Shown: one piece after another, positions 1 to 64,000 of the stretch
Layout: each line of letters starts with the position of its first letter
How positions within the stretch are numbered: the first letter of the stretch is position 1
From: an uncultured Lentisphaeraceae bacterium
Lineage (GTDB): Bacteria; Verrucomicrobiota; Kiritimatiellia; RFP12; DVOR01
Assembly: GCA_949288955.1 (NCBI GenBank)
Contig: CASEMS010000010.1
Coordinates: 33,696 to 97,695, forward strand
DNA length: 64,000 nucleotides
Direction: 5' to 3'
Made by a program: the position numbers and the translations under genes
The notes under the pieces: model-generated
Database searches by the model: none
Seen by the model: only the letters and a program-made list of their open reading frames with translations
Told to the model about the DNA's origin: nothing

Positions 1-138
1 CTGCACCGTCCGGACGATCTCGGCGGTGGGCGCGGCGACGAAGGTTACGGGGGCAAAGAAACGCCCCGCGGCGTAACCGGCCGCCACGAGGGCGACCGCC
101 GCCACGGCCCCGAGGGCAATCGTGGGAAAAGTCTTCAT
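1..138 (-). CDS. Hypothetical membrane/secreted protein, N-terminal fragment (gene continues beyond window start)
   Basis: Reverse-complement of 1-138 reads MKTFPTIALGAVAAVALVAAGYAAGRFF..., a hydrophobic N-terminus; the ATG is the complement of 136-138. Only 46 codons are visible. Confidence 0.3.
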   Translation of the reverse strand, partial: MKTFPTIALGAVAAVALVAAGYAAGRFFAPVTFVAAPTAEIVRTVQ

Positions 139-374
139 ACCCTTAGTGTAACACAGATTCCCGACGGCGAACGCGGGCGCGCGGCCCCCTGCGTCCCACA
201 GAACGCAGGGACGGCAGGAAGGATCGGCGGCTGAGCCGAGGTGGATCAGCCGCCAACCCGAGGTGGATCAGCCGCCGAGCCGGGATGGATCGGCCGCCGA
301 GCCGGGATGGGCGAGGGGCCAAAACAAAAACGCCCCCGGGCGGGCCGGGGGCGGTGAGGGGGGAGGGGGGCGCG

Positions 375-2915
375 TCAGGCGGTGAGGGGATTGACGTTCT
401 CGGGGGGGCGCTTGGTGGGTTTGACGGGCTCGGTGCGGAGGACGCGGTCGCCGTGGATGAGGGTGCGCCAACGGAGGTGGATGGAGGAGGTGCCGAGGCG
501 GACCTCGAAGGGTTCGTCGGGGAGGACCCAGGTTTGGTCGCCGAGGGCGATCTTGAGGTGGTCGAGGGGGAGGTCGAGGGTGACGGTCTTGGTCTGGCCG
601 GGGGCGAGGTGGACGCGCTTGAAGCCGCGGAGCATCTGGTCGAACCAGTAGGTGGGGGCCTTGGTGTAGGAGACGTAGAGCTGGACGACCTCGTCGCCGG
701 CGACCTTGCCGGTGTTGGTGACGGTGAAGGTTACGCGCCAGCCGGCGGGCCGGGGGGCGGGGTCGCGGAGGAGGAGGGTGTCCCAGAGGGTGGCCTGGCC
801 GGGGGCGGTGAGGGGGGTGAGGGTGGGTTTGCCGACCTCGAAGGTGGTGTAGCTGAGGCCGTAGCCGAAGGGCCAGAGGGCGCCGGGGTTGTAGGAGCCG
901 TTCTTGAGGGTGGGCTCGTAGTTGGATTTGGGCTTGGCGGGGAAGTTGAAGGGAATCTGGCCGGCGGATTTGAGCCAGGTGCCGTTGGTCTTGCCGCCGG
1001 GGTTGTATCGGCCAAGGAGGGCCTCGGCGACGGCGGTGCCGCCGTGGCGGCAGAGGAGGCCGCAGGAGAGGATGGCGGGGGTGTTGCGGGCGGCCCAGTT
1101 GATGCTGGGCGGGCGGCCGTGCATGAGGACGAGGACGGTGGGGGTGCCGGTGGCCTGGACGGCTTGGAGCAGCTCCTCCTGGCGGCCGGGGAGGTCGAGG
1201 CTGGTGCGGGTGTGGCTCTCGCCGGAGGTGCGCCCGTTGTCGCCGAGGACGACGATGGCGACGTCGGCCTGCTTGGCGAGGGCGACGGCCTTGGCCTGCT
1301 CGTCGCGCTCCTTCTTGGTGATGGGGACGGGGACGAGCTCGCTGTCGGGCCAGCCGGGGCTGACGTGGTCGCAGCCTTTGGCGTAGAGGACCTTGGCGTC
1401 GGGGAGGGCGCGTTCGAGGGCTTTGCGGACGGAGACGGCGGCGTAGTCGGTGGGGCCGTAGCGGTCGGGGCGGTAGCAGGCGGCGTCGGCGTTGGGGCCG
1501 AGGACGGCGACGGTCTTGAGGGTCTTGGGGTCGAGGGGCAGGAGGGGGCCTTCGTTCTTGAGGAGGACGAGGGCCTCGCGGGCGACCTGCAGGGCGACGC
1601 GGTCGGACTCGGCGGAGCCGACGACGGCGTCGGCGGCGGCGGGGTCGGCCACGTAGGGGCGGTCGAAGAGGCCGTGCTCGAACTTGACGCGCAGGACGTC
1701 GCGCACCATGGCGTCCACGTCCTCCATCGCGAGGGTGCCGTCGTCGAGCGAGGCGTTGATCCAGCCGGCGATCTGGTCGGGCGGGGTGAAGGTGGTCCAG
1801 ACGTTGAGGCCGGACTGGATGCGGAGGGTGTGGGCCTCCTTCTGGTCGGCGGCCATGCGGTGGAGGGTGGCGAGGCGCTCGACGGCGTGGCTGTCGGAGA
1901 CGACGTAGCCGCGGAAGCCGAGCTCGCCGCGGAGCCGCTCCTTGAGGAGGTGGGGGGAGGCGGCGACGGGGGTGCCGTTGACGTCGTTGTAGGCGCACAT
2001 GACGCCGCGGGGGTGGGCCTCGGTGAAGACGCGGCGGAAGGGGTAGAAGTGGATGGCCTCGAAGGTCTGGGCGGTGATGTGCGGGTCGGTGCGCGAGTCG
2101 TAGCCGCGGGCGCCCTTGTTCTCGCCGTAGCCGACGTAGTGCTTGGGGGAGGCGATGGCGCCGCCCTCCTGGATGCCCAGGCAGAGGGCCTTGCCGATCT
2201 CGGCGACGAGGAAAGGATCCTCGGCGATGGTGCCCTCCCAGCGGCCCCAGCGTTGGTCGCGGGCGACGTCGAGGATGGGGGCGTAGACGTTGCTGTAGCC
2301 GAGGGCGGTGGCCTCGCGGCCGGTGATGCGGCCCTGCTCGCGGATGAGGTCGGGGTTCCAAGTCATGCCCTGGGAGTGGGGCATCGGGAAGCTGGTGGCA
2401 TGGCGGGCGGAGATGCCGTTGATGCCTTCGTTGGTGAAGTCCACGGGGATACCCAGGCGCGTCTGCTCGACGAAGAAGCGCTGGGTGTTGTTGACGTAGT
2501 GGGCGTTGCGGGCGGGGGTGTCGCTGATCTCCTTGTCGCCGCGGTGGCGCCAGCCCGCGCCCTGCTCGTCGATGTTCGCCACGCCGTCCTTCCAGACGCG
2601 CGCCTTCCACTGCTTGGTGGGGAACTTGTCCTTGAGCACCGCGCGGTAGCCGTAGAGCGTGCAGAGCTGCATCACCTTCTCCTGCTGGGTCATCTGCCCG
2701 AGGAGGTCGTCCACGCGGTCGTCCAGGTCGGCGGAGGGGTCCTCGTAGGTGTCCCGCTCGCCGTTCTTGTTGAGGTCGATCCAGCCGTCGTGGTAGATGG
2801 AGGGCATGGCCTCGAAGGGGTAAGGATAGGGGTTGCCGCGCAGGGCGGCATCCGCGCCCGCGGCGGAGAGGCCCGCTCCGGCGAGCGCGGCCAAGGCAAA
2901 GACTGTCGTTCTCAT
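375..2915 (-). CDS. bglX: Glycoside hydrolase family 3 (BglX-like beta-glucosidase), secreted
   Basis: The ORF reads MRTTVFALAALAGAGLSAAGADA (signal peptide), followed by a GH3 N-domain and the motif GFRGYVVSDSHAV containing the Asp nucleophile. The C-terminal region matches the GH3 beta-sandwich/fibronectin-like domain. Start chosen at the MRTT codon (complement of 2913-2915). Confidence 0.8.
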   Translation of the reverse strand: MRTTVFALAALAGAGLSAAGADAALRGNPYPYPFEAMPSIYHDGWIDLNKNGERDTYEDPSADLDDRVDDLLGQMTQQEKVMQLCTLYGYRAVLKDKFPTKQWKARVWKDGVANIDEQGAGWRHRGDKEISDTPARNAHYVNNTQRFFVEQTRLGIPVDFTNEGINGISARHATSFPMPHSQGMTWNPDLIREQGRITGREATALGYSNVYAPILDVARDQRWGRWEGTIAEDPFLVAEIGKALCLGIQEGGAIASPKHYVGYGENKGARGYDSRTDPHITAQTFEAIHFYPFRRVFTEAHPRGVMCAYNDVNGTPVAASPHLLKERLRGELGFRGYVVSDSHAVERLATLHRMAADQKEAHTLRIQSGLNVWTTFTPPDQIAGWINASLDDGTLAMEDVDAMVRDVLRVKFEHGLFDRPYVADPAAADAVVGSAESDRVALQVAREALVLLKNEGPLLPLDPKTLKTVAVLGPNADAACYRPDRYGPTDYAAVSVRKALERALPDAKVLYAKGCDHVSPGWPDSELVPVPITKKERDEQAKAVALAKQADVAIVVLGDNGRTSGESHTRTSLDLPGRQEELLQAVQATGTPTVLVLMHGRPPSINWAARNTPAILSCGLLCRHGGTAVAEALLGRYNPGGKTNGTWLKSAGQIPFNFPAKPKSNYEPTLKNGSYNPGALWPFGYGLSYTTFEVGKPTLTPLTAPGQATLWDTLLLRDPAPRPAGWRVTFTVTNTGKVAGDEVVQLYVSYTKAPTYWFDQMLRGFKRVHLAPGQTKTVTLDLPLDHLKIALGDQTWVLPDEPFEVRLGTSSIHLRWRTLIHGDRVLRTEPVKPTKRPPENVNPLTA

Positions 2916-3033
2916 GGTCTTAGGATAACCCAGGCGCGTCCGTCGGCGCAAGCCCCATCGCGCCTTCGCGCGGGGTGCGTCCCGGAGAACCCAGCCCACG
3001 CGCCGGGGCGCGCGATATGCTATCATGTGGGCC

Positions 3034-4077
3034 ATGAGCAGGAGAGCGATTCTGGCCGCATGGGTCTGCTGCGCCGCCGCGTTGGGGTCGGCGCAGTATC
3101 AGGATTATTCGCGCATCGGGCGGACGCCGGAGGCCCTCAGCTTCCTGGACGAGCCGATCGAGGTGGAGCTCAAGGAGCCCGCCTGGCTCTTCGGCGGCCC
3201 CGACGAGGACTCCCCCGCCGAGCAGCTGCTCCTGGCCCAGCGGCTGGAGCGCGAGGGCAAACGCGAGAAGGCCGTCGACGCCTACGACGACCTCGTCCAC
3301 GAGTGGCACGCCACCCCCGAGGCCCTCACCGCGCAGCTGGCCATCGCACGCCTGGAATCGGCCGCGGGGAACGCCCGCAAGGCCTACGAGGCCGACCTCT
3401 ACCTCCTCGCGCACTTCGCGGGCCGCTTCGAGCTGGCCCCCGTCTTGGCGGACGCGGTGGCCCAGGCGGACGCGCTCGCCGCGCAGGAGCGGGGGCGCAC
3501 CCTCCATTTCACCTCCAACGCCACCCTCCGGCGCAACTACGAGCAGCTCATCCACTTCGCCCCGCGTTGGAAGCGCGTGCCCGAGCTGCTCCTGCGCATC
3601 GCCGAGCTGTACGTGGACGACGAGGAATTCAGCCACGCCATCACCGTCTGCGACCGCCTGGTGGTGGACTGGCCGAACTACGCGGGGATGGACGAGGTGG
3701 TCAGCGTCTATTGCCGGGCCTGCCGCCTCCAGGCCAACGTCTGGCGCAACGACGTCGGCCGCCTCGCCCACCTCGAACGCCTCCTCGCCGGCGCCCAGGC
3801 CTTCCGCCCCAACCACCCCGAGCGCGAACGCTTCGCCCAATGGCAGCGCGAGGTCTACCTCCTCCGCCACGACCGCGCCTACGCCAACGCCTCCTTCTAC
3901 GACAACCCCGCCGCCTACTCCCGCGAGGCCGCGCTCCTGGCCTACCAGGCCTTCCTGCGCGACTTCCCGGACTCCCCCCACGCCGAGGCCATCCGCGCCC
4001 GCGTCGCCCAGCTCGCCGCGCAGGCCCGCCCCGCCGCCACCCTCCCCCAGCAGCAAGCCAAGGAACCCACGCCATGA
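3034..4077 (+). CDS. Secreted TPR-like protein, possibly BamD/YfiO-like outer-membrane assembly lipoprotein
   Basis: MSRRAILAAWVCCAAALGSAQ is a signal peptide, followed by a helical repeat-rich protein of ~345 aa. The 3' end overlaps the LptE-like gene by ATGA. An extended -10 (TATGCTATCAT) lies 7 nt upstream of the ATG. The BamD assignment is inference. Confidence 0.4.
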   Translation: MSRRAILAAWVCCAAALGSAQYQDYSRIGRTPEALSFLDEPIEVELKEPAWLFGGPDEDSPAEQLLLAQRLEREGKREKAVDAYDDLVHEWHATPEALTAQLAIARLESAAGNARKAYEADLYLLAHFAGRFELAPVLADAVAQADALAAQERGRTLHFTSNATLRRNYEQLIHFAPRWKRVPELLLRIAELYVDDEEFSHAITVCDRLVVDWPNYAGMDEVVSVYCRACRLQANVWRNDVGRLAHLERLLAGAQAFRPNHPERERFAQWQREVYLLRHDRAYANASFYDNPAAYSREAALLAYQAFLRDFPDSPHAEAIRARVAQLAAQARPAATLPQQQAKEPTP

Positions 4078-4601
4078 CGCCACTCGCACGCCTCGCCCTG
4101 ACCCTCCTCGCGCTGGCCACGTTGGGCGCCGGCTGCGCGGGCTACCACCTCGGCTCCCCCGTGCCCAAGGGCCTCCGCACCGTCCACGTGCCCGCCTTCG
4201 AGAACAGCACCGAATACCCCATGGTCGGCGCCATGGCCGCCCAGCAGTTCATCGACGCCCTCATCGAGGAAGGCACCTTCGAGCCCGCCGACTTCGAGCA
4301 CGCCCGCCTCCGCGTCCAGGTCGTCATCTCCGGTGTCGGCGCCGACGCCATCAGCTACGACCGCAACAACACCATCCTGCCCGACGAGTACCGCCTCACC
4401 CTCCGCGCGCGCCTCTACGCCTACGACGCCCTCACCGGCGAGACCCTCATCAACGGCAAGCCCGTCTCCGCCAGCGACACCGCCCTCACCCGAAACGACT
4501 TCCAGACCGGCGTGATGGACACCCTCCCGCGCCTCTCCCGCAAGCTCGCGCAGAACCTGCTCCTGGAGCTGCACGCCATCACGCCCGCCTCCGCAAACTG
4601 A
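4074..4601 (+). CDS. lptE: LPS-assembly lipoprotein LptE (RlpB)-like
   Basis: MTPLARLALTLLALATLGAGCAGYHLGSPV has a lipobox (LGAGC) followed by the YHLG motif typical of LptE; the protein is 175 aa. A hairpin terminator follows at 4626-4663. Confidence 0.55.
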   Translation: MTPLARLALTLLALATLGAGCAGYHLGSPVPKGLRTVHVPAFENSTEYPMVGAMAAQQFIDALIEEGTFEPADFEHARLRVQVVISGVGADAISYDRNNTILPDEYRLTLRARLYAYDALTGETLINGKPVSASDTALTRNDFQTGVMDTLPRLSRKLAQNLLLELHAITPASAN

Positions 4602-4625
4602 CCCCGGGCGCCCCAGAGGATACGA

Positions 4626-4663
4626 AAAAGCCCCCGGCTCCGATCGGAGCCGGGGGCTTTTTC
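4626..4663. terminator. Bidirectional rho-independent terminator (between lptE-like and abcF)
   Basis: aaaaaGCCCCCGGCTCCgatcGGAGCCGGGGGCttttt is a perfect 12-bp stem flanked by A- and T-runs. Confidence 0.7.
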
Positions 4664-4672
4664 GTCTCACCC

Positions 4673-6619
4673 TCACGCTTCGGCGGTGAGGGCCTCAAGG
4701 GCGGTCGCGGCCTCCTCCCACTCCAGGGTGAGTTTGGCGAGGTCGAACTGGATGGCGCGCAGACGCTTGCCGGCGTCGGCGAGGCCTTGGGCGTCGAGGG
4801 TGCCGTCGCCGAGGGCGGCGGTGAGTGCCTCCTGCTCGGACTCCAGCTTGGCGATGGCGGCCTCGGCGGTCTCGACGCGGCGGCGAAGGCGCTTGACCTC
4901 GGGCGCCTTGGCGGCGCGTTCCTGGGCGCGCTGGCGGCGGAGCTCCTTGGAGGAGGCCGCCTTCGGGGGGGCGGGGGCCGAGGGCGCGTCCTCCTGGAGG
5001 GGGGCCTCCTCGGCGATCTTCTCCTGATAGTAATCGTAGCCGCCGTGGAAGCGGCGGATGCCGCGGCGGGAGATCTCCAGGATGTTCTCGGCCGTGCCGC
5101 GGACGAACTCGACGTCGTGCGAGACGAGGACGACGGTGCCGTCGTAGTCGCGGACGGCCTGCTGGAGGCGTTCGCGGCCTTCGAGGTCGAGGTGGGTGGT
5201 GGGCTCGTCGAGGAGGAGGAAGTTGGGCGGGTTGAGGAAGAGGCGGAGGAAGGCGAGGCGGATCTTCTCGCCGCCGGAGAGGACCTTGACGGGCTTGGCG
5301 CAGTCGTCGGCGTCGAAGCCGAAACCGCCGAGGCGGTTGCGGAGCTCCTTCTCGGGGAGTGCGCCGGCGGCGGCCTTGGCGGTGGCGAAGACGGTGGCGT
5401 CGGGATCCATCGTCTCGGCGAGGTCCTGGCTTTGGTAGCCGGGGGCGACGTGGTAGCCGAAGACGGCCTTGCCCTCGGTGGGCTTGCGGACACCGGCGAG
5501 GACGCGCAGGAGGGTGGTCTTGCCCATGCCGTTGTAACCGACGATGGCAATCTTGTCGCCGTTCATGACGCGGAGGTCGAGGTGCCGGAAGATGGGGTGG
5601 TCGGCGCCGGGATAGGCGTAGGCGGCGTCTTCGAGGCGGACGATCTCGGCGCCGGCGTGGGGGGCCTTGGGGAGGCGGAGGTAACCGGCGGAGCGGGAGC
5701 GGGCGGGGAGCTTGATCGCCTCGAGTTTCTCCAGCTGCTTCTCGCGGCTCTGCGCCTGGGCGGCCTTGGTGGCCTGGGCGCGGAAGCGCTCGATGAAGCG
5801 TTCGAGCTGCTCGCGCTTGCGGTCTTGGTTGGCCTTGGCCTGGAGGAGCTGCTGGTAGCGCACCTCGCGGTCGCGGAGGTAGGTGTCCAGCGGGCCGTTG
5901 TAGCGCGTTACGGTGCCGCCGTCGACCTCGATGGTAACGCGGGTGATGGCGCGCAGGAGGTAACGGTCGTGGGAGATGAGGACGAGCGTGCCCTCGAAGC
6001 CGCGGAGGAAGCGTTGGAGCCATTCCACGGCGGGGAGGTCAAGGTAGTTGGAGGGCTCGTCGAGGAGGAGCAGCTCGGGCTTGGAGGCGAGGACGCGGGA
6101 GAGCTCGGCGCGCATCCGCCAGCCGCCGGAGAAGGTGGCGAAGGGGCGGGCGAAGTCCTCCACCGCGTAGCCGAGGCCGCCGAGGGACTCCTTGACGCGG
6201 GCTTCGAGGGAGTAGCCGCCCATCTGCTCGAAGCGGGTGTTGGCCTCGCCCAGCTCGCGGAGCATCCGGGCCTTGGCGGCGGGGTCGCGCTCGGTGGCGA
6301 GGGCCTCCTCCAGGCGGGCGATGGCGCGCTCGGTGCGCTCGAAGCCGGGGATGCCCTCCAAGCAGTATTGCAGGAGCGTCTGCTCGGGGGAGTCCGGCTC
6401 AAGATGCTGGCGGACGAAGCCGATGCGGGGCGTGCCCTCGGCGATCACGTCGCCGGTGTCGGGCGAAAGCTCGCCGAGGATGAGCTTGAAGAGGGTGGAC
6501 TTGCCGGAGCCGTTGGGGCCGACGATGCCCACGCGCTCCCCGGCGTTGATCTTGAAGGAGGCGTGCTCGAAGAGGGCCTCCGGCCCATAGCGCACGCTGA
6601 CGTCGCGGAACTCAATCAT
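4673..6619 (-). CDS. ABC-F family ATPase (Uup/YheS-like, two ABC domains plus C-terminal coiled coil)
   Basis: MIEFRDVSVRYGPE... contains two Walker A motifs (GPNGSGKST and GYNGMGKTT), two ABC signatures (LSGGWRMR and LSGGEKIRL), a linker, and a C-terminal K/R/E-rich coiled coil. Start chosen at MIEF (complement of 6617-6619). Confidence 0.85.
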   Translation of the reverse strand: MIEFRDVSVRYGPEALFEHASFKINAGERVGIVGPNGSGKSTLFKLILGELSPDTGDVIAEGTPRIGFVRQHLEPDSPEQTLLQYCLEGIPGFERTERAIARLEEALATERDPAAKARMLRELGEANTRFEQMGGYSLEARVKESLGGLGYAVEDFARPFATFSGGWRMRAELSRVLASKPELLLLDEPSNYLDLPAVEWLQRFLRGFEGTLVLISHDRYLLRAITRVTIEVDGGTVTRYNGPLDTYLRDREVRYQQLLQAKANQDRKREQLERFIERFRAQATKAAQAQSREKQLEKLEAIKLPARSRSAGYLRLPKAPHAGAEIVRLEDAAYAYPGADHPIFRHLDLRVMNGDKIAIVGYNGMGKTTLLRVLAGVRKPTEGKAVFGYHVAPGYQSQDLAETMDPDATVFATAKAAAGALPEKELRNRLGGFGFDADDCAKPVKVLSGGEKIRLAFLRLFLNPPNFLLLDEPTTHLDLEGRERLQQAVRDYDGTVVLVSHDVEFVRGTAENILEISRRGIRRFHGGYDYYQEKIAEEAPLQEDAPSAPAPPKAASSKELRRQRAQERAAKAPEVKRLRRRVETAEAAIAKLESEQEALTAALGDGTLDAQGLADAGKRLRAIQFDLAKLTLEWEEAATALEALTAEA

Positions 6620-7784
6620 GACGGAGGCTTGGAGGTTTGGAAGTTTGGAGGCTTGGCGGCGCCTCCCCTCCCACAGCCTTGCCCGCGTGCGCCAAACTTC
6701 CAACCTTCCAAGCCTCCAAACTTCCGATGGGCAGGGAGGGATCGACGTCGAGGGCGAGGGCGGCGGTGGGATCCGCCGGGAGGGGAAGGGCGGAGGCGAG
6801 GCCGGCGATCATGGCGGCGTTGTCGCCGCAATACTTGGGCTCGGCCAGGAGCAGGCGGACGCCGCGGCGCGCGGCGACCTGCGCGAGGGCGTCGCGGAGG
6901 GCGCGGTTGAGGGAGACGCCGCCGCCGAGGGCCAGGCTCCGGTAGGGGGCGGAGGCGAGGGCGCGGTCGGCGCGCTTGGCGAGGGCGCGGACGATGGCGG
7001 CCTGGTAGCTGGCGCAGAGGGTGGCGACGTCGGCCTCGCCCTGCGGGGGCTGCTTGCGGACGTGGGTGAGGAGCGCGGTCTTGAGGCCGCTGAAGGAGAC
7101 GCAGAGGGCGGGATCCCAACCGTCCGGGAGGGGATGGTCCTCGGAGACGCGCCCCTCGGGGAAGCGGATGGCGCGGTCGGCGCCGGGGGGGGCCTGGCGG
7201 GCGGCCTTGTCGATGACCGGGCCGCCGGGATAGCCCAGGCCGAGGAGCTTGGCGGCCTTGTCGAAGGCCTCGCCGGCGGCGTCGTCGATGGTCTGGCCCA
7301 GGAGGCGGTGGCGGTCGGGCCCCTCGGAGGCCACGAAGCAGGTGTGCCCGCCGCTGACGGCCAGCCCCAGCTGGGGCCAGAGGGCCGCGCCGCGGAGCTC
7401 GGGGTGGCCGAGGCGGACGGACCAGAGGTGGGCGTGCATGTGGTTGACGGGGACGAGCGGCTTGCCGGTGGCGAGGGCGAGCCCCTTGGCGAAGGTCCAG
7501 CCGACGAGGAGGGCCGCGGCGAGGCCGGGCCCGCGCGTGGCGGCGATGGCGTCCACCCGCGCCCAGGGGTCCGGGTCGCCGGGGAAGGCCTGCGCCAACG
7601 CCTCCTCGGCCACGGCGCGAATCTTGGCGACGTGCGCGCGGCTGGCGACCTCGGGGACGACGCCGCCGTAGGGGCGGTGGAGCGCGATCTGGGAGTAGAC
7701 GACGGAGGCCAGGACGCCGTCGCCGTCTTGGACGACGGCGACGGCGGTCTCGTCGCAGGAGCTCTCAATGCCCAGGACGGTCAC
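6612..7784 (-). CDS. tsaD: tRNA N6-adenosine threonylcarbamoyltransferase TsaD, with an unusual ~38-aa C-terminal extension read through a repeat element
   Basis: MTVLGIESSCDETAVAVV... and HMHAHL ... CGDNAAMIAGLA are the Kae1/TsaD family hallmarks. The tail ...SLEAWKVGSL...[12 protein letters not shown] is encoded by the AGGCTTGG octamer inverted array at 6623-6725. Confidence 0.85.
   Translation of the reverse strand: MTVLGIESSCDETAVAVVQDGDGVLASVVYSQIALHRPYGGVVPEVASRAHVAKIRAVAEEALAQAFPGDPDPWARVDAIAATRGPGLAAALLVGWTFAKGLALATGKPLVPVNHMHAHLWSVRLGHPELRGAALWPQLGLAVSGGHTCFVASEGPDRHRLLGQTIDDAAGEAFDKAAKLLGLGYPGGPVIDKAARQAPPGADRAIRFPEGRVSEDHPLPDGWDPALCVSFSGLKTALLTHVRKQPPQGEADVATLCASYQAAIVRALAKRADRALASAPYRSLALGGGVSLNRALRDALAQVAARRGVRLLLAEPKYCGDNAAMIAGLASALPLPADPTAALALDVDPSLPIGSLEAWKVGSLAHAGKAVGGEAPPSLQTSKPPSLRHD
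6623..6725. repeat. Octamer (AGGCTTGG/AAGTTTGG) inverted tandem array, copy 1
   Basis: ggaggcttggaggtttggaagtttggaggcttgg (6623-6656), a ~34-nt spacer, then the reverse-complement arm gccaaacttccaaccttccaagcctccaaacttcc (6691-6725). Confidence 0.8.
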
Positions 7785-7787
7785 GGC

Positions 7788-10700
7788 TCACTCGGGGAGG
7801 CGGAGGATGAGGGTGCGCATGGTGGGCGCGGTGAGGCGGCGATCCAGCTCGATGAGGGCGGGGAACTGCCAGGCGTCGAGGAGGGCCGTGGCGCGGTCGG
7901 TGGTGGCGGTGTAGGTGAGGCGCACCCAGCCGGTGGGCGTGACGGACTGCTCGCAGGTGAGGGAGGCCTGGCCGCCGCCGGGGAAGCTGACGGTGAAGGG
8001 CTCGGGCTTGGAGAGGATCTCGGAGCCGGGGGGGAGCCACAGGTCGAGGGTGCGGCGGGCGCCCTCGACGCCGGTCTGCCAGATGGGGTTCTCGCGGGTG
8101 ACGCCGCGGAGGCCGTAGGCGGCGGCGGTGAGGTTCTGGATGGGCAGGGCCAGGAGGCGGCCGCGGCGCTGGGCGTAGGCCTTGGCCTCGACGGCGAGGC
8201 GCGCGCGGGTGGGGTAGGCGCGGGTGTCGACGGTGTACTCGCTGACGGGGGTGGCGCCGGAGGCGAGGGCCTCGGCGAGGGCGGCGACGGCGCGGCGGCG
8301 GTGCTCGGGGGTGATGTCGCGCTCGACCTGGCGGGTGATGCCCGCGAGGGCACCCCAGCACCGGGTGGTGCCGGCGATGGTGGCGTCGCCGTTGGGCTGG
8401 AGGACGAGGACGGTGTCGGTCTCGGTGCGGGTGCGGAGCGCCTTGGGCGCGGCGTAGAGGGTGCGGCCCTCGGCGGTCATGAGGGCGCAGGAGCCGCGGT
8501 TGGCGGAGCCGGGCTCGGCGAGCTCGGCCTCGTCGCCCACGAGGCGGCCGTCGGGCAGCAGGAGGTAGGGCGTCGTCCAGCGCGACCACATGGGCACCTG
8601 GCGGAGGGCGAGGCGCTCGCCGAAGCGCAGCTCGGTCTCGAGGGTCTGGTCGTTGGCGAAGACGAGCTGGGCCTCGATGTCGGCGGCGCGCAGGAGGGCG
8701 AGCCAGAGGGTGAGGCGGTCGAGGCGGTTGCCGTAGCCCTCGGCGAGGGTGGCGGCGGGCGGCGTGAGGGTGCCCCAGCGGAGGGACTCCCAGGCGGGCC
8801 CGGCCTGGCGGATGTTCTTGGCCATGAAGGCCTGGATGGCGCGCAGGCGGCCCTCCAGGTCATCGCCGTCCAACGCCTCGGTGAGGCGCTCGGCGGTCTC
8901 CTCGACGCTCTCGCCGGGCTCGTCGGCGGCGGCGTCGGCCTGCTTGGCGAGCGCGGGGAGGACGCGGTGGGCGGCGGCGTCGCGCAGGGCCAGGTGGAGG
9001 GTCGGGCGGATGAGGGGCGCGGCGGGGATGGCGGCCTCGGGCTTGGTGGCGGGGAGATCGCGCACGACCCAGGCGCGGGTGACCTGCGTGCCGTTGGTGA
9101 CGACGGTGCGGGAGACGGCGGCGTCGGCGAAGTTGCGCTCGGCGATGCGGAGCTGGCCGTCGAGCGCCACGGGGAGGGTGAGCGTGTAGCGGTCCTCGCG
9201 GGTGGGGTAGGCGCCGGAGCCGAAGGTCACGGTCTGGGCGAAGGGCCCGCCGGCCTCGGTGGTGGTGGTCACGTCCACGTGGGTCACGGCGCCGACGTCC
9301 ACGGCGGGCAGGGAGAGGACGGTCTGGCGGAAGGCGGGGTAGCGGGGCGCGAGGGCGGCGCCGTCGGCGTCCAGGCGGGAGATCTCCTTCTCGGTGATGG
9401 GCACGCGGTCGCCGGTGGCGGTGGTGACCGTGACGGCGTTGAGGGCGAGGGTCTGGGTGTCGGGGTTGTGATAGAGGGTGACCTCGCCGTTCTCGCGCTT
9501 GCCCTGGAAGGTGAGGATGCGCTTGTCGGAGACGGTGCGGGTGGTGCGCGTGCCGTCCTCGGCGATCGTCTCCTCCACGGCGCTGAGGAGCACCTCGGCG
9601 TCCACGTCCCGCTCGGCGTCGCGGGTGAAGAGGGGGCGCAGGCTCTCGACGCGGCTCATGCGCTCCTTGAAGCGGCGGAGGGCGCGGTAGTCCTCGGGCG
9701 TGTAGACCTTGTGGGAGAGGACGAGCTCGCGGGTGAGGGTGAGGTCGCCGTTCTCGGCGCGGCGGCAGACGATGTCGAAGGAGGCGCCGTTGGCCTTGAG
9801 GATGGGGTCGTCGGGGAGCAGCTCGGCCTTGCCGAGGCGGCCGACGCCGCGGAGGGTGAGGGTCTCGCGGACGCCGCAGGGCGCCTCGATCTCCCAGTCA
9901 TACTTGCGCGTGGGCTGGTCGAGGCCGTTGAAGAGGAAGTTGATGACGCCGACGGCGCGGCTGAGGAAGGGGAGGGTGACGAGCGTCCGCCCCTTGGCGT
10001 CGGGCACGCCGAAGGCGGGCACGCGGCCCTTGACGCGGACGACGAGGGGCTGGGAGATGTCCTTCGGGTCCTTCGGGGCGATGTCCAGCTCCTCCAGCTC
10101 GGCGCCGGGGGCGGCGCGCTTGAGGAGGCCGTCGAACATGTCGCGGATGGTCTCGGGCTGGGTGCGGACGAAGGCGGAGCGGTAGGCGTTGTCGTTCACG
10201 CCGCCGAAGCGGATGGTGGATTCGAGCGCCAGGTCGCCGGAGGCGTCGAGCGTGCCGACGGTCTCCACCTCGGCCATGTTCTTCTCGGGGCCGGGGACGG
10301 GCACCTGGCGGAGGTCCTCGCCCTCGGGGCGGCAGACGAGGAAGGAGCAGTTGCTGAGGTAGGCGGGCAGCTCGGCGCGGGCGGTGTCGTCGGTCGGGTC
10401 CAGCAGGCGGTAGTTGCGGTTGCCCTCGTCGATGGCCACGACCGCGTGGTTGAAGTAGGGCACGGGCACCTCGCGGTCGCGGGGGCTGCCGGCGTGGATG
10501 AGCACGGGATAGGCGTCGATGCCGGCCTTGCGGAACATGGCCACCAGGAGGGCGCCCTTGTCGCGGCAGACGCCGTAACGGTTGTCGAAGGTGAGGGAGA
10601 CGTCGTGCGGCTCGTAGCCAGGGGCGGTGTCCTCGGCGATGATGCCCATGTAGCGGATGCCTTGGGCGACGAAGCCGAAGAGCGCCTCGATCTGCTCCTC

Positions 10701-11612
10701 GCGGCTCTTGCCCTCGGTCAGCTCCCGAACCTTGGCGTCGATGGCCGGGGTGGTGGCCAGGTGCCTCTCGCAGAGGCCCCAATACCACTTGGAGATCTCC
10801 TCCCACGTGGAGAAGGTGGAGACGGAGACGCGCTGGAGGGTGACGAAGCGGTCGGGCATCTTGTCCTCGGCGAAGCTCTGGGGCACGTCGCGCGCCACCC
10901 AGCGGTGGAGGGTGCGGCCGTCGGCCAGCGTCTCACGGCTGGCGGTGACGGTGCCGGGCACCTCGTCGATCAGCGCCGAGGCGCGCAGCGGCAGCTCCTT
11001 GGGCGCCACGATGGTCATCTCCGCATACGGCACCGGGCCCTCGAAGCTCTCGAAGACGCAGAGGTTGGAGAAGGTGTCGGGGATGCGCGGGCGCACCGTG
11101 CGCATGGCGGCCACCACGTGCAGCGTGTCCCCCACCGACACCTTCGGCACGGTCAGCACCAGGTTCTTCATCGAGGGGTCGTAGATGTTCGCGTCGTGGC
11201 TGTCGTTGCTCGTGGCGATGGAGAGGTTCGCCTCCAGGTCTATCGGCGTCACCGTGCCATCGGGGGAGACGATCTCCGCCTGCAGGAAGTGGGATTCCGA
11301 CCACCCCTCCCGGAACCAAAGCGGCATCGTGCGCAGCTCCTTCGCCCCCGGCTCCGTCAGCGCCTTCGTCCAGAACTCGAACCACGTGGTGTCCGTGCCG
11401 TCGGGGGCGTACTCCACCCACTGCGCCTCCGCCACCGTCAGCGTGTCGGCGTCCGGCGCCGTGGCGCGCGTCGCGGCCGCCGCGCGCGCCATCGCCTCCG
11501 CCCGGTCCAACGTCTTGGGCATCGCCGGGAACGCCGCCCAGCCCCACGCCGCCACGACCGCCACGGCCGCCGCGGACAGCCAAACTCGTGCATGCATCGC
11601 AACTCCGTTCAT
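7788..11612 (-). CDS. Large secreted DUF3857/transglutaminase-like (cysteine-protease-fold) protein with a duplicated, degenerate second TGase-like core
   Basis: An SD GGAGAAAGG sits 9 nt upstream of MNGVAMHARVWLSAAAVAVVAAWG (signal peptide). The core GIRYMGIIAEDTAPGYEPHDVSLTFDNRYGVCRDKGALLVAMFRKAGIDAYPV is a transglutaminase-like Cys motif. A second TGase-like segment (GYGNRLDRLTLWLALLRAADIEAQLV) lacks the Cys. Confidence 0.6.
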   Translation of the reverse strand: MNGVAMHARVWLSAAAVAVVAAWGWAAFPAMPKTLDRAEAMARAAAATRATAPDADTLTVAEAQWVEYAPDGTDTTWFEFWTKALTEPGAKELRTMPLWFREGWSESHFLQAEIVSPDGTVTPIDLEANLSIATSNDSHDANIYDPSMKNLVLTVPKVSVGDTLHVVAAMRTVRPRIPDTFSNLCVFESFEGPVPYAEMTIVAPKELPLRASALIDEVPGTVTASRETLADGRTLHRWVARDVPQSFAEDKMPDRFVTLQRVSVSTFSTWEEISKWYWGLCERHLATTPAIDAKVRELTEGKSREEQIEALFGFVAQGIRYMGIIAEDTAPGYEPHDVSLTFDNRYGVCRDKGALLVAMFRKAGIDAYPVLIHAGSPRDREVPVPYFNHAVVAIDEGNRNYRLLDPTDDTARAELPAYLSNCSFLVCRPEGEDLRQVPVPGPEKNMAEVETVGTLDASGDLALESTIRFGGVNDNAYRSAFVRTQPETIRDMFDGLLKRAAPGAELEELDIAPKDPKDISQPLVVRVKGRVPAFGVPDAKGRTLVTLPFLSRAVGVINFLFNGLDQPTRKYDWEIEAPCGVRETLTLRGVGRLGKAELLPDDPILKANGASFDIVCRRAENGDLTLTRELVLSHKVYTPEDYRALRRFKERMSRVESLRPLFTRDAERDVDAEVLLSAVEETIAEDGTRTTRTVSDKRILTFQGKRENGEVTLYHNPDTQTLALNAVTVTTATGDRVPITEKEISRLDADGAALAPRYPAFRQTVLSLPAVDVGAVTHVDVTTTTEAGGPFAQTVTFGSGAYPTREDRYTLTLPVALDGQLRIAERNFADAAVSRTVVTNGTQVTRAWVVRDLPATKPEAAIPAAPLIRPTLHLALRDAAAHRVLPALAKQADAAADEPGESVEETAERLTEALDGDDLEGRLRAIQAFMAKNIRQAGPAWESLRWGTLTPPAATLAEGYGNRLDRLTLWLALLRAADIEAQLVFANDQTLETELRFGERLALRQVPMWSRWTTPYLLLPDGRLVGDEAELAEPGSANRGSCALMTAEGRTLYAAPKALRTRTETDTVLVLQPNGDATIAGTTRCWGALAGITRQVERDITPEHRRRAVAALAEALASGATPVSEYTVDTRAYPTRARLAVEAKAYAQRRGRLLALPIQNLTAAAYGLRGVTRENPIWQTGVEGARRTLDLWLPPGSEILSKPEPFTVSFPGGGQASLTCEQSVTPTGWVRLTYTATTDRATALLDAWQFPALIELDRRLTAPTMRTLILRLPE

Positions 11613-11685
11613 GGTAAGCAACCTTTCTCCCCTCATCATAACACATCCCCCCCGCCCTTGGGAAGCCCCCCCAAACGCACCCGGC

Positions 11686-11783
11686 GGGGGATTTACACCG
11701 CAAAGACGCAAGGGGGCGCGGGAGGCTCGCGGGCTAACGCCGGTCGCTCTGCGGGCTGCGCCCGCTGACCGCTCCCTACCGCG
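11686..11783 (+). repeat. ~95-bp dispersed intergenic element, copy A (also 31321-31413 in + orientation, 58025-58112 in reverse)
   Basis: gatttacaccgcaaagacgcaagggggcgcgggaggctcgcgggctaacgccggtcgctctgcgggctgcgcccgctgaccgctccctaccgc is near-identical to the other two copies. Confidence 0.75.
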
Positions 11784-11788
11784 CAATC

Positions 11789-11822
11789 GGAAGTTCGGAA
11801 GGTTGGAGGCTTGGAGGCTTGG
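11789..11822. repeat. Octamer AGGCTTGG tandem array, copy 2 (abuts the CRISPR-like array)
   Basis: ggaagttcggaaggttggaggcttggaggcttgg. Confidence 0.75.
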
Positions 11823-12026
11823 CCGCGCACGCGCGGGGCATCGGGAGCGCGTCGCGCTCTTCGGAGGTCAGGACGGGGCTTGGCCGCGCACGCGCGGGGC
11901 ATCGACCCCCACAGCCGCACCGCCGTCATGGCGGCGAGGCTTGGCCGCGCACGCGCGGGGCATCGTCTTAGGCCCAACGTCATTCCATATTTGATTCTGG
12001 CTTGGCCGCGCACGCGCGGGGCATCG
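11816..12026 (+). CRISPR. Orphan CRISPR-like mini-array: 4 x 28-nt repeat GGCTTGGCCGCGCACGCGCGGGGCATCG with 3 x 33-nt unique spacers; no cas genes in window
   Basis: Repeats lie at 11816-11843, 11877-11904, 11938-11965 and 11999-12026 and are identical. Spacers lie at 11844-11876, 11905-11937 and 11966-11998. The repeat contains the palindrome CCGCGC-ac-GCGCGG. Spacer 3 (tcttaggcccaacgtcattccatatttgattct) is ~39% GC against ~70% for the genome. Caveat: a partial repeat copy in reverse orientation (58108-58125) sits next to octamer repeats at another locus, so this may be a tandemly expanded REP/MITE-type element. Confidence 0.4.
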
Positions 12027-12039
12027 CCATCCCTCCCCG

Positions 12040-12118
12040 GCTCGGCCGCTAAGACTGGGAGAGTCGGCGGCTGATCCACCCCGACTCGGGGGCTAAGCCA
12101 CCGAGACTTAGCGGCTGA
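12040..12118. repeat. 22-bp REP-like tandem family (GAGGTGGATCAGCCGCCGAGCC-type), locus 2
   Basis: gtcggcggctgatccaccccgactcgggggctaagccaccgagacttagcggctgagg. Related units also occur at 221-312, 12521-12602, 22619-22684, 31636-31722, 40566-40626 and 57643-57740. Confidence 0.75.
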
Positions 12119-12135
12119 GGCTTCCCAACCCGCCT

Positions 12136-12240
12136 GCCAGGACATCTAGGACGGCTAGGACCTCTAGGACATCTGGGACGCTCGCCCTGTACGCCGCCGT
12201 CCTAGTCGTCCTAGCTGTCCTGGTTGTCCTAGCTGTCCCT
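12136..12240. repeat. Long imperfect hairpin built from five 9-mer tandem units (CTAGGACNN) and their inverted complement
   Basis: Left arm ccaggacatctaggacggctaggacctctaggacatctgggacg; loop ~15 nt; right arm cgtcctagtcgtcctagctgtcctggttgtcctagctgtccc. Confidence 0.7.
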
Positions 12241-12379
12241 TCCCTGCGGCGTGCCTATAGGCGCGTCCGCAGGACGCGCCCGGGGGTGCAGGGTGCCTTG
12301 CACCCTGCCGGGGGCCTTGGGGCGGCGCCCCCATTCCCCAAAAGACCTCCGCTCGTCCAAAGGCGGATCTGTCGCCGTC

Positions 12380-12505
12380 TCTCGGTGTCTCGGCCCCCGA
12401 GGCGCGAAGGCGGCGGGCGGGAGGGCGAAGCAAGGGGGCGTCTCCGCCCCCGCCGCGTTCGCCCGGCGTTAGCCCGCCGTCCTTCGCGCGCCCTCGCGCC
12501 CTCGC
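12380..12505 (+). repeat. ~120-bp dispersed element, copy 1 (reverse-orientation copy at ~57765-57885)
   Basis: gaaggcggcgggcgggagggcgaag...ccgccgcgttcgcccggcgttagcccgccgtccttcgcgcgccctcgcgccctcgcgg is ~90% identical to the reverse complement of 57771-57885. Confidence 0.65.
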
Positions 12506-12635
12506 GGAAAAGAAGCCCCCGGCGGCCGACCCACCCCGGCTCGGCGGCTAAGTCTCCTCGGCTCGGCGGCTGATCCACCGAGACTCAGCCGCCGAGTCTC
12601 CGCGAGAGCGCGGGCGCGACGGACGGGGCGGGCTG

Positions 12636-12644
12636 TGCTATACT
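12636..12644 (+). promoter_or_regulatory. Extended -10 promoter (TGCTATACT) 8 nt upstream of the rsmI ATG; likely leaderless transcript
   Basis: ggctgTGcTATACTaatgggtcATG; the same architecture occurs at guaA (26371-26379) and at the 3034 gene (3016-3026). Confidence 0.45.
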
Positions 12645-12652
12645 AATGGGTC

Positions 12653-13375
12653 ATGGATTTGGTTGCGCAGCTGTACGTGGTGGCGACGCCGCTCGGGAAC
12701 CTGGGGGATCTCACCCCGCGGGCGCGGGAGGTGTTGGCTGCGGCGCGGGCCATCGCCTGCGAGGACACGCGCAGGACGTGGCAGCTGCTCTCGGCGCTGG
12801 GAATCCCGAGGCCGGAGCTCTTCTCCTACCGCCAGGGGAACGAGGAGGGCGTGTCGCGCCGGATCGTGGGGCTGGTGCGGGCCGGGACGGCGGTGGCGCT
12901 CTGCTCGGACGGGGGCTACCCGGGGATCAGCGACCCGGGCTACCGCGTGCTGCGGGCCTTCGCGGGGGAGGGGCTGCCGTGGACGGTGCTGCCGGGGCCG
13001 TGCAGCGTGGAGCTGGCGCTCCTGCTCTCGGGCCTGCCCACCTCCAGCTACACCTTCAAGGGCTTCCCGCCGCGCAAGCCCGGGGCCCTGCGCCGTTGGT
13101 TCGGGGAGGAGGCCGCCGCCCGCCACACGTTGGTGGGCCTGGAATCGCCCTTCCGCATCGGCGCGACGCTGCGGGCGGCGCTGGAGGCGCTGGGGGACCG
13201 GGAGGCGGCGGTCTGCCTGGAGATGACCAAGGCCCACGAGCGGGTGGAGCGGGGGACGCTCGCGGCGCTGGCCGAGCGTTTCGCGGGGCCGCCGCCGAAG
13301 GGGGAGCTGACGTTCGTGATCGCGGGGGCGAACCCGAAGTTCGATCATTCCAAGGAGGACGGGACGGATGCGTAA
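12653..13375 (+). CDS. rsmI: 16S rRNA (cytidine1402-2'-O)-methyltransferase RsmI
   Basis: MDLVAQLYVVATPLGNLGDLTPRAREVL...LCSDGGYPGISDPGY are typical RsmI (tetrapyrrole-methylase fold) motifs; 240 aa. Confidence 0.85.
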   Translation: MDLVAQLYVVATPLGNLGDLTPRAREVLAAARAIACEDTRRTWQLLSALGIPRPELFSYRQGNEEGVSRRIVGLVRAGTAVALCSDGGYPGISDPGYRVLRAFAGEGLPWTVLPGPCSVELALLLSGLPTSSYTFKGFPPRKPGALRRWFGEEAAARHTLVGLESPFRIGATLRAALEALGDREAAVCLEMTKAHERVERGTLAALAERFAGPPPKGELTFVIAGANPKFDHSKEDGTDA

Positions 13376-14465
13376 AGGTTGGTTGGCGGCGGTGACGATG
13401 GCGTGCCTGGCGATGGCGGCGGCGCGGGGGGACACGATCCACACGGTGACGGACGACGTGATCCACGGCACCATCCAGCGCATCCGGAACGGGAAGGTCG
13501 TCATCGAGACCGCCTTCGCCGGCACCCTCCGCATCCCGCGCGACCAGATCGCGCGCCTGGAGTATGACACGGACAAGCCGCTCTACGCGCGCCTGAACCC
13601 GGAGGACAAGGCCAAGGAGGAGGTGCGCCTCTCCCACGACGCCGAGGGCAACCCCGTCCTCATCCCCGTGGCCGACAAGACCAAGGCCCTGGCCCTGGGC
13701 GAGGTGGCGACGCTCTGGCCGACGGACGGCACGGACCCCGACTTCCCGCCCATCAAGCGCTGGGCCTTCAGCCTCAGCGTGGGCGTCACGGGCAACGCCG
13801 GCAACACCAAGGACTTCTCCCTCTCCCTCTACGCCGACGCCGTGCGCTCCACCGAGGCCACCACCCTCAAGCTCTATGGCTCGATGGGCAAGACCCGCAG
13901 CGAGCACGCCCTCACCGCCGAGCAATACATCGGCGGGCTGGACTTCGAGCACCGCCCCACCGACATCGTCTCCTGGTACGTCCGCGACGAGGCCCAGCAC
14001 AACCGCTTCAGCGACTACTGGCTGCGCAACGTCGCCGCCGCCGGCTACGGCCACTACCTCATCAACCGCAGCGACCACGGCCGCGAGACCAAGCTCCGCC
14101 TCCGCCTCGGCCTCTCCCACGCCCTCACCGTCCACTACACCAAGAGCTTCCCCGGCTCGCAGAGCCGCTGGCGCGAGAGCGACATGGCGCTGGACCTGGG
14201 CTTCCTCTTCCACCACGACTTCAAGGGCGGGCTCGGCTGGAACACCGAGATCACCTTCAACCCCCTCATCGACGACCTCTGCGAAGGCACCCTCGTCCAC
14301 GAGACGCGCATCACCTACACCCTCCGCGAGCTCCGCCGCATCCACCGCCGCCTCGCGGACATCGCCCTGGAGATGGGCATGCGCAACGAGTTCAAGACCG
14401 ACCCCGACCCCGGCTACTGCAACACCGACACCTCCTGGTACATCCGCCTGAGCAAATCCTGGTAA
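13368..14465 (+). CDS. DUF481 (YdiY-like) outer-membrane beta-barrel protein
   Basis: A signal peptide MRKGWLAAVTMACLAMAAARG is followed by alternating amphipathic beta-strand patterns (FSLSVGVTGNAGNTKDFSLSLYADA...), ~365 aa. The DUF481 assignment is from memory of family features. Confidence 0.45.
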   Translation: MRKGWLAAVTMACLAMAAARGDTIHTVTDDVIHGTIQRIRNGKVVIETAFAGTLRIPRDQIARLEYDTDKPLYARLNPEDKAKEEVRLSHDAEGNPVLIPVADKTKALALGEVATLWPTDGTDPDFPPIKRWAFSLSVGVTGNAGNTKDFSLSLYADAVRSTEATTLKLYGSMGKTRSEHALTAEQYIGGLDFEHRPTDIVSWYVRDEAQHNRFSDYWLRNVAAAGYGHYLINRSDHGRETKLRLRLGLSHALTVHYTKSFPGSQSRWRESDMALDLGFLFHHDFKGGLGWNTEITFNPLIDDLCEGTLVHETRITYTLRELRRIHRRLADIALEMGMRNEFKTDPDPGYCNTDTSWYIRLSKSW

Positions 14466-14480
14466 CGAAGGAGCCCCACC

Positions 14481-15200
14481 ATGCAACCGATCAAGCTGGG
14501 CGTGAACATCGACCACGCCGCCACCCTCCGCCAAGCCCGCGGCGTCGACTACCCCGACCTCGCCGCCATCGCCGCCCTCGCCGAGCAGGCCGGCGCCCAC
14601 GGCATCACCATCCACCTCCGCGAGGACCGCCGCCACATCCAGGACGCCGACGTCTACCGCCTCCGCAAGACCCTCGCCACCCGCATGAACCTCGAGATGG
14701 CCAACAACCCCGACGTCCTCCGCGTCGCCCTCGACGTCGTGCCCGACGAGGTCTGCCTCGTCCCCGAGCGCCGCCAGGAGCTCACCACCGAGGGCGGCCT
14801 CGACGCCGCCGGCCAGCTCGAAAGCCTCCGCCCCACCGTCCGGGCCCTCGCCGCGCAAGGCACCCAGGTCTCCCTCTTCCTCGCCCCCGACCGCCGCCAG
14901 CTCGAGGCCGCCGCCGCGCTCGGCGCGCCCTACGTCGAGCTCCACACCGGCGCCTACGCCAACGCCGCCGGAGACGCCCTCGCGCGCGAGCTCGACGCCC
15001 TCCACGACGCCGCCGCCTACGCCGACACCCTCGGCCTCAAGGTCAACGCCGGCCACGGCCTCACCATGGCCAACGTTAAGCCCCTCCTCGACATCCCCAA
15101 CCTCGACACCCTCAACATCGGCCACTCCATCATCGCCCACGCCCTCACCGTCGGCATCGCCCAGGCCGTCCGCGACATGCTCGCCGCCATCGCCCGGTGA
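14481..15200 (+). CDS. pdxJ: Pyridoxine 5'-phosphate synthase PdxJ
   Basis: MQPIKLGVNIDHAATLRQARG...ITIHLREDRRHIQD...ELHTGAYA...VNAGHGL is the canonical PdxJ sequence; 239 aa. Confidence 0.9.
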   Translation: MQPIKLGVNIDHAATLRQARGVDYPDLAAIAALAEQAGAHGITIHLREDRRHIQDADVYRLRKTLATRMNLEMANNPDVLRVALDVVPDEVCLVPERRQELTTEGGLDAAGQLESLRPTVRALAAQGTQVSLFLAPDRRQLEAAAALGAPYVELHTGAYANAAGDALARELDALHDAAAYADTLGLKVNAGHGLTMANVKPLLDIPNLDTLNIGHSIIAHALTVGIAQAVRDMLAAIAR

Positions 15201-15204
15201 CAAA

Positions 15205-15306
15205 GGAAGTTCGGAGGCTTGGAGGCTTGGAAGTTTGGCGGCGCGACGCCACCCCCGCACCAAGCCACCAAGCCTCCAAGCCTCCAAACCTCCAAGCCTC
15301 CAATCC
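15205..15306. repeat. Octamer AGGCTTGG inverted tandem array, copy 3 (between pdxJ and tgt)
   Basis: ggaagttcggaggcttggaggcttggaagtttgg ... caagccaccaagcctccaagcctccaaacctccaagcctccaatcc. Confidence 0.8.
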
Positions 15307-15313
15307 CCCCGCC

Positions 15314-16456
15314 ATGCCCCCCAAAACCGGCACCTACGAGATCCTCCACGAAGACGCCAAGAGCGGCGCCCGCCTCGGGCGCCTCTGGACGCGCCACGGC
15401 CCCATCGAGACCCCCGTCTTCATGCCCGTGGGCACCCAGGCCACCGTCAAGACCCTCGGCGCGGAGGACCTGGAGCGCCTCGGCGCCACCGTCATCCTCG
15501 GCAACACCTACCACCTCATGCTCCGCCCCGGGATGGAGGTGATGGAGACCCTCGGCGGCCTCCACGCCTTCCAAGGCTGGCGCGGCCCCATCCTCACCGA
15601 CAGCGGCGGCTTCCAGGTCTTCTCCCTCTCCTCCCTGCGCAAGATCACCGAGGAGGGCGTCGCCTTCCAATCGCACATCGACGGCCGCCGCCTCTTCATG
15701 GGCCCCAAGGAGAGCATGGCCATCCAGCGCACCCTGGGCAGCGACATCGCGATGCTCTTCGACGAGTGCATCCCCTACCCCGCCACGCCCGACTACGCCG
15801 CCAAGAGCGTCGCCCAGACCCTCCGCTGGGCCCGCGTCTGCCTCGAACAGCCCCGCGCCGAGGGCCAGCTCCGCTTCGGCATCGTCCAAGGCTCCGAATA
15901 CCCCGAGCTCCGCGCCCACTGCGCCCGCGAGCTCGCCGCCATGGAGCCCGACGGCCTCGAAGGCTTCGCCGTCGGCGGCGTCTCCGTCGGCGAGCCCGAG
16001 CCCTTCATCCTCAAAGGCATCGCCGACTCCGTCCCCCACATGCCCCGCCACCGCCCCCGCTACGTCATGGGCCTGGGCGACCTCTGGCAGATGACCGAGG
16101 CCGTCGGCATGGGCTGCGACATGTTCGACTGCGTGATCCCCACCCGCAACGCCCGCAACGGCACCGCCTTCACCCTCGACGGCCCCTACCCCGTCAAGGC
16201 CGGCGCCTGGAAGGCCTCCCCCCTCCCCGTCGAGCCCGGCTGCGACTGCCCCTGCTGCACCCGCCACACCCGCGGCTACGTCCGCCACCTCCTCAACGCC
16301 GGCGAGATGCTCGGCTACCGCCTCCTCACCCTCCACAACATCCACTGCTACCTGCGCTTCATGCGCCTCATGCGCCAAGCCATCGCCAACGACTGCTTCC
16401 TCGACTTCCGCGCCGAGGCCCACGCCCGCCTCCGCGAGCGCCCCAAGCGCGGCTGA
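15314..16456 (+). CDS. tgt: Queuine tRNA-ribosyltransferase Tgt
   Basis: MPPKTGTYEILHEDAKSGARLG...VFMPVGTQATVK...DSGGFQ...the C-terminal zinc site CDCPCCTRHTRGY; start at the ATG at 15314 downstream of the repeat. Confidence 0.9.
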   Translation: MPPKTGTYEILHEDAKSGARLGRLWTRHGPIETPVFMPVGTQATVKTLGAEDLERLGATVILGNTYHLMLRPGMEVMETLGGLHAFQGWRGPILTDSGGFQVFSLSSLRKITEEGVAFQSHIDGRRLFMGPKESMAIQRTLGSDIAMLFDECIPYPATPDYAAKSVAQTLRWARVCLEQPRAEGQLRFGIVQGSEYPELRAHCARELAAMEPDGLEGFAVGGVSVGEPEPFILKGIADSVPHMPRHRPRYVMGLGDLWQMTEAVGMGCDMFDCVIPTRNARNGTAFTLDGPYPVKAGAWKASPLPVEPGCDCPCCTRHTRGYVRHLLNAGEMLGYRLLTLHNIHCYLRFMRLMRQAIANDCFLDFRAEAHARLRERPKRG

Positions 16457-16469
16457 CCCGCCGGTGGCC

Positions 16470-17999
16470 TCACCACTGCGCGCGGTCGAGCGCGCGGTAT
16501 TGGATGGCCTCGAAGAGATGCTCCCGGGCGATGACCTCCGCGCCGGCCATGTCGGCGATGGTGCGGGCCACGCGCAGGATGCGGGCATAGGCGCGGGCCG
16601 TGAGGCCCAGCTCGTCCATCGCGGCGCGGAGGACGGCCTCGGCGGCCGGCTCCAAGGGGCAGAGGCGCTGAAGCTGGCCGGCGGGCAGGTCGGCGTTGCA
16701 CCGCACGCCGGGCAGGCCACGGTAACGCGCGGCCTGAAGGGCGCGGCAGCGCAGGACGCGCGCGCGGATGGCGGCGGAGCTTTCGCCCGGGGCCTTGCCG
16801 GCCAGGTCGCCGAAGGGCACGGCGGGCACCTCCACGTGCAGGTCGATGCGGTCCAGGAGCGGGCCGGAGACGCGGGCGCGGTAACGGCGGATGGCCGGCT
16901 CGGCGCAGCGGCAGGCGCGCTTGGGGTCGCCCGCGAAGCCGCAGGGGCACGGGTTCATCGCCGCCACGAGCATGAAGTCCGCCGGGAAGGTCAGCGTACC
17001 GGCGGAGCGGGCGATGGTGACGGCGCCATCCTCCAGCGGCTGGCGGAGCACCTCCAGCACGTGGCGGTGGAACTCCGGCAGCTCGTCGAGGAAGAGGACG
17101 CCGCGGTGGGCCAGGGAGACCTCGCCGGGGGTGGGGTGCGTGCCGCCGCCGATCAGCCCCGCGTCGCTCACCGTGTGGTGGGGGGCGCGGAAGGGACGGC
17201 GGGCGACGAGGCCGCCGCGCAGGGCGCCGGCCACGGAGTGGATGGCCGTGACCTCCAAGGCCTCGTCGGGCGTCAGGGGCGGGAGGATGGTGGGGATGCG
17301 CCGCGCAAGCATGGTCTTGCCGCTGCCCGGGGAGCCGATGAGCAGGAGATTGTGCCCGCCGCTCACCGCCACCTCCACCGCGCGGCGGGCGAGCGCCTGG
17401 CCGCGCACGTCCGCGAAGTCCTCCCCGCCGGCCGCGCCGGCGGCCAGAAGCGCGTCGCGGTCGACGCGGTGGGGCGCGGGGGCGGCCTCCCCGGAGAGGA
17501 GGGCGACGGCGTGGCGGAGGTCGCGCACGGGCCAGACCTCGATGCCCTCGACCAAGGCGGCCTCGTCGGCGTTGGCCTCCGGCACCACCACGGCCTTGAA
17601 GCCCCGCGCACGCAAAGCCAGGGCGATGGGCAGCGCGCCGCGGATCCGGCGCACCTCGCCGCCGAGCGCCAGCTCGCCCAGCGCGGGCACGCGGCCAAGC
17701 AGCGGCAGGGAGACGCCGCCCCCGGAGGCCAGCAGGGCCAAGGCGATGGGCAGGTCGTAGACGGGGCCCTCCTTGCGCAGGTCGGCGGGGGCGAGGTTGA
17801 TGGTCACGCCCATAGGCTTGAGGCGGAAGAGGGAGTTGCGCAGGGCGGCGCGGACGCGGTCGACGCTCTCCTTCACCGCCGTGTCGGGGAGGCCGACGAC
17901 GCGGGTGCGCGGCTCCTCGGCGGAGACGGCGTGGACTTCGATCTCGACAGGCTCGGCGCCGATGCCGAGCACCGCCGCGGCGTAGGCTTTCGTCAGCAT
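16470..17999 (-). CDS. comM: YifB/ComM family Mg-chelatase-like AAA+ ATPase
   Basis: MLTKAYAAAVLGIGAEPVEIEVH..., a Lon-like N-domain, Walker A GSPGSGKTM, LFLDELPEF, and the C-terminal zinc-ribbon-like CPCGFAGDPKRACRC. Confidence 0.85.
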   Translation of the reverse strand: MLTKAYAAAVLGIGAEPVEIEVHAVSAEEPRTRVVGLPDTAVKESVDRVRAALRNSLFRLKPMGVTINLAPADLRKEGPVYDLPIALALLASGGGVSLPLLGRVPALGELALGGEVRRIRGALPIALALRARGFKAVVVPEANADEAALVEGIEVWPVRDLRHAVALLSGEAAPAPHRVDRDALLAAGAAGGEDFADVRGQALARRAVEVAVSGGHNLLLIGSPGSGKTMLARRIPTILPPLTPDEALEVTAIHSVAGALRGGLVARRPFRAPHHTVSDAGLIGGGTHPTPGEVSLAHRGVLFLDELPEFHRHVLEVLRQPLEDGAVTIARSAGTLTFPADFMLVAAMNPCPCGFAGDPKRACRCAEPAIRRYRARVSGPLLDRIDLHVEVPAVPFGDLAGKAPGESSAAIRARVLRCRALQAARYRGLPGVRCNADLPAGQLQRLCPLEPAAEAVLRAAMDELGLTARAYARILRVARTIADMAGAEVIAREHLFEAIQYRALDRAQW

Positions 18000-18916
18000 G
18001 GGGCAATCTCCCGCAGGAAGGTTTGGGGCTCGGAGCGGGCGTCGTCCGCCCGCCACACCCAGGTGGCGAAGGCGGGGCGGGCGGGCTCCAGGTCGATGAC
18101 GCGGACGCCGCTCTGGGGCCGCTCGCGGCGGTTGGGGCCGCCGGAGTAACGGCCATACATCAGGGGCAGCCCGTGCCAGGCGGCGGCCCCGTCGTGGCCG
18201 TGGGCGTGGCCGAAGGCGAGGCCGAGCGCGCGCGGGCTCCCCAACAGGGCGAGGGCCAGGCCGACATTGACGGGCGTGGGGTGGAGGGGGCGCGTGGCGT
18301 CCGGCCACAGCTCGCGCACCTCCGGCGGCGGGATGTGGCAGAGGGCGAGGCCGGGGGCCTCGGCGGCGACGAGGCTTCGGCGGAGCCACGCCACGTGCTC
18401 GGGGGTGGGCCAGCCATAGCCGCCGACCTTCGCGCGGGCGGGCAGCGTGCGGCGGATGGAGGATTCCTGCGAGTCGAGGCACCACAGCCAACGGCGCGGC
18501 GCCTCGCCCTCGGTCGGCAGGATGGGCAGGGCGAAGGTGCCGCCGCCGCGAAGCCCCGCCGCCTCCTCCCCCGCCACGCACCCGGGCAGGGCGCGGACGA
18601 GGCGCATGACGTCGCGGTGGCCGAGGCCCCGCGCGGGGTCGACGTCGTGGTTGCCCAGGACGGCGCACCAAGGGATGCCGCGCCGGGCCATCGGCGCGGT
18701 GAGGCGGGCCCACCCCGCTTCGACGCGCGGCGGCTCCACGGCGTCGCCGAGGTGGACGACGAGGTTGGGGCGGAGCGCGTCGAGGGCGGCATCGAGGAGG
18801 GCGTCGACCTCGGCGTGGCCGGGGTCGCCCAAGTCGTAATGCGTGTCGGCGAGCAGAAGGAGTCGGAAGGGGAGGGCGAAGCCCTCGGCGCTCGCGGGGA
18901 AGCGAAGCGGGCTCAT
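17993..18916 (-). CDS. Calcineurin-like metallophosphoesterase
   Basis: MSPLRFPASAEG...LLLLADTHYDLGDP...VVHLGD...VLGNHD...GHAHGHD are the metallophosphatase motifs (DxH, GD, GNHD, GHxH). It overlaps the next gene by ATGA. Confidence 0.7.
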   Translation of the reverse strand: MSPLRFPASAEGFALPFRLLLLADTHYDLGDPGHAEVDALLDAALDALRPNLVVHLGDAVEPPRVEAGWARLTAPMARRGIPWCAVLGNHDVDPARGLGHRDVMRLVRALPGCVAGEEAAGLRGGGTFALPILPTEGEAPRRWLWCLDSQESSIRRTLPARAKVGGYGWPTPEHVAWLRRSLVAAEAPGLALCHIPPPEVRELWPDATRPLHPTPVNVGLALALLGSPRALGLAFGHAHGHDGAAAWHGLPLMYGRYSGGPNRRERPQSGVRVIDLEPARPAFATWVWRADDARSEPQTFLREIAPC

Positions 18917-20748
18917 TGGACGAGGGCGCGGAGGGTGTCGAGTGCGCGGACGATGGGTTTGTCGCCGCAGCCCTCGGCGGCGGCCTGCTCGTAGGCCAAC
19001 TCGTCGCGGAAGAGGGCCTTGTCCTTGCCGCCGGTGTCGCGGAGGAACTGGGTGGCGGCGTCGGAGCAGAGGAGGAAGAACCACGGGCTTTGGTTGACGG
19101 AGACGTTGGGGAGGCCCTGGTAGGTCGGCTCCTTGGCCTTCCAGTATTTGAGGGCGGCGGTGCGGGCGTTCTTGGCGGCGGAGGGGGAGACGGGGGTCTT
19201 GAGGCCGATGGCGGCGTAGGCGCGGGCGGCGGTGAGCATCCGGAGCATCCCCGCGCTGTCCTTCATCTGGCGGTACTCGGCGGCCAGCGCGTTGAAGGTG
19301 TCCCCGTCCATCGGGTTTTGGAGGAAGACGCTCTCCAGCAACGCCACGCGGCGGGGCTGGGAGAGACGCAGCAGGTCGATGATCGCGCGGGCGATGCGGG
19401 CGTCCTCGTAGGCTTGGAGGCCCTGGTTGAGGGTGGCGGCCAGGCCCATGAACCAACGGTGCTGGACGGGCTGCGCGGCGCCGGTGGCGGTGAGCGGGGG
19501 CGAGAGGAACCACGGCGCGCTGCTGCCGGTGCCGGTGAAGGCGTTGTCCGAGCAGCTCATGTGGTAGCCGTAGCTGCCCTTCTGTCCGGTGAACCAAAAC
19601 TTGCCGTCGGGCGGGGCGGCGACGGGCGTGGCGGGGACGTTGACGGCGTTGAGGCCCCAGGCCCAGGAGCGGCCCCCCTGGTCCTTCTTGGAGCCGTTGT
19701 AGATGCGGATGAACTTGTCCGGGTGCCAGTTGCTGCGGGCGTAGCGGAAGGTGGGGCTCTTGGTGTCGAGGTTCGCGCCGCCGCCCCCCATGACGGCCTG
19801 GCCCAGGCCCAGGGCGGGGATCTCCTTGTGCTTGACGAACTGGGCGAAGAGGAAGCTCGTCTCGTCGATCTGCGCCAGGTCGGCCAGATAGAGGAGGATG
19901 GGCCACTCCGCGCGCTCCATGCGGAAGTCGGGGCGGTTGGCGGTCCTGGCGGGGATGCGGCCGTTGCGCCAGATCTTGAGGAGGGCCGCGCGCTGGGGCG
20001 TGGGCGTGCAGTCGACGTAGGGCGGGTGGATCCTGCCGCCGAGGGCGACGTTCTCCCAGTTGGGGAACTTGGTGAGCATGGGCGGGTCGTCGGGCTTCTT
20101 GCGCACCATCATGTTGATCTCGTGCAGCGGCATCGCCATCAGCTCGGGGATGGTGAGGGGTGGGCGCGTGGAGATGAGCGACTGCGGCCCGGCCACCCAC
20201 TCGCCGAGCGCCCGCTCCTCCGCCGTCACCTCCGGGAAGTCCTCCTCCGAGAGGAGGGCGAAGTCGCCCCCCTTGCCCTTGCGCGTCTCGGAGACCAGGC
20301 GCTCCAACCGCGCCGGGTCCCACGCCTCCTTGGCGCGGTCGATGGGGAAAGGCTCGGCGCGGTGGCGGATGGCATAGGCCAGGGCCAGCTGGCGCCACTT
20401 GTCCAGCCCCTGGGGGCCGAGCGCCAGCCCCATCCGCTGGAAGTTCAGCAGGATGTTCGGGTTCGCCGGCCACTCCGCCGCCGCCGCCGCCGAGAGCACG
20501 GCGGGCCGCTGGCGCAGCCACCGCCACGTCGCCTCGTTGATCTTGTTCGGGCCGTACTTCGCCTGCGTCACCGCCACGACGTACTCCAGATAGGCCGCGC
20601 GCACCGCGGGGGTGAACGCCCCGTCCGCCGCGCGCAGCGCCTGGTCAACCTTCCGCCGGGCCTCCTCCGTCGCCGAAGGCGCCTCCCCACGCACGGCGCC
20701 CGCAAAGGCCGCCGCCACGCACAACGCTACCGCAATGAACCGTCTCAT
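18913..20748 (-). CDS. Hypothetical secreted protein (611 aa, signal peptide), function unknown
   Basis: A signal peptide MRRFIAVALCVAAAFAGAVRG and a long ORF with native GC and codon usage; no family recognised from sequence alone. Confidence 0.5.
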   Translation of the reverse strand: MRRFIAVALCVAAAFAGAVRGEAPSATEEARRKVDQALRAADGAFTPAVRAAYLEYVVAVTQAKYGPNKINEATWRWLRQRPAVLSAAAAAEWPANPNILLNFQRMGLALGPQGLDKWRQLALAYAIRHRAEPFPIDRAKEAWDPARLERLVSETRKGKGGDFALLSEEDFPEVTAEERALGEWVAGPQSLISTRPPLTIPELMAMPLHEINMMVRKKPDDPPMLTKFPNWENVALGGRIHPPYVDCTPTPQRAALLKIWRNGRIPARTANRPDFRMERAEWPILLYLADLAQIDETSFLFAQFVKHKEIPALGLGQAVMGGGGANLDTKSPTFRYARSNWHPDKFIRIYNGSKKDQGGRSWAWGLNAVNVPATPVAAPPDGKFWFTGQKGSYGYHMSCSDNAFTGTGSSAPWFLSPPLTATGAAQPVQHRWFMGLAATLNQGLQAYEDARIARAIIDLLRLSQPRRVALLESVFLQNPMDGDTFNALAAEYRQMKDSAGMLRMLTAARAYAAIGLKTPVSPSAAKNARTAALKYWKAKEPTYQGLPNVSVNQSPWFFLLCSDAATQFLRDTGGKDKALFRDELAYEQAAAEGCGDKPIVRALDTLRALVQ

Positions 20749-20848
20749 GGCATTACTTTAGCAAAACCACCCCGCCCTGTGAAGCGCGCCCCCCTCCGGC
20801 CGCCAATCGGCTATAATAACAGCCCACAGACCCAACCCAAGGAACGCC

Positions 20849-21655
20849 ATGAAGCAAGTCCCCGACCATTTCCCCTCCCCCATCGCCCGCCTCCGCTGGG
20901 TGCTCAAAGCCCTCCGCGCCCCCGACGGCTGCCCCTGGGACCGCGCCCAGACCCTCAAGACCATCGAGCCCTGCCTCCAAGAGGAATGCTACGAGCTGCT
21001 CGACGCCATGGCCTCCGACGACCTCCCCCACCACCGCGAGGAGCTCGGCGACGTCCTCCTCCAAATCCTCTTCCAGTGCGACATCCGCGAGGAGCAAGGC
21101 GCCTTCGGCTTCGACGACGTGGTGGACGCCCTCGCCGACAAGCTCATCCGCCGCCACCCCCACGTCTTCGGCCAGGCCGCCGCCGATGACACCGAGCAGG
21201 CCCTCAAGAACTGGGAGCGCATCAAGCAGACCGAGCGCAAAAGCCCCAAAGCCTCCGCCCTCGACGGCGTCCCCCCCGCCCTCCCCGCCCTCCTCCGCGC
21301 CCAACGCACCCAACACAAGGCCGCCAAGGTCGGCTTCGACTGGAAAGGCGCCGAAGGCCCCGACGCCAAACTCGACGAAGAGATCGCCGAGCTCCGCGCC
21401 GCCATGCGCGAAGGCCGCCAGGAAGGCGTCGCCGAAGAGCTGGGCGACGCCCTCTTCACCCTCGTCAACCTCGCCCGCCACCTCAACGTCGACGCCGAGA
21501 GCGCCCTCCGCGCCGCCACCGACAAGTTCGCCCGCCGCTTCAAGGCCGTCGAGCGGCGCGTCAAAGACGCCGGCCGCGACATGGCCGCCCTCACCCTCCC
21601 CGAGCTCGACGCCGTCTGGGACGCCGTGAAGGCCGACGCGCGCCACGATGCGTGA
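20849..21655 (+). CDS. mazG: Nucleoside triphosphate pyrophosphohydrolase MazG
   Basis: Tandem MazG EExxE motifs (EECYELLDA... and EELGDVLLQ / EELGDALFTLVNLARHL). Preceded by TATAAT (20811-20816) and an SD aagga. Confidence 0.85.
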   Translation: MKQVPDHFPSPIARLRWVLKALRAPDGCPWDRAQTLKTIEPCLQEECYELLDAMASDDLPHHREELGDVLLQILFQCDIREEQGAFGFDDVVDALADKLIRRHPHVFGQAAADDTEQALKNWERIKQTERKSPKASALDGVPPALPALLRAQRTQHKAAKVGFDWKGAEGPDAKLDEEIAELRAAMREGRQEGVAEELGDALFTLVNLARHLNVDAESALRAATDKFARRFKAVERRVKDAGRDMAALTLPELDAVWDAVKADARHDA

Positions 21656-21668
21656 GGGACGCCCCGCC

Positions 21669-22538
21669 ATGACCGCCGCCCCCGCCCCCGCCACCTTCGT
21701 CGCCCTCGACAGCGACGGCACCGTCCTCGACACCATGGGCCCCAAGCAGCACCGCTTCCTCCAGCCCATGCTCGCCGACGCCCTCCGCCTGGAAGGCCCC
21801 CTCCGCGACGCCTACTTCGCCTGCGCCGACTTCGTCAACCTCCGCTCCGCCGCCCGCGGCATCACCCGCTTCAACGCCGTCCTCCTCGCCCTCACCCTCC
21901 TCAACCGCCACCCCGCCTACCGCGCCTCCGGCCGCCCCCCCCTCCCCCTCGCCCCCCTCCGCGCCTTCGTCGCCAGCGGCCTCCCCCAATCCGACGCCGC
22001 CCTCGACGCCTGGCTCCGCCAACACCCCGACCCCCTCCTCCGCACCCTCCTCCAATGGGGCCGCGCCGTCAACGCCGCCATCCTCGGCTCCGGCGCCGTC
22101 TTCGACGTCTTCCCCGGCGTCGCCGACGCCCTCGCCGCCATGCACCGCGCCAGCACGCTCGGCATCGTCTCCCAATCCCCCGAACGCGTCCTCCGCCAAG
22201 ACTGGGGCGCCCACGGCCTCCTCGCCCACGTCGACGCCGTCGCCGGCCAGGAACTCGGCGCCAAGGCCGCCCAACTCGACGCCCTCACCCGCGCCTACCC
22301 CCCCCACGCCGTCCTCATGGTCGGCGACGCCTTCGGCGACCTCCAGGCCGCCCGCGCCCGCGGCTGCCGCTTCTTCCCCATCCTCCCCGACCACGAGGCC
22401 GCCTCCTGGCGCACCCTCGCCCACGAGATCTACCCCGCCTTCCTCGCCGGCGCCTACGCCCCCGAGCGCGAAGCCACCCTCATCGCCGCCTTCACCCACG
22501 CCCTCCCCTCCCCCGACTCCCCCCCCTGGGAACGCTGA
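21669..22538 (+). CDS. HAD-superfamily hydrolase
   Basis: FVALDSDGTVLDT (DxDGT motif I) ... MVGDAFGDLQAA (motif IV DD-like). Confidence 0.55.
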   Translation: MTAAPAPATFVALDSDGTVLDTMGPKQHRFLQPMLADALRLEGPLRDAYFACADFVNLRSAARGITRFNAVLLALTLLNRHPAYRASGRPPLPLAPLRAFVASGLPQSDAALDAWLRQHPDPLLRTLLQWGRAVNAAILGSGAVFDVFPGVADALAAMHRASTLGIVSQSPERVLRQDWGAHGLLAHVDAVAGQELGAKAAQLDALTRAYPPHAVLMVGDAFGDLQAARARGCRFFPILPDHEAASWRTLAHEIYPAFLAGAYAPEREATLIAAFTHALPSPDSPPWER

Positions 22539-22618
22539 CGGCAGGGAAAAGGGACGCCCCGGATCGCCCAAACGTCCCGAAAATCCCTCAGGCCATTCAG
22601 AGCCCTCCCCCGCCTCTC

Positions 22619-22684
22619 TGAGGATCGGCGGCTGATCCACTGAGGATCGGCGGCTGATCCTCCCCCGATCGGCGGCTGATCCAA
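22619..22684. repeat. 22-bp REP-like tandem family, locus 4 (3 units)
   Basis: gaggatcggcggctgatccactgaggatcggcggctgatcctcccccgatcggcggctgatcc. Confidence 0.75.
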
Positions 22685-22803
22685 AGTTATCAACAACCCC
22701 ACCTTCCAAGCCCCGGGGAAAACCCGGCCGTTGGCGAGGGCGTTTGGGCTTTCGCCAAGCCTCTTTGGCGGCTTGGGCGGGAAGGTTCCCCGGCGGCGCG
22801 CGC

Positions 22804-23361
22804 CTAAGCGTCGCGCAGCGTGCGGGGGCGGATGGGGCGGGCGGGGTTGCCGGCGGCGACGGTCCAGGGTGGGATGGGCTTGGTGGCGACGGCGGCGGCG
22901 GCGAGGACCGCGCCTTCGCCGAGGTCGACGCCGGGGAGGACGACGGCGCGGGCGCAGACCCACGCCTGCGGGCCGATGGCGATGGGCGCGGTGGTCAGCT
23001 CCATGATCGGGCTGGAAAGGTCGTGCGAGGCGGTGCAGAGGAAGGCGTCCTGGGAGACGACCGCCTGGTCGCCAAGCGTGACATCGGCGGCGTTGTAGCA
23101 ATCGACGCGTTCGGAGAGGCAGCTGTGCGCGCCCATCGTCAGCCGCCACGGCTGCCAGATGCGGCAGGAGGGGAGGACATTCGCCCCGGGCCCCAGCTTG
23201 GCGCCGAAGCACCGCAGCAGGAAAGCCCGCCAAGGCCGGAAGAGCGTCCCCCTCGGCGTCGGGCGGAAGAGCAGCGCCCAAACGACCATCCAAAGGGCGC
23301 GCGCCAGTTTGCTCTTGAGGGAATGACGGTTCCTGTAATCCTGCAAATGAAGCTGGCCCAT
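22804..23361 (-). CDS. WcaF-like hexapeptide-repeat (LbH) polysaccharide O-acetyltransferase
   Basis: WRAFLLRCFGAKLG...LTMGAHSCLSERVDCYNAADVTLGDQAVVSQDAFLCTASHD...GNPARPI closely resembles colanic-acid acetyltransferase WcaF. The alternative start at 23397 is less likely. Confidence 0.7.
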   Translation of the reverse strand: MGQLHLQDYRNRHSLKSKLARALWMVVWALLFRPTPRGTLFRPWRAFLLRCFGAKLGPGANVLPSCRIWQPWRLTMGAHSCLSERVDCYNAADVTLGDQAVVSQDAFLCTASHDLSSPIMELTTAPIAIGPQAWVCARAVVLPGVDLGEGAVLAAAAVATKPIPPWTVAAGNPARPIRPRTLRDA

Positions 23362-23450
23362 CAAAAAGGTACCTTTTTTCTCTGCCACCTCCCGCACCGC
23401 GTTTGCTATACTTATGCGTAGTTTGATGGCAGAGAAAAAAGGTACGTTTT
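23362..23450. promoter_or_regulatory. Mirror-symmetric divergent promoter/leader region: two inverted copies of TGGCAGAGAAAAAAGGTAC(C/G)TTTT flanking an extended -10 (TTGCTATACT, 23409-23420)
   Basis: The minus-strand copy is at 23362-23387 (which includes the KpnI-centred perfect palindrome AAAAAGGTACCTTTTT). The plus-strand copy is at 23425-23450. Each ends right at the ATG of its gene (acetyltransferase on the left, pyruvyl transferase on the right). Confidence 0.5.
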
Positions 23451-24620
23451 ATGTGTCAGGGCGGGCTTTCCGTTGGGATTGCGACGATTTTCGACTGCGA
23501 CAACTACGGCGCGGAACTGCAGGCGTATGCGTTGGCGCGGGTGTTGGGGGCGATGGGGCATGAGGCACGGCTGATCGATTACCCGTTTTACAAGAGCCCG
23601 CGTTTCCGACGGACGGCGCTTGCGGCGCCGGTGGTGCCGCTCTCGCCGCTGAACCAAGTGAAGGAGTGGGTGGCGGCGGCGCGCCGGGCGGTGGGGCGTC
23701 GGGTGCGGGGGGAGGCGGCACGGCGGCGGGATGGGGCCTTCGCGGCGTTCCGGGAGGGAATCCCGCGGACGCGGCTTTACGCGACGTTTGACGCATTGGT
23801 GGCGGAGCCGCCGTGCTGCGACGTCTACCTCACGGGGAGCGACCAGGTGTGGAACCCACGGATGGGGGCGACGCTGAGACCGTATTTCCTGGACTTTCTG
23901 CCCGAGGGGGCGCGGCGTTTGGCCTATGGGGCGAGCTTCGGCGTGGGCGCGTTGCCGGCGGCGGTGGAGGCGCAGTATCGGCAGTGGCTGGCGCGTTACG
24001 AGGCGGTGGGGTGCCGGGAGGCCTCGGGGGTGGCGCTGATGGGGCGGCTGTGCCCGGCCGTGCCGACGGCGCAGGTGCTGGACCCGACGTTGCTCCTGGA
24101 CGCGGCGGGGTGGGAAGCGGTGGCGGAGGCGCCGCGCGCGGCGGCGCCCTATGTGCTGGTCTACGACCTGGTCGCGGCGCCGGGGCTGTGGCCTTTGGCG
24201 CGGCGTTGGGCGCAAACATTGGGGGCGCAGGTGGTGCGGGTGTGCGGGACGCCCTTCGACCGCGCGCGCCCCGGCGCCCTCAACATCCGCGACGCGGGGC
24301 CGGCGGCCTTCCTGGGGCTCTTCGCCAACGCCTCGGCCGTGGTGACCACGTCGTTCCACGGCACGGTCTTCGCGCTGCTCTTCGGCAAACCTTTCCACTC
24401 GGTCATACCGCGCGGGATGGCCAACTCGGGGCGGCAACGCAGCCTCTTGGCGACCGTCGGGCTCGAAGACCGCCTCATCGCCGAGGCGGACGCGCCCGGG
24501 ACGGCGCCGAAGGCGGCGATCGATTGGGGGGCGGTGCGCGGGCGGTTGGAGGCGGCCCGGGCCGCGTCGCTCGGGTTCCTGTCCACGGCGTTGGAAGGAG
24601 GCTTCCGCCATGCCCCTTGA
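23451..24620 (+). CDS. Polysaccharide pyruvyl transferase family protein (WcaK/CsaB-like)
   Basis: IATIFDCDNYGAELQAYALARVL...YLTGSDQVWNP...VVTTSFHGTVFALLFGKPF are the conserved PS_pyruv_trans features. Confidence 0.75.
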   Translation: MCQGGLSVGIATIFDCDNYGAELQAYALARVLGAMGHEARLIDYPFYKSPRFRRTALAAPVVPLSPLNQVKEWVAAARRAVGRRVRGEAARRRDGAFAAFREGIPRTRLYATFDALVAEPPCCDVYLTGSDQVWNPRMGATLRPYFLDFLPEGARRLAYGASFGVGALPAAVEAQYRQWLARYEAVGCREASGVALMGRLCPAVPTAQVLDPTLLLDAAGWEAVAEAPRAAAPYVLVYDLVAAPGLWPLARRWAQTLGAQVVRVCGTPFDRARPGALNIRDAGPAAFLGLFANASAVVTTSFHGTVFALLFGKPFHSVIPRGMANSGRQRSLLATVGLEDRLIAEADAPGTAPKAAIDWGAVRGRLEAARAASLGFLSTALEGGFRHAP

Positions 24621-25800
24621 GCGTTGCGGCGAGGCCACCTGCACGGGCTGTGGGGCGTGTGCCGCGGCGTGCCCCACGGCGGCCATCACCCTGACCTCCG
24701 GCGAGGGCGGCTTCGCCTATCCGCGGATCGACCCGGCCCGTTGCGTGGGGTGCGGCGCGTGCGACCGCGCCTGCCCGCTGGGTGCGGAGGAAGCGGCGCG
24801 GCGTCCGGCGCGCGCGGCCTATGCGGTGTGGGATCGCGGCGAGGGGCGTGCGGCGGCGACGTCGGGCGGGGCCTTCGGGGCGGTCGCGCGCGTGGTGCTG
24901 GCCGGGGGCGGGGCCGTCTGCGCGGCGGCCCTGGCCTTGCCCGAGGGGTGCCTCCGCCACGTGGTCGTGACGGACGAGGCGGGGTTGGCGCGCGTGCGGC
25001 GCTCCAAATACCTCCAGAGCGAGACGGCCCCCGCGCTGCGCGAGGCGCTGGGCCTGCTCCGCCAAGGCCGCACGGTGCTCTTCGTCGGCACGCCCTGCCA
25101 GGTGGCCGGCTGGCGGAGGCTCACGGCACCCTTCGGCGAACGCGCCCCCGCCTGCGACCTGGTCTGCGGCGGCGTACCCTCGCCCGCCCTCTTCGCCGCC
25201 TATCTCCGCGAGGAGGAAGGCCACGCGGGCGCCCCCATCGCCGACTACGATTTCCGCGACAAAGGCGCCGGCTGGAACTTCCCGCGCGTCCGCCTCACCT
25301 TCGCGAACGGCCGCACCGTGCGGCGCCCCCTCCGCATGGATCCCTTTTACGCCGCCTTCGCCGCGAAGCTCTCCTGCCGACTCGCGTGCGCCACGTGCCC
25401 CTATTCGTGCTTGGGGAGGGTGGGGGACCTGACGCTCGCGGACTGTTGGCACGTGGCCTCCTACCGTCCGGACTACGACGACAACCGCGGCACCTCCCTG
25501 CTCTTGGCGCAGACCGATTGGGGGGAGCGGCTCCTGGCGCGGCTCTCGGCCGGGGAAGCGGCGGGGAAGGTGGCCGTGCGGCCATACGACATCGCGCACG
25601 CCGCGAACGCCAACGCCCCCTTGCGCCATCCGCTTGGGCGCTCACCCGAGCGCGAGGGCTTCCTGCGTGAGACGCTCGCGGAAGGCCTCCCTCTGCGCGT
25701 CGCCATCCAAAGGCGCCTGGGGCGCGGTTGGGCGGTGCGGGCGTTCGCCCGTTGGTGGGCCAAGCGGCTCCTGTGGGCTTGGCTGAGGAGGCGACAATGA
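24610..25800 (+). CDS. Coenzyme F420 hydrogenase/dehydrogenase beta-subunit (FrhB)-like 4Fe-4S protein, the partner commonly found with pyruvyl transferases in EPS loci
   Basis: Two ferredoxin-type cluster motifs (CTGCGACAAACP and CVGCGACDRACP) followed by an FrhB-like C-domain. Overlaps both neighbouring genes. Confidence 0.6.
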   Translation: MPLERCGEATCTGCGACAAACPTAAITLTSGEGGFAYPRIDPARCVGCGACDRACPLGAEEAARRPARAAYAVWDRGEGRAAATSGGAFGAVARVVLAGGGAVCAAALALPEGCLRHVVVTDEAGLARVRRSKYLQSETAPALREALGLLRQGRTVLFVGTPCQVAGWRRLTAPFGERAPACDLVCGGVPSPALFAAYLREEEGHAGAPIADYDFRDKGAGWNFPRVRLTFANGRTVRRPLRMDPFYAAFAAKLSCRLACATCPYSCLGRVGDLTLADCWHVASYRPDYDDNRGTSLLLAQTDWGERLLARLSAGEAAGKVAVRPYDIAHAANANAPLRHPLGRSPEREGFLRETLAEGLPLRVAIQRRLGRGWAVRAFARWWAKRLLWAWLRRRQ

Positions 25801-26348
25801 AGACGCGCCCGCAGGCTTATGTCGATCGGATCCCCCTGCGGAACCGGGTGGGGCGCCTGGCGTGGGGGGTGGCGTGGGCGCTGCTCTTCCGGCCCTTCGC
25901 GGGGCGGCCCTTCCGCTACTGGCGCATCTTCCTGCTCCGGTGCTTCGGCGCCAAGATCGGGAAGCGGTGCAGCGTCTACGCCAACGTGCGTGTCTGGGCC
26001 CCGTGGAACCTGACCTTGGGCGACTACGTGGCCGTCGGACCCGGCGCCGAGCTCTACGCGGTGGACACGATCACCGTGGGCAGCATGGTCACGATCTCCC
26101 AGCGCGCCTACCTCTGCACCGCCTCGCACGACGTCACCAAACTCCTCAAGCCGCTCACCCACCAGCCCATCGTCATCGGGAGCTACGCCTGGGTCGCCGC
26201 CGAGGCCTTCGTCGGCATGGGCGTCACCGTCCACGAAGGCGCGGTCGTTGGCGCGCGCGCCGTCGTCGCCAAGGACGTCCCCGCCTGGACCATCGTCGCC
26301 GGCAACCCCGCCCGCCCCATCAAAAAGCGTGTCCTCGCCGAGGACTGA
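25797..26348 (+). CDS. Second WcaF-like hexapeptide-repeat O-acetyltransferase
   Basis: YWRIFLLRCFGAKIGKRCSVYANVRVWAPWNLTLGDYVAVGPGAELYAVDTITVGSMVTISQRAYLCTASHD...GNPARPIKKRV is paralogous to 22804-23361. Confidence 0.7.
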   Translation: MKTRPQAYVDRIPLRNRVGRLAWGVAWALLFRPFAGRPFRYWRIFLLRCFGAKIGKRCSVYANVRVWAPWNLTLGDYVAVGPGAELYAVDTITVGSMVTISQRAYLCTASHDVTKLLKPLTHQPIVIGSYAWVAAEAFVGMGVTVHEGAVVGARAVVAKDVPAWTIVAGNPARPIKKRVLAED

Positions 26349-26370
26349 GCGCAGGGGCGGGGGCTGGGTG

Positions 26371-26379
26371 TGCTATAAT
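26371..26379 (+). promoter_or_regulatory. Extended -10 promoter (TGCTATAAT) 6 nt upstream of the guaA ATG; probable leaderless mRNA
   Basis: gggtgTGcTATAATgggggcATGgac. Confidence 0.45.
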
Positions 26380-26385
26380 GGGGGC

Positions 26386-27935
<1,550 letters not shown>

Positions 27936-27936
27936 C

Positions 27937-28608
27937 ATGCGGACCGTGGCGGAACTCGACGCGATCCATGACGCGCTGGCGGCGGTGGCCGCCCAGACCC
28001 AGGCGCCGATCATGGATCTGGTGGCCGCGCAGACGCGCGACCCGTGGTGCGTCCTCCTGGGCACCATCCTCTCCGCGCGGACGCGCGACGCCGTCACCGC
28101 CGAGGCCGTCCGCCGCCTCCTCCCCCGCGCCCCCACGCCGGAGGCGCTCGCCGCGCTCCCCGTCGAGGAGATCGAGCGCCTCATCCGCCCCGTCGGCTTC
28201 TTCCACGCCAAAGCCCGGCACCTCGCCGCCCTCCCCGCCGTGCTCCGCGACCGCTTCGGCGGGCGCCTGCCCGACACGGTGGAGGCGCTCTGCGAGCTGC
28301 CCGGCGTGGGCCGGAAGACCGCCAACCTCGTCGTGGCCATCGGCTTCGGCAAGCCCGCCATCTGCGTGGACACGCACGTCCACCGCATCAACAACCTGCT
28401 GGGCGTGGTGCGCACCAAGACGCCGTTGGAGACGGAGATGGCCCTGCGCCGCCGCCTGCCCCAGCGCCTCTGGATCCCCTGGAACACCCTCTTCGTCACC
28501 TTCGGGCAGACCCTCTGCAAGCCCGTCGGCCCCCGGTGCGGGGCCTGCCCCGTGGCGCGCTTCTGCAAGGGCCCCGCGCGCAAGCCCAAAGCCCCCCGTG
28601 CCCCATGA
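27937..28608 (+). CDS. nth: Endonuclease III (Nth)
   Basis: An HhH-GPD motif LPGVGRKTANLV, the catalytic D in VDTHV, and a C-terminal 4Fe-4S cluster-binding loop CKPVGPRCGACPVARFC. Confidence 0.85.
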   Translation: MRTVAELDAIHDALAAVAAQTQAPIMDLVAAQTRDPWCVLLGTILSARTRDAVTAEAVRRLLPRAPTPEALAALPVEEIERLIRPVGFFHAKARHLAALPAVLRDRFGGRLPDTVEALCELPGVGRKTANLVVAIGFGKPAICVDTHVHRINNLLGVVRTKTPLETEMALRRRLPQRLWIPWNTLFVTFGQTLCKPVGPRCGACPVARFCKGPARKPKAPRAP

Positions 28609-29270
28609 GCGCCCCCCTCCCCGACCTCGCCCTCTTCGACGTCGACGGCACGCTCTTCGACTCCGAGCGTCTGTGGGCCGAGGCCCTGGCCCTCACCCTG
28701 GAGCCGCTCGGCGCGCGCGCCCGCCCCGAGGCCCTCTCCGCCCTCATCTACGGCAAGGCCTGGCCCGACGCCTTCCTCGCCCTCCGCGCCCGCTTCCCCG
28801 AGGCCCTCGACGGCCTCTCCGCCGGAACCTTGGGCCGCGCCCTCTGCCAAGGCTTCGCGCGCCTCTTCGCCGCCGCGCCGCCCATCATCCCCGGCGCCGT
28901 GGCCCTCCTCCGCCGCCTCCGCGCCGCGGGGGTGCCCTGCGCCTACGTCTCGGGCAGCCCGCGCGCCACCATCGCACAGGATCTCCGCGCCGCCGGCATC
29001 GCGGCCCTGCTCGACGAGGCCCGCTCCGTGCCCTCGGACGACGTCGCCCACGGCAAGCCCGACCCCGAGGGTTACCGCCTGGCCGCCGCCCGCTTCGGGG
29101 CCGACCCCGCGCGCGCCGTGGCCTTCGAGGATTCCGGGGTGGGCGCCCGCGCGGCCCTGGCCGCCGGCATCGGGCGTGTCTACGTCTGCCCGCCCCCCTC
29201 CGCCCCCCCGCAGGACTACCCGCCCGGCGCCCTGCGCCTCCCCTCGTGGGACGCCGCCTACCCAGGCTGA
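28605..29270 (+). CDS. HAD-superfamily hydrolase (beta-phosphoglucomutase/phosphatase-like)
   Basis: LALFDVDGTLFDSE (motif I) ... GKPDPEGY ... AFEDSGVG. Confidence 0.65.
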   Translation: MSAPLPDLALFDVDGTLFDSERLWAEALALTLEPLGARARPEALSALIYGKAWPDAFLALRARFPEALDGLSAGTLGRALCQGFARLFAAAPPIIPGAVALLRRLRAAGVPCAYVSGSPRATIAQDLRAAGIAALLDEARSVPSDDVAHGKPDPEGYRLAAARFGADPARAVAFEDSGVGARAALAAGIGRVYVCPPPSAPPQDYPPGALRLPSWDAAYPG

Positions 29271-29284
29271 GGCGCGGGGCGCGC

Positions 29285-29327
29285 AAAAAAGGCCGCGGCC
29301 GGAACGTTCCGGCCGCGGCCTTTTTTT
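29285..29327. terminator. Bidirectional rho-independent terminator
   Basis: aaaaaaGGCCGCGGCCGGAACGTTCCGGCCGCGGCCttttttt is a 30-nt perfect palindrome between convergent genes. Confidence 0.8.
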
Positions 29328-29341
29328 GTGCCGGGTGCGCC

Positions 29342-30046
29342 TCAGCGCCCATTGATCAGCGCGAAGAAGCGGTCCTGGTACAGCTCGAAGACGCCGCGGT
29401 CGCGCAGGAGGCGCCCGAGGGTCTTCACCAACGAAGGATCCTTCGCGGCGGCGGCGAAGGCGCGCTCGATCTCGTCCCGGTCGGCGCGGGGGACGCGCTC
29501 GCGGAAGCCCTCGCGCTCGCGCGCCTCGATGTCGTGCAGGGCGCGGGGCAGGGAGGCCTGCACCAGGCGCAGGAAGAGGTGGAGGAGGCAGACGTCCCAC
29601 GGTTCGTCCACGCCCACGACGAGCGCGGCGTAGGGGTCGGCGCGGCGTTCGTGTGCGCGCAGGGCGCGCTCGCGCACCACGTCCAGCGGCTCGCCGATCA
29701 GCGTCTCGGAGTAGGTCTCCCGGCGGAGGCGGTAGGAATAGCGGAGGATGCGGAAGCGCCCGGCGTGCGCCCGCAGGAAATCGAGGTAACGCCCCGCCTG
29801 CGGCCCGAAGCCCTCCAGCTCCTGGACGGAGAGGTCGCCCGGCAGGATGATGCGCGGGGGAAAGGTCTGCAACTTGCCCTCCCGCACGCGGGTCCGGGTG
29901 GGGTCGTCCATCGGCTGGGCCAGGAGGGTGTAGTTCACGGTCGTCTGGTCGAACGGGTCAAGCAGCCGCGCCGGCGCGCGCAGGATCTGCGTGTGCCGGA
30001 CGGCGTAGACGAAGTCGAACTCGTTAGGGCCGCGTTTCATGCCCAT
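29342..30046 (-). CDS. Hypothetical cytoplasmic protein (234 aa)
   Basis: An ORF with native composition and convergent terminator context; no recognisable family. Confidence 0.4.
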   Translation of the reverse strand: MGMKRGPNEFDFVYAVRHTQILRAPARLLDPFDQTTVNYTLLAQPMDDPTRTRVREGKLQTFPPRIILPGDLSVQELEGFGPQAGRYLDFLRAHAGRFRILRYSYRLRRETYSETLIGEPLDVVRERALRAHERRADPYAALVVGVDEPWDVCLLHLFLRLVQASLPRALHDIEAREREGFRERVPRADRDEIERAFAAAAKDPSLVKTLGRLLRDRGVFELYQDRFFALINGR

Positions 30047-30093
30047 CAGTATACCATCTTGCCCGACATCCTGCCCCGCCGGGCGGGGACGAA

Positions 30094-31126
30094 TCAGCGC
30101 AGGCGAGCGTCAAGCCAGGCGCGGGTGGCCGCAAGGGCCTGGGCCTGGGCGTCGGGGAGCCGAGGGAAGGAGAGGAAACCGTGCAGGGAGCCGGGGACGA
30201 CGACGCGCGCGTCGCCCTCGCGCCCAAGGGCGGCGAGGCGCCCGTGGAAGCGCCGGGAGAGGCCGGCGAGGAGGTCGCACTCGGCGGCGACGGTGAGGAC
30301 GGGCGGCAGGGCGCGGAGAGCGGCATCGTCGGCCAGGATGGGGGAGGCCTGGGGATCGGTGCGGGCGGCGGTCTCATCCACGTAGGCGCGGGAGAAGGCG
30401 GCCATCAGGTCGGCCGTCAGGAGGATGACGTCCTTGTAGGCCTCCCACTCCGGGGTGTCCGAGGCGTCGTGGGCGAGGGCGGGATAGTAGAGGATCAGGC
30501 CGTCGGCCAGACCGGGCGCAGCAAGGGCGGCACCCACGGCCAAGCCGCCGCCGGCGGAGTCGCCGCCCACGAAGAGCGGCCGGTCGGGGAACTTGGCGCG
30601 GAGGTCGCGCAACGCCTGCGCCACGGCCCGGGGCGCGGCGGGGAAGGGCCGCTCGGGCGCCAAGGGGTAAGCGAACGACCAAACGACCACGCCCGCCTGC
30701 TCGGCGAGGGCGGCGCAGAACGCCTCGTTCATGCGCGCGGGCCCCACGCACCAACCGCCGCCGTGGAGATAGAGCAAGGTGGCGCGGGCCTCGCCGCTCG
30801 GCGCGTAGACCGCCCAAGGGCCACGCTCCGAGAGCGTCACCCGGCCCGCGTGGGCTTGGTTGAAAGCCTCCACGGAAGGAAGCGCCCTCTCCAACCCCTC
30901 CCGCCACCGCGCGAGCGTCGCGAAGTCGCCGGCGCGCGCCGCGTCCAAGGCCGCCACGTGCGCGGCATCGGCGGCGCGGCGCGGCTCATAATAGGCCACC
31001 AACGCGGCCGATTCCTCGGAGAACGGCGCGCGCGGCGCACCGCCGAGGCACCCCACGGCGCAGGCCAAGACAAGGACAAACACGGCAGGCAGACCCCAAC
31101 GGGCCAAGCGGGCGGGGATTCGCATG
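30094..31126 (-). CDS. Alpha/beta-hydrolase fold esterase/lipase (HGGG-type), probable lipoprotein
   Basis: MRIPARLARWGLPAVFVLVLACAVGC (lipobox-like) ... LLYLHGGGW (oxyanion HGGG) ... GDSAGGGLA (GxSxG nucleophile). Start at the MRIP codon (complement of 31124-31126). Confidence 0.7.
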
Positions 31127-31287
31127 AGAGGCTCCTTTCGTTCCATGGCCCCATACGATACACCTTGGGCCGCCCCCCGCGTCAAGCGCAAGAGAGCGCA
31201 CGAGGCCTGCGGAGGCTTTGACCGCTCGCTCTGCGGGGAGGGGACCGCAAAGACGCAAGGGGGCGCGGGAGGCTTGCGGGCAGAGGG

Positions 31288-31325
31288 GGAGGCTTGGAAG
31301 TTTGGAGGCTTGGAGGCTTGGGGGG
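31288..31325. repeat. Octamer AGGCTTGG tandem array, copy 4, immediately followed by the ~95-bp element copy B (31321-31413)
   Basis: ggaggcttggaagtttggaggcttggaggcttgggggg, then gatttgaccgcaaagacgcaagggggcgcgggaggcttgcgggctccgccggtcgctctgcgggcttcgcccgctgaccgctccctaccgc. Confidence 0.75.
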
Positions 31326-31733
31326 ATTTGACCGCAAAGACGCAAGGGGGCGCGGGAGGCTTGCGGGCTCCGCCGGTCGCTCTGCGGGCTTCGCCCGCTG
31401 ACCGCTCCCTACCGCCCTCGCCTCCCGCCCATCCCCCTTCGTGTCCCCCGTGCCCCCCTTTGTGTGCTTCGTGATCTCCCTCTGGCAGTCCTGCGCGGGC
31501 CACGCCCGCGCTCCCGTTGTGGCCTTTGTGTCCGTTGTGATTGTCCCCCCCTCGTGCTTCGTGTCCCCCTGTGTCCCCCTTCGTGTGCTTCGTGATCTCC
31601 CCCTCGCCGTGCCGGGCGCTTGGCGGCCCCCCCGAAGCCGATCGGCGGCTGACCCAATGTGGATCAGCCCCTAGTCCGAGGTGGATCAGCCGCTGATCCG
31701 AGGTGGATCGGGGGCCGAGCCCGGCGGCCCCGC

Positions 31734-31763
31734 TTGACAGCGGGGCGGGGGGTGTGCTAGTAT
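31734..31763 (+). promoter_or_regulatory. Sigma70-type promoter for tRNA-Ser (TTGACA, 18-nt spacer, extended -10 TGCTAGTAT)
   Basis: cgcTTGACAgcggggcggggggtgTGcTAGTATcc, located 30 nt upstream of the tRNA 5' end. Confidence 0.5.
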
Positions 31764-31793
31764 CCCACACGTTTTTGGCAAATCCAGATCCAT

Positions 31794-31885
<92 letters not shown>

Positions 31886-31999
31886 CCCTTCCCCCAACTT
31901 TTTTCGTTTCCCCGCCGAAACAGGCTTGCGCCCGGCGTGAGGGCTTGGTATCATACACTCTAGATGATTGTTTGCCATCCTTCAGAAGGGAGCACAGTA

Positions 32000-32992
32000 A
32001 TGGTCCGGAATGCGATGTTGACAATGCTGCTCGGCGCGCTGACGCTGGGCGCCTCGCCCTTGGCCGCCCAAGAGGCGCCCGAGGCCAAGCCGTTGCGCTT
32101 TGACCCCATGGTCAGGGTGATGGACGTGTCGGCAGGCGGCACGATCACGGTGACCCCGCCCGGCGAAGGCTCCGCCCCCACCAAGGCCATCCCCTACAAG
32201 GCCTATCCCTACGGCTCGCGCTTCGAGGTGGCCGAGGGCACCACCTTCCGCGCCATCTTCTCCAACCTCACCTACGTGGTCATCCGCGGCCCCGCCATCT
32301 TCACCCCCCGCGCCGCCGACCAGTGGCGCAAGGTGATGCTCGACGCGCAGAAGGGCGACTACAACCTGCGCGTGGACGAGCGCGCCCTCCCCGGCCAGTT
32401 CGAGCTCATCACCCCGCTGGGCACCTTCACCGACATGCACGGCATGGCCAAGCTCCACCTCGGCGACATCGGCAAGGAAAAGACCGTCACCAAGGACGAC
32501 TTCTCCTTCCGCACCCTCGCCGGCGACGCCGTCTTCAAGGGCCTCCACTACACCATGAGCGGCATGACCCAGGCCAACGCCTTCTCCTCCGCCGACTCCC
32601 AGGGCCTCCAGACCTCCACCGTCACCGGCCGCCTCGGCGAGGTGAAGATGGAGATCCCCTCCGGCAACGGCCAGGCCACCCCCTTCTCCCTCACCCCCGG
32701 CGCCTCCGTCCAGATCACCCGCGCCAAGGCCGAAGGCTCCGACAACTGGGTCGTCTCCGTCCTCACCCTCTACGCCAACGGCCAGGCCAAGAACTACTTC
32801 TGCTACGTCGAGAACCGCGGCGAGGGCTACAGCACCGGCGAGCTCATCGCCGAGGTGCTGCCCCAGGACGTCGAGGGCGAAGACGGCGAGGAAGGCGCCG
32901 AAGGCGGGGACGCCGCCGAGGAAGGCGCCGCCGCGGCCGGCGACATCGTGCCCGACGAGCTGAACGACTTTGACGACGGCATGCTCCTCTGA
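32000..32992 (+). CDS. Hypothetical secreted protein with acidic C-terminal tail
   Basis: An SD aagggag is followed by MVRNAMLTMLLGALTLGASPLAAQEA (signal peptide). The C-terminus is EDGEEGAEGGDAAEEGAAAAGDIVPDELNDFDDGMLL. Confidence 0.5.
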   Translation: MVRNAMLTMLLGALTLGASPLAAQEAPEAKPLRFDPMVRVMDVSAGGTITVTPPGEGSAPTKAIPYKAYPYGSRFEVAEGTTFRAIFSNLTYVVIRGPAIFTPRAADQWRKVMLDAQKGDYNLRVDERALPGQFELITPLGTFTDMHGMAKLHLGDIGKEKTVTKDDFSFRTLAGDAVFKGLHYTMSGMTQANAFSSADSQGLQTSTVTGRLGEVKMEIPSGNGQATPFSLTPGASVQITRAKAEGSDNWVVSVLTLYANGQAKNYFCYVENRGEGYSTGELIAEVLPQDVEGEDGEEGAEGGDAAEEGAAAAGDIVPDELNDFDDGMLL

Positions 32993-33041
32993 GCCACACG
33001 GCGCCGTCTCCCCACAACCACACAACCCGAACCACGCGATT

Positions 33042-34724
33042 ATGTTCATCTACCGTTTCTCCCGCCTCATCAAAAGCAAACTGTTGTGGGGCTTCCTGGC
33101 CCTGCTCATGGTCTTCGCCTTCGTCGTCGCGGACTCCTGCTCCGGCATGGCCGGCGGGCAATCCTCCGCCGGGCGCCTCGGCGAGACCACGATCGCCGCC
33201 GCCACCCTCGAGAACGCCGGGCAGACCATCCAAGTGCTCAACGGGCAGGCCGCCTACTACCTGCCCTCCTCCGCGCAGGTCTTCGGCGCCCTCCTCCGCG
33301 GCGGGCAGGCCCTCCCCGAGGACTGGCCCGCCCGCCGCCGCCTCAACTGGAAGCTCGTCGCCGCCCGCGAGGTCGGCGCCCAGCACGGCCTCGCCGCCGG
33401 CCAACGCGCCGCCGTCGGGATGCTCGAGACCCTCTTCGTCGGCCCCAACGGCGCCTTCAGCCCCTCCCTCTACCGCGCCTTCCTCAACGCCAACCAATAC
33501 TCCCGCCCCGCCCTCTTCGAGGAGACCTTCCGCGACGCCTGGATGCCCGCGCAGGTCGCCACCCTCGCCGTCTTCAACGCCGTCGGCTGGGCCTCCCCCA
33601 TGGAGCAGGACTTCACCCTCTCCGCCTACTACGACCGCTCCGTTGTCTACGCCGCCACCCTCCCCAACACCCTCAAGCCCGAGGCGCTCCAAGTCTCCGA
33701 GCAAGAGCAGCAAGCCTGGTACGACGCCAACCAGGAAGACTACAGCCTCCCCGAGCAGCGCCGCATCACCTACGTCGAGATCCCCACCAAGCCCTTCGCC
33801 GAGAAAATCACCGTCGAAGAGATGGACGCCATGCAATACTATGACGACCACAGTGAGGAGTTCCGCGGCACCGGCACCAACGCCACCGTCACCCTCCCCT
33901 TCGAGCAGGTCAAAGACAAAGCCATCGAGAAAGTCCGCGCCCGCCGCGCCATCGAGGAAGCCCTCGTCTACGCCAACGAGACCCTCGTCCCCAAGGCCGC
34001 CACCGAAACCCTCGACGCCGCCGCCAAGGACTACGGCAAGCCCAAGACCGCCACCCTCCGCCAAGACCGCCCCATCGGCTTCCAGAACGCGCGCGACCTC
34101 CTCGCCGCCGCCTTTGAGATGGACGTCGAGGAGACCCCCCTCAACGCCGTCGCCGGCACCGACCGCGTCTACCTCATCCGCCTCGACGAAGTCATCCCCA
34201 CCCACATCGCCCCCCTCGCCGAGGTCAAAGACCGCGTCCTCGCCGACGCCCGCCGCGACAAGCTGGAGCAACGCCTCCGCGCCAACGGCAAGACCATCCG
34301 CGACGCCCTCTCCGCCGAGCTCGCCAAAGGCACCGCCTTCGACAAAGCCGTCGCCGCCTGCAAGGTCGATGGCCTCACCGCCACCACCGCCATGACCTTC
34401 ACCCTCAGCGAGGTCAGCGCCGACCTCAGCCTCCCCCACCGCGCCGAGATCCTCCCCACCGTCAGCACCCTCGGCACGAAGGCCCTCTCCGAGCCCATCC
34501 TCACCGCCGGCGACGACATCCTCCTCGTCTACGTCGCCGAGCGCAAACCCGGCGACGCCCTCGCCAAGACCGCCGCCCGCACCCGCCTCGCCCAGAGCAT
34601 GTCCTTCAACTCCGCCTTCCAGATCACCGCCGACTGGCTCGATTGGAACCTCGACCGCCAGCCCCCCACCTCCCCCGACGGCAAGGCCCCCCTCCTCGCC
34701 GCCCCCACCGAGCCCATCGAGTAA
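33042..34724 (+). CDS. PpiD/SurA-like periplasmic chaperone (membrane-anchored)
   Basis: MFIYRFSRLIKSKLLWGFLALLMVFAFVV is a PpiD-type N-terminal anchor, followed by a long SurA-N-like chaperone region. The PpiD call is by architecture and is moderate. Confidence 0.45.
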   Translation: MFIYRFSRLIKSKLLWGFLALLMVFAFVVADSCSGMAGGQSSAGRLGETTIAAATLENAGQTIQVLNGQAAYYLPSSAQVFGALLRGGQALPEDWPARRRLNWKLVAAREVGAQHGLAAGQRAAVGMLETLFVGPNGAFSPSLYRAFLNANQYSRPALFEETFRDAWMPAQVATLAVFNAVGWASPMEQDFTLSAYYDRSVVYAATLPNTLKPEALQVSEQEQQAWYDANQEDYSLPEQRRITYVEIPTKPFAEKITVEEMDAMQYYDDHSEEFRGTGTNATVTLPFEQVKDKAIEKVRARRAIEEALVYANETLVPKAATETLDAAAKDYGKPKTATLRQDRPIGFQNARDLLAAAFEMDVEETPLNAVAGTDRVYLIRLDEVIPTHIAPLAEVKDRVLADARRDKLEQRLRANGKTIRDALSAELAKGTAFDKAVAACKVDGLTATTAMTFTLSEVSADLSLPHRAEILPTVSTLGTKALSEPILTAGDDILLVYVAERKPGDALAKTAARTRLAQSMSFNSAFQITADWLDWNLDRQPPTSPDGKAPLLAAPTEPIE

Positions 34725-34735
34725 CCCACACGGCA

Positions 34736-34769
34736 CAAAAAAAGGCGCCCATCCGGGCGCCTTTTTTTG
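34736..34769. terminator. Bidirectional rho-independent terminator (between ppiD-like and ugd)
   Basis: caaaaaaaGGCGCCCatccGGGCGCCtttttttg. Confidence 0.8.
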
Positions 34770-34781
34770 TCTCCACCAACC

Positions 34782-36131
34782 TCACTCCCTGCCCACCGCA
34801 AGGACACGAAAGCCCAGCCGTTGGAGGGCGCGGTGGTCAAGGAGATTGCGCGTGTCGAAAAGCAGCGCGGGCTTGCGCATGGAAGCGTGGATGCGCGCCC
34901 AGTCAAGGTCGCGGTAGCACGGCCATTCGGTCATAAGCAGGATGGCATCGGCACCTTCGGCGGCAACGTAAGGATCTGGCTCAAGGGTAACGTGCGGGAG
35001 ATGGGCAAGGTCACGCCGGGCGTTGGGGAGGGCCTTGGGGTCGGTGACGACGAGCTGGGCGTGCTCCTCGGCCAAGAGGTTGGCGACGGTGAGGGAAGGT
35101 GTCTCGCGGGTGTCGCCGGTGTTGGCCTTGAAGGCGAAACCGAAGAGCGCAATCCGCTTGCCGGCGAGGGTGTTGAAGAGGGCCTTGACGGTGCGGGCGA
35201 CGATTCGGCGCTGTTGCTCGGCGTTCATGCGAATGACGCCTTCCCAATAATCCGCCGCCGCATCGAGGCCATAGGAGCGGCAGAGATAGACGAGGTTCAG
35301 CACGTCCTTCTTGAAGCAGGAGCCGCCGAAGCCAGGGCCGGCTTGGAGGAACTTCGGGCCGATGCGGCGGTCGAGGCCGATGACGTGCGCCACCTCCGAG
35401 ATGTCCGCCCCGGTCGCCTCACAGAGGGAGGAGAGGGCGTTCACCGAGGAGATGCGCTGCGCCAGCATCGCGTTGGCCGCCAGCTTGGAGAGTTCGCTCG
35501 ACCAGACATTCGTGGTGATGATACGCCGCCGCGGCACCCACGCCGCGTAAATCTCCACCAACGCCCGCACCGCCGCCCGCCCCCGCGCCGTCTGCGGCCC
35601 GCCGATCAGCACGCGGTCCGGGTTCAGCAGATCGTTGATTGCCGAGCCCTCCGCCAGGAACTCCGGGTTCGAGAGCACCGTGAACGTGTGCTCCGGGTGC
35701 GTGTGCAACACCGCCGCCATCGCGTCCGCCGTCCGAACCGGAAGCGTCGACTTCTCCACCACGATCTTGTCGCCGTTCGCCTCCTGCGCGATCGTCCGCG
35801 CCGAAGACTCCCAGTATTGCAGATCCGAGGCGTAACCCGCCCCCTCGCCAAAGGTCTTCGTCGGTGTGTTCACCCCCACAAAGATGATGTCGCACGCCTT
35901 GATTGCCCCCGCGATGTCCGTCGAGAAGAAGAGATTCTTCCCGCGGCACGCCTTCACCATCTCGTCCAACCCCGGCTCATAGACTGGCAGACTGTCCGAG
36001 TTCCACGCCGCGATCCGCTCCGCGTTGATGTCCACCACCAACACCTTCCTATCCGGGTTCATCTTGGCGATCACCGCCATCGTCGGCCCGCCAATATACC
36101 CCGCCCCAATGCACGCAATGTCCCGCCTCAT
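34782..36131 (-). CDS. ugd: UDP-glucose 6-dehydrogenase
   Basis: MRRDIACIGAGYIGGPT (Rossmann) ... GFGGSCFKKD (catalytic Cys) ... GFAFKANTGDTRE; 449 aa of the long (eukaryote-like) type. High GC, native. Confidence 0.9.
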   Translation of the reverse strand: MRRDIACIGAGYIGGPTMAVIAKMNPDRKVLVVDINAERIAAWNSDSLPVYEPGLDEMVKACRGKNLFFSTDIAGAIKACDIIFVGVNTPTKTFGEGAGYASDLQYWESSARTIAQEANGDKIVVEKSTLPVRTADAMAAVLHTHPEHTFTVLSNPEFLAEGSAINDLLNPDRVLIGGPQTARGRAAVRALVEIYAAWVPRRRIITTNVWSSELSKLAANAMLAQRISSVNALSSLCEATGADISEVAHVIGLDRRIGPKFLQAGPGFGGSCFKKDVLNLVYLCRSYGLDAAADYWEGVIRMNAEQQRRIVARTVKALFNTLAGKRIALFGFAFKANTGDTRETPSLTVANLLAEEHAQLVVTDPKALPNARRDLAHLPHVTLEPDPYVAAEGADAILLMTEWPCYRDLDWARIHASMRKPALLFDTRNLLDHRALQRLGFRVLAVGRE

Positions 36132-36137
36132 AGCGAA

Positions 36138-37643
36138 TTATCGACTCCGACACATCTTAGAGTCCACAAAACACCTCTGAACCATCGCAGTCTCCGGCGG
36201 CATAGACCGCTGCCAGATTCTTGCCCAACGCTCCTTCCGTAACCTTGCCGCATCTAGTGCTAATCCCGTGAACACCAAAGCCCACATAATTCCGCCCATA
36301 CCTGTCATTGAAAACATTGAAAATTCACCAAGATTGGAAATCAAAATTACAAGCAAAACCGCACCCGTCGAAACTGCACCTTGAGATATGAATGAACAAA
36401 AGGCAATTATCAAGAATATAAGAAACAAAACGAAACCCAAGATCCCGCCTTCCTCAAGAATAGCAGTTATCCATACCCCTTTTTCAATCGGTGCGGACAA
36501 AAGATCCGTAATCGAGTTAATTTCTCGGTGTTCCATTCCCTTTGACACTTGGAATCCATTACCAATAACTGGACTCTCACTAAAGTTCTTCAAAGCCTCA
36601 TCCATCAATCCCTGACGCGTTTTAAGAAGTTCTTCCGAGGTAATTTCTAGTTTCGCATCCTTTGCTACATATTTCAGTGCAAATCTCGCAGTAGCCTCTC
36701 GTATCTGTGGACTAATCGAAAAAACAATACCCCCTAAAAGAAAAAGACCAAACAACACTGTCTGCACCTGTACCTTCCAAGTTGTTCGGGTCTGTTTGGA
36801 GAACGAGAAACACATCCCGACAAAACACATTCCTGCCACATAAGTTCCCATCGCAGTTCGGCTTGAAGAATAATAAATTAAAACAGGGATACCCAACAAT
36901 AATACAGAATAAACAATATCCCACCGTTTTAAGACAAATAATAAATCGGCGAAAAGGATAACGCTTGTTGCCGCCAAGAGTGGCCCGAGGGCTTGTGGAC
37001 TATTTGTAATTCCAGTAAACAAGCCCATCGCAGAAACAGGCAATCCCATTTCTATTGCTTGCTGTGCACCAACTTTTGCGATTCCAGGAAATGGGATTAG
37101 GCACAGCGATCCTACAACCCAAAATATAGCAATCGCCAAAACAATATTACGTAACTCTAAGGCCTCTTCCCCTCCCGCAATATAAACCTTTGAAACACTA
37201 AAAAACGCAATCAATGTAATAACAAAAAGGAAGAGTTTTAAATAACTTATCAACGGAGACCATCCCGCACACGAAACAACACCCATATAAACGCAATATC
37301 CGAATAATGTGAAAAATGGCGTCAGCAATGGACTACGTCGAACACTGAGAGCTTTTAAGCCCATAACGACACTCGCCAATAAATAAACAATTCGATTCGC
37401 AAATGAAAATACTACATCTTTCGGTGCGATAAATGAATTCGCAAAAGTCAAAACCCCTGTAAGTAACAGACAAAAGAATATACCCCGCATACTGTTCTTC
37501 ATCAATGCTCCAATGAGCACAAGAAGCAATACAGCAAAACCTGTCCCTCCCGTCGCTTTCATTATTCCGCACAATAAAATTATTGCGAAAAGATACCAAG
37601 CGACCTTTTTAGGTTGATACGCAGTGTTTACCATCTTCATCAT
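36138..37643 (-). CDS. Wzy-like O-antigen/EPS polymerase (O-antigen ligase superfamily, ~11 TM)
   Basis: A polytopic membrane protein with the large periplasmic loop typical of Wzy/WaaL. Low GC (~45%), so the compositional break falls right at the ugd boundary. Confidence 0.55.
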   Translation of the reverse strand: MMKMVNTAYQPKKVAWYLFAIILLCGIMKATGGTGFAVLLLVLIGALMKNSMRGIFFCLLLTGVLTFANSFIAPKDVVFSFANRIVYLLASVVMGLKALSVRRSPLLTPFFTLFGYCVYMGVVSCAGWSPLISYLKLFLFVITLIAFFSVSKVYIAGGEEALELRNIVLAIAIFWVVGSLCLIPFPGIAKVGAQQAIEMGLPVSAMGLFTGITNSPQALGPLLAATSVILFADLLFVLKRWDIVYSVLLLGIPVLIYYSSSRTAMGTYVAGMCFVGMCFSFSKQTRTTWKVQVQTVLFGLFLLGGIVFSISPQIREATARFALKYVAKDAKLEITSEELLKTRQGLMDEALKNFSESPVIGNGFQVSKGMEHREINSITDLLSAPIEKGVWITAILEEGGILGFVLFLIFLIIAFCSFISQGAVSTGAVLLVILISNLGEFSMFSMTGMGGIMWALVFTGLALDAARLRKERWARIWQRSMPPETAMVQRCFVDSKMCRSR

Positions 37644-38701
37644 AGATCCTCTTTTACCTTACACGGCATATATGACAGCCGCTTCTGCACATTAGAAAAA
37701 CAGTTGCGTATAAAACAAATAAAAGCAAAGAACAAACACATACTTCTAGGAAAACTCCATGCAAGACGAATAATCCAATAACTTTCCCAAATGTCTTTAT
37801 TGCCTACATAACGACCTATTAATTGACTTGAGCATATGCGATAAAGATCACGAATATTTTGAATCCGATTCTCTCCCATTGCTAACGGTGCCCGCATGGC
37901 ACTTAAAATCAGATTACGCGTATTTCTTATAATCCACATATTCCACATCATCTCTGAAGACATCACACCATAACGCATAACCATTTCTCGTCGAAATCGT
38001 ATAACTGATAGAAAGTCAACCATATTCTGCCGCTTGTAATTGCGTACAGACGACTGAGCATTAGGCAAATAGTGATACAACCCCTCATGCAGAAGCCCAA
38101 GACGCGTTACTTTTTCAAATAAGTAAAGATTCAATATCATATCATCGAACATCAAGACCGACATCTCTGCAAAACGAGAAAAGTCGTAAGTGTTTTTATA
38201 AAGTTTATCCCAAACAAAGACAGCTCCCTGCCCACAAAACAACCTTGGCCACACATATTCCTTAAAAACTTGTTCGCGTGTTAAAAAAAGTTCTGGCTCC
38301 ATGTATACGCCATGGCACGAATCGCATTGTACAATTTCCAATTTATTCTGAACCGCAAACGTATACAAACGTTCATACATGGTGGATTCAATGAAATCGT
38401 CTGCATCCACGAAACCAAACCAAGAAGAATGAATACGACGTAATCCCATTAAGCGAGCTAAATATCCTCGCTTATTACGTTGATGAAGAACATGTACCCT
38501 TGAGTCTGCCCGAGCTAACACATCAGCGATTTCTCCTGTTCCCTCATCAGAACCATCGTCCACAATCCAAATTTCTATAGCCGGATAAGTCTGACACAAA
38601 ATAGAATTAACCGAACGCGTTAAAAAATGCCCAACGCGATATGCAGGCACTATAACCGAAATTGTCTCTGCCTTTACCTTTTCTGCTCTACACAAACACA
38701 T
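37640..38701 (-). CDS. Glycosyltransferase family 2
   Basis: ISVIVPAYRVGHFLTRSVNSILCQTYPAIEIWIVDDGSDEGTG...FVDADD is the GT-A DxD-type N-terminus. Low GC. Confidence 0.75.
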   Translation of the reverse strand: MCLCRAEKVKAETISVIVPAYRVGHFLTRSVNSILCQTYPAIEIWIVDDGSDEGTGEIADVLARADSRVHVLHQRNKRGYLARLMGLRRIHSSWFGFVDADDFIESTMYERLYTFAVQNKLEIVQCDSCHGVYMEPELFLTREQVFKEYVWPRLFCGQGAVFVWDKLYKNTYDFSRFAEMSVLMFDDMILNLYLFEKVTRLGLLHEGLYHYLPNAQSSVRNYKRQNMVDFLSVIRFRREMVMRYGVMSSEMMWNMWIIRNTRNLILSAMRAPLAMGENRIQNIRDLYRICSSQLIGRYVGNKDIWESYWIIRLAWSFPRSMCLFFAFICFIRNCFSNVQKRLSYMPCKVKEDL

Positions 38702-38702
38702 T

Positions 38703-39800
38703 TCAAGCCTCTTCGATTTGCGCCATTAATACTTGTGCGATGGCACGCCAGGCATATCGGTTCAACGCCAAAGCCCGCCCGCGACGACCGAACTCATCCA
38801 ACTCCGAATCCGAAGCCATCAAAAAACGCCCCAAAGCCTCCGCCAACGCCTTCTCGTCCAACGCGAAGGTCTCGCCACACCCCTTCTCGTGCAGAACCGA
38901 CCAAGGCGTGGCCTCAGAGGCCAAGACCGGCAAACCAAAACCCAACGCGTCCGGGACTACGCCCCCGAAGTTCTCTGTGTAGGACGGCAGAACCAACAAC
39001 CGCGCCAGACGATAGGCCGCCTCCTTGTCCGCACCATACAGCGGCCCCGTGAATGTAACATCCGCCTCTGCGAAGTTTTCCAGCTGCGCCCTCTGCGTCA
39101 CCACCCCCACCTGCTGCGCCAAGCGCTCCAGTTCCCCCATATGCCCGGCCTGATCGGGGCCCACGCACACCACGTGCCAATCCCCGAGCGCATACGACTG
39201 CTTGAGGCGCGCCCACGCCCGAATCAGCAAATCCAACCCCTTCACGGGATAAATGCGCCCCACGAAGAGCACCACGTGCCGCCGCCCCGAAGAATCCGGC
39301 GCCTCCTGCGGTGCGACCGTCCCCAACGGCGCTTCCGCGATCCGATTGCGAAAACCCAGATCCCGAACCCACCGAGCCTCCTGCGCCGACGTCACGTGAA
39401 GCGTCGACACCCCCCGCAGCGCCCACCGCTGATACAACCACCACGGCGCCATCTTCTTCCACCGCTTATGCGCCATCGCCCACGGCGCCAACATCCCGTG
39501 CGGCGACCACACCGCCGGGACTTTATGCAGCTTGGCCCACAGGAAGGCCCGCATGAGCCACGGATCCCACAACGCGTGGATGTGCACCACCTCCGGACGC
39601 CACCCACCCGCCGTCACCCCGCCGATGCCCCCCACGAAAACGCGCACCCGATCACCGACGGGATAGAAATCCTCCCCCCGCCGCCTCACCAAAAGGCGGC
39701 AGTCATGCCCCATCCCAGCCAATTGGCGCAACACCTCCCCGCAAAAGACGGAGGTGCCAGCGGCCCTAGCCATCCCTGTAATCACATGCAAAATCCGCAT
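38703..39800 (-). CDS. Glycosyltransferase family 4 (GT-B)
   Basis: MRILHVITGMARAAGTSV... with the C-terminal ...LVLPSYTENFGGVVPDALGFGLPVLASE (the E-x7-E-like GT4 motif). High-GC segment inside the island. Confidence 0.75.
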   Translation of the reverse strand: MRILHVITGMARAAGTSVFCGEVLRQLAGMGHDCRLLVRRRGEDFYPVGDRVRVFVGGIGGVTAGGWRPEVVHIHALWDPWLMRAFLWAKLHKVPAVWSPHGMLAPWAMAHKRWKKMAPWWLYQRWALRGVSTLHVTSAQEARWVRDLGFRNRIAEAPLGTVAPQEAPDSSGRRHVVLFVGRIYPVKGLDLLIRAWARLKQSYALGDWHVVCVGPDQAGHMGELERLAQQVGVVTQRAQLENFAEADVTFTGPLYGADKEAAYRLARLLVLPSYTENFGGVVPDALGFGLPVLASEATPWSVLHEKGCGETFALDEKALAEALGRFLMASDSELDEFGRRGRALALNRYAWRAIAQVLMAQIEEA

Positions 39801-39883
39801 ACCCCACACTATAGCACATTTTGGTTCCTTTCATCCGAATCATTTGTTATACTCACGACAGTTACCAACGAAGGATTTACGTT

Positions 39884-40519
39884 ATGGCCCTTGCGAAACT
39901 GTTACTGACGATTACTTTATCCACGCTGGCACTCGTTTCCGCCCGAGCAGTCGCCATGCCTTGGACACTTACCAATTTCGACTATCTACAACAAGCCGAC
40001 GAATCGCAACAACCTAGCGAATCGCGCCCAATCTCTGGTGTACAGATTCCCTCTTTCAACCTTTCCCTCTCCGACCTCTCGACTTCGGGCGATATGCAAC
40101 TCGCCTCCCAAACGGTCGTCCTTGAAACGGTTCTTATCGCCATGCGATCAGCCGGGCCAGACAAATTCGTCCCGGAGCGACTCATCCTCGCCCAAAAAGA
40201 TGGCACGCGTATTGCTGCCGCGACTGCCACTCCCACCTCACAAACCGTCACGGTTTACACCAGCCCCACGACGACTACCACTTGCAACGTGTGGGCATAT
40301 ACCTTTAGCGGAAAATTGCCAACGATAAGTACCTCCATCGATTACGATCTCATTTTCGCCACTAGCGATTGGTCTATTTATGAGACCTCCAAGTTTCGCG
40401 ACGACCAAACTATTCTCGCTCGAAACATCGCTGACGAGCCAAACATTGAGAACGCCATCTGGGCCCCCTTCATCCTGACAAGCGGCACATATACACCCCC
40501 CCCCCAGTGGCGCACCTGA
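39884..40519 (+). pseudogene. PEP-CTERM-type secreted protein interrupted by a C10 homopolymer; the +1 frame continues to 40580 encoding PEPTALSLLALGVALTFLRRR
   Basis: A signal peptide MALAKLLLTITLSTLALVSARAVA leads a Thr/Ser-rich body of ~48% GC. The C-run at 40496-40505 is followed by TGA at 40517. With 9 C instead of 10 the ORF reads ...TPPPSGAPEPTALSLLALGVALTFLRRR* (stop 40578-40580), a textbook PEP-CTERM sorting signal. The tail DNA is ~70% GC. Confidence 0.6.
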
Positions 40520-40565
40520 GCCGACGGCCTTGTCCCTCCTCGCCTTGGGGGTGGCCCTCACCTTC

Positions 40566-40626
40566 CTCCGCCGCCGCTGATCCACTTGGATCAGCGGCTC
40601 GTCCGAGGTGGATCAGCCGCCGATCC
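40566..40626. repeat. 22-bp REP-like family, locus 6
   Basis: gctgatccacttggatcagcggctcgtccgaggtggatcagccgccgatccgac. Confidence 0.7.
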
Positions 40627-40646
40627 GACCCGAGCAAGCCGCCATC

Positions 40647-40684
40647 GCAAAAAAGGGCCCCCGACGCTTCCCGCGCCGGGGGCC
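40647..40684 (-). terminator. Rho-independent terminator for the acyltransferase gene (minus strand)
   Basis: On the minus strand, GGCCCCCGgcgcgggaagcgtCGGGGGCC is followed by cttttttg. Confidence 0.55.
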
Positions 40685-40710
40685 ACCTTTCATCATCCAA
40701 GCCTATCCGC

Positions 40711-41772
40711 TCACAGCGTCCCATCGAACACCCGCATCAGCCTCGGCGCGATCCTGCGCCCAACCCGATGTGCCAACACACAAAGCGCCGTGCCAAACAA
40801 GACAAAAATCAGGCATAGCATCGTCAGCACTCCTGTTACACGGGGCAACAATGGTGCCACCGTGTGAAGCAAGGTGGAGGCAAAAAGGAAGTGTCCGGCA
40901 TAGACGAAGAACGCTGATGGAGCCAACCATTCCTGAATCCACCGAGCCGTGAGCAACCGTGTCAGCGGCTTCGCCACCGTCCATAGAAGCGGGATTGTCA
41001 ATACCGTCAACGCCGTCGTCACCACTGGAGGAAGAGTGCCGACCATGGCTTTGACCAGAAACATCCCCACCATCGCGGCCACGGAAATCGGCAAGAAGAC
41101 CATTCGATGCCTCTGAAAGAAGGCTGGGGCGTCAAACGAGCGAGCCGCCATGCCCCCTCCCGTTATGAAGGCAATCGCCGCATACGCCGGATAGGTCATC
41201 TTCAACGCCTCCGCCTGACCAGGGAAAAGTGCCGTCGCACCAACCAGCGCCACACACAACATCGCCAAACCCCACGCCGGGACTTTCCTGAACACCCAGT
41301 CAAGCACCGGCGCGAAGAGTGCGAAGACAAACAAGGTGCGGACGAACCACAGAGGCCCATCGATTGGGTGGATGGTCAAAGAGACGATTTTGTCCAAACA
41401 GCCCGACCATGTGTCCAGCCCAAATTGCGCAACGCGCGTGGCCAAGCGTGGCACCACCGCAGCAAAAGCCAAGTAGACCACCACGAACAGTACATTCCAC
41501 GCCAAATAAGGGACTGCCAGGCGCCGGACACGCGACCAGATCTTCCGCCCATACTGCGCATTCGAATAGTTGCGAAAGAGCAGATAGCCAGACAGGAAGA
41601 ACAACGTCGGCAGAAGCACCGGAGCGAATCCACCACACAGGAAACTCCAAAACCAATATTCCGCGCCCTCATGGCGAACGTATTGGAAAGCCGCCGACGC
41701 ATGTAACAGCACGACGAGCAGATTGCAGAAAAGGCGAACCGAATCGATTTCGGCTGAACGTTTCGTAGTCAT
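40711..41772 (-). CDS. Acyltransferase family 3 (OafA/OatA-like polysaccharide O-acyltransferase), 10 TM
   Basis: EIDSVRLFCNLLVVLLHASAAF... is an integral membrane protein with the Acyl_transf_3 N-terminal signature (R/H in TM1). Confidence 0.65.
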   Translation of the reverse strand: MTTKRSAEIDSVRLFCNLLVVLLHASAAFQYVRHEGAEYWFWSFLCGGFAPVLLPTLFFLSGYLLFRNYSNAQYGRKIWSRVRRLAVPYLAWNVLFVVVYLAFAAVVPRLATRVAQFGLDTWSGCLDKIVSLTIHPIDGPLWFVRTLFVFALFAPVLDWVFRKVPAWGLAMLCVALVGATALFPGQAEALKMTYPAYAAIAFITGGGMAARSFDAPAFFQRHRMVFLPISVAAMVGMFLVKAMVGTLPPVVTTALTVLTIPLLWTVAKPLTRLLTARWIQEWLAPSAFFVYAGHFLFASTLLHTVAPLLPRVTGVLTMLCLIFVLFGTALCVLAHRVGRRIAPRLMRVFDGTL

Positions 41773-41773
41773 T

Positions 41774-43027
41774 TCACTCCTCATAATCGTTTTGCAGAAC
41801 CTCTATCTCCTGCACCAAACGCAACAAGGCCTCCGCCGCACACTCGGCCGTCCATTCGCCGATGGGGACGGACGGGATGGGCGCACGGAGTTTTTGGGCG
41901 AGGGTCTCGACGTCGCCGGCGCGGAAGAGGTTGCTCGGCGGCAGGAGCGTTGCGCCGGCGCCGGATTCCACCGTCGCCAAGACGCGCATACCCTCCTCCA
42001 AAGCCTCGCTCACCACCGCGCCCCACCCCTCGTAGCCGTTGCTGGGGAGCACGTAGACATCGTGCGCGCGCATGAGCTCGCGCACCTGCGCCACGGGCAC
42101 GAAGTTATGAAAGCGGATAGTGTCGCAGCCCTTGGCGAGTTTGCGCAGGTGCGTCTCCTCCGGGCCATGGCCATAGAGATCCAATAAAATCCCCTCGCGC
42201 TTCAAATCCGGGCGCGGGCGGCACGCCCGCGCCAAATCCCCCACGCGCTTCAAATCAAGCATCCGCCCGACCCAAAGCGCCGCGGGCGGATGCTTGATTG
42301 GAAGCGCGTGAGCCCCCCCCTCCCCCCCACGGGAGGCGCCCCGCCCCGGCGCCACGAAATAGCCCCACATCCGCAATTTCGCGAACACCCCCTTGGGGCG
42401 TACCCGCCCCCATCGCTCCCGCGGAATCTGCGCGAACCCATGTTGCTTGGCGAAAGCAACCGCCTCCGCGTCGAGCACCCCCTCCGCAATCGCCTGCCCC
42501 AACGGCACCACCACCCCACCCGGCCGCGACTCGAACACCACCTTCGGCGCGCGGAAAAAGCACCGCCAATCCCCCGCGAAAAGCCCCAACACCCGCGCCA
42601 TGTCCCGCGCCGCGTGCACCCCCATCGGCAGGCAGAGGAACCCCGGCGCGCGCACGCACCGCGCGAACCGCCGCGCCATCCGGAAGTATGAGGGCACCAA
42701 AAGCCGCAGGAACCCCAACGGCGGCTTAAACCACCGCTCCGCCGCATAGAACGTCGCCTTCCCCGCCGCGTTGCGCCGCTCGAAAAGCCCCAACGCTCGG
42801 AGCCCCGACAGCACACAATCCGCCTCGGCTAACGCCGCGTCCTCCATCGTCCCCTGCACGCACCACGTCGGCACCGCGTCCCCGCCCCACCCCATCCGCG
42901 TACGCTCCCCATGCGCCGCCTCCGTGTGGACATAGCGGTAATTCGCCTCCCCCACCCGCCGTACCAACGCCTTCGCCAACGGCACCTGATGCGGCGACAC
43001 CACATTCGTCAACAACGCAATCTTCAT
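41774..43027 (-). CDS. Glycosyltransferase family 4 (GT-B)
   Basis: MKIALLTNVVSPHQVPLAKAL... and the C-terminal ...VYVLPSNGYEGWGAVVSEALEEGMRVLAT. High GC. Confidence 0.7.
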   Translation of the reverse strand: MKIALLTNVVSPHQVPLAKALVRRVGEANYRYVHTEAAHGERTRMGWGGDAVPTWCVQGTMEDAALAEADCVLSGLRALGLFERRNAAGKATFYAAERWFKPPLGFLRLLVPSYFRMARRFARCVRAPGFLCLPMGVHAARDMARVLGLFAGDWRCFFRAPKVVFESRPGGVVVPLGQAIAEGVLDAEAVAFAKQHGFAQIPRERWGRVRPKGVFAKLRMWGYFVAPGRGASRGGEGGAHALPIKHPPAALWVGRMLDLKRVGDLARACRPRPDLKREGILLDLYGHGPEETHLRKLAKGCDTIRFHNFVPVAQVRELMRAHDVYVLPSNGYEGWGAVVSEALEEGMRVLATVESGAGATLLPPSNLFRAGDVETLAQKLRAPIPSVPIGEWTAECAAEALLRLVQEIEVLQNDYEE

Positions 43028-43111
43028 ACGAGCCCGCACCGTTCCTTTCCGCTTGACTTCGCACCAAGACTCGACAACTGTAGAATGTCAATAGATGTAA
43101 AACCGACTCCA

Positions 43112-43618
43112 TCAGCGATAACGCTTTCGTACCTCCGCAGGCACGCCTGCAAGTAAACAATACGACGTGGTAATTGACTTCGTAACAACCGCGCCCGCCG
43201 CCACCAATGTCTTCTCCGGCAACGACACGCCTGGCAAAATCACGCTACGCGCCCCTAACCAACACCCATCACCAATCGAGACCGAGGCAGAGGTTCCTTT
43301 GCCCCCAATATGTTCCCCTTCGACATCCACCGAATGGCTACCGGTGAACATCATAACTGATGGGCCCAAATCAACATGATTCCCAATGCGAATTTCCCCA
43401 CTCCCTGCGGCGGACAAATAACAACCAGGCCCAATCCACACATCATCGCCAATCGTTATTTCTCCTGTCCCATTGAAAATTACGGAAGCCGAAATCCGAA
43501 CGCCCTGCCCAATGGTTACCCCACACCAAGCCAATAACTTCGTTCGAAATCCAAAACAACGAGTCTCTGGCAACATCCTATTCAATAGATTATAAAAAAA
43601 CAACCGATTTGTTCTCAC
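43112..43618 (-). CDS. Hexapeptide-repeat (LbH) sugar O-acetyltransferase
   Basis: Multiple [LIV]GxxxxI hexapeptide repeats (ITIGDDVWIGPGCYLSAAGSGEIRIGNHVDLGPSVMM...). Low GC. Confidence 0.65.
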   Translation of the reverse strand: MRTNRLFFYNLLNRMLPETRCFGFRTKLLAWCGVTIGQGVRISASVIFNGTGEITIGDDVWIGPGCYLSAAGSGEIRIGNHVDLGPSVMMFTGSHSVDVEGEHIGGKGTSASVSIGDGCWLGARSVILPGVSLPEKTLVAAGAVVTKSITTSYCLLAGVPAEVRKRYR

Positions 43619-43632
43619 GTCGTCTCTTTCTC

Positions 43633-44589
43633 TTATTTCCCTATTACCTGAATGACATTCAAACGTTTCTCCTCTCCGGCAATTGGAATCAACTCATGCC
43701 CAGCGCCAACCTCTCCGACATATCGCCCCGGCACAGGAACTTTCTCTTTTGCCCCCATCTGTTTCCACATATATTCCACATCAACATGCCCTGCATCAAT
43801 TGCCCAAAAACCTGCTTTGCACAAATCATAGGCTAAAACCGTCGCTGTCGCCCCCAATGCCAACAAAATTAGTCGGCCCTGGGCATATTTCTTTGTTGTC
43901 TCCAATATTTCGTCATAAAATGTATAGGCGTTGAAAGGAGGGCACCAAAGACGCATAGTTGATTTCGCGCCATCAAATAAATCATTTCCAACACCAAGAC
44001 GTGAAAAACGCCCTTCAACGATGAGGAGATCGCGCCCTTTCACCAACTCTTTCCATAGGTCAAAAACAGTCCCATCAGTGACGCCACATGCAGGACACTC
44101 TTGAGATGGTCGTGAAATACAAGCATCCCCATAAATCGCATGAGAACAAAACAACGGCAAACATTTCTCCCCTGTTCTAAACAACGTGTCTCGCCAAAAA
44201 CGTCGAGCCTGCAAATTGAAATGATCCATTGACCCAAAAATATTAGGGATTGCGCAAAGGCCATCATTCACCGAATCCCCAATGATTTCACGCAATCGCT
44301 TCCCGAGCTCTAAGTTCACACATTGTGAACCCATTCGCTTCCCAAGCATCATTCTGAATTCCCCATCCCCATATCGCCAGATACTCTTTCGCTCATGGAT
44401 AATCTTCTGTAATGTATCTGCGATCCCCAACACATTCGGAGCATTATCCCGAAATTTCTGCCCAGTCTCGTAATAAAAATTACGCTCTAACAAATCCAAC
44501 TCATTACGGATTTGCTCTATCTTCTTCCATAAACAAATAGAACGCTTAATTCGTCCAAGAAGATGTCGAACTCTCCAATATAACGTCAT
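43633..44589 (-). CDS. Putative GT-D-fold glycosyltransferase (DUF1792-like)
   Basis: WRYGDGEFRMM... and the overall ~320-aa architecture resemble DUF1792/GT-D proteins from capsule loci; the assignment is from memory and tentative. Confidence 0.35.
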   Translation of the reverse strand: MTLYWRVRHLLGRIKRSICLWKKIEQIRNELDLLERNFYYETGQKFRDNAPNVLGIADTLQKIIHERKSIWRYGDGEFRMMLGKRMGSQCVNLELGKRLREIIGDSVNDGLCAIPNIFGSMDHFNLQARRFWRDTLFRTGEKCLPLFCSHAIYGDACISRPSQECPACGVTDGTVFDLWKELVKGRDLLIVEGRFSRLGVGNDLFDGAKSTMRLWCPPFNAYTFYDEILETTKKYAQGRLILLALGATATVLAYDLCKAGFWAIDAGHVDVEYMWKQMGAKEKVPVPGRYVGEVGAGHELIPIAGEEKRLNVIQVIGK

Positions 44590-44607
44590 AAACTACTCCT
44601 CTATATC

Positions 44608-45747
44608 TCAATTCGCATGTTTTAGCCGCATTGCCGCTTCATATCGCGAAACCACAGAATCAATTGTGTAAGGCTCCCAAGATTGTCGGGAGGGCACACT
44701 TGGATTGTTGATAATGTCTTGCATCGCTTCTGCAAGACAATGTGCATCCCCTAGCGGAACAAGTTTCCCCCAAAGTCCATTTTTGAGAATTTCTGGTGGT
44801 CCATAAGGACAATTGGTCGAAACGACAGGAATCCCGCTTGCCAAAGCCTCAACAAGCACGACGGAAAACGATTCTACCGTAGAAGAACAAACAAATCCGG
44901 TCGCCGCTTTAAGTTCTGCTGGCAAATTCTCATAGAATCCAGCTAATGAAACGACATCCGTTAATGCTTCTCGTGCAAGAAATGCTTTATACTCTCCCGG
45001 GACTTCCTCACGCCCAAAAATAATTAATTGGACACGTTGGGATTGATTGAGAATCTTGATTGCTTCAAAAAGAGTGAAAAAACCCTTACTCAAAACAAAC
45101 GCCCCCGCAGCAACAAACGTGGGACATTTCCGTTCTCTCAACCAAGGATGCGTAGGAAGCTTTTTCAGCTTCTCAAAGAAAAGATCGTCAACCACTGGAT
45201 TATATACGACAGAAATACGATTACGCGGGATATCCCCTATTTTTGCCATAGCATTGGCAACGCCCTTGCTAACAGCCATGAAATGCACATAAGGTGCCTG
45301 AAACAATTTCATTTTCACCCATTGCGCCGACCATCGTCGTGGAGGTTTGATAGACGTCTTCCCATCAAATTCGACATCGATTCCTCCGTTGTGTTCAACA
45401 TAATATATAGACGCACGAGAAAAGAAACTTATCATTCGCGCCAACGACAATGCATAAAAATAATTTGACGACATCGTCACGACCGCTCGGGCATCTGTTG
45501 TAGATAGATACTTAACAAGCGGAAAGACATTCATTCGTGCCGACCGATAAGGGAGACAAACCCAATGCACACCTTTTGGCACATCAAATGGTTTGCCTTG
45601 TTCACCGCTACGTAATAAATCCCAATGCACCTCAGAAACTACTAAATCCACGTCATATCCATGCGCCACAAAACCACGTGCCAACATAGCTGCCACATAT
45701 TGTGCGCCTCGCGCAAATAAATCTTGAATAAGAATGGCAATCTTCAT
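44608..45747 (-). CDS. Glycosyltransferase family 4 (GT-B)
   Basis: MKIAILIQDLFARGAQYVAAMLARGF... and the C-terminal ...FVCSSTVESFSVVLVEALASGIPVVST. Confidence 0.7.
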   Translation of the reverse strand: MKIAILIQDLFARGAQYVAAMLARGFVAHGYDVDLVVSEVHWDLLRSGEQGKPFDVPKGVHWVCLPYRSARMNVFPLVKYLSTTDARAVVTMSSNYFYALSLARMISFFSRASIYYVEHNGGIDVEFDGKTSIKPPRRWSAQWVKMKLFQAPYVHFMAVSKGVANAMAKIGDIPRNRISVVYNPVVDDLFFEKLKKLPTHPWLRERKCPTFVAAGAFVLSKGFFTLFEAIKILNQSQRVQLIIFGREEVPGEYKAFLAREALTDVVSLAGFYENLPAELKAATGFVCSSTVESFSVVLVEALASGIPVVSTNCPYGPPEILKNGLWGKLVPLGDAHCLAEAMQDIINNPSVPSRQSWEPYTIDSVVSRYEAAMRLKHAN

Positions 45748-46784
45748 AATCTTCTTCTTGTGAGCATTTGTTTCAAAGCCCCTATAGCAGATAAAGCATG
45801 ACAAAGAACCATGTCAAACGCAGGAATTCGCATCAATCGGACAAGCCACGCCCGAACACTCCATTTGGGAAGAGGCAAAGGCACGTCTCGCAGGAACATC
45901 CGCACCTCATGCCCAATAGCTCCGGCCCCACCGCGATAACAGGCATGCATAGTAACTTCCGTCACTAAGCAATGCACCAAAACCTCCCGAAGCCTCTGAA
46001 CATAAACCAGCCATCCAGACACACAAGACAAATAACGCTGATAAACAAGTCGGAAGGCCCTAAGTTGATCATGGAGTAATCGGATGCCCTGTCTTTTCGT
46101 CGCTTGCCCAGCATGAATCCGATAATAATATGCACACTGCCTTATCATCAACATACCATGTAGGCGCCCAGCCAAACCCGCGAAAAAGCACGTATCCTCG
46201 CACATTGAAATCCCAATGGGAAATCGAAGAGCCCCAACGGCATCCGCCCGTATTAGCCCACCCAAAATCATTCCACCGACAATCATTTCATCAATAAAGA
46301 AACGGATGGTTTCCATTTGTGTCAGATATAGCGGCTGTGCGCTTCCCTGATAATACCCTCCCCCCATCAAACAATAACCCCACTTGACGAACTCAATCGA
46401 CACGTTTTGGTTTTGCCTCAACATCTCATACACTTGACCAAGCGCCTGCTTGGCATAACAATCATCCCCGTCGAGAAAGCCGACCCATTGGCCGCGAAGG
46501 CAATCGAGTGCACGGTTACGGGCGGCAGAGACGCCGGCGTTGGGTTGATGGGTGATACGGAAGCGAGGATCGCGGCGGGCGTAGGCATCAAGGATAAGGT
46601 CGGAGCCGTCCTTGCTGCCGTCGTCGGTGCAGAGACATTCCCAGTCAGCAAAGGTCTGCGCTAAAACGGAATCGAGGCATTCGCCCAAATAGGGTATCAC
46701 GTTGTAGACAGGCACAATCACAGAGAAGAAGGGCAATTGCCGTTCTTTTTGGGTTGGCGTTACCGCTTGTGCCTGAGGTTTCAT
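45744..46784 (-). CDS. Glycosyltransferase family 2
   Basis: FSVIVPVYNVIPYLGECLDSVLAQTFADWECLCTDDGSKDGS...FLDGDD. Confidence 0.75.
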   Translation of the reverse strand: MKPQAQAVTPTQKERQLPFFSVIVPVYNVIPYLGECLDSVLAQTFADWECLCTDDGSKDGSDLILDAYARRDPRFRITHQPNAGVSAARNRALDCLRGQWVGFLDGDDCYAKQALGQVYEMLRQNQNVSIEFVKWGYCLMGGGYYQGSAQPLYLTQMETIRFFIDEMIVGGMILGGLIRADAVGALRFPIGISMCEDTCFFAGLAGRLHGMLMIRQCAYYYRIHAGQATKRQGIRLLHDQLRAFRLVYQRYLSCVSGWLVYVQRLREVLVHCLVTEVTMHACYRGGAGAIGHEVRMFLRDVPLPLPKWSVRAWLVRLMRIPAFDMVLCHALSAIGALKQMLTRRRL

Positions 46785-46826
46785 AACGCGCTTAGTGTAG
46801 CAAAAACGTAGCAATCACACTTTGCC

Positions 46827-48773
46827 TTATTCCGTCGTGTTCATCATTTCGTTCGGTTCTTCGTTCGTTTTCCTCGATGACAGAATAGTGTTGAACCGTT
46901 GAACAAGCGAAGTTCGAATTGTGTTTATCGTCGTCTCAACAAGCGCGATACGATTGGGTTGTTTCCACTGTCCCTTCTGATGATAGATCGCCACTCGATT
47001 TTGTTTCATTTTCTCAAGAATGGTCTTCCACGAATCCGCCTCTTGGATCAATTTCGGCAACCACTCCTGCCAATTCTGAACTCTTACGAAATACCGTTCT
47101 CGTACCATCTCTTGAAAAACAAGCGAGTCTTCCACTGATGCCTTTAAAAGTAAAGCCGCAAATTGCGCACAGGCATCGTCATCCAATAGAACTACCGGCC
47201 GATTGCGAATCTTCTCGCTCATTAAGAATTGGCACAGGCCTATCAGATTTTCCTTACACAGACAGTCGGTTATCTGTTCCTTGACTTTCGTTTCATACTG
47301 CTTTTGCGCAAGATTTTCAACAAGTTCTAGATTGTGTTGATACCAATCATCCTTCTCTTCCGAGATACTAAATCCAGCGAAACTGTCGTTCCACGTACCA
47401 TCTTCGGAGAAGACTAGTTGCTCCCTCACACTCGAAACATAATCTTCAAATCGCCTCGCCAAATGTTGCAAATGATCTTCCCACGCGGGAAGGAAATGCG
47501 CCAAAAGAGAGGGTCTTATCAACTTCAATGCGTCGTACCGCCGTTTATCGTATTTTCTTAAAAGTTCGAACACAAGCCTGATTTCCGCGGAGTCCGTAAT
47601 TTTGTGTTCCTGCAAAGCAATCAAGACTTTCCTCCGCGCCTTACGGGTTTCGCCATCATCCTTTGCCCACGCTCTAAACAACGGTTCCCAAGCGTAATCC
47701 TGACGATAGTAAACAGACTGTCGTAGTTCCTCGCGAATCGTTTCCGCATGGAAGCTACAACCATCAATCACTGTTGTCCACGACTCTGAACTCAGCAGCC
47801 AATTGAACGAAAGAAACGATCCAAACATCTCAAAGTCAAACTGCGTGCAAATGGAAAGCAAATCCCCCCAAGTAAACTTCTTGTCAGAAGAGGTGGCCTC
47901 CTTTCCATCTCCCCCAATTGGGGCTATGTTTTTCAATATTCCGAGTTGCGTCGAATACGCAAAGAGAAGAAAGAGGCATGTGAAATGAAGTTCCAAGTGT
48001 TCTGGTTGAAAGATTTCCGCCCCCAATGCGCTCTTCCACTGTTTCAATTGCCAAAGTGCCGCCTTAAACGCGCGATAATTGAAATGCTTCAGTTGATCGT
48101 AAATCTCATTCATGAGCAAAGTACTAAACGCCAACACACGTTTGTCTTCTTGAAAAGACAGAGCATTATCACCCATCAAAATAGGGATCACGTCTTCCGG
48201 TTCGCGAACCAAGGTGTAGGTCTTGCCTACAAACTTCTCTTTGAGCGATGTGTACTCCTGATCTACAAACAATTTCTCCTCATTGCCAATGTAGACCACA
48301 GGTTTTTGCGTCTGCTCGACAAACGCCTCCAAATAGCCCATTCGTTGGCGAAGTGGCAATTCACACCGCTCAAGGTCATCAAATACAACCGCTTGTTTAC
48401 GCGCTTTTCCCTGTTCGCGTTCCTTAAAAAAGGCGCTTATCCCACTCAACGCCCCCGTCAAGTCAGCCCCACATCCCTTGATTAATTCGGCAATCCCATT
48501 TCCCAAACGAAGTGCCTTGAACATCCATGTACGCGAGACATCGCCACAGAACGCCTCAACAATGCGTCGCTCAATTTCTTCAACAGACGCGACACCGTTC
48601 AATGAGATATACAGGACTTCTCCACCCTCTGCTTTTACTTGTTTGATAAGTTCCTTTATCAGATAGGTTTTTCCACATCCCCACGGGCCTGTCAGCAAGA
48701 CGGGAAAATCCGCAGAGGCTTCCATCATGTAAGTTTTTAACGCTTCTTTGACCGCTTGATTGCTTGCGTTCAT
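46827..48773 (-). CDS. KAP-family-like P-loop NTPase (648 aa), putative defence/abortive-infection component
   Basis: Walker A VLLTGPWGCGKTYL and Walker B AVVFDDLERC (the hhhhDDLER form typical of KAP NTPases), with a long alpha-helical C-terminal region. Low GC; it lies last in the ATPase-DUF4276-NTPase gene order. Confidence 0.45.
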   Translation of the reverse strand: MNASNQAVKEALKTYMMEASADFPVLLTGPWGCGKTYLIKELIKQVKAEGGEVLYISLNGVASVEEIERRIVEAFCGDVSRTWMFKALRLGNGIAELIKGCGADLTGALSGISAFFKEREQGKARKQAVVFDDLERCELPLRQRMGYLEAFVEQTQKPVVYIGNEEKLFVDQEYTSLKEKFVGKTYTLVREPEDVIPILMGDNALSFQEDKRVLAFSTLLMNEIYDQLKHFNYRAFKAALWQLKQWKSALGAEIFQPEHLELHFTCLFLLFAYSTQLGILKNIAPIGGDGKEATSSDKKFTWGDLLSICTQFDFEMFGSFLSFNWLLSSESWTTVIDGCSFHAETIREELRQSVYYRQDYAWEPLFRAWAKDDGETRKARRKVLIALQEHKITDSAEIRLVFELLRKYDKRRYDALKLIRPSLLAHFLPAWEDHLQHLARRFEDYVSSVREQLVFSEDGTWNDSFAGFSISEEKDDWYQHNLELVENLAQKQYETKVKEQITDCLCKENLIGLCQFLMSEKIRNRPVVLLDDDACAQFAALLLKASVEDSLVFQEMVRERYFVRVQNWQEWLPKLIQEADSWKTILEKMKQNRVAIYHQKGQWKQPNRIALVETTINTIRTSLVQRFNTILSSRKTNEEPNEMMNTTE

Positions 48774-48783
48774 TGCTTAATGA

Positions 48784-49581
48784 TTATGGCGTCGTGGTGG
48801 TCTGTTTATTTAAGGGCTCGGTGTTGAAGAAAAGCGTATACAGGAAGGTGATGAGGGGTGCCAAGGCGGGGGCTTGCCAATTCCAGAGGGTGTCGTTGAA
48901 GAAGGCTCGGTTGATACCGTTGTGGTCCCAAGTACGGACACCGAAGGCAGCCGCATATTCTGTCATCATAGACTTGCGCGTGGTGGGGTTGAAGTTGTGC
49001 GCTTTAAGGCACGCGTCGAATCCGGCCCAGCAGTCCATGAAGAAGGTTTCGTGATTGGGGTCTACACGATTGACACAATCGCGCATCAGGGTTTCCAGGT
49101 CGCCTTCGCGTTGGTTGTCCGGAAGGAGGAAGATGTGTTCTCGAGGGAAGATGCCCAGTTCTGCATACCTCACATCATTCCGCACCTCTTTCCGAGCCTT
49201 TTCCTGCAACTTTCCAATAAGCCAGCTCGGGCGCTCCGTGATCCCGCCATGTGTACGCCTATCCGTGGACGTTCCGGGTGGGTCTTGAGAGTCCGCATCG
49301 ACGATGAGCGCGGCGGCAAAGGTGTCGGCATCCAGAAGTTCCACTGGACGAAGGAGGTTTTTGGCTTGTCTTTCCACATTGGCGACCCCGTCCGTCCAAT
49401 AGAGACTCACATCAAGGTCAGCCTCATGGCACGACAATGTCTCTCCTTGCGACAGGCTCACGTTACCAGACACCAAAGAAGCCCATTTCTTTGTGGACGC
49501 GAAAGCAAAGCGACGCACAAGGAGAACATACAGGAAGTAGACGTCCTTGCTACCTTCGAGAACAATGTGGACACGTCTCAT
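48784..49581 (-). CDS. DUF4276 (RloB-like) family protein, partner of the upstream AAA_21 ATPase
   Basis: MRRVHIVLEGSKDVYFL... AALIVDADSQD ... GIFPREHIFLLPDNQREGDLETLM resembles the DUF4276 family pattern. The start overlaps the ATPase stop by ATGA. Confidence 0.45.
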   Translation of the reverse strand: MRRVHIVLEGSKDVYFLYVLLVRRFAFASTKKWASLVSGNVSLSQGETLSCHEADLDVSLYWTDGVANVERQAKNLLRPVELLDADTFAAALIVDADSQDPPGTSTDRRTHGGITERPSWLIGKLQEKARKEVRNDVRYAELGIFPREHIFLLPDNQREGDLETLMRDCVNRVDPNHETFFMDCWAGFDACLKAHNFNPTTRKSMMTEYAAAFGVRTWDHNGINRAFFNDTLWNWQAPALAPLITFLYTLFFNTEPLNKQTTTTP

Positions 49582-50636
49582 CGCAGTTCCACCCCCAGGT
49601 CGAGCTGTGCATCGGTGTCGGCGCCGGAAAGGGTCTCGGCGACGACCGTGCCGTCCCTGCGGCGGCGAAGGCCGATGAAGGTGAGGTCTTCCGTGCTGTT
49701 GTCGCCAATGGGCATGGCGATTTGCCGAAGCATCTCCACATTGTGCGTGGTCGCTATGATTTGGACATCGTGCTCGGTCGCAAACCGTGCCAAGCTTTCC
49801 CAAACCACCTGCATTGCCGAATGGTGGAGCCCATTCTCAATCTCATCGATGCAGAGCAACCCGCCACCTTGGCAAGCATTAGCCACCACGAAAAGTCGGA
49901 TGACGTGCAGCATACCTTCACCCAAAACGGGGACGGGCAGGAGCGTTGGTCCACCGAGATCGACCAACACCTCTTGTCCGGCGAGCGCCAAGCGTTGGAC
50001 ACGCCCATCAATGCGCTTGAGCGCCTCAATAAGCGGACCCTCCTGCTTGTTTTTGATGAGGTCAGCAAGATCCGTCCCGCCACCTCTTTCTCGTGCTCCA
50101 AGATAGGCACACCGCCACGTTTCCCGACTGGTTCCCCCAGAGAGCGCCAAGATTCTCCCGCCCTTATCTACCAACGTGCTCAAAATACCCTGTTCAGTCG
50201 GCTCCTCGCCTCTTGGGCCAATTGCATAGGTCTGTTCCAACGCAGGATAGGCCTCGACATTGGTGACAGTCTGCGTGCCGTCCGCCCCGGGAAGTTCGTA
50301 ACGCCTGAATCCGCCATCTTTCGATTCCCGCGTGCGCAACACATAACGCCGCTCTTCCTGTCCGTCAAACTGTCCGACAATCTGAACCGGCAACGTGATG
50401 TCTTGGTCGTGAAACAGCGCATGAAGCTCCCGCGCCGTCTCCGGGGGCATCTCCCGATTGGCCGACACACGCTCGGGCATATCCGGCATTCTCATACCTG
50501 AGAGCAGGAAGATGGCCTCAAGCACCGAAGATTTCCCGATGTTGTTCTTCCCCGCCAAGACATTGAAACGCGTCAACCGAGGCAACGACAATCGGCCCAA
50601 GCCGCGAAAATGCTCAATCGTGATGGCTCGCAACAT
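49578..50636 (-). CDS. AAA_21-type ABC ATPase (RloA/OLD-N-like), putative defence ATPase
   Basis: MLRAITIEHFRGLGRLSL...NVLAGKNNIGKSSVLEAI (Walker A) ... LLCIDEIENGLH (Walker B) ... IIATTHN (H-loop). Confidence 0.6.
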   Translation of the reverse strand: MLRAITIEHFRGLGRLSLPRLTRFNVLAGKNNIGKSSVLEAIFLLSGMRMPDMPERVSANREMPPETARELHALFHDQDITLPVQIVGQFDGQEERRYVLRTRESKDGGFRRYELPGADGTQTVTNVEAYPALEQTYAIGPRGEEPTEQGILSTLVDKGGRILALSGGTSRETWRCAYLGARERGGGTDLADLIKNKQEGPLIEALKRIDGRVQRLALAGQEVLVDLGGPTLLPVPVLGEGMLHVIRLFVVANACQGGGLLCIDEIENGLHHSAMQVVWESLARFATEHDVQIIATTHNVEMLRQIAMPIGDNSTEDLTFIGLRRRRDGTVVAETLSGADTDAQLDLGVELR

Positions 50637-50797
50637 AACCAAAATCCTGTCATCCTCGCATAAACGTCGCCATCCCTCCGCGCACCTCACCCAATAAGGC
50701 ACTCCCGCGAGATTGCAACGCTCGTGTTCGATTCCTCGTACAATATCTTCATTATAGCAGAAATAGGCGTTTCGTTCCCTGCCCCTGCGCTGCGTGG

Positions 50798-50833
50798 GGA
50801 AGAAAAAAGAAAGGCCCCCGAGGAGTCGGGGGC
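50798..50833 (-). terminator. Rho-independent terminator of the giant gene (minus strand); also the right boundary of the low-GC island
   Basis: On the minus strand, GGCCCCCGACTCCTCGGGGGCC is followed by tttcttttttc. Confidence 0.7.
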
Positions 50834-50853
50834 CTTGGGTGGCGGGAGTGGGA

Positions 50854-53800
50854 TTATTGGGCCGGAGGGATAACGCGCACCTTGAAGAGGAAGGTCGGCT
50901 CGGTGGAGAGGGCCATAATCTCCACGATGGACTCGCCCGACTCGTAGACCGGCTTCTTCGTGGGCAGGGTCGTCTCCGAGCCGTCGGCCAGATCGACGGC
51001 CACGAGGGTCACCGTGGAGCCCACCGCGAAGGAGACCGCGCCGTTCGGGGCGGAGAGCGCGATGGAGACGGAGGCGCCGTAATCGTTCCGCTCGATGGCC
51101 GTGACCTTGAGGTCGTAGGCCACGCGCAGGGCGGTGCCGTCGACCGTCACCAAGCCCGCGCCCGTCAGGCAGGCGAGCGCCTCGTTGATGGCGGCGGTGG
51201 TCATGGCCTTGCCGTTGGCCGTGCCGGAGATGGCGGTGACCTCGGGGAGGCCGGCCCGCTCGGCGGCGGCGGAGAGGACGGCCACGGCGTTGGCGTCGAA
51301 GACCACGCCGCCTTCCTCGTCGCCCTCGGCGATGGTGGGCAGGACGGGGCCGGAGGGCTCGGGGATGACCCAGAGGCCGCCCTCCCGCACCGCGAAGACC
51401 CAGCCCTCCGGCGCGCCGGCGAAGGCGTCCGCCGTCTCGGGCCCGCTCTCCCACGCCAGGAGCTGACGCTCCGCCGTGAGCTCGGGGAGGTTCGCGATGG
51501 TCAGGGCCGCGCCCTCGTCGATCGCCACCGTCGTGGCGGTCTTCTGCCCGGCGGCGAAGCAATCGAGCGCCACGCCGTCGGCCAACTCCAACGTGCCTTC
51601 GATGGCGCCGACGCCGGCGAGCGTGCCGGCCTCGACGCGGAGACCCGCCCGCATGGTGATGCCGGAGATGCTCAACGTCCCAGAGCCGGTCTTGATGAGG
51701 CGGCCCGTGCCGGAGATTCCGTTCGGGAGGTTGAAGATCCCGCCCTCGGGCACCTCATAGGTGAAGTCGGCGTTGAGCGTGACCGCGCTGCCATCCATCA
51801 GCGCGAGGTTGGCGGTGGAGGCCACGAGCGGGCCGTTGACCGTCAGCGCCAGCGGGATGAAGCGCGGCTCGGGGTTGCTCTCGGAGAGCGTGCCGAGGGT
51901 GAGCGTGTGCTCGGAGGCGACGACCGTCAGGCTCTTCACCCAGTAGGGCAACGCGGAGAGCGTCACGTCCGCCTCGGCGGTGAGCGCCACGTCAATCGAC
52001 TGCCAGGCGTCCACCGACATCGTCTCCAGGATGGCGGGGTCGATGGGGCGGCCGACGGCGTCGATCCACGGCGCGGCGTTCCAATCCACGTCCGCGGTGA
52101 GGGTGGCCGTCCACGCGCCGCCGACGGCGGCCTGGCGGACGGCGTAATAGGTGCCATCCTGGTAGATGGCGACGAAGCCCTCGGGCGCGGTGGGCGTGAG
52201 GCCCTTGGGGGCGTGGAGCACCGCCACGCGCGTGGTCTCATCGGGGATGTCCAGCGCGGAGAGGTCCAGGGCGCACGTGCCGGAGACGCCGCCCTCGATG
52301 GTGAGCACCGTGCCGGGGAGCACCTTGAGCGTGCTGCCCTCGGCGAAGTCGACGTCGCCCACGATGCGACCGCCGCCCGCGAGCGTGCCCGAGACGGCCA
52401 TGCCCGATTCGACGGTGACCGTGAGGGGCGCGGGGGCGCCGAAGACCTGCGTCATCCATGCGTTGGTGGGCCAGGTGATGGCCTCCTCGGAGGTGAAGTC
52501 CTGCGCGTCCACGGGCGTCCACAGACTGCCGTCGGCGCTCACCTCCACCGTCCACGTGCGGGGGTTGCGGCCGATCTGGTCGGCCATCGCCAGACGGTAA
52601 CCGTTGAAGGAGACGGTGTTGCCCTCGCCCACGTCGATAGTCAGCGTGCAGTCATCGAAGGCCGTGTCCCCCGTCTCCCAGAACCACTTGGTGCCGAGGT
52701 CGCCGTCGATAAGGTGATCGTCCCGATGGCTGACGTATGCCTGCGCCTGGGAGGCCACGCACTCCGTGCCCTCGGGCCACGGCACGGGCGCCCCGTCGCG
52801 CAAAAGCTGGAACTCCGCGATGGCGATGCCCTTGTTGTTCGGCACATCCGCCGTCACGCGGGCGGTGGGGACGAAGCGGACGTAGCGGACGGACTGCGGC
52901 GTGCCGAGCGGCAACGTCAGGGAGCCCTCCACCGTCAGCGTGTCGGCCGTCAGCGTGCCCGTGCCTGTGAAGGCGTAGTCGCCCGCGACCGTGACGGCGG
53001 CGGCGGTGGTGTCCTCCGCGATCGCGACCGGCACCTGCGTGGCCGTGTTCGCGCCGAAGATCGCGTTATCGACGGGGCGGAAGCCGGGGAGGCCCTCGGC
53101 CCAGGCGCCGCCCGCATCGGGCGTCGCCCATTCCACGTCCGCCACCTCGCGGGCGCGCACCCAGAGGCCATCGGCCTCCACCACCAACGTGCAATCCTCC
53201 GGCAGCCCCTCCACCGCGAAGCACTCGGCGGTCTCCGGCCCCTCGCTCCACGCGATGACCTGGACATCGTAGGGCACGGCGGGCAGCCCCGCCACGGGGA
53301 CGACCACGCCCTCGGCCACCGTCACCTTGTCGAAGACCGCCGTGCCGACGGTGAGGGACGCGCCCTCGCAGAGGTTGACGGTGCCGCTGACGGCGCCCGC
53401 GTTGCCGTAGGCCGCGTGGACGTTGAGGACGTTCTCGGCGTTGGCGGAGGTGTCGATGATGAGGGAGCCGCCCGCCTCGATGGTGACAGGGCCGGTGCCG
53501 AAGACCTCGGGATCGCGCACATCCACCCGCGAGGCCACCTCCGTGCCGCCGGAGTAGGAGGCGGCATGAAGGTTGTAGATGGTGCTGTTGGTGTCGGCGT
53601 AGCGCACCTTCAACGTGCCCCCCTCCTCCGTGATGGCGCAACGGAGGTCGTAGGAGTTACTCTCCTCCCCGGAGTCTTCGTCAAAGATGAGCAGACCGCG
53701 ACCGCGGATCGCCCCCGTGAAATCGACCGCCCTGCCGTTGTGCACGCCCCGGATATGGGCGGCCTTCTCGACGGAGCCGTCGTTCTCGATCAGGAAGGTC

Positions 53801-56800
53801 GGCGCGATGGGGCGCGTGGAGAGCCACTCATTCCCGCAGTTGAAGAAGAAGACCGCGTTGTCGCGCAGGGTGATGGTGGCATCCGCGTCCGAGAGCGAGC
53901 CCATCGGCGCCGAGACCTCGACCCGCGTGCCGCCCTCCGCAATCAGATTCGGGATGGACCCATAGATCGTCCCCCAATCCTCGGCGCTCGGGAAGCGGAA
54001 GATGCCCTCACGAACGTGGATGGAAGGCGTGACCGCGATGCCCTTATCCAGCGTCAGCGTGCCGGAGCCGGTCTTGACGAGCGTGCCGGAGCCGGAGAGC
54101 GCGGGCAACGCGACGGAGCCGGAGACGTCGTAGGTCAGCGTGCCCGCGATCTCGCCACCGGAAGGAAGCGTGAGCGTGTCGGGAGAGGCGGCCAACGCGC
54201 CCTCGACCGTCAGCGCCTGCGGCGCCAAGGTGGCATCGCCCGCCAAGGTGAGGGTGTGCTCGGAGGGCTTGACCGCGAGCGAGGCCACCTGCGTGACGGT
54301 GGGGTCGGTGCGCAGGGTCGCGCCCTCGGCGCCCGCCGTGACCTCGACCACGCGCTCGGCGACCGGCAGATAGGGCCACTGCGCCGCATCGACGGGCGCA
54401 CCGGCGGTGTCCGCCCAGCCGGCCTCCATCCACGTGGCCTCGCCGGAGACGGTGGCAGAGAAGGGCTCCGTCAACGCGGGCACCAGCCAATAGGTGCCGT
54501 CCACGTGGCGCACCTCGTAGCCCTCGGGCGCGACAAAGGCAATCCCAGCCTGCGCGGCATGGAGCACGGGCAGGAAGGTCTCGCCCTCCACCTCCACGCG
54601 CAACGCCACCGTGCCGGCGGCCTCACCCGTGACGGTGGGCACGGAGACGCCGTCGACCACGAGCGCGCTGCCCTCGTAGAAGCGGACGTCGCCCAGCACA
54701 AGGCCCTGGCCGGCAAGCGTGCCGAGGACGTCCAGCCGCCCCGGCTCGGGGATGCCAAGCACGAAGGGCCCGTCCGAAGGCTCGGCCGAGACGGGGAGGG
54801 TCTCCCCCAGCCACGCGCTGGGCGTCCACGCCAGGGCGGTCTCGTTGTCGAAGTCCTGGGTATCAAGGGGCTCCCAGTCCGCGCCGTCGTCGCTCATCTC
54901 CAGCGTCCAGACGCGGGGGTTGCGACCGTTCTGGTCAGCCACCGCCAGGGCGTAACCGTCAAAGGCGAACGAGCGGCCCGCGCCCGCGTCGAGGGTCAGC
55001 GTGCAGGCGGAGAAGGTATCCGTCGACCAGAGCCACTTGGTGCCGAGGTCGCCGTCCAGGAGATCCTCCGCGCGGTGGGGGCCGTTCGTCTGCGCCTGGC
55101 TGGCCGTGATGGTGGCGCCCGCGGGCCACGGGAGGCGCACGCCGCCCAAGGTCAGCGCGAGGTCGGCAAGGGCGACGCCATCGTTGTGCTCGCCGCCGGT
55201 GGTGCGGTCGGTGATGGAGAGGCGCAGGTAGCGGGCCCGGACGGCCTTCCCCGTGCCCAACGTCAGCGTGGCGTCCGGCTCGACGGTGACGGACTCGGCC
55301 GTCAGCGCACCCGCGCCGGAGAGGGCATAGTCGCCCAAGACGTCCACCCACCCGGCGGAGACGACCTCGGGGAGCGTAACGGGCTCGCTGGCCTCATTCG
55401 CGCCGAAGCGGACATCCGCGCCCGCGGCGAAGCCCGCAAAGCCCGCGGCCCAGTCGGTGCCCTCGGCGGGCGTGGCCCACGCCAGACTGGTGGGCGCGCC
55501 ATACTCCACGCGCCCGCCGACCAAGCGGAACGCCCACCCCTCCTGCGGGTTGGTGACCTCGAAGAGCTCAGAGAAGTCCATTGGGGTGCCCTCATAGCGC
55601 CCGAGCGTTACGACGCCCGCCGCGATCTCGTCCTCCGTCAGCGTTACCTGCGCGGTGGCGCCCTCCACCTCCTGCGAGACGATGGCGTTGGGGAGGCGGC
55701 GGTCGCCCAGCACCACATCGCCCCGGAGCGTCAGGCGATTGAAGGAATCGATCGTGGCACCGGAGAGGTCGACGGCCCGCTCCCCGCCGTCGATGACGAG
55801 CGCGGAGTCGCCGACGGTGGCGCCGCGCTCGCAGGGGATGAGGTTGCCCGTGAAGATGCCGGCCCGGAGCACCAGCGAGGCCGTGCCCGTAACGTGCGCG
55901 GTGCCGCCGCTGCCGCCCGCGCAGAGAATCTTGCTGCCGAAGGTAACGTTGGGCGCGTCCACCACCACGGTGGAGTCCCCATTGACGGTATAGTTGCCCG
56001 TCGTGTTGTCCGCCACGCGCGAGGCGCCCAACACGTGCTTGCCGAAGGAGCCGGAAGCCTCGGGGATCTCGATCTCCACGCGCGTGTCGCCGTTGACGAC
56101 GTAGCCGGACCCCACATTGCCGGACGCACCGGGCAGCGCGCCGCCGACGATGTCGGGGCGGCCCACGATGCCGTCGCCATCCGTGTTGGCGGTCATGAGG
56201 GAGCGGATGCGCACGGTGGCGTCGCCGTTGTGCTGCACCGTGAAACGGTGCTGGGAGGTGCCGCCGCCCACGACGGCGCCGGAGACCTGCGCGCCGTCTG
56301 CGATCGTAACCAGCGAGTCGCCCGTGAAGGGAAACGCGCCACTGTTCGAACCGTTGCCGCCAGCGGCGATGGCGCCGATGACGTTCTTGGCGCGGGTGGA
56401 AGAGCCCGTGACCTCCGTCAGCAGATTGCCTTTGATGGTATTGGCGCGGGAGCTCGTCCAGTTGTTTTCCTTGCCGCCGACGATGGTGCCGTAGGTGCCG
56501 CCGGAGACCTTCAGCCACACATCGCGCTCCAAGGTGCTCCTGTCGCCCTGCCCATTGCCGGTGATGCCATAAATACTCGGCGTGCCTGAACTGCCGACGA
56601 TCTCCGCCACATTGGCCGCGCGGCCGCCCAACGTCTGCCGCGCCTCGACGAGCAAGTCCAACTCAAGCGTGCCGTCTGCGGTGCGGTTAAGGCCATGGGT
56701 CGGGACCTCGCCCCACCCCTCCGGCACATCCTCGAAGGCAATCGCCAATTGGTTGTTCCATTCCCGAGACAGGCGCGTGCGCTCCTCCTGGGTCAACTGG

Positions 56801-57531
56801 CGCTTCCAGACACCAAGCGTGTCGATGGCGCCATTGCCCTTCTGCTCCCAACGCAGACCGACGCCGCCATCATCCGTCTCGCCGTGACGCCACCCCCACT
56901 GAAAGGGCAGGTTGATGACGTCCGTCAGGCTGGAGGCAGAGGCAGTGGCGGAGGCGACAGGCTCCGCGCCGTCCGCCGCATAGAGCTTCAGGTTCCCGCT
57001 GGCGGCGGAGGCGTCATAGGTGATGAAATAGGTGTAATACGCGGTGTCGCTGGAAATCGGCGGCTGATAGCTCATCCTCTCATAGTCGCCATCCGCCGTG
57101 ACGGCGAACTTGCCAACGGCGTTGCCGCGGCGGAGCGCCAAGCCGCCATTGGTCGCCTTGGAGCCGAACGCGAAGAGCAACCCATCCGTCTGCGTGCCCA
57201 ATTTGGCGCGGATTGCGATGGTGAAGCACGGCTCATCCTGCGCCAAGACCTTCTGCCCCTCCTCTGGCGTCAAACCGTTATAGTTGGCGATGTCCAACGC
57301 GCGGGAGGCTCCCGAGACCGTGATGAAGGCCGGATCCCCGCCCTCGGTGGTGTTCCATGAGCCCGTGCCCTTCTCGGGGGCCAACCCCAAATCCGGGTTG
57401 TCGAAGGTGCTATAGTAGGAGACATCCTGCCAAATGGGGTCGTCGTCCGGGATGGCGGCAATGCCCCCCCCTGTAAAACAGACCGCCACGGCGGCCGCCA
57501 GCCACGGCCCCAATCTGCGTGAAGCACTCAT
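50854..57531 (-). CDS. Giant secreted beta-helix/adhesin-like protein (2225 aa) with an internal ~750-aa duplication, each copy carrying an F5/8 type C (discoidin)-like carbohydrate-binding module
   Basis: An SD AAGGAGAAA precedes MSASRRLGPWLAAAVAVCFTGGGIAAIP (signal peptide). The protein is rich in G/T/A/V beta-solenoid-like repeats. The duplicated blocks contain LLDGDLGTKWLWSTD...NPRVWTLEMSDDGADWEPL and LIDGDLGTKWFWETGD...NPRTWTVEVSADGSLWTPV (discoidin DG..TKW signature). Native high GC. Confidence 0.7.
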   Translation of the reverse strand: MSASRRLGPWLAAAVAVCFTGGGIAAIPDDDPIWQDVSYYSTFDNPDLGLAPEKGTGSWNTTEGGDPAFITVSGASRALDIANYNGLTPEEGQKVLAQDEPCFTIAIRAKLGTQTDGLLFAFGSKATNGGLALRRGNAVGKFAVTADGDYERMSYQPPISSDTAYYTYFITYDASAASGNLKLYAADGAEPVASATASASSLTDVINLPFQWGWRHGETDDGGVGLRWEQKGNGAIDTLGVWKRQLTQEERTRLSREWNNQLAIAFEDVPEGWGEVPTHGLNRTADGTLELDLLVEARQTLGGRAANVAEIVGSSGTPSIYGITGNGQGDRSTLERDVWLKVSGGTYGTIVGGKENNWTSSRANTIKGNLLTEVTGSSTRAKNVIGAIAAGGNGSNSGAFPFTGDSLVTIADGAQVSGAVVGGGTSQHRFTVQHNGDATVRIRSLMTANTDGDGIVGRPDIVGGALPGASGNVGSGYVVNGDTRVEIEIPEASGSFGKHVLGASRVADNTTGNYTVNGDSTVVVDAPNVTFGSKILCAGGSGGTAHVTGTASLVLRAGIFTGNLIPCERGATVGDSALVIDGGERAVDLSGATIDSFNRLTLRGDVVLGDRRLPNAIVSQEVEGATAQVTLTEDEIAAGVVTLGRYEGTPMDFSELFEVTNPQEGWAFRLVGGRVEYGAPTSLAWATPAEGTDWAAGFAGFAAGADVRFGANEASEPVTLPEVVSAGWVDVLGDYALSGAGALTAESVTVEPDATLTLGTGKAVRARYLRLSITDRTTGGEHNDGVALADLALTLGGVRLPWPAGATITASQAQTNGPHRAEDLLDGDLGTKWLWSTDTFSACTLTLDAGAGRSFAFDGYALAVADQNGRNPRVWTLEMSDDGADWEPLDTQDFDNETALAWTPSAWLGETLPVSAEPSDGPFVLGIPEPGRLDVLGTLAGQGLVLGDVRFYEGSALVVDGVSVPTVTGEAAGTVALRVEVEGETFLPVLHAAQAGIAFVAPEGYEVRHVDGTYWLVPALTEPFSATVSGEATWMEAGWADTAGAPVDAAQWPYLPVAERVVEVTAGAEGATLRTDPTVTQVASLAVKPSEHTLTLAGDATLAPQALTVEGALAASPDTLTLPSGGEIAGTLTYDVSGSVALPALSGSGTLVKTGSGTLTLDKGIAVTPSIHVREGIFRFPSAEDWGTIYGSIPNLIAEGGTRVEVSAPMGSLSDADATITLRDNAVFFFNCGNEWLSTRPIAPTFLIENDGSVEKAAHIRGVHNGRAVDFTGAIRGRGLLIFDEDSGEESNSYDLRCAITEEGGTLKVRYADTNSTIYNLHAASYSGGTEVASRVDVRDPEVFGTGPVTIEAGGSLIIDTSANAENVLNVHAAYGNAGAVSGTVNLCEGASLTVGTAVFDKVTVAEGVVVPVAGLPAVPYDVQVIAWSEGPETAECFAVEGLPEDCTLVVEADGLWVRAREVADVEWATPDAGGAWAEGLPGFRPVDNAIFGANTATQVPVAIAEDTTAAAVTVAGDYAFTGTGTLTADTLTVEGSLTLPLGTPQSVRYVRFVPTARVTADVPNNKGIAIAEFQLLRDGAPVPWPEGTECVASQAQAYVSHRDDHLIDGDLGTKWFWETGDTAFDDCTLTIDVGEGNTVSFNGYRLAMADQIGRNPRTWTVEVSADGSLWTPVDAQDFTSEEAITWPTNAWMTQVFGAPAPLTVTVESGMAVSGTLAGGGRIVGDVDFAEGSTLKVLPGTVLTIEGGVSGTCALDLSALDIPDETTRVAVLHAPKGLTPTAPEGFVAIYQDGTYYAVRQAAVGGAWTATLTADVDWNAAPWIDAVGRPIDPAILETMSVDAWQSIDVALTAEADVTLSALPYWVKSLTVVASEHTLTLGTLSESNPEPRFIPLALTVNGPLVASTANLALMDGSAVTLNADFTYEVPEGGIFNLPNGISGTGRLIKTGSGTLSISGITMRAGLRVEAGTLAGVGAIEGTLELADGVALDCFAAGQKTATTVAIDEGAALTIANLPELTAERQLLAWESGPETADAFAGAPEGWVFAVREGGLWVIPEPSGPVLPTIAEGDEEGGVVFDANAVAVLSAAAERAGLPEVTAISGTANGKAMTTAAINEALACLTGAGLVTVDGTALRVAYDLKVTAIERNDYGASVSIALSAPNGAVSFAVGSTVTLVAVDLADGSETTLPTKKPVYESGESIVEIMALSTEPTFLFKVRVIPPAQ

Positions 57532-57642
57532 CGTCGTTTCTCCTTTCGATAAGGTGGCACACCTTGTGCGACTCTGAAAGCAGTATAACATCCCCCACCA
57601 CCTATTGCAAGCGCCCCCGAAAAGGGCGCCCCCGCCGCCCCC

Positions 57643-57740
57643 TCCCGACGGCTCGGCCGCCGACGCAAGGTGGATCGGCCGCCGACGCAAGGTGGATCAG
57701 CCGCCGAGCCGAGGTGGATCAGCCGCCGAGCCGGGGAGGG
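57643..57740. repeat. 22-bp REP-like tandem family, locus 7 (4 units)
   Basis: cgccgacgcaaggtggatcggccgccgacgcaaggtggatcagccgccgagccgaggtggatcagccgccgagcc. Confidence 0.75.
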
Positions 57741-58024
57741 CTGGCCGCCGACGCTTCTTTTCCGCGAGGACGCGAGGGTGCGCGAAGGACGGCGGGCTAA
57801 CGCCGGGCGAAAGCGGCGGGGGCGTCCCGCCCCCTGGTTTCGCCCTCCCGCCCGCCGCCTTCGCACCGCAAGGGGGGTGGCAATCCCCCCGCAGAAGCCG
57901 GGGCGCTCGGCGCGGGAGGGCACGGATGTGCCCGGCGTTAGCGCCGACGCGTCCCGGCGCACCCGCGTCTTCGCGAAAACTCCCCCGCCATGCCAACGCC
58001 TTTGGGCAGCGCGGGAGGCGAGGG

Positions 58025-58160
58025 CGGTAGGGAGCGGTCAGCGGGCGTCAGCCCGCAGAGCGACCGGCGGAGCCCGCAAGCCCTCCCGCGCAACCTTGCG
58101 TCTTCGCTTGCGCGTGCGCGGCCAAGCCTCCAAGCCTCCAAGCCTCCAAACTTCCAAACA
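58025..58160 (-). repeat. ~95-bp element copy C (reverse orientation) followed by a partial copy of the CRISPR-like repeat and octamer array copy 5
   Basis: gcggtagggagcggtcagcgggcgtcagcccgcagagcgaccggcggagcccgcaagccctcccgcgcaaccttgcgtcttcgcttgcg, then cttgcgcgtgcgcggccaagcctccaagcctccaagcctccaaacttccaaac. The reverse complement of 58108-58125 gives GGAGGCTTGGCCGCGCACGCGCAAG. Confidence 0.7.
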
Positions 58161-58170
58161 CCCGAACCTC

Positions 58171-58181
58171 TGTGGTATACT
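58171..58181 (+). promoter_or_regulatory. Extended -10 promoter (TGTGGTATACT) for aspS; here with a ~30-nt leader and SD
   Basis: cTGtggTATACTgtcgcgcgttcatcgagacaacgaggctttgtATG. Confidence 0.4.
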
Positions 58182-58213
58182 GTCGCGCGTTCATCGAGAC
58201 AACGAGGCTTTGT

Positions 58214-60001
58214 ATGCATCCTTATCGCACGCACACCTGCAACGAACTCCGCGCCGCCGACGCCGGCAAGACGGCCCGCCTCTCCGGGTGGGTCTTCCGC
58301 AAACGCGACCACGGCGGCATCCTCTTCATCGACCTGCGCGACCATTACGGGCTGACGCAGGTGGTGGTCCACCCCAGCCGCGCCTTCTTCGCCGACGTGG
58401 AGAAGGTGAAGCTTGAGAGCGTCCTGACCTTCACCGGGCAGGTGGTGCTCCGGGAGCCTTCGACGGTGAACCCGGATCTGCCGACGGGCGAGGTGGAGCT
58501 GGTGGCGGATGCGTGCCTCATCGAGTCGCCCTCGGAGACGACCCCGCTCTACATCCCCGACGAGACCGACCCGGCGGAGGATATGCGCCTGACCTACCGC
58601 TACCTCGACCTCCGCCGCGAGCGGGTGCACAAGAACATCGTGCTGCGCTCCCGGCTGATCAGCTTCCTGCGCAAGCAGATGGAGGCGCACGGCTTCAACG
58701 AGTATCAGACGCCGATCCTCACCTGCTCCAGCCCCGAGGGCGCGCGCGACTACCTGGTGCCCTCCCGCGTCCACCACGGCAAGTTCTACGCCCTGCCGCA
58801 GGCGCCGCAGCTCTTCAAGCAACTGCTGATGGTGGCGGGCTTCGACCGCTATTTCCAGATCGCCCCGTGCTTCCGCGACGAGGATTCGCGCGCGGACCGC
58901 TCGCCGGGCGAGTTCTACCAGCTGGACATCGAGATGTCCTACGCCACGCAGGACGACGTCTTCGCCGTGGTCGAGGACGTGCTCTCCAAGGCCTTCGCCG
59001 CGTTCGCGCCCGAGGGCTGGCAGATCGACCAGGCGCCCTGGCGGCGCATCCCCTACCGCGAGGCGATGCTCACCTACGGCTCCGACAAGCCCGACCTGCG
59101 CAACCCGCTGAAGATCATCGACGTGACGGATCTCTTCGCGGCGAGCGGCTTCGGCGCCTTCGCCAAGGCCGTCGCCGGCGGGGCCATCGTCCGCGCGCTG
59201 CCCGTGCCGCAGATCAAGTCCAAGCCCCGCAGCTTCTTCGACAAGCTGGAGCCGTGGGCCAAGCAGGAGCTCGGCGCCAAGGGCCTGGCCTACCTCGTCT
59301 GGGACACCGACAAGATCAAGGGCCCCATCGCCAAGTTCCTCAAGCCCGAGGAGCTCGACGCCCTGGCCCGGCGCGGCGGCCTCAAGGACGGCGACGCGAT
59401 CTTCTTCATCTGCGACACGCCCGAGAAGACCCCCGCCATGATGGGCGCCCTGCGCAAGAAGATGGGCCAGGATCTCGGCCTCATCGAGCAGAACGCCTAC
59501 CGTTTCTGCTGGATCACCGACTTCCCCTTCTACGAGAAGGACCCCGAGACCGGGGCGACCATCTTCTCGCACAACCCCTTCTCCATGCCCCAGGGCGGCC
59601 TGGAGGCCCTCAACACCAAGGACCCGCTGGACATCCTGGCCTATCAGTACGACGTGGTCTGCAACGGCATCGAGCTCTCCTCCGGCGCCGTCCGCAACCA
59701 CCGGCCCGACATCATGTACCGCGCCTTCGAGATCGCCGGCTACGGCCCCGAGGTGGTGGAGCAGAAGTTCTCCTGCCTGCTCAACGCCTTCAAGTATGGC
59801 GCGCCGCCGCACGCCGGCGTCGCCCCGGGCGTCGACCGCATGGTCATGCTCCTGGCCGGCGAGGAGAACATCCGCGAGGTCATCGCCTTCCCCATGAACC
59901 AAAAGGCCGAGGACCTCATGATGCACGCCCCCGGCGAGGTCACCGAGAAGCAGCTCCGCGAGCTCCACATCACCATCCGCCCCCGCAACGTGGTGAAGTA
60001 A
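58214..60001 (+). CDS. aspS: Aspartyl-tRNA synthetase (bacterial type, 595 aa)
   Basis: Class II motifs [19 protein letters not shown] (motif 2) and GGLEAL...[13 protein letters not shown] (motif 3), plus an N-terminal OB-fold anticodon-binding domain. Confidence 0.95.
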
Positions 60002-60012
60002 GCCGCAGGGGA

Positions 60013-60056
60013 CAAAAAAAAAGCCCCCGCCCGAGGATTCGGGCGGGGGCTTTTCT
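60013..60056. terminator. Bidirectional rho-independent terminator (aspS / asmA-like convergent pair)
   Basis: caaaaaaaaaGCCCCCGCCCGAGGATTCGGGCGGGGGCttttc. Confidence 0.8.
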
Positions 60057-61978
60057 CATTCGCCGTCGGACGGCGCGGAATCGCCGCCGAGGGCCTTCTC
60101 CCACCAGCGGCCAAGGACGGTGGAGAGGCTCCACGTGGGCGCGGCCAGCGGGCCGGCGACCTTGACGCGCCAGAGGAAGCGGTTGACGGGGACGGTGACC
60201 CAGCGCGTGAGCGTGCCCATCAGGGTGCCGCGGCGGAAGTTGCCGGCGATGACCTCGGCGGAGAGGGCGTCGTTGGGGAGGTCGTAGGTGGCGGGGCCCT
60301 CGATGGCCAGGAGGTCGCCATCGAGCGAGAAGTCGGGGATGGCGAAGATGCCGTGGTCGGCGGTGCCCACCAGGCGGGCGGTGGAGGAATCGGTGACCGC
60401 GGAGACGCCGGGGACGTGCTCGGCCAAGAGGTCGGTGAGGCCCGCGAAGAGGGGCAGGCGGCGAATCAGCCCGCCATCGACGGTGAGGTCGTATTCCGCC
60501 TGGAGGGTGGAGGGGAAGTCGGGGCCGAGGCGTCCGCGGAGATCCACGAAGCCGGTGGCGAAGCAGTTGGTGAGCGTCTCGCTGCCCAAGGGGGCCAGCA
60601 GGTCGGCGAGGGAGGCCTCGCGCAGGCGCAGGGCGGCGGAGAGCTCGGCGTGGGGTGCGCGGTCGGGGATGTCGAAGGCGAGCGCGCCGGAGACCGCGCC
60701 GCCGTGGGGGAGGGCAAGGGCCACGTCGCGCAGGGCGAAGACGCCGTTGGTCATGGCGAAGCGGGCCGAGGCGGAGGCGGTGGGGAGCCCCTCGATGAGG
60801 GCGCCGCCGGGGGCGCTGGCCTCGCCTTCGAGGACGACCTGGGAGGGGAGCGTCTCGTCGCCGGAGAGCGGGATGTGGCCCGCGACGGTGACGGAGGGGA
60901 AGCCGGGGCAGACGATGGAAGGAAGATCGGCGGCGAGCTCGCCGTCGATGATGCCCAGGCACTCGGCGGGGGTGAGGCCGGTGGCGCGGGCGCGGAAGGA
61001 GAGGCGGTCGGCGGGATAGTCCAGGCGCAGGTCGGCGGTGGCGGCGACCTTGCCGCCGCGGCGGATGACGACGGGGCCGATCTCGGCGACGGTGTCCCAG
61101 ATGCTCCGGCAGCGGATGGTGGTCTGGGCCTCGTCGAAGGGGATGCCGCGGTAGGTGCCGCCCTCCGTGGAGACGAGGTCGAGCCGGAGATCGAGGAGGT
61201 CACGCGCCAGGTCGAAGCCGACGGTGAAGGCGCAGTCGCCCCACGCCGGGCCGGCGAGGGCGAAATGGTCGCAGTACCGGCCGATGACGGGGCAGTTGAT
61301 GGCGCGCCAGAGGCCGTCGAGGCGGGTCTGGATGAGGAAGCCCCGGATGGAGGCGGAGGCCTTGGCGTCGTGGATGTCGATGGTCACGTCGGCCTCGACG
61401 CGCTGGTCGCCGGAGCCATCCACGTCGGCCACCAGGTTGCGGAAACGGAGGGCGCCGTTCCCCGCGTCGAGCGTGCCGGTGAGGGTGCGGGCGCGGATCT
61501 CCACGATGTCGGGGTCGGCGAGGCGCAGGCGCACGCCCCGGAGGGTCGGCACCGGCACGCCCGAAAGGTCGGGGAAGGGCTCGCCGCCCTCCCCGCCGCC
61601 GCCCTCCCCCTCGGGGCCGTAGTCGATCTGCGCCACGTGGAGGCCCTCGATCTCCGCGGAGGTCAGGCGCTCGGCCCACGGCCCGCCGCCGCGGAGGCGC
61701 AGGCCAAAGGCGCCGCGCGCGAACCCGCCTAGCAGCCGGCCGTCTGGCGCGCGGAAGGCCACCCGCTCCAAGACAAGGCCCGCGCCGGGGCGCCACGCCA
61801 CGCGCCCGACGGTGAGGCGCCCCCAGTCGGCGGGGATCGCGGCGTCGAGCGCGCCCTGGAACCAGGCGCCGGGGAGGCCGTAGGCGGCGACGCAGAGGGC
61901 CAGGCCCACCAACAACACCGCCACCCCGGCCAACCACAGGAGGCCGTGGGCGAGGGCGAAGAGGGGGCGCAGGCTCAT
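60056..61978 (-). CDS. AsmA-like large membrane-anchored periplasmic protein (hypothetical)
   Basis: An N-terminal TM segment LWLAGVAVLLVGLALCVAAYG is followed by a ~600-aa soluble region; the architecture resembles AsmA/TamB-like proteins. Tentative. Confidence 0.3.
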   Translation of the reverse strand: MSLRPLFALAHGLLWLAGVAVLLVGLALCVAAYGLPGAWFQGALDAAIPADWGRLTVGRVAWRPGAGLVLERVAFRAPDGRLLGGFARGAFGLRLRGGGPWAERLTSAEIEGLHVAQIDYGPEGEGGGGEGGEPFPDLSGVPVPTLRGVRLRLADPDIVEIRARTLTGTLDAGNGALRFRNLVADVDGSGDQRVEADVTIDIHDAKASASIRGFLIQTRLDGLWRAINCPVIGRYCDHFALAGPAWGDCAFTVGFDLARDLLDLRLDLVSTEGGTYRGIPFDEAQTTIRCRSIWDTVAEIGPVVIRRGGKVAATADLRLDYPADRLSFRARATGLTPAECLGIIDGELAADLPSIVCPGFPSVTVAGHIPLSGDETLPSQVVLEGEASAPGGALIEGLPTASASARFAMTNGVFALRDVALALPHGGAVSGALAFDIPDRAPHAELSAALRLREASLADLLAPLGSETLTNCFATGFVDLRGRLGPDFPSTLQAEYDLTVDGGLIRRLPLFAGLTDLLAEHVPGVSAVTDSSTARLVGTADHGIFAIPDFSLDGDLLAIEGPATYDLPNDALSAEVIAGNFRRGTLMGTLTRWVTVPVNRFLWRVKVAGPLAAPTWSLSTVLGRWWEKALGGDSAPSDGE

Positions 61979-61984
61979 GGCGGG

Positions 61985-62638
61985 TCAGCGCGCGGCCTTG
62001 GGGGGCTTGGGGGGTGCGCGGCGCACGGGCGGGGGCACGGTGCGCGGCTCGGGGGGCAACGCGCCCTCGCCGATGAGGAGGGAGGCCATGGCGGGGGCGT
62101 CGGGCGTGGCGCGGAGGCCCTTGAGGGCGAGCGTCCAGCGCGGCTCCGCGCCCTCGGTGCGGGTGAGGGTGGCCTTGGGGTCCCCGGCGACAACATACCA
62201 ATCGCCCGCCTCGGCCACGAGCGCCACGCGCCCGCCCCATTGCCGCACGGAGCAGGGCGGGAGCGGCGCGTCCCGGATGAGGGCGACGTCGAAGGTGGCC
62301 TCGCGCAGGGGGTGGACGGGGCGCGCGGAGACGGCGAAGGTCTGCATGGGGCGCGGGTTGGCGGCGGTCTGCGGGCGCTGGGAGAGGGTGAGGGTGACGG
62401 CGGCCCAGCCGTTGGTGGGCGCCAGGCCGTCGGCCTCGGCGACCTGGAGGCCGCCGCGCTCGTGGACGCGCAAGGGCGCGGCCTCCCACTTGGCGCGGGT
62501 CATGGCGGCCCAGGTCTGCCCGGAGGCGTGCTCGGTGAGCGTGGGGCGCAGGCAGGCATCGAGGACGGCGGGGGGCAGCTCGGCGCGGAGGGCGCCGGCG
62601 GCGAGGGCGAGGAGGAGGGCGGGGAGGGGGGTGCGCAT
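61985..62638 (-). CDS. Hypothetical secreted protein (217 aa)
   Basis: MRTPLPALLLALAAGALRA is a signal peptide; the start lies 3 nt downstream of the cysE stop on the same strand. Confidence 0.45.
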   Translation of the reverse strand: MRTPLPALLLALAAGALRAELPPAVLDACLRPTLTEHASGQTWAAMTRAKWEAAPLRVHERGGLQVAEADGLAPTNGWAAVTLTLSQRPQTAANPRPMQTFAVSARPVHPLREATFDVALIRDAPLPPCSVRQWGGRVALVAEAGDWYVVAGDPKATLTRTEGAEPRWTLALKGLRATPDAPAMASLLIGEGALPPEPRTVPPPVRRAPPKPPKAAR

Positions 62639-62640
62639 GG

Positions 62641-63522
62641 TCAGCCTTCCTTGTAGAAGATCCGGGAGCCGGGGGGGACGGAGTGGGCCAGCCAGACGTT
62701 GCCGCCGATGACCGAGCCCTTGCCGATGACGGTGTCGCCGCCGAGGATGGTGGCGTTGGCGTAGATGACGACGTCGTCCTCCACGTTGGGGTGGCGCTTG
62801 ATGCCCTTGACGAGGCGGCCCTCGCTGTCCTTCCGGAAGGAGCGCGCGCCGAGGGTGACGCCCTGGTAGAGCTTGACGTGGCGGCCGATGACGCAGGTCT
62901 CGCCGATGACGACGCCGGTGCCGTGGTCGATGAAGAAGCCCCGGCCGATGGTCGCGCCGGGATGGATGTCGATCCCCGTGCGGCTGTGGGCGTACTCGCT
63001 CCAGACGCGGGGGATGAGGTGGACGCCCTCCTCGTAGAGCACGTGGGCGACGCGGTGGGTGGCCACGGCCATGAGCCCGGGATAGGCCATCACGATCTCC
63101 ATGTTCGAGTGGGCCGCGGGGTCGCCCTCGTAGGCGGCCAGCACGTCGTCCTGCAGCAGGGAGCGGATCTCGGGGAGGCGGGCGAAGAGGGTGCGGGTGA
63201 CGGCCTCGGCGCGGGCGCGGGCGTCGAAGCCCTCGGGGCGGGAGCGCTCCAGCACGCGGTAGGCCTCGATGCGGGCGACCTGGTCGGTGAGCGCCTCGGC
63301 GATGGCGCGGAGGCGGGCGCGGACGGCGCCCAGATCCTCGTGGTCGATGGGCTCGTAGGTGAGGCACCCGGGGAAGAGGGCGGAGAGGAGCGCGCGGAGG
63401 GTGGCGACCATCGCGCGGCGGCCGGGGAGATCCGCCCCGCGGCGGGTGTTCATGGCCGGGCAGTTGCGGCAGACGAGGCGGCCGGCCAGACCGTCCACGA
63501 GAGCCTCGGTCTCAGCGTCCAT
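62641..63522 (-). CDS. cysE: Serine O-acetyltransferase CysE
   Basis: An N-terminal SATase helical domain is followed by the LbH domain GIDIHPGATIGRGFFIDHGTGVVIGETCVIGRHVKLYQGVTLG, the canonical CysE sequence. Confidence 0.9.
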   Translation of the reverse strand: MDAETEALVDGLAGRLVCRNCPAMNTRRGADLPGRRAMVATLRALLSALFPGCLTYEPIDHEDLGAVRARLRAIAEALTDQVARIEAYRVLERSRPEGFDARARAEAVTRTLFARLPEIRSLLQDDVLAAYEGDPAAHSNMEIVMAYPGLMAVATHRVAHVLYEEGVHLIPRVWSEYAHSRTGIDIHPGATIGRGFFIDHGTGVVIGETCVIGRHVKLYQGVTLGARSFRKDSEGRLVKGIKRHPNVEDDVVIYANATILGGDTVIGKGSVIGGNVWLAHSVPPGSRIFYKEG

Positions 63523-64000
63523 CGGCGGGTTTCTCCTTTCCCTCGGCGTGGGTCAGGCGCATGATCACGGCGTCCGCGCCGAGGTTGCGGAAGCCCAAGA
63601 GGATGAGCAGGCGCCCCAGGAGGCTGGCGGAGCGGCAGCTGAGGAGCGAGGCCTTGAGGTTGAAGGCGCGGCTGAAGGCGTAGAAATCCTTGAGCGTGCA
63701 GTTGTGGATGTTGGGCGTGTCGTACCAGTCGTAGGGGAACTGCCGGGTGCGGGGCATCCGCCCCAGGAAGAAGAGCTGCGAGCGCAGCCCGAAGTAGCCG
63801 AAGTTCGGGAAGGCCAGGAGCGCCCAGTCGGAGACGCGCAGGAGCTGCTTCATCATCTCGTCAGGCCGGCGCAGCACCTGGATGGTGTGGGAGATGATGG
63901 AGACGTCGAAGACGTGCGCGGGGATGGCCTGGAGGTGACGGTCGATGTCCAGCATCAGCACGTTCACCCCCGCATGGAGGGCCACCACCACCTTCTCCAG
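63512..64000 (-). CDS. metW: Methionine biosynthesis protein MetW (C-terminal part; gene runs off the window end)
   Basis: ...DWALLAFPNFGYFGLRSQLFFLGRMPRTRQFPYDWYDTPNIHNCTLKDFYAFSR... matches the conserved MetW C-terminal region. Confidence 0.65.
   Translation of the reverse strand: MEKVVVALHAGVNVLMLDIDRHLQAIPAHVFDVSIISHTIQVLRRPDEMMKQLLRVSDWALLAFPNFGYFGLRSQLFFLGRMPRTRQFPYDWYDTPNIHNCTLKDFYAFSRAFNLKASLLSCRSASLLGRLLILLGFRNLGADAVIMRLTHAEGKEKPADGR

Follow-up and report, generated by a model that had tools for sequence, protein, structure and literature searches.

Two candidate anti-phage modules, probably a split-OLD ATPase–Toprim pair and an independent KAP NTPase, side by side at a polysaccharide cluster of an uncultured Lentisphaeraceae bacterium

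Three genes at positions 46827..50636 of the analysed DNA, a stretch of 64,000 nt that is termed the window throughout, probably constitute two independent candidate anti-phage modules lying side by side, namely an ABC ATPase paired with a stand-alone Toprim nuclease (a split-OLD pair) and a single-gene KAP-family NTPase. Both modules are of kinds that are already catalogued as candidate anti-phage, and both are presumed to act against phages. The defence-type gene content named in the original prediction was supported; its union of the three genes in one cassette was not upheld when other genomes were compared.

Gene organisation of the locus

An ORF check of the window returned the three predicted genes, all co-directional on the minus strand: the ABC-type ATPase (49578..50636, 352 aa), its small partner (48784..49581, 265 aa) and the P-loop NTPase (46827..48773, 648 aa). 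The stop codon of the ATPase gene and the start codon of the partner gene overlap by 4 nt (ATGA), as had been noted before, and this overlap is kept in the homologous loci L006, L011 and L014. Partner and NTPase genes are separated by 10 nt, and 42 nt lie between the NTPase gene and the GT2 glycosyltransferase gene (45744..46784, minus strand; gene calls and Pfam in L001) that comes first in the polysaccharide cluster and belongs to the context outside the defence modules. Upstream of the ATPase gene, a gene for an F5/8-type-C giant protein was called (50854–57690, 2278 aa, GC3 0.91), in agreement with the predicted position between glycosyltransferases and a giant gene. The strong intrinsic terminator of the latter (50811..50836, minus strand; 11-bp stem with 8 GC pairs, followed by a T-run) marks the upstream boundary of the cassette transcription unit. 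A TATAAT hexamer (50751..50756, minus strand), read from the sequence 115 nt 5' of the ATPase start, is a possible −10 element on weak evidence; the promoter scan passed it over for lack of a −35 match. The terminator scan returned no strong terminator between the cassette genes or between the NTPase and GT2 genes, and the cassette genes probably share a transcript with the glycosyltransferase genes.

GC contents were 58.3% for the ABC ATPase, 54.3% for the partner and 45.7% for the NTPase; the value of about 45% previously given for all three genes thus holds for the NTPase only. The contrast is repeated in L006 (pair 58/54%, NTPase 46%). Purifying selection acts on each of the three genes (dN/dS 0.15–0.22; 0.15 for the ATPase vs L006). 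A search for att-like or inverted repeats flanking the cassette or the island gave none that was convincing, and the sole tRNA gene, tRNA-Ser (31794–31885), is located approximately 3 kb past the far end of the island and 15 kb from the cassette.

ABC ATPase and Toprim partner

The motifs expected for an AAA_21-type ATPase were found intact (Walker A G29KNNIGKS at residues 29–36, Walker B LLCIDE at 260–265, H-loop TTH at 296–298), together with a signature-like LGEG at 238–241, and the protein matched AAA_21 (1e-20), AAA_15 and SMC_N in Pfam. Using the PADLOC models, AbiLi (PDLC02336) was matched at 1.7e-42, with residues 1–349 on profile positions 1–337 of 340, and PDC-M38A at 4.5e-34 over the full length.

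The partner had been described as DUF4276-like; this assignment was rejected, as PF14103 gave no match at E ≤ 1 and matched a single one of 46 partner relatives (E = 0.01). Instead, the partner matched DUF3226 (PF11536) over residues 6–251 with 31.7 bits, the Pfam cut-off being 27 bits, and so did all 46 relatives. A confident structure model has the fold of an OLD-type Toprim nuclease. The two-metal site of BpOLD (E400, E404, D455xD457, T506xE508, K562) recurs in the partner as E9, D13, D95xD97, D161xE163 and K203, where E9, D13, D95, D97, E163 and K203 are invariant among the 46 relatives and D161 is nearly invariant (at least 90%) in the 23-sequence alignment A2. Fold, conserved Glu, DxD, and the metal-B and Lys residues of OLD enzymes, which characterise a Toprim nuclease, were all present.

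PDC-M38B matched the partner weakly and partially (1.2e-5, residues 82–251); the PADLOC models for AbiLii and AriB gave no match at E ≤ 1. DUF3226 relatives of the partner matched both AbiLii (4.9e-14 to 5e-8) and PDC-M38B (1e-8) and bridge the two. ATPase and partner would accordingly be placed, as a translationally coupled unit or 'split OLD nuclease', in an AbiL/PDC-M38 continuum. The DUF3226 clade of the partner is small and divergent, with 11 representatives at E ≤ 1e-30 among 1.84 billion. A phage origin was rejected: viral contigs contained no DUF3226 relative, and phage genomes gave few, weak and partial matches only. Plasmid copies of the window's partner were not found by tblastn.

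KAP-type NTPase

The third protein carries GPWGCGKT (Walker A, residues 29–36) and the predicted KAP-type DDLER (Walker B, 132–136), both invariant in 32 relatives. KAP_NTPase (PF07693) was matched with 35.3 bits, against a Pfam cut-off of 20 bits, over residues 10–113 only, and PADLOC PDC-S49 at 8.9e-67, with residues 1–594 on profile positions 1–590 of 624. A P-loop domain (residues ~1–205) is followed by an all-helical C-terminal region in which no effector domain was recognisable. Membrane anchoring was rejected in the absence of any TM segment (maximum 19-residue Kyte–Doolittle mean 1.55); the TM helices that are inserted in the P-loop domain of many, not all, KAP members are missing here, and the insert at 79–124 was modelled as a low-confidence soluble loop. 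A divergent patch of the NTPase is a recombination mosaic; positive selection as its cause was rejected (dS 1.2, dN/dS 0.13).

The closest neighbours of NTPase relatives are mostly restriction-modification genes, integrases, SIR2 and AAA_21 genes, with no neighbour family recurring in more than 5 of approximately 70 relatives. KAP NTPase matches were obtained in 46 plasmid records.

Conservation and exchange of the pair

Each of 30 metagenome loci that encode a DUF3226 relative has the ATPase gene directly upstream on the same strand, and the anticipated logic of an ATPase with a small partner is therefore well founded, the partner being an OLD-type Toprim nuclease. None of these 30 loci contained the NTPase, and none of 80 genomes or loci with an NTPase relative contained a DUF3226 gene. 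Outside the window's own clone (L001–L005), the three genes were found together in a single relative, L006 (65–84% protein identity; NTPase 65%).

In the sister strains L129 and L131, the NTPase is 94% identical and the glycosyltransferase genes are nearly identical, and the place upstream of the NTPase gene is taken by a different ABC ATPase (452 aa) with a small partner. Comparison with the window by blastn gave breakpoints at 50775/50774, where the left flank ends (89–90% identity), and exactly at 48773, where the right flank begins (97.2% identity). The slot thus delimited (48774..50774, minus strand), which holds the ABC–Toprim pair in the window, is a hotspot of cassette exchange alongside a KAP NTPase that stays in place, since a different pair occupies it beside a 94%-identical NTPase. 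Some ABC ATPase with a small partner adjoins the NTPase in every close relative. Conservation of the whole trio was ruled out by the reciprocal neighbourhood scans and the strain comparison, and the three-gene cassette of the original prediction was abandoned; PADLOC likewise models its parts separately, as PDC-M38/AbiL-like and PDC-S49.

By profile search, a distant homologous pair was found on L127, a non-mobilizable ColE-type Klebsiella plasmid of ~4.2 kb, where it is adjoined by Rop, an HTH gene and a hypothetical gene and no NTPase gene is present. Homologues of the ATPase occur in 139 Klebsiella plasmid records, most of them listed at 4167 bp.

Comparison with known systems

Defence by an ATPase and a Toprim protein is known from AbiL and PARIS (PMC13064643). 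Like AbiL from Lactococcus lactis (AbiLi and AbiLii), the window encodes an ABC/Rad50-like ATPase and a separate OLD-type Toprim protein in two genes; the ATPase matches AbiLi end to end and the partner's fold is of the same Toprim type, but AbiLii is matched only by family relatives of the partner. The window's module further differs in its chromosomal slot next to a glycan cluster of a high-GC uncultured bacterium, and is known from sequence alone. PDC-M38, a two-gene PADLOC candidate from guilt-by-embedding, resembles the pair in that both components (A and B) are matched and are adjacent, co-oriented and in the same order, although the B match may fall below PADLOC's own thresholds. PDC-M38 and the single-gene candidate PDC-S49 are catalogued as 'untested phage defence candidates'; the trio itself is, as originally stated, no described system, while each of its parts corresponds to a catalogued candidate. 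The defence conferred by a Toprim ORF was weak to negligible (PMC13552941).

PARIS was rejected as an assignment, the partner having no AriB/DUF4435 sequence match; the window's ATPase, at 352 aa, is shorter and matches AriA only in parts, and neither the trigger Ocr nor the substrate tRNA-Lys of PARIS is assigned to the pair. In contrast to OLD-family proteins (classes 1–2) and GajA, ATPase and Toprim are encoded by separate, translationally coupled genes, not as one polypeptide. Gabija was rejected for want of a GajB/UvrD helicase gene in the locus, and Septu because PtuA models matched short stretches only (3e-11) and no HNH (PtuB) partner was present.

Single-gene KAP NTPases with C-terminal regions of unknown function protect E. 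faecalis from phages, for which Walker B and the C-terminal region are required (PMC13552941). EF_KAP and the other single-gene KAP defences of that study share a KAP P-loop with a long C-terminal region, a likeness of architecture; EF_KAP has two transmembrane helices and the window's NTPase none. The components of QatABCD (QatA) and MADS (mad3/mad4/mad8) likewise include an NTPase of KAP or P-loop type, or a pair of ABC ATPase and partner. Qat was rejected as QatB, QatC and QatD genes are absent, and MADS as mad1, 2, 5, 6, 7 and the methyltransferase are absent, its core being mad6, mad7, mad8 and the methyltransferase; the MADS matches in the window were weak (mad3 1.3e-12; mad8 4.6e-5, 21 bits), the MAD3 model scoring 54 bits vs a cut-off of 420.

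Polysaccharide neighbourhood

The NTPase gene is followed downstream by glycosyltransferase genes. Most genes adjoining the pair have envelope-polysaccharide or housekeeping functions and are not of the classic defence type, which counts against a defence reading. Envelope-glycan or LPS genes enclose or adjoin the pair in the window and in L006, L011, L014, L100, L112, L116, L120, L125 and L104; it was also found beside housekeeping genes and on small plasmids without glycan genes. The closest NTPase relatives, L007 and L010/L128, are also located at the ends of glycosyltransferase clusters, one of which has an AriA-like ATPase embedded; in L128, this ATPase is 6 kb from the NTPase and AriB was not found beside it. 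A seed-based phmmer test for glycosyltransferase neighbours, weak and insensitive, gave 3/113 ORFs vs 1/676.

A tentative and unlikely extension would be that ABC-ATPase–DUF3226/Toprim pairs are preferentially embedded in, and co-transcribed with, surface-polysaccharide or LPS clusters, forming combined islands of receptor variation and nuclease guard or addiction that are exchanged together. In this lineage the same might apply to KAP NTPases and the AriA-like ATPase, and the slot upstream of the NTPase would be a dedicated guard exchange site.

Alternative explanations

The placement next to glycan genes could also mean that the modules serve the polysaccharide island, for example by policing or stabilising, as guard or addiction modules, a horizontally acquired surface-glycan cluster with which they would be co-transcribed, and are not directly anti-phage. 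Such a role, for which the co-oriented, tight packing with glycosyltransferase genes downstream of one terminator and one −10 element, the ten loci listed above, the NTPases at the ends of glycosyltransferase clusters with an AriA-like ATPase inside one, and the toxin–antitoxin behaviour of PARIS-type ATPase–Toprim pairs may be quoted, is nevertheless decidedly unlikely. Neither a nuclease nor ATPases are known to take part in glycan synthesis, the wider NTPase family adjoins restriction-modification genes and not glycosyltransferase genes, the pair also occurs away from glycan genes, and the neighbour test was weak; moreover, hitch-hiking is sufficient for the glycan link because variable glycan loci are general hotspots of horizontal transfer. 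Plasmid carriage (the pair on L127, the many Klebsiella records of ATPase homologues, the frequency of KAP NTPases on plasmids) would equally suit a purely selfish, toxin–antitoxin-like stabiliser with the NTPase as mobile-element passenger and no net anti-phage benefit. HEC-01, a related ATPase–Toprim candidate, showed no defence in the candidate study, which points the same way and speaks against a defence reading in general. A purely selfish origin is still very unlikely, given that alternative ATPase–nuclease pairs are swapped at a fixed chromosomal slot, the signature of a defence hotspot, that anti-phage activity has been measured in related AbiL, PARIS and KAP proteins, and that both pair genes are under purifying selection.

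Least compatible with the data is one three-component defence system, in which the KAP NTPase would be an extra sensor or regulator of the ATPase–nuclease pair. The shared strand, the 4-nt overlap and the 10-nt gap, the lack of a strong internal terminator and the retention of the trio in L006 do argue for it and against a division into two modules; so do the ABC ATPase and small partner beside the NTPase of every close relative and the AriA-like ATPase 6 kb off in L128, and MADS, with its mad3/mad4-type pair and further P-loop protein, offers a precedent to which the matches here are weak. Yet the pair and the NTPase do not recur together (0/30 and 0/80 loci), an unrelated pair replaces the window's pair beside a nearly unchanged NTPase, the two parts differ in GC, PDC-S49 is modelled as a single-gene candidate, the small plasmid has the pair without an NTPase gene, and mad6, mad7 and the methyltransferase of the MADS core are absent. 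A single system of three components is thus highly improbable.

Proposed mode of action

For the two-module reading, the following course is proposed, for module 1 on the model of PARIS, OLD and Gabija. Module 1 sits in the slot that varies among strains, bounded by the giant gene's terminator on one side and the NTPase gene on the other. At rest, ATPase and nuclease would form a complex that holds the nuclease silent. The ATPase may sense a phage-derived cue and respond with an ATP-dependent change or release, upon which the Toprim protein would cleave DNA or tRNA in a two-metal reaction involving E9, D13, D95, D97, E163 and K203, and cleavage would halt the infection, possibly at the cell's cost. 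Module 2, the soluble PDC-S49-type KAP NTPase, may be an NTP-driven switch that controls its C-terminal helical region, comparable to the phage-blocking single-gene KAP NTPases.

Conclusions

Genes tightly spaced on one strand need not be a system. Of the features of this locus, only the repeated occurrence of the pair by envelope-glycan clusters could open a new direction. If the two-module reading is right, the locus would provide divergent members, from an uncultured high-GC bacterium, for two poorly studied candidate families, the AbiL/PDC-M38-type split OLD nucleases and the PDC-S49-type soluble KAP NTPases. It would also represent a natural experiment, with two alternative cassettes of an ATPase and a small partner in one slot of otherwise collinear strains, which speaks for a role in conflict and offers clean test constructs.

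Organization of the locus

Three co-directional genes were found on the minus strand where the original prediction had placed them: an ABC-type ATPase (352 aa, 49578–50636), its partner (265 aa, 48784–49581) and a KAP-type NTPase (648 aa, 46827–48773). The overlap of 4 nt that had been claimed for the first two was present, the ATPase ending and the partner beginning within a shared ATGA; gaps of 10 nt and 42 nt separate the partner from the NTPase and the NTPase from the first glycosyltransferase gene, respectively. Upstream of the ATPase lies the gene of a 2278-aa F5/8-type-C protein of native composition (70% GC, GC3 0.91), which is closed by a strong terminator (50836–50811), with a TATAAT hexamer (50756–50751) 3′ of the latter. 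Since a terminator scan revealed no comparable terminator between the three genes or before the glycosyltransferase genes, co-transcription of the trio with the glycosyltransferase genes is likely. A uniform GC content of about 45% had been predicted, which holds for the NTPase (45.7%) and fails for the ATPase (58.3%) and the partner (54.3%).

Identical copies of the locus are held by five other assemblies. The public call P0129 (133 aa) comprises the C-terminal half of the partner alone, with loss of the catalytic E9 and DxD, and P0292 (633 aa) starts the NTPase at Met16; both starts appear to be wrong, and the longer forms were favoured because family conservation supports them.

The ATPase and its Toprim partner

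Walker A, Walker B and H-loop of the ATPase are all intact, as had been read from the sequence. The protein matched AAA_21, AAA_15 and SMC_N in Pfam and, end to end, the PADLOC profiles AbiLi (1.7e-42) and PDC-M38A (4.5e-34). Its partner is not a DUF4276 protein as predicted, belonging instead to DUF3226 (31.7 bits, cut-off 27), and matched PDC-M38B weakly (1.2e-5, PADLOC). Comparison of the partner with known proteins scored 12.9 for PH0156 (the DUF3226 structure), 9.2 and 8.7 for Class 1 and Class 2 OLD nucleases, 7.5 for GajA, 6.4 for the Retron Ec67 Toprim and 5.7 for AriB. Across 46 relatives, E9, G10, D13, D95, D97, P154, G160, E163 and K203 were invariant, residues which by pattern match, with no superposition, reproduce in spacing and type the two-metal site of B. 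pseudomallei OLD (E400, E404, D455xD457, T506xE508, K562; PMC6755086).

The partner clade is small: when 1.84 billion representatives were searched exhaustively with HMMER, 370 reached E ≤ 1e-3 and 11 reached E ≤ 1e-30. Partner relatives link two PADLOC models; the partner encoded at L125, another locus with a homologous pair, for instance matched both AbiLii (4.9e-14) and PDC-M38B (1e-8). AbiL and PDC-M38 thus form one 'split OLD' continuum, with the pair of the window probably standing at its edge.

The proposed logic of an ATPase with a small partner was borne out: in 30/30 metagenome loci with a gene for a DUF3226 relative, the gene directly upstream on the same strand codes for an AbiLi-like ATPase. 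The overlap of 4 nt recurs in L006, a relative carrying the trio, and in two loci with homologous pairs, L011 and L014, and against L006 the ATPase had a dN/dS of 0.15 and the partner one of 0.19. ATPase homologues were also found in 139 Klebsiella plasmid records, the 40 of them that were listed being plasmids of ~4.2 kb. The sole plasmid examined, a ColE-type replicon of Klebsiella pneumoniae (L127, NZ_CP070894.1, 4167 bp), carries a homologous pair adjoining Rop, an HTH gene and a hypothetical gene (AbiLi 1.6e-58, PDC-M38B 3.9e-11); its ATPase (2579–3694) is overlapped by an unannotated Toprim ORF (~3673–4167) that continues across the record origin.

The KAP-type NTPase

Over its whole length the NTPase matched PDC-S49, a single-gene candidate in PADLOC (8.9e-67), and its Walker A region matched Pfam KAP_NTPase (35.3 bits, cut-off 20); GPWGCGKT and DDLER were invariant among 32 NTPase relatives. 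The structural model (pLDDT 79.5) comprises an N-terminal P-loop domain followed by ~430 residues of helices. An insert at residues 79–124, the place where many KAP proteins have membrane helices, is soluble and modelled with low confidence; neither a transmembrane segment nor a recognisable effector domain was found in the protein. Single-gene KAP NTPases with C-terminal regions of unknown function guard E. faecalis against phages, and neither Walker B nor the C-terminal region was dispensable for this protection (PMC13552941, 2026).

Within the NTPase gene, a patch at 47874–48203 (residues ~191–300) is 75% identical in nucleotides to L131, a sister strain, the remainder being 94–99.7% identical. 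With a dS of 1.2 in the patch (0.06–0.08 elsewhere) and a dN/dS of 0.13, positive selection was rejected, and the mosaic suggests recombination involving a distant allele.

One system or two modules

The defence-type gene content of the original prediction was borne out, and the observation was largely correct, its errors being the family assigned to the partner in Pfam and the claim on GC; a novel three-gene system was contradicted by reciprocal neighbourhood scans and by strain comparison. The trio is common to the clone of the window and L006 only, where identity to L006 is 78.7% for the ATPase, 84.2% for the partner, 65.0% for the NTPase and 47.9% for GT2. No DUF3226 protein was detected in 80 genome loci with NTPase relatives (flanks up to 10 kb), of which only 2 gave weak generic ABC matches, and no NTPase was detected in the 30 pair loci. 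The pair relatives of L011 and L014 (40% identity) occur without the NTPase, and glycosyltransferase clusters carry the 30%-identical NTPase relatives at their 3′ ends, with no pair present.

Three sister strains from one set of metagenomes (L129, L130, L131) are collinear with the window on both sides. Their giant-gene flank aligns down to window position 50775/50774 at 89–90% nucleotide identity, and on the other side, beginning with the start codon of the NTPase (48773) and including the glycosyltransferase genes, they are 97.2% identical to the window. Between these breakpoints they hold a different ABC ATPase (452 aa; AAA_21/AAA_15) and a 238-aa partner overlapping by 4 nt (L129:2297–5248, L131:3050–6000) in place of window 48774–50774. 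Neither of these proteins matched the DUF3226 profile built here; the 452-aa ATPase reached only 16 bits on our ATPase profile and is weakly similar to OLD, PtuA and AriA in the PDB. Pfam and PDB gave no match for the 238-aa partner, which may, from its Cys cluster (CRQKNCKKCDTC) and D..ExK-like 'DDNIYFIEFK' motif, belong to the PD-(D/E)xK nucleases. Just upstream of the alternative pair lies a fragment of 239 nt that shares 86% identity with the 5′ portion of the window GT2 (46496–46734).

Given the breakpoints and the alternative pair, the slot 48774–50774 is a cassette-exchange hotspot for alternative pairs of an ATPase and a small partner, with the NTPase as its resident neighbour. The GC difference between pair and NTPase, together with an NTPase GC of 43–46% in every context, points the same way. 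Two independent modules, and not a three-gene system, are therefore considered the probable arrangement.

Genomic surroundings and the polysaccharide island

Directly beside the 80 NTPase relatives, restriction-modification genes (N6_Mtase 5, Eco57I 4, HsdR parts 3–4), integrases (3), SIR2_2 (3) and AAA_21 ATPases (3 on each side) predominate. With no single family recurring at more than 5 of ~70 loci, this is the pattern expected of a stand-alone defence-island gene. The pair, unlike the NTPase relatives, often neighbours envelope-glycan or LPS genes. In a census of 100 neighbouring ORFs at 14 loci, the commonest families included Epimerase, Glycos_transf_1, Bac_transf, PS_pyruv_trans, Glyco_transf_9 and Acyl_transf_3. 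Neighbours were UDP-galactopyranose mutase (L100), MBOAT (L104), EptA (L112), GDP-mannose dehydratase (L116), GT1 with a WbaP-like transferase (L120) and lipid A acyltransferase with heptosyltransferase (L125); these six pairs, those of L011, L014 and L006 and that of the window (cluster at 34785–46814) lie in or beside envelope-polysaccharide or LPS clusters, in organisms spanning 34–67% GC. Housekeeping genes adjoin the pair at other loci. A matched seed-based test of glycosyltransferase neighbours, of low sensitivity, gave 3/113 ORFs versus 1/676. The association of the pair with envelope glycans is taken to be real though unexplained, and a functional or evolutionary tie between ATPase–nuclease modules and surface-polysaccharide loci is regarded as unlikely.

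In L128, a locus with one of the closest NTPase relatives outside the sister strains, a 520-aa ATPase (1970–3532; PADLOC AriA, 1e-75) is surrounded by genes for glycosyltransferases. The NTPase homologue P0004 (31% identity) lies 6 kb downstream of this ATPase, which has no adjoining AriB that could be detected.

The island itself (35500–46814) is compositionally mosaic, with genes of 63–67% GC (38706–39830, 41777–43087) among genes of 39–51% GC. When 40826–46826 was compared with L131, identity was 99–100% over 42774–46973, bar one 300-nt window at 98.7%, and 92–96% over 41574–42773; GT2 had a dS of 0.004. Set against the 89–90% of the giant-gene flank, the 99–100% identity of the glycosyltransferase block suggests a recent transfer or sweep of the glycan genes. 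An inverted repeat (42242–42310; 28 nt, 96% complementary, 13-nt loop) lies within the GT1 coding sequence (41777–43027, minus strand), close to direct repeats (42186–42256), and is kept in L006, L129 and L131. Between the PPIase-domain gene and the UDP-glucose dehydrogenase gene, which converge, a perfect hairpin of 16 nt flanked on each side by A/T runs (34735–34770) probably serves as a bidirectional terminator. tRNA-Ser (GCT) at 31794–31885 is the sole RNA gene in the window.

Proposed function

The mechanism of both modules is largely drawn by analogy. The pair would most likely be PARIS-, OLD- or AbiL-like: translational coupling would yield an ATPase–Toprim complex, the ATPase would sense a phage cue and license or release the two-metal Toprim nuclease in an ATP-dependent manner, and the nuclease would then cut DNA or tRNA. 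The NTPase would most likely act alone as an NTP-dependent switch, its helical C-terminal region sensing or executing as in the tested KAP proteins. Counted against defence were the inactivity of HEC-01 (ATPase and Toprim), the weak to negligible protection by a Toprim ORF (PMC13552941), the weak PDC-M38B match of the window partner and surroundings of the pair unlike typical defence islands. PDC-M38 and PDC-S49 are candidate defence families, and a defence role of both modules here is putative; both are new, divergent members of these already catalogued candidate families.
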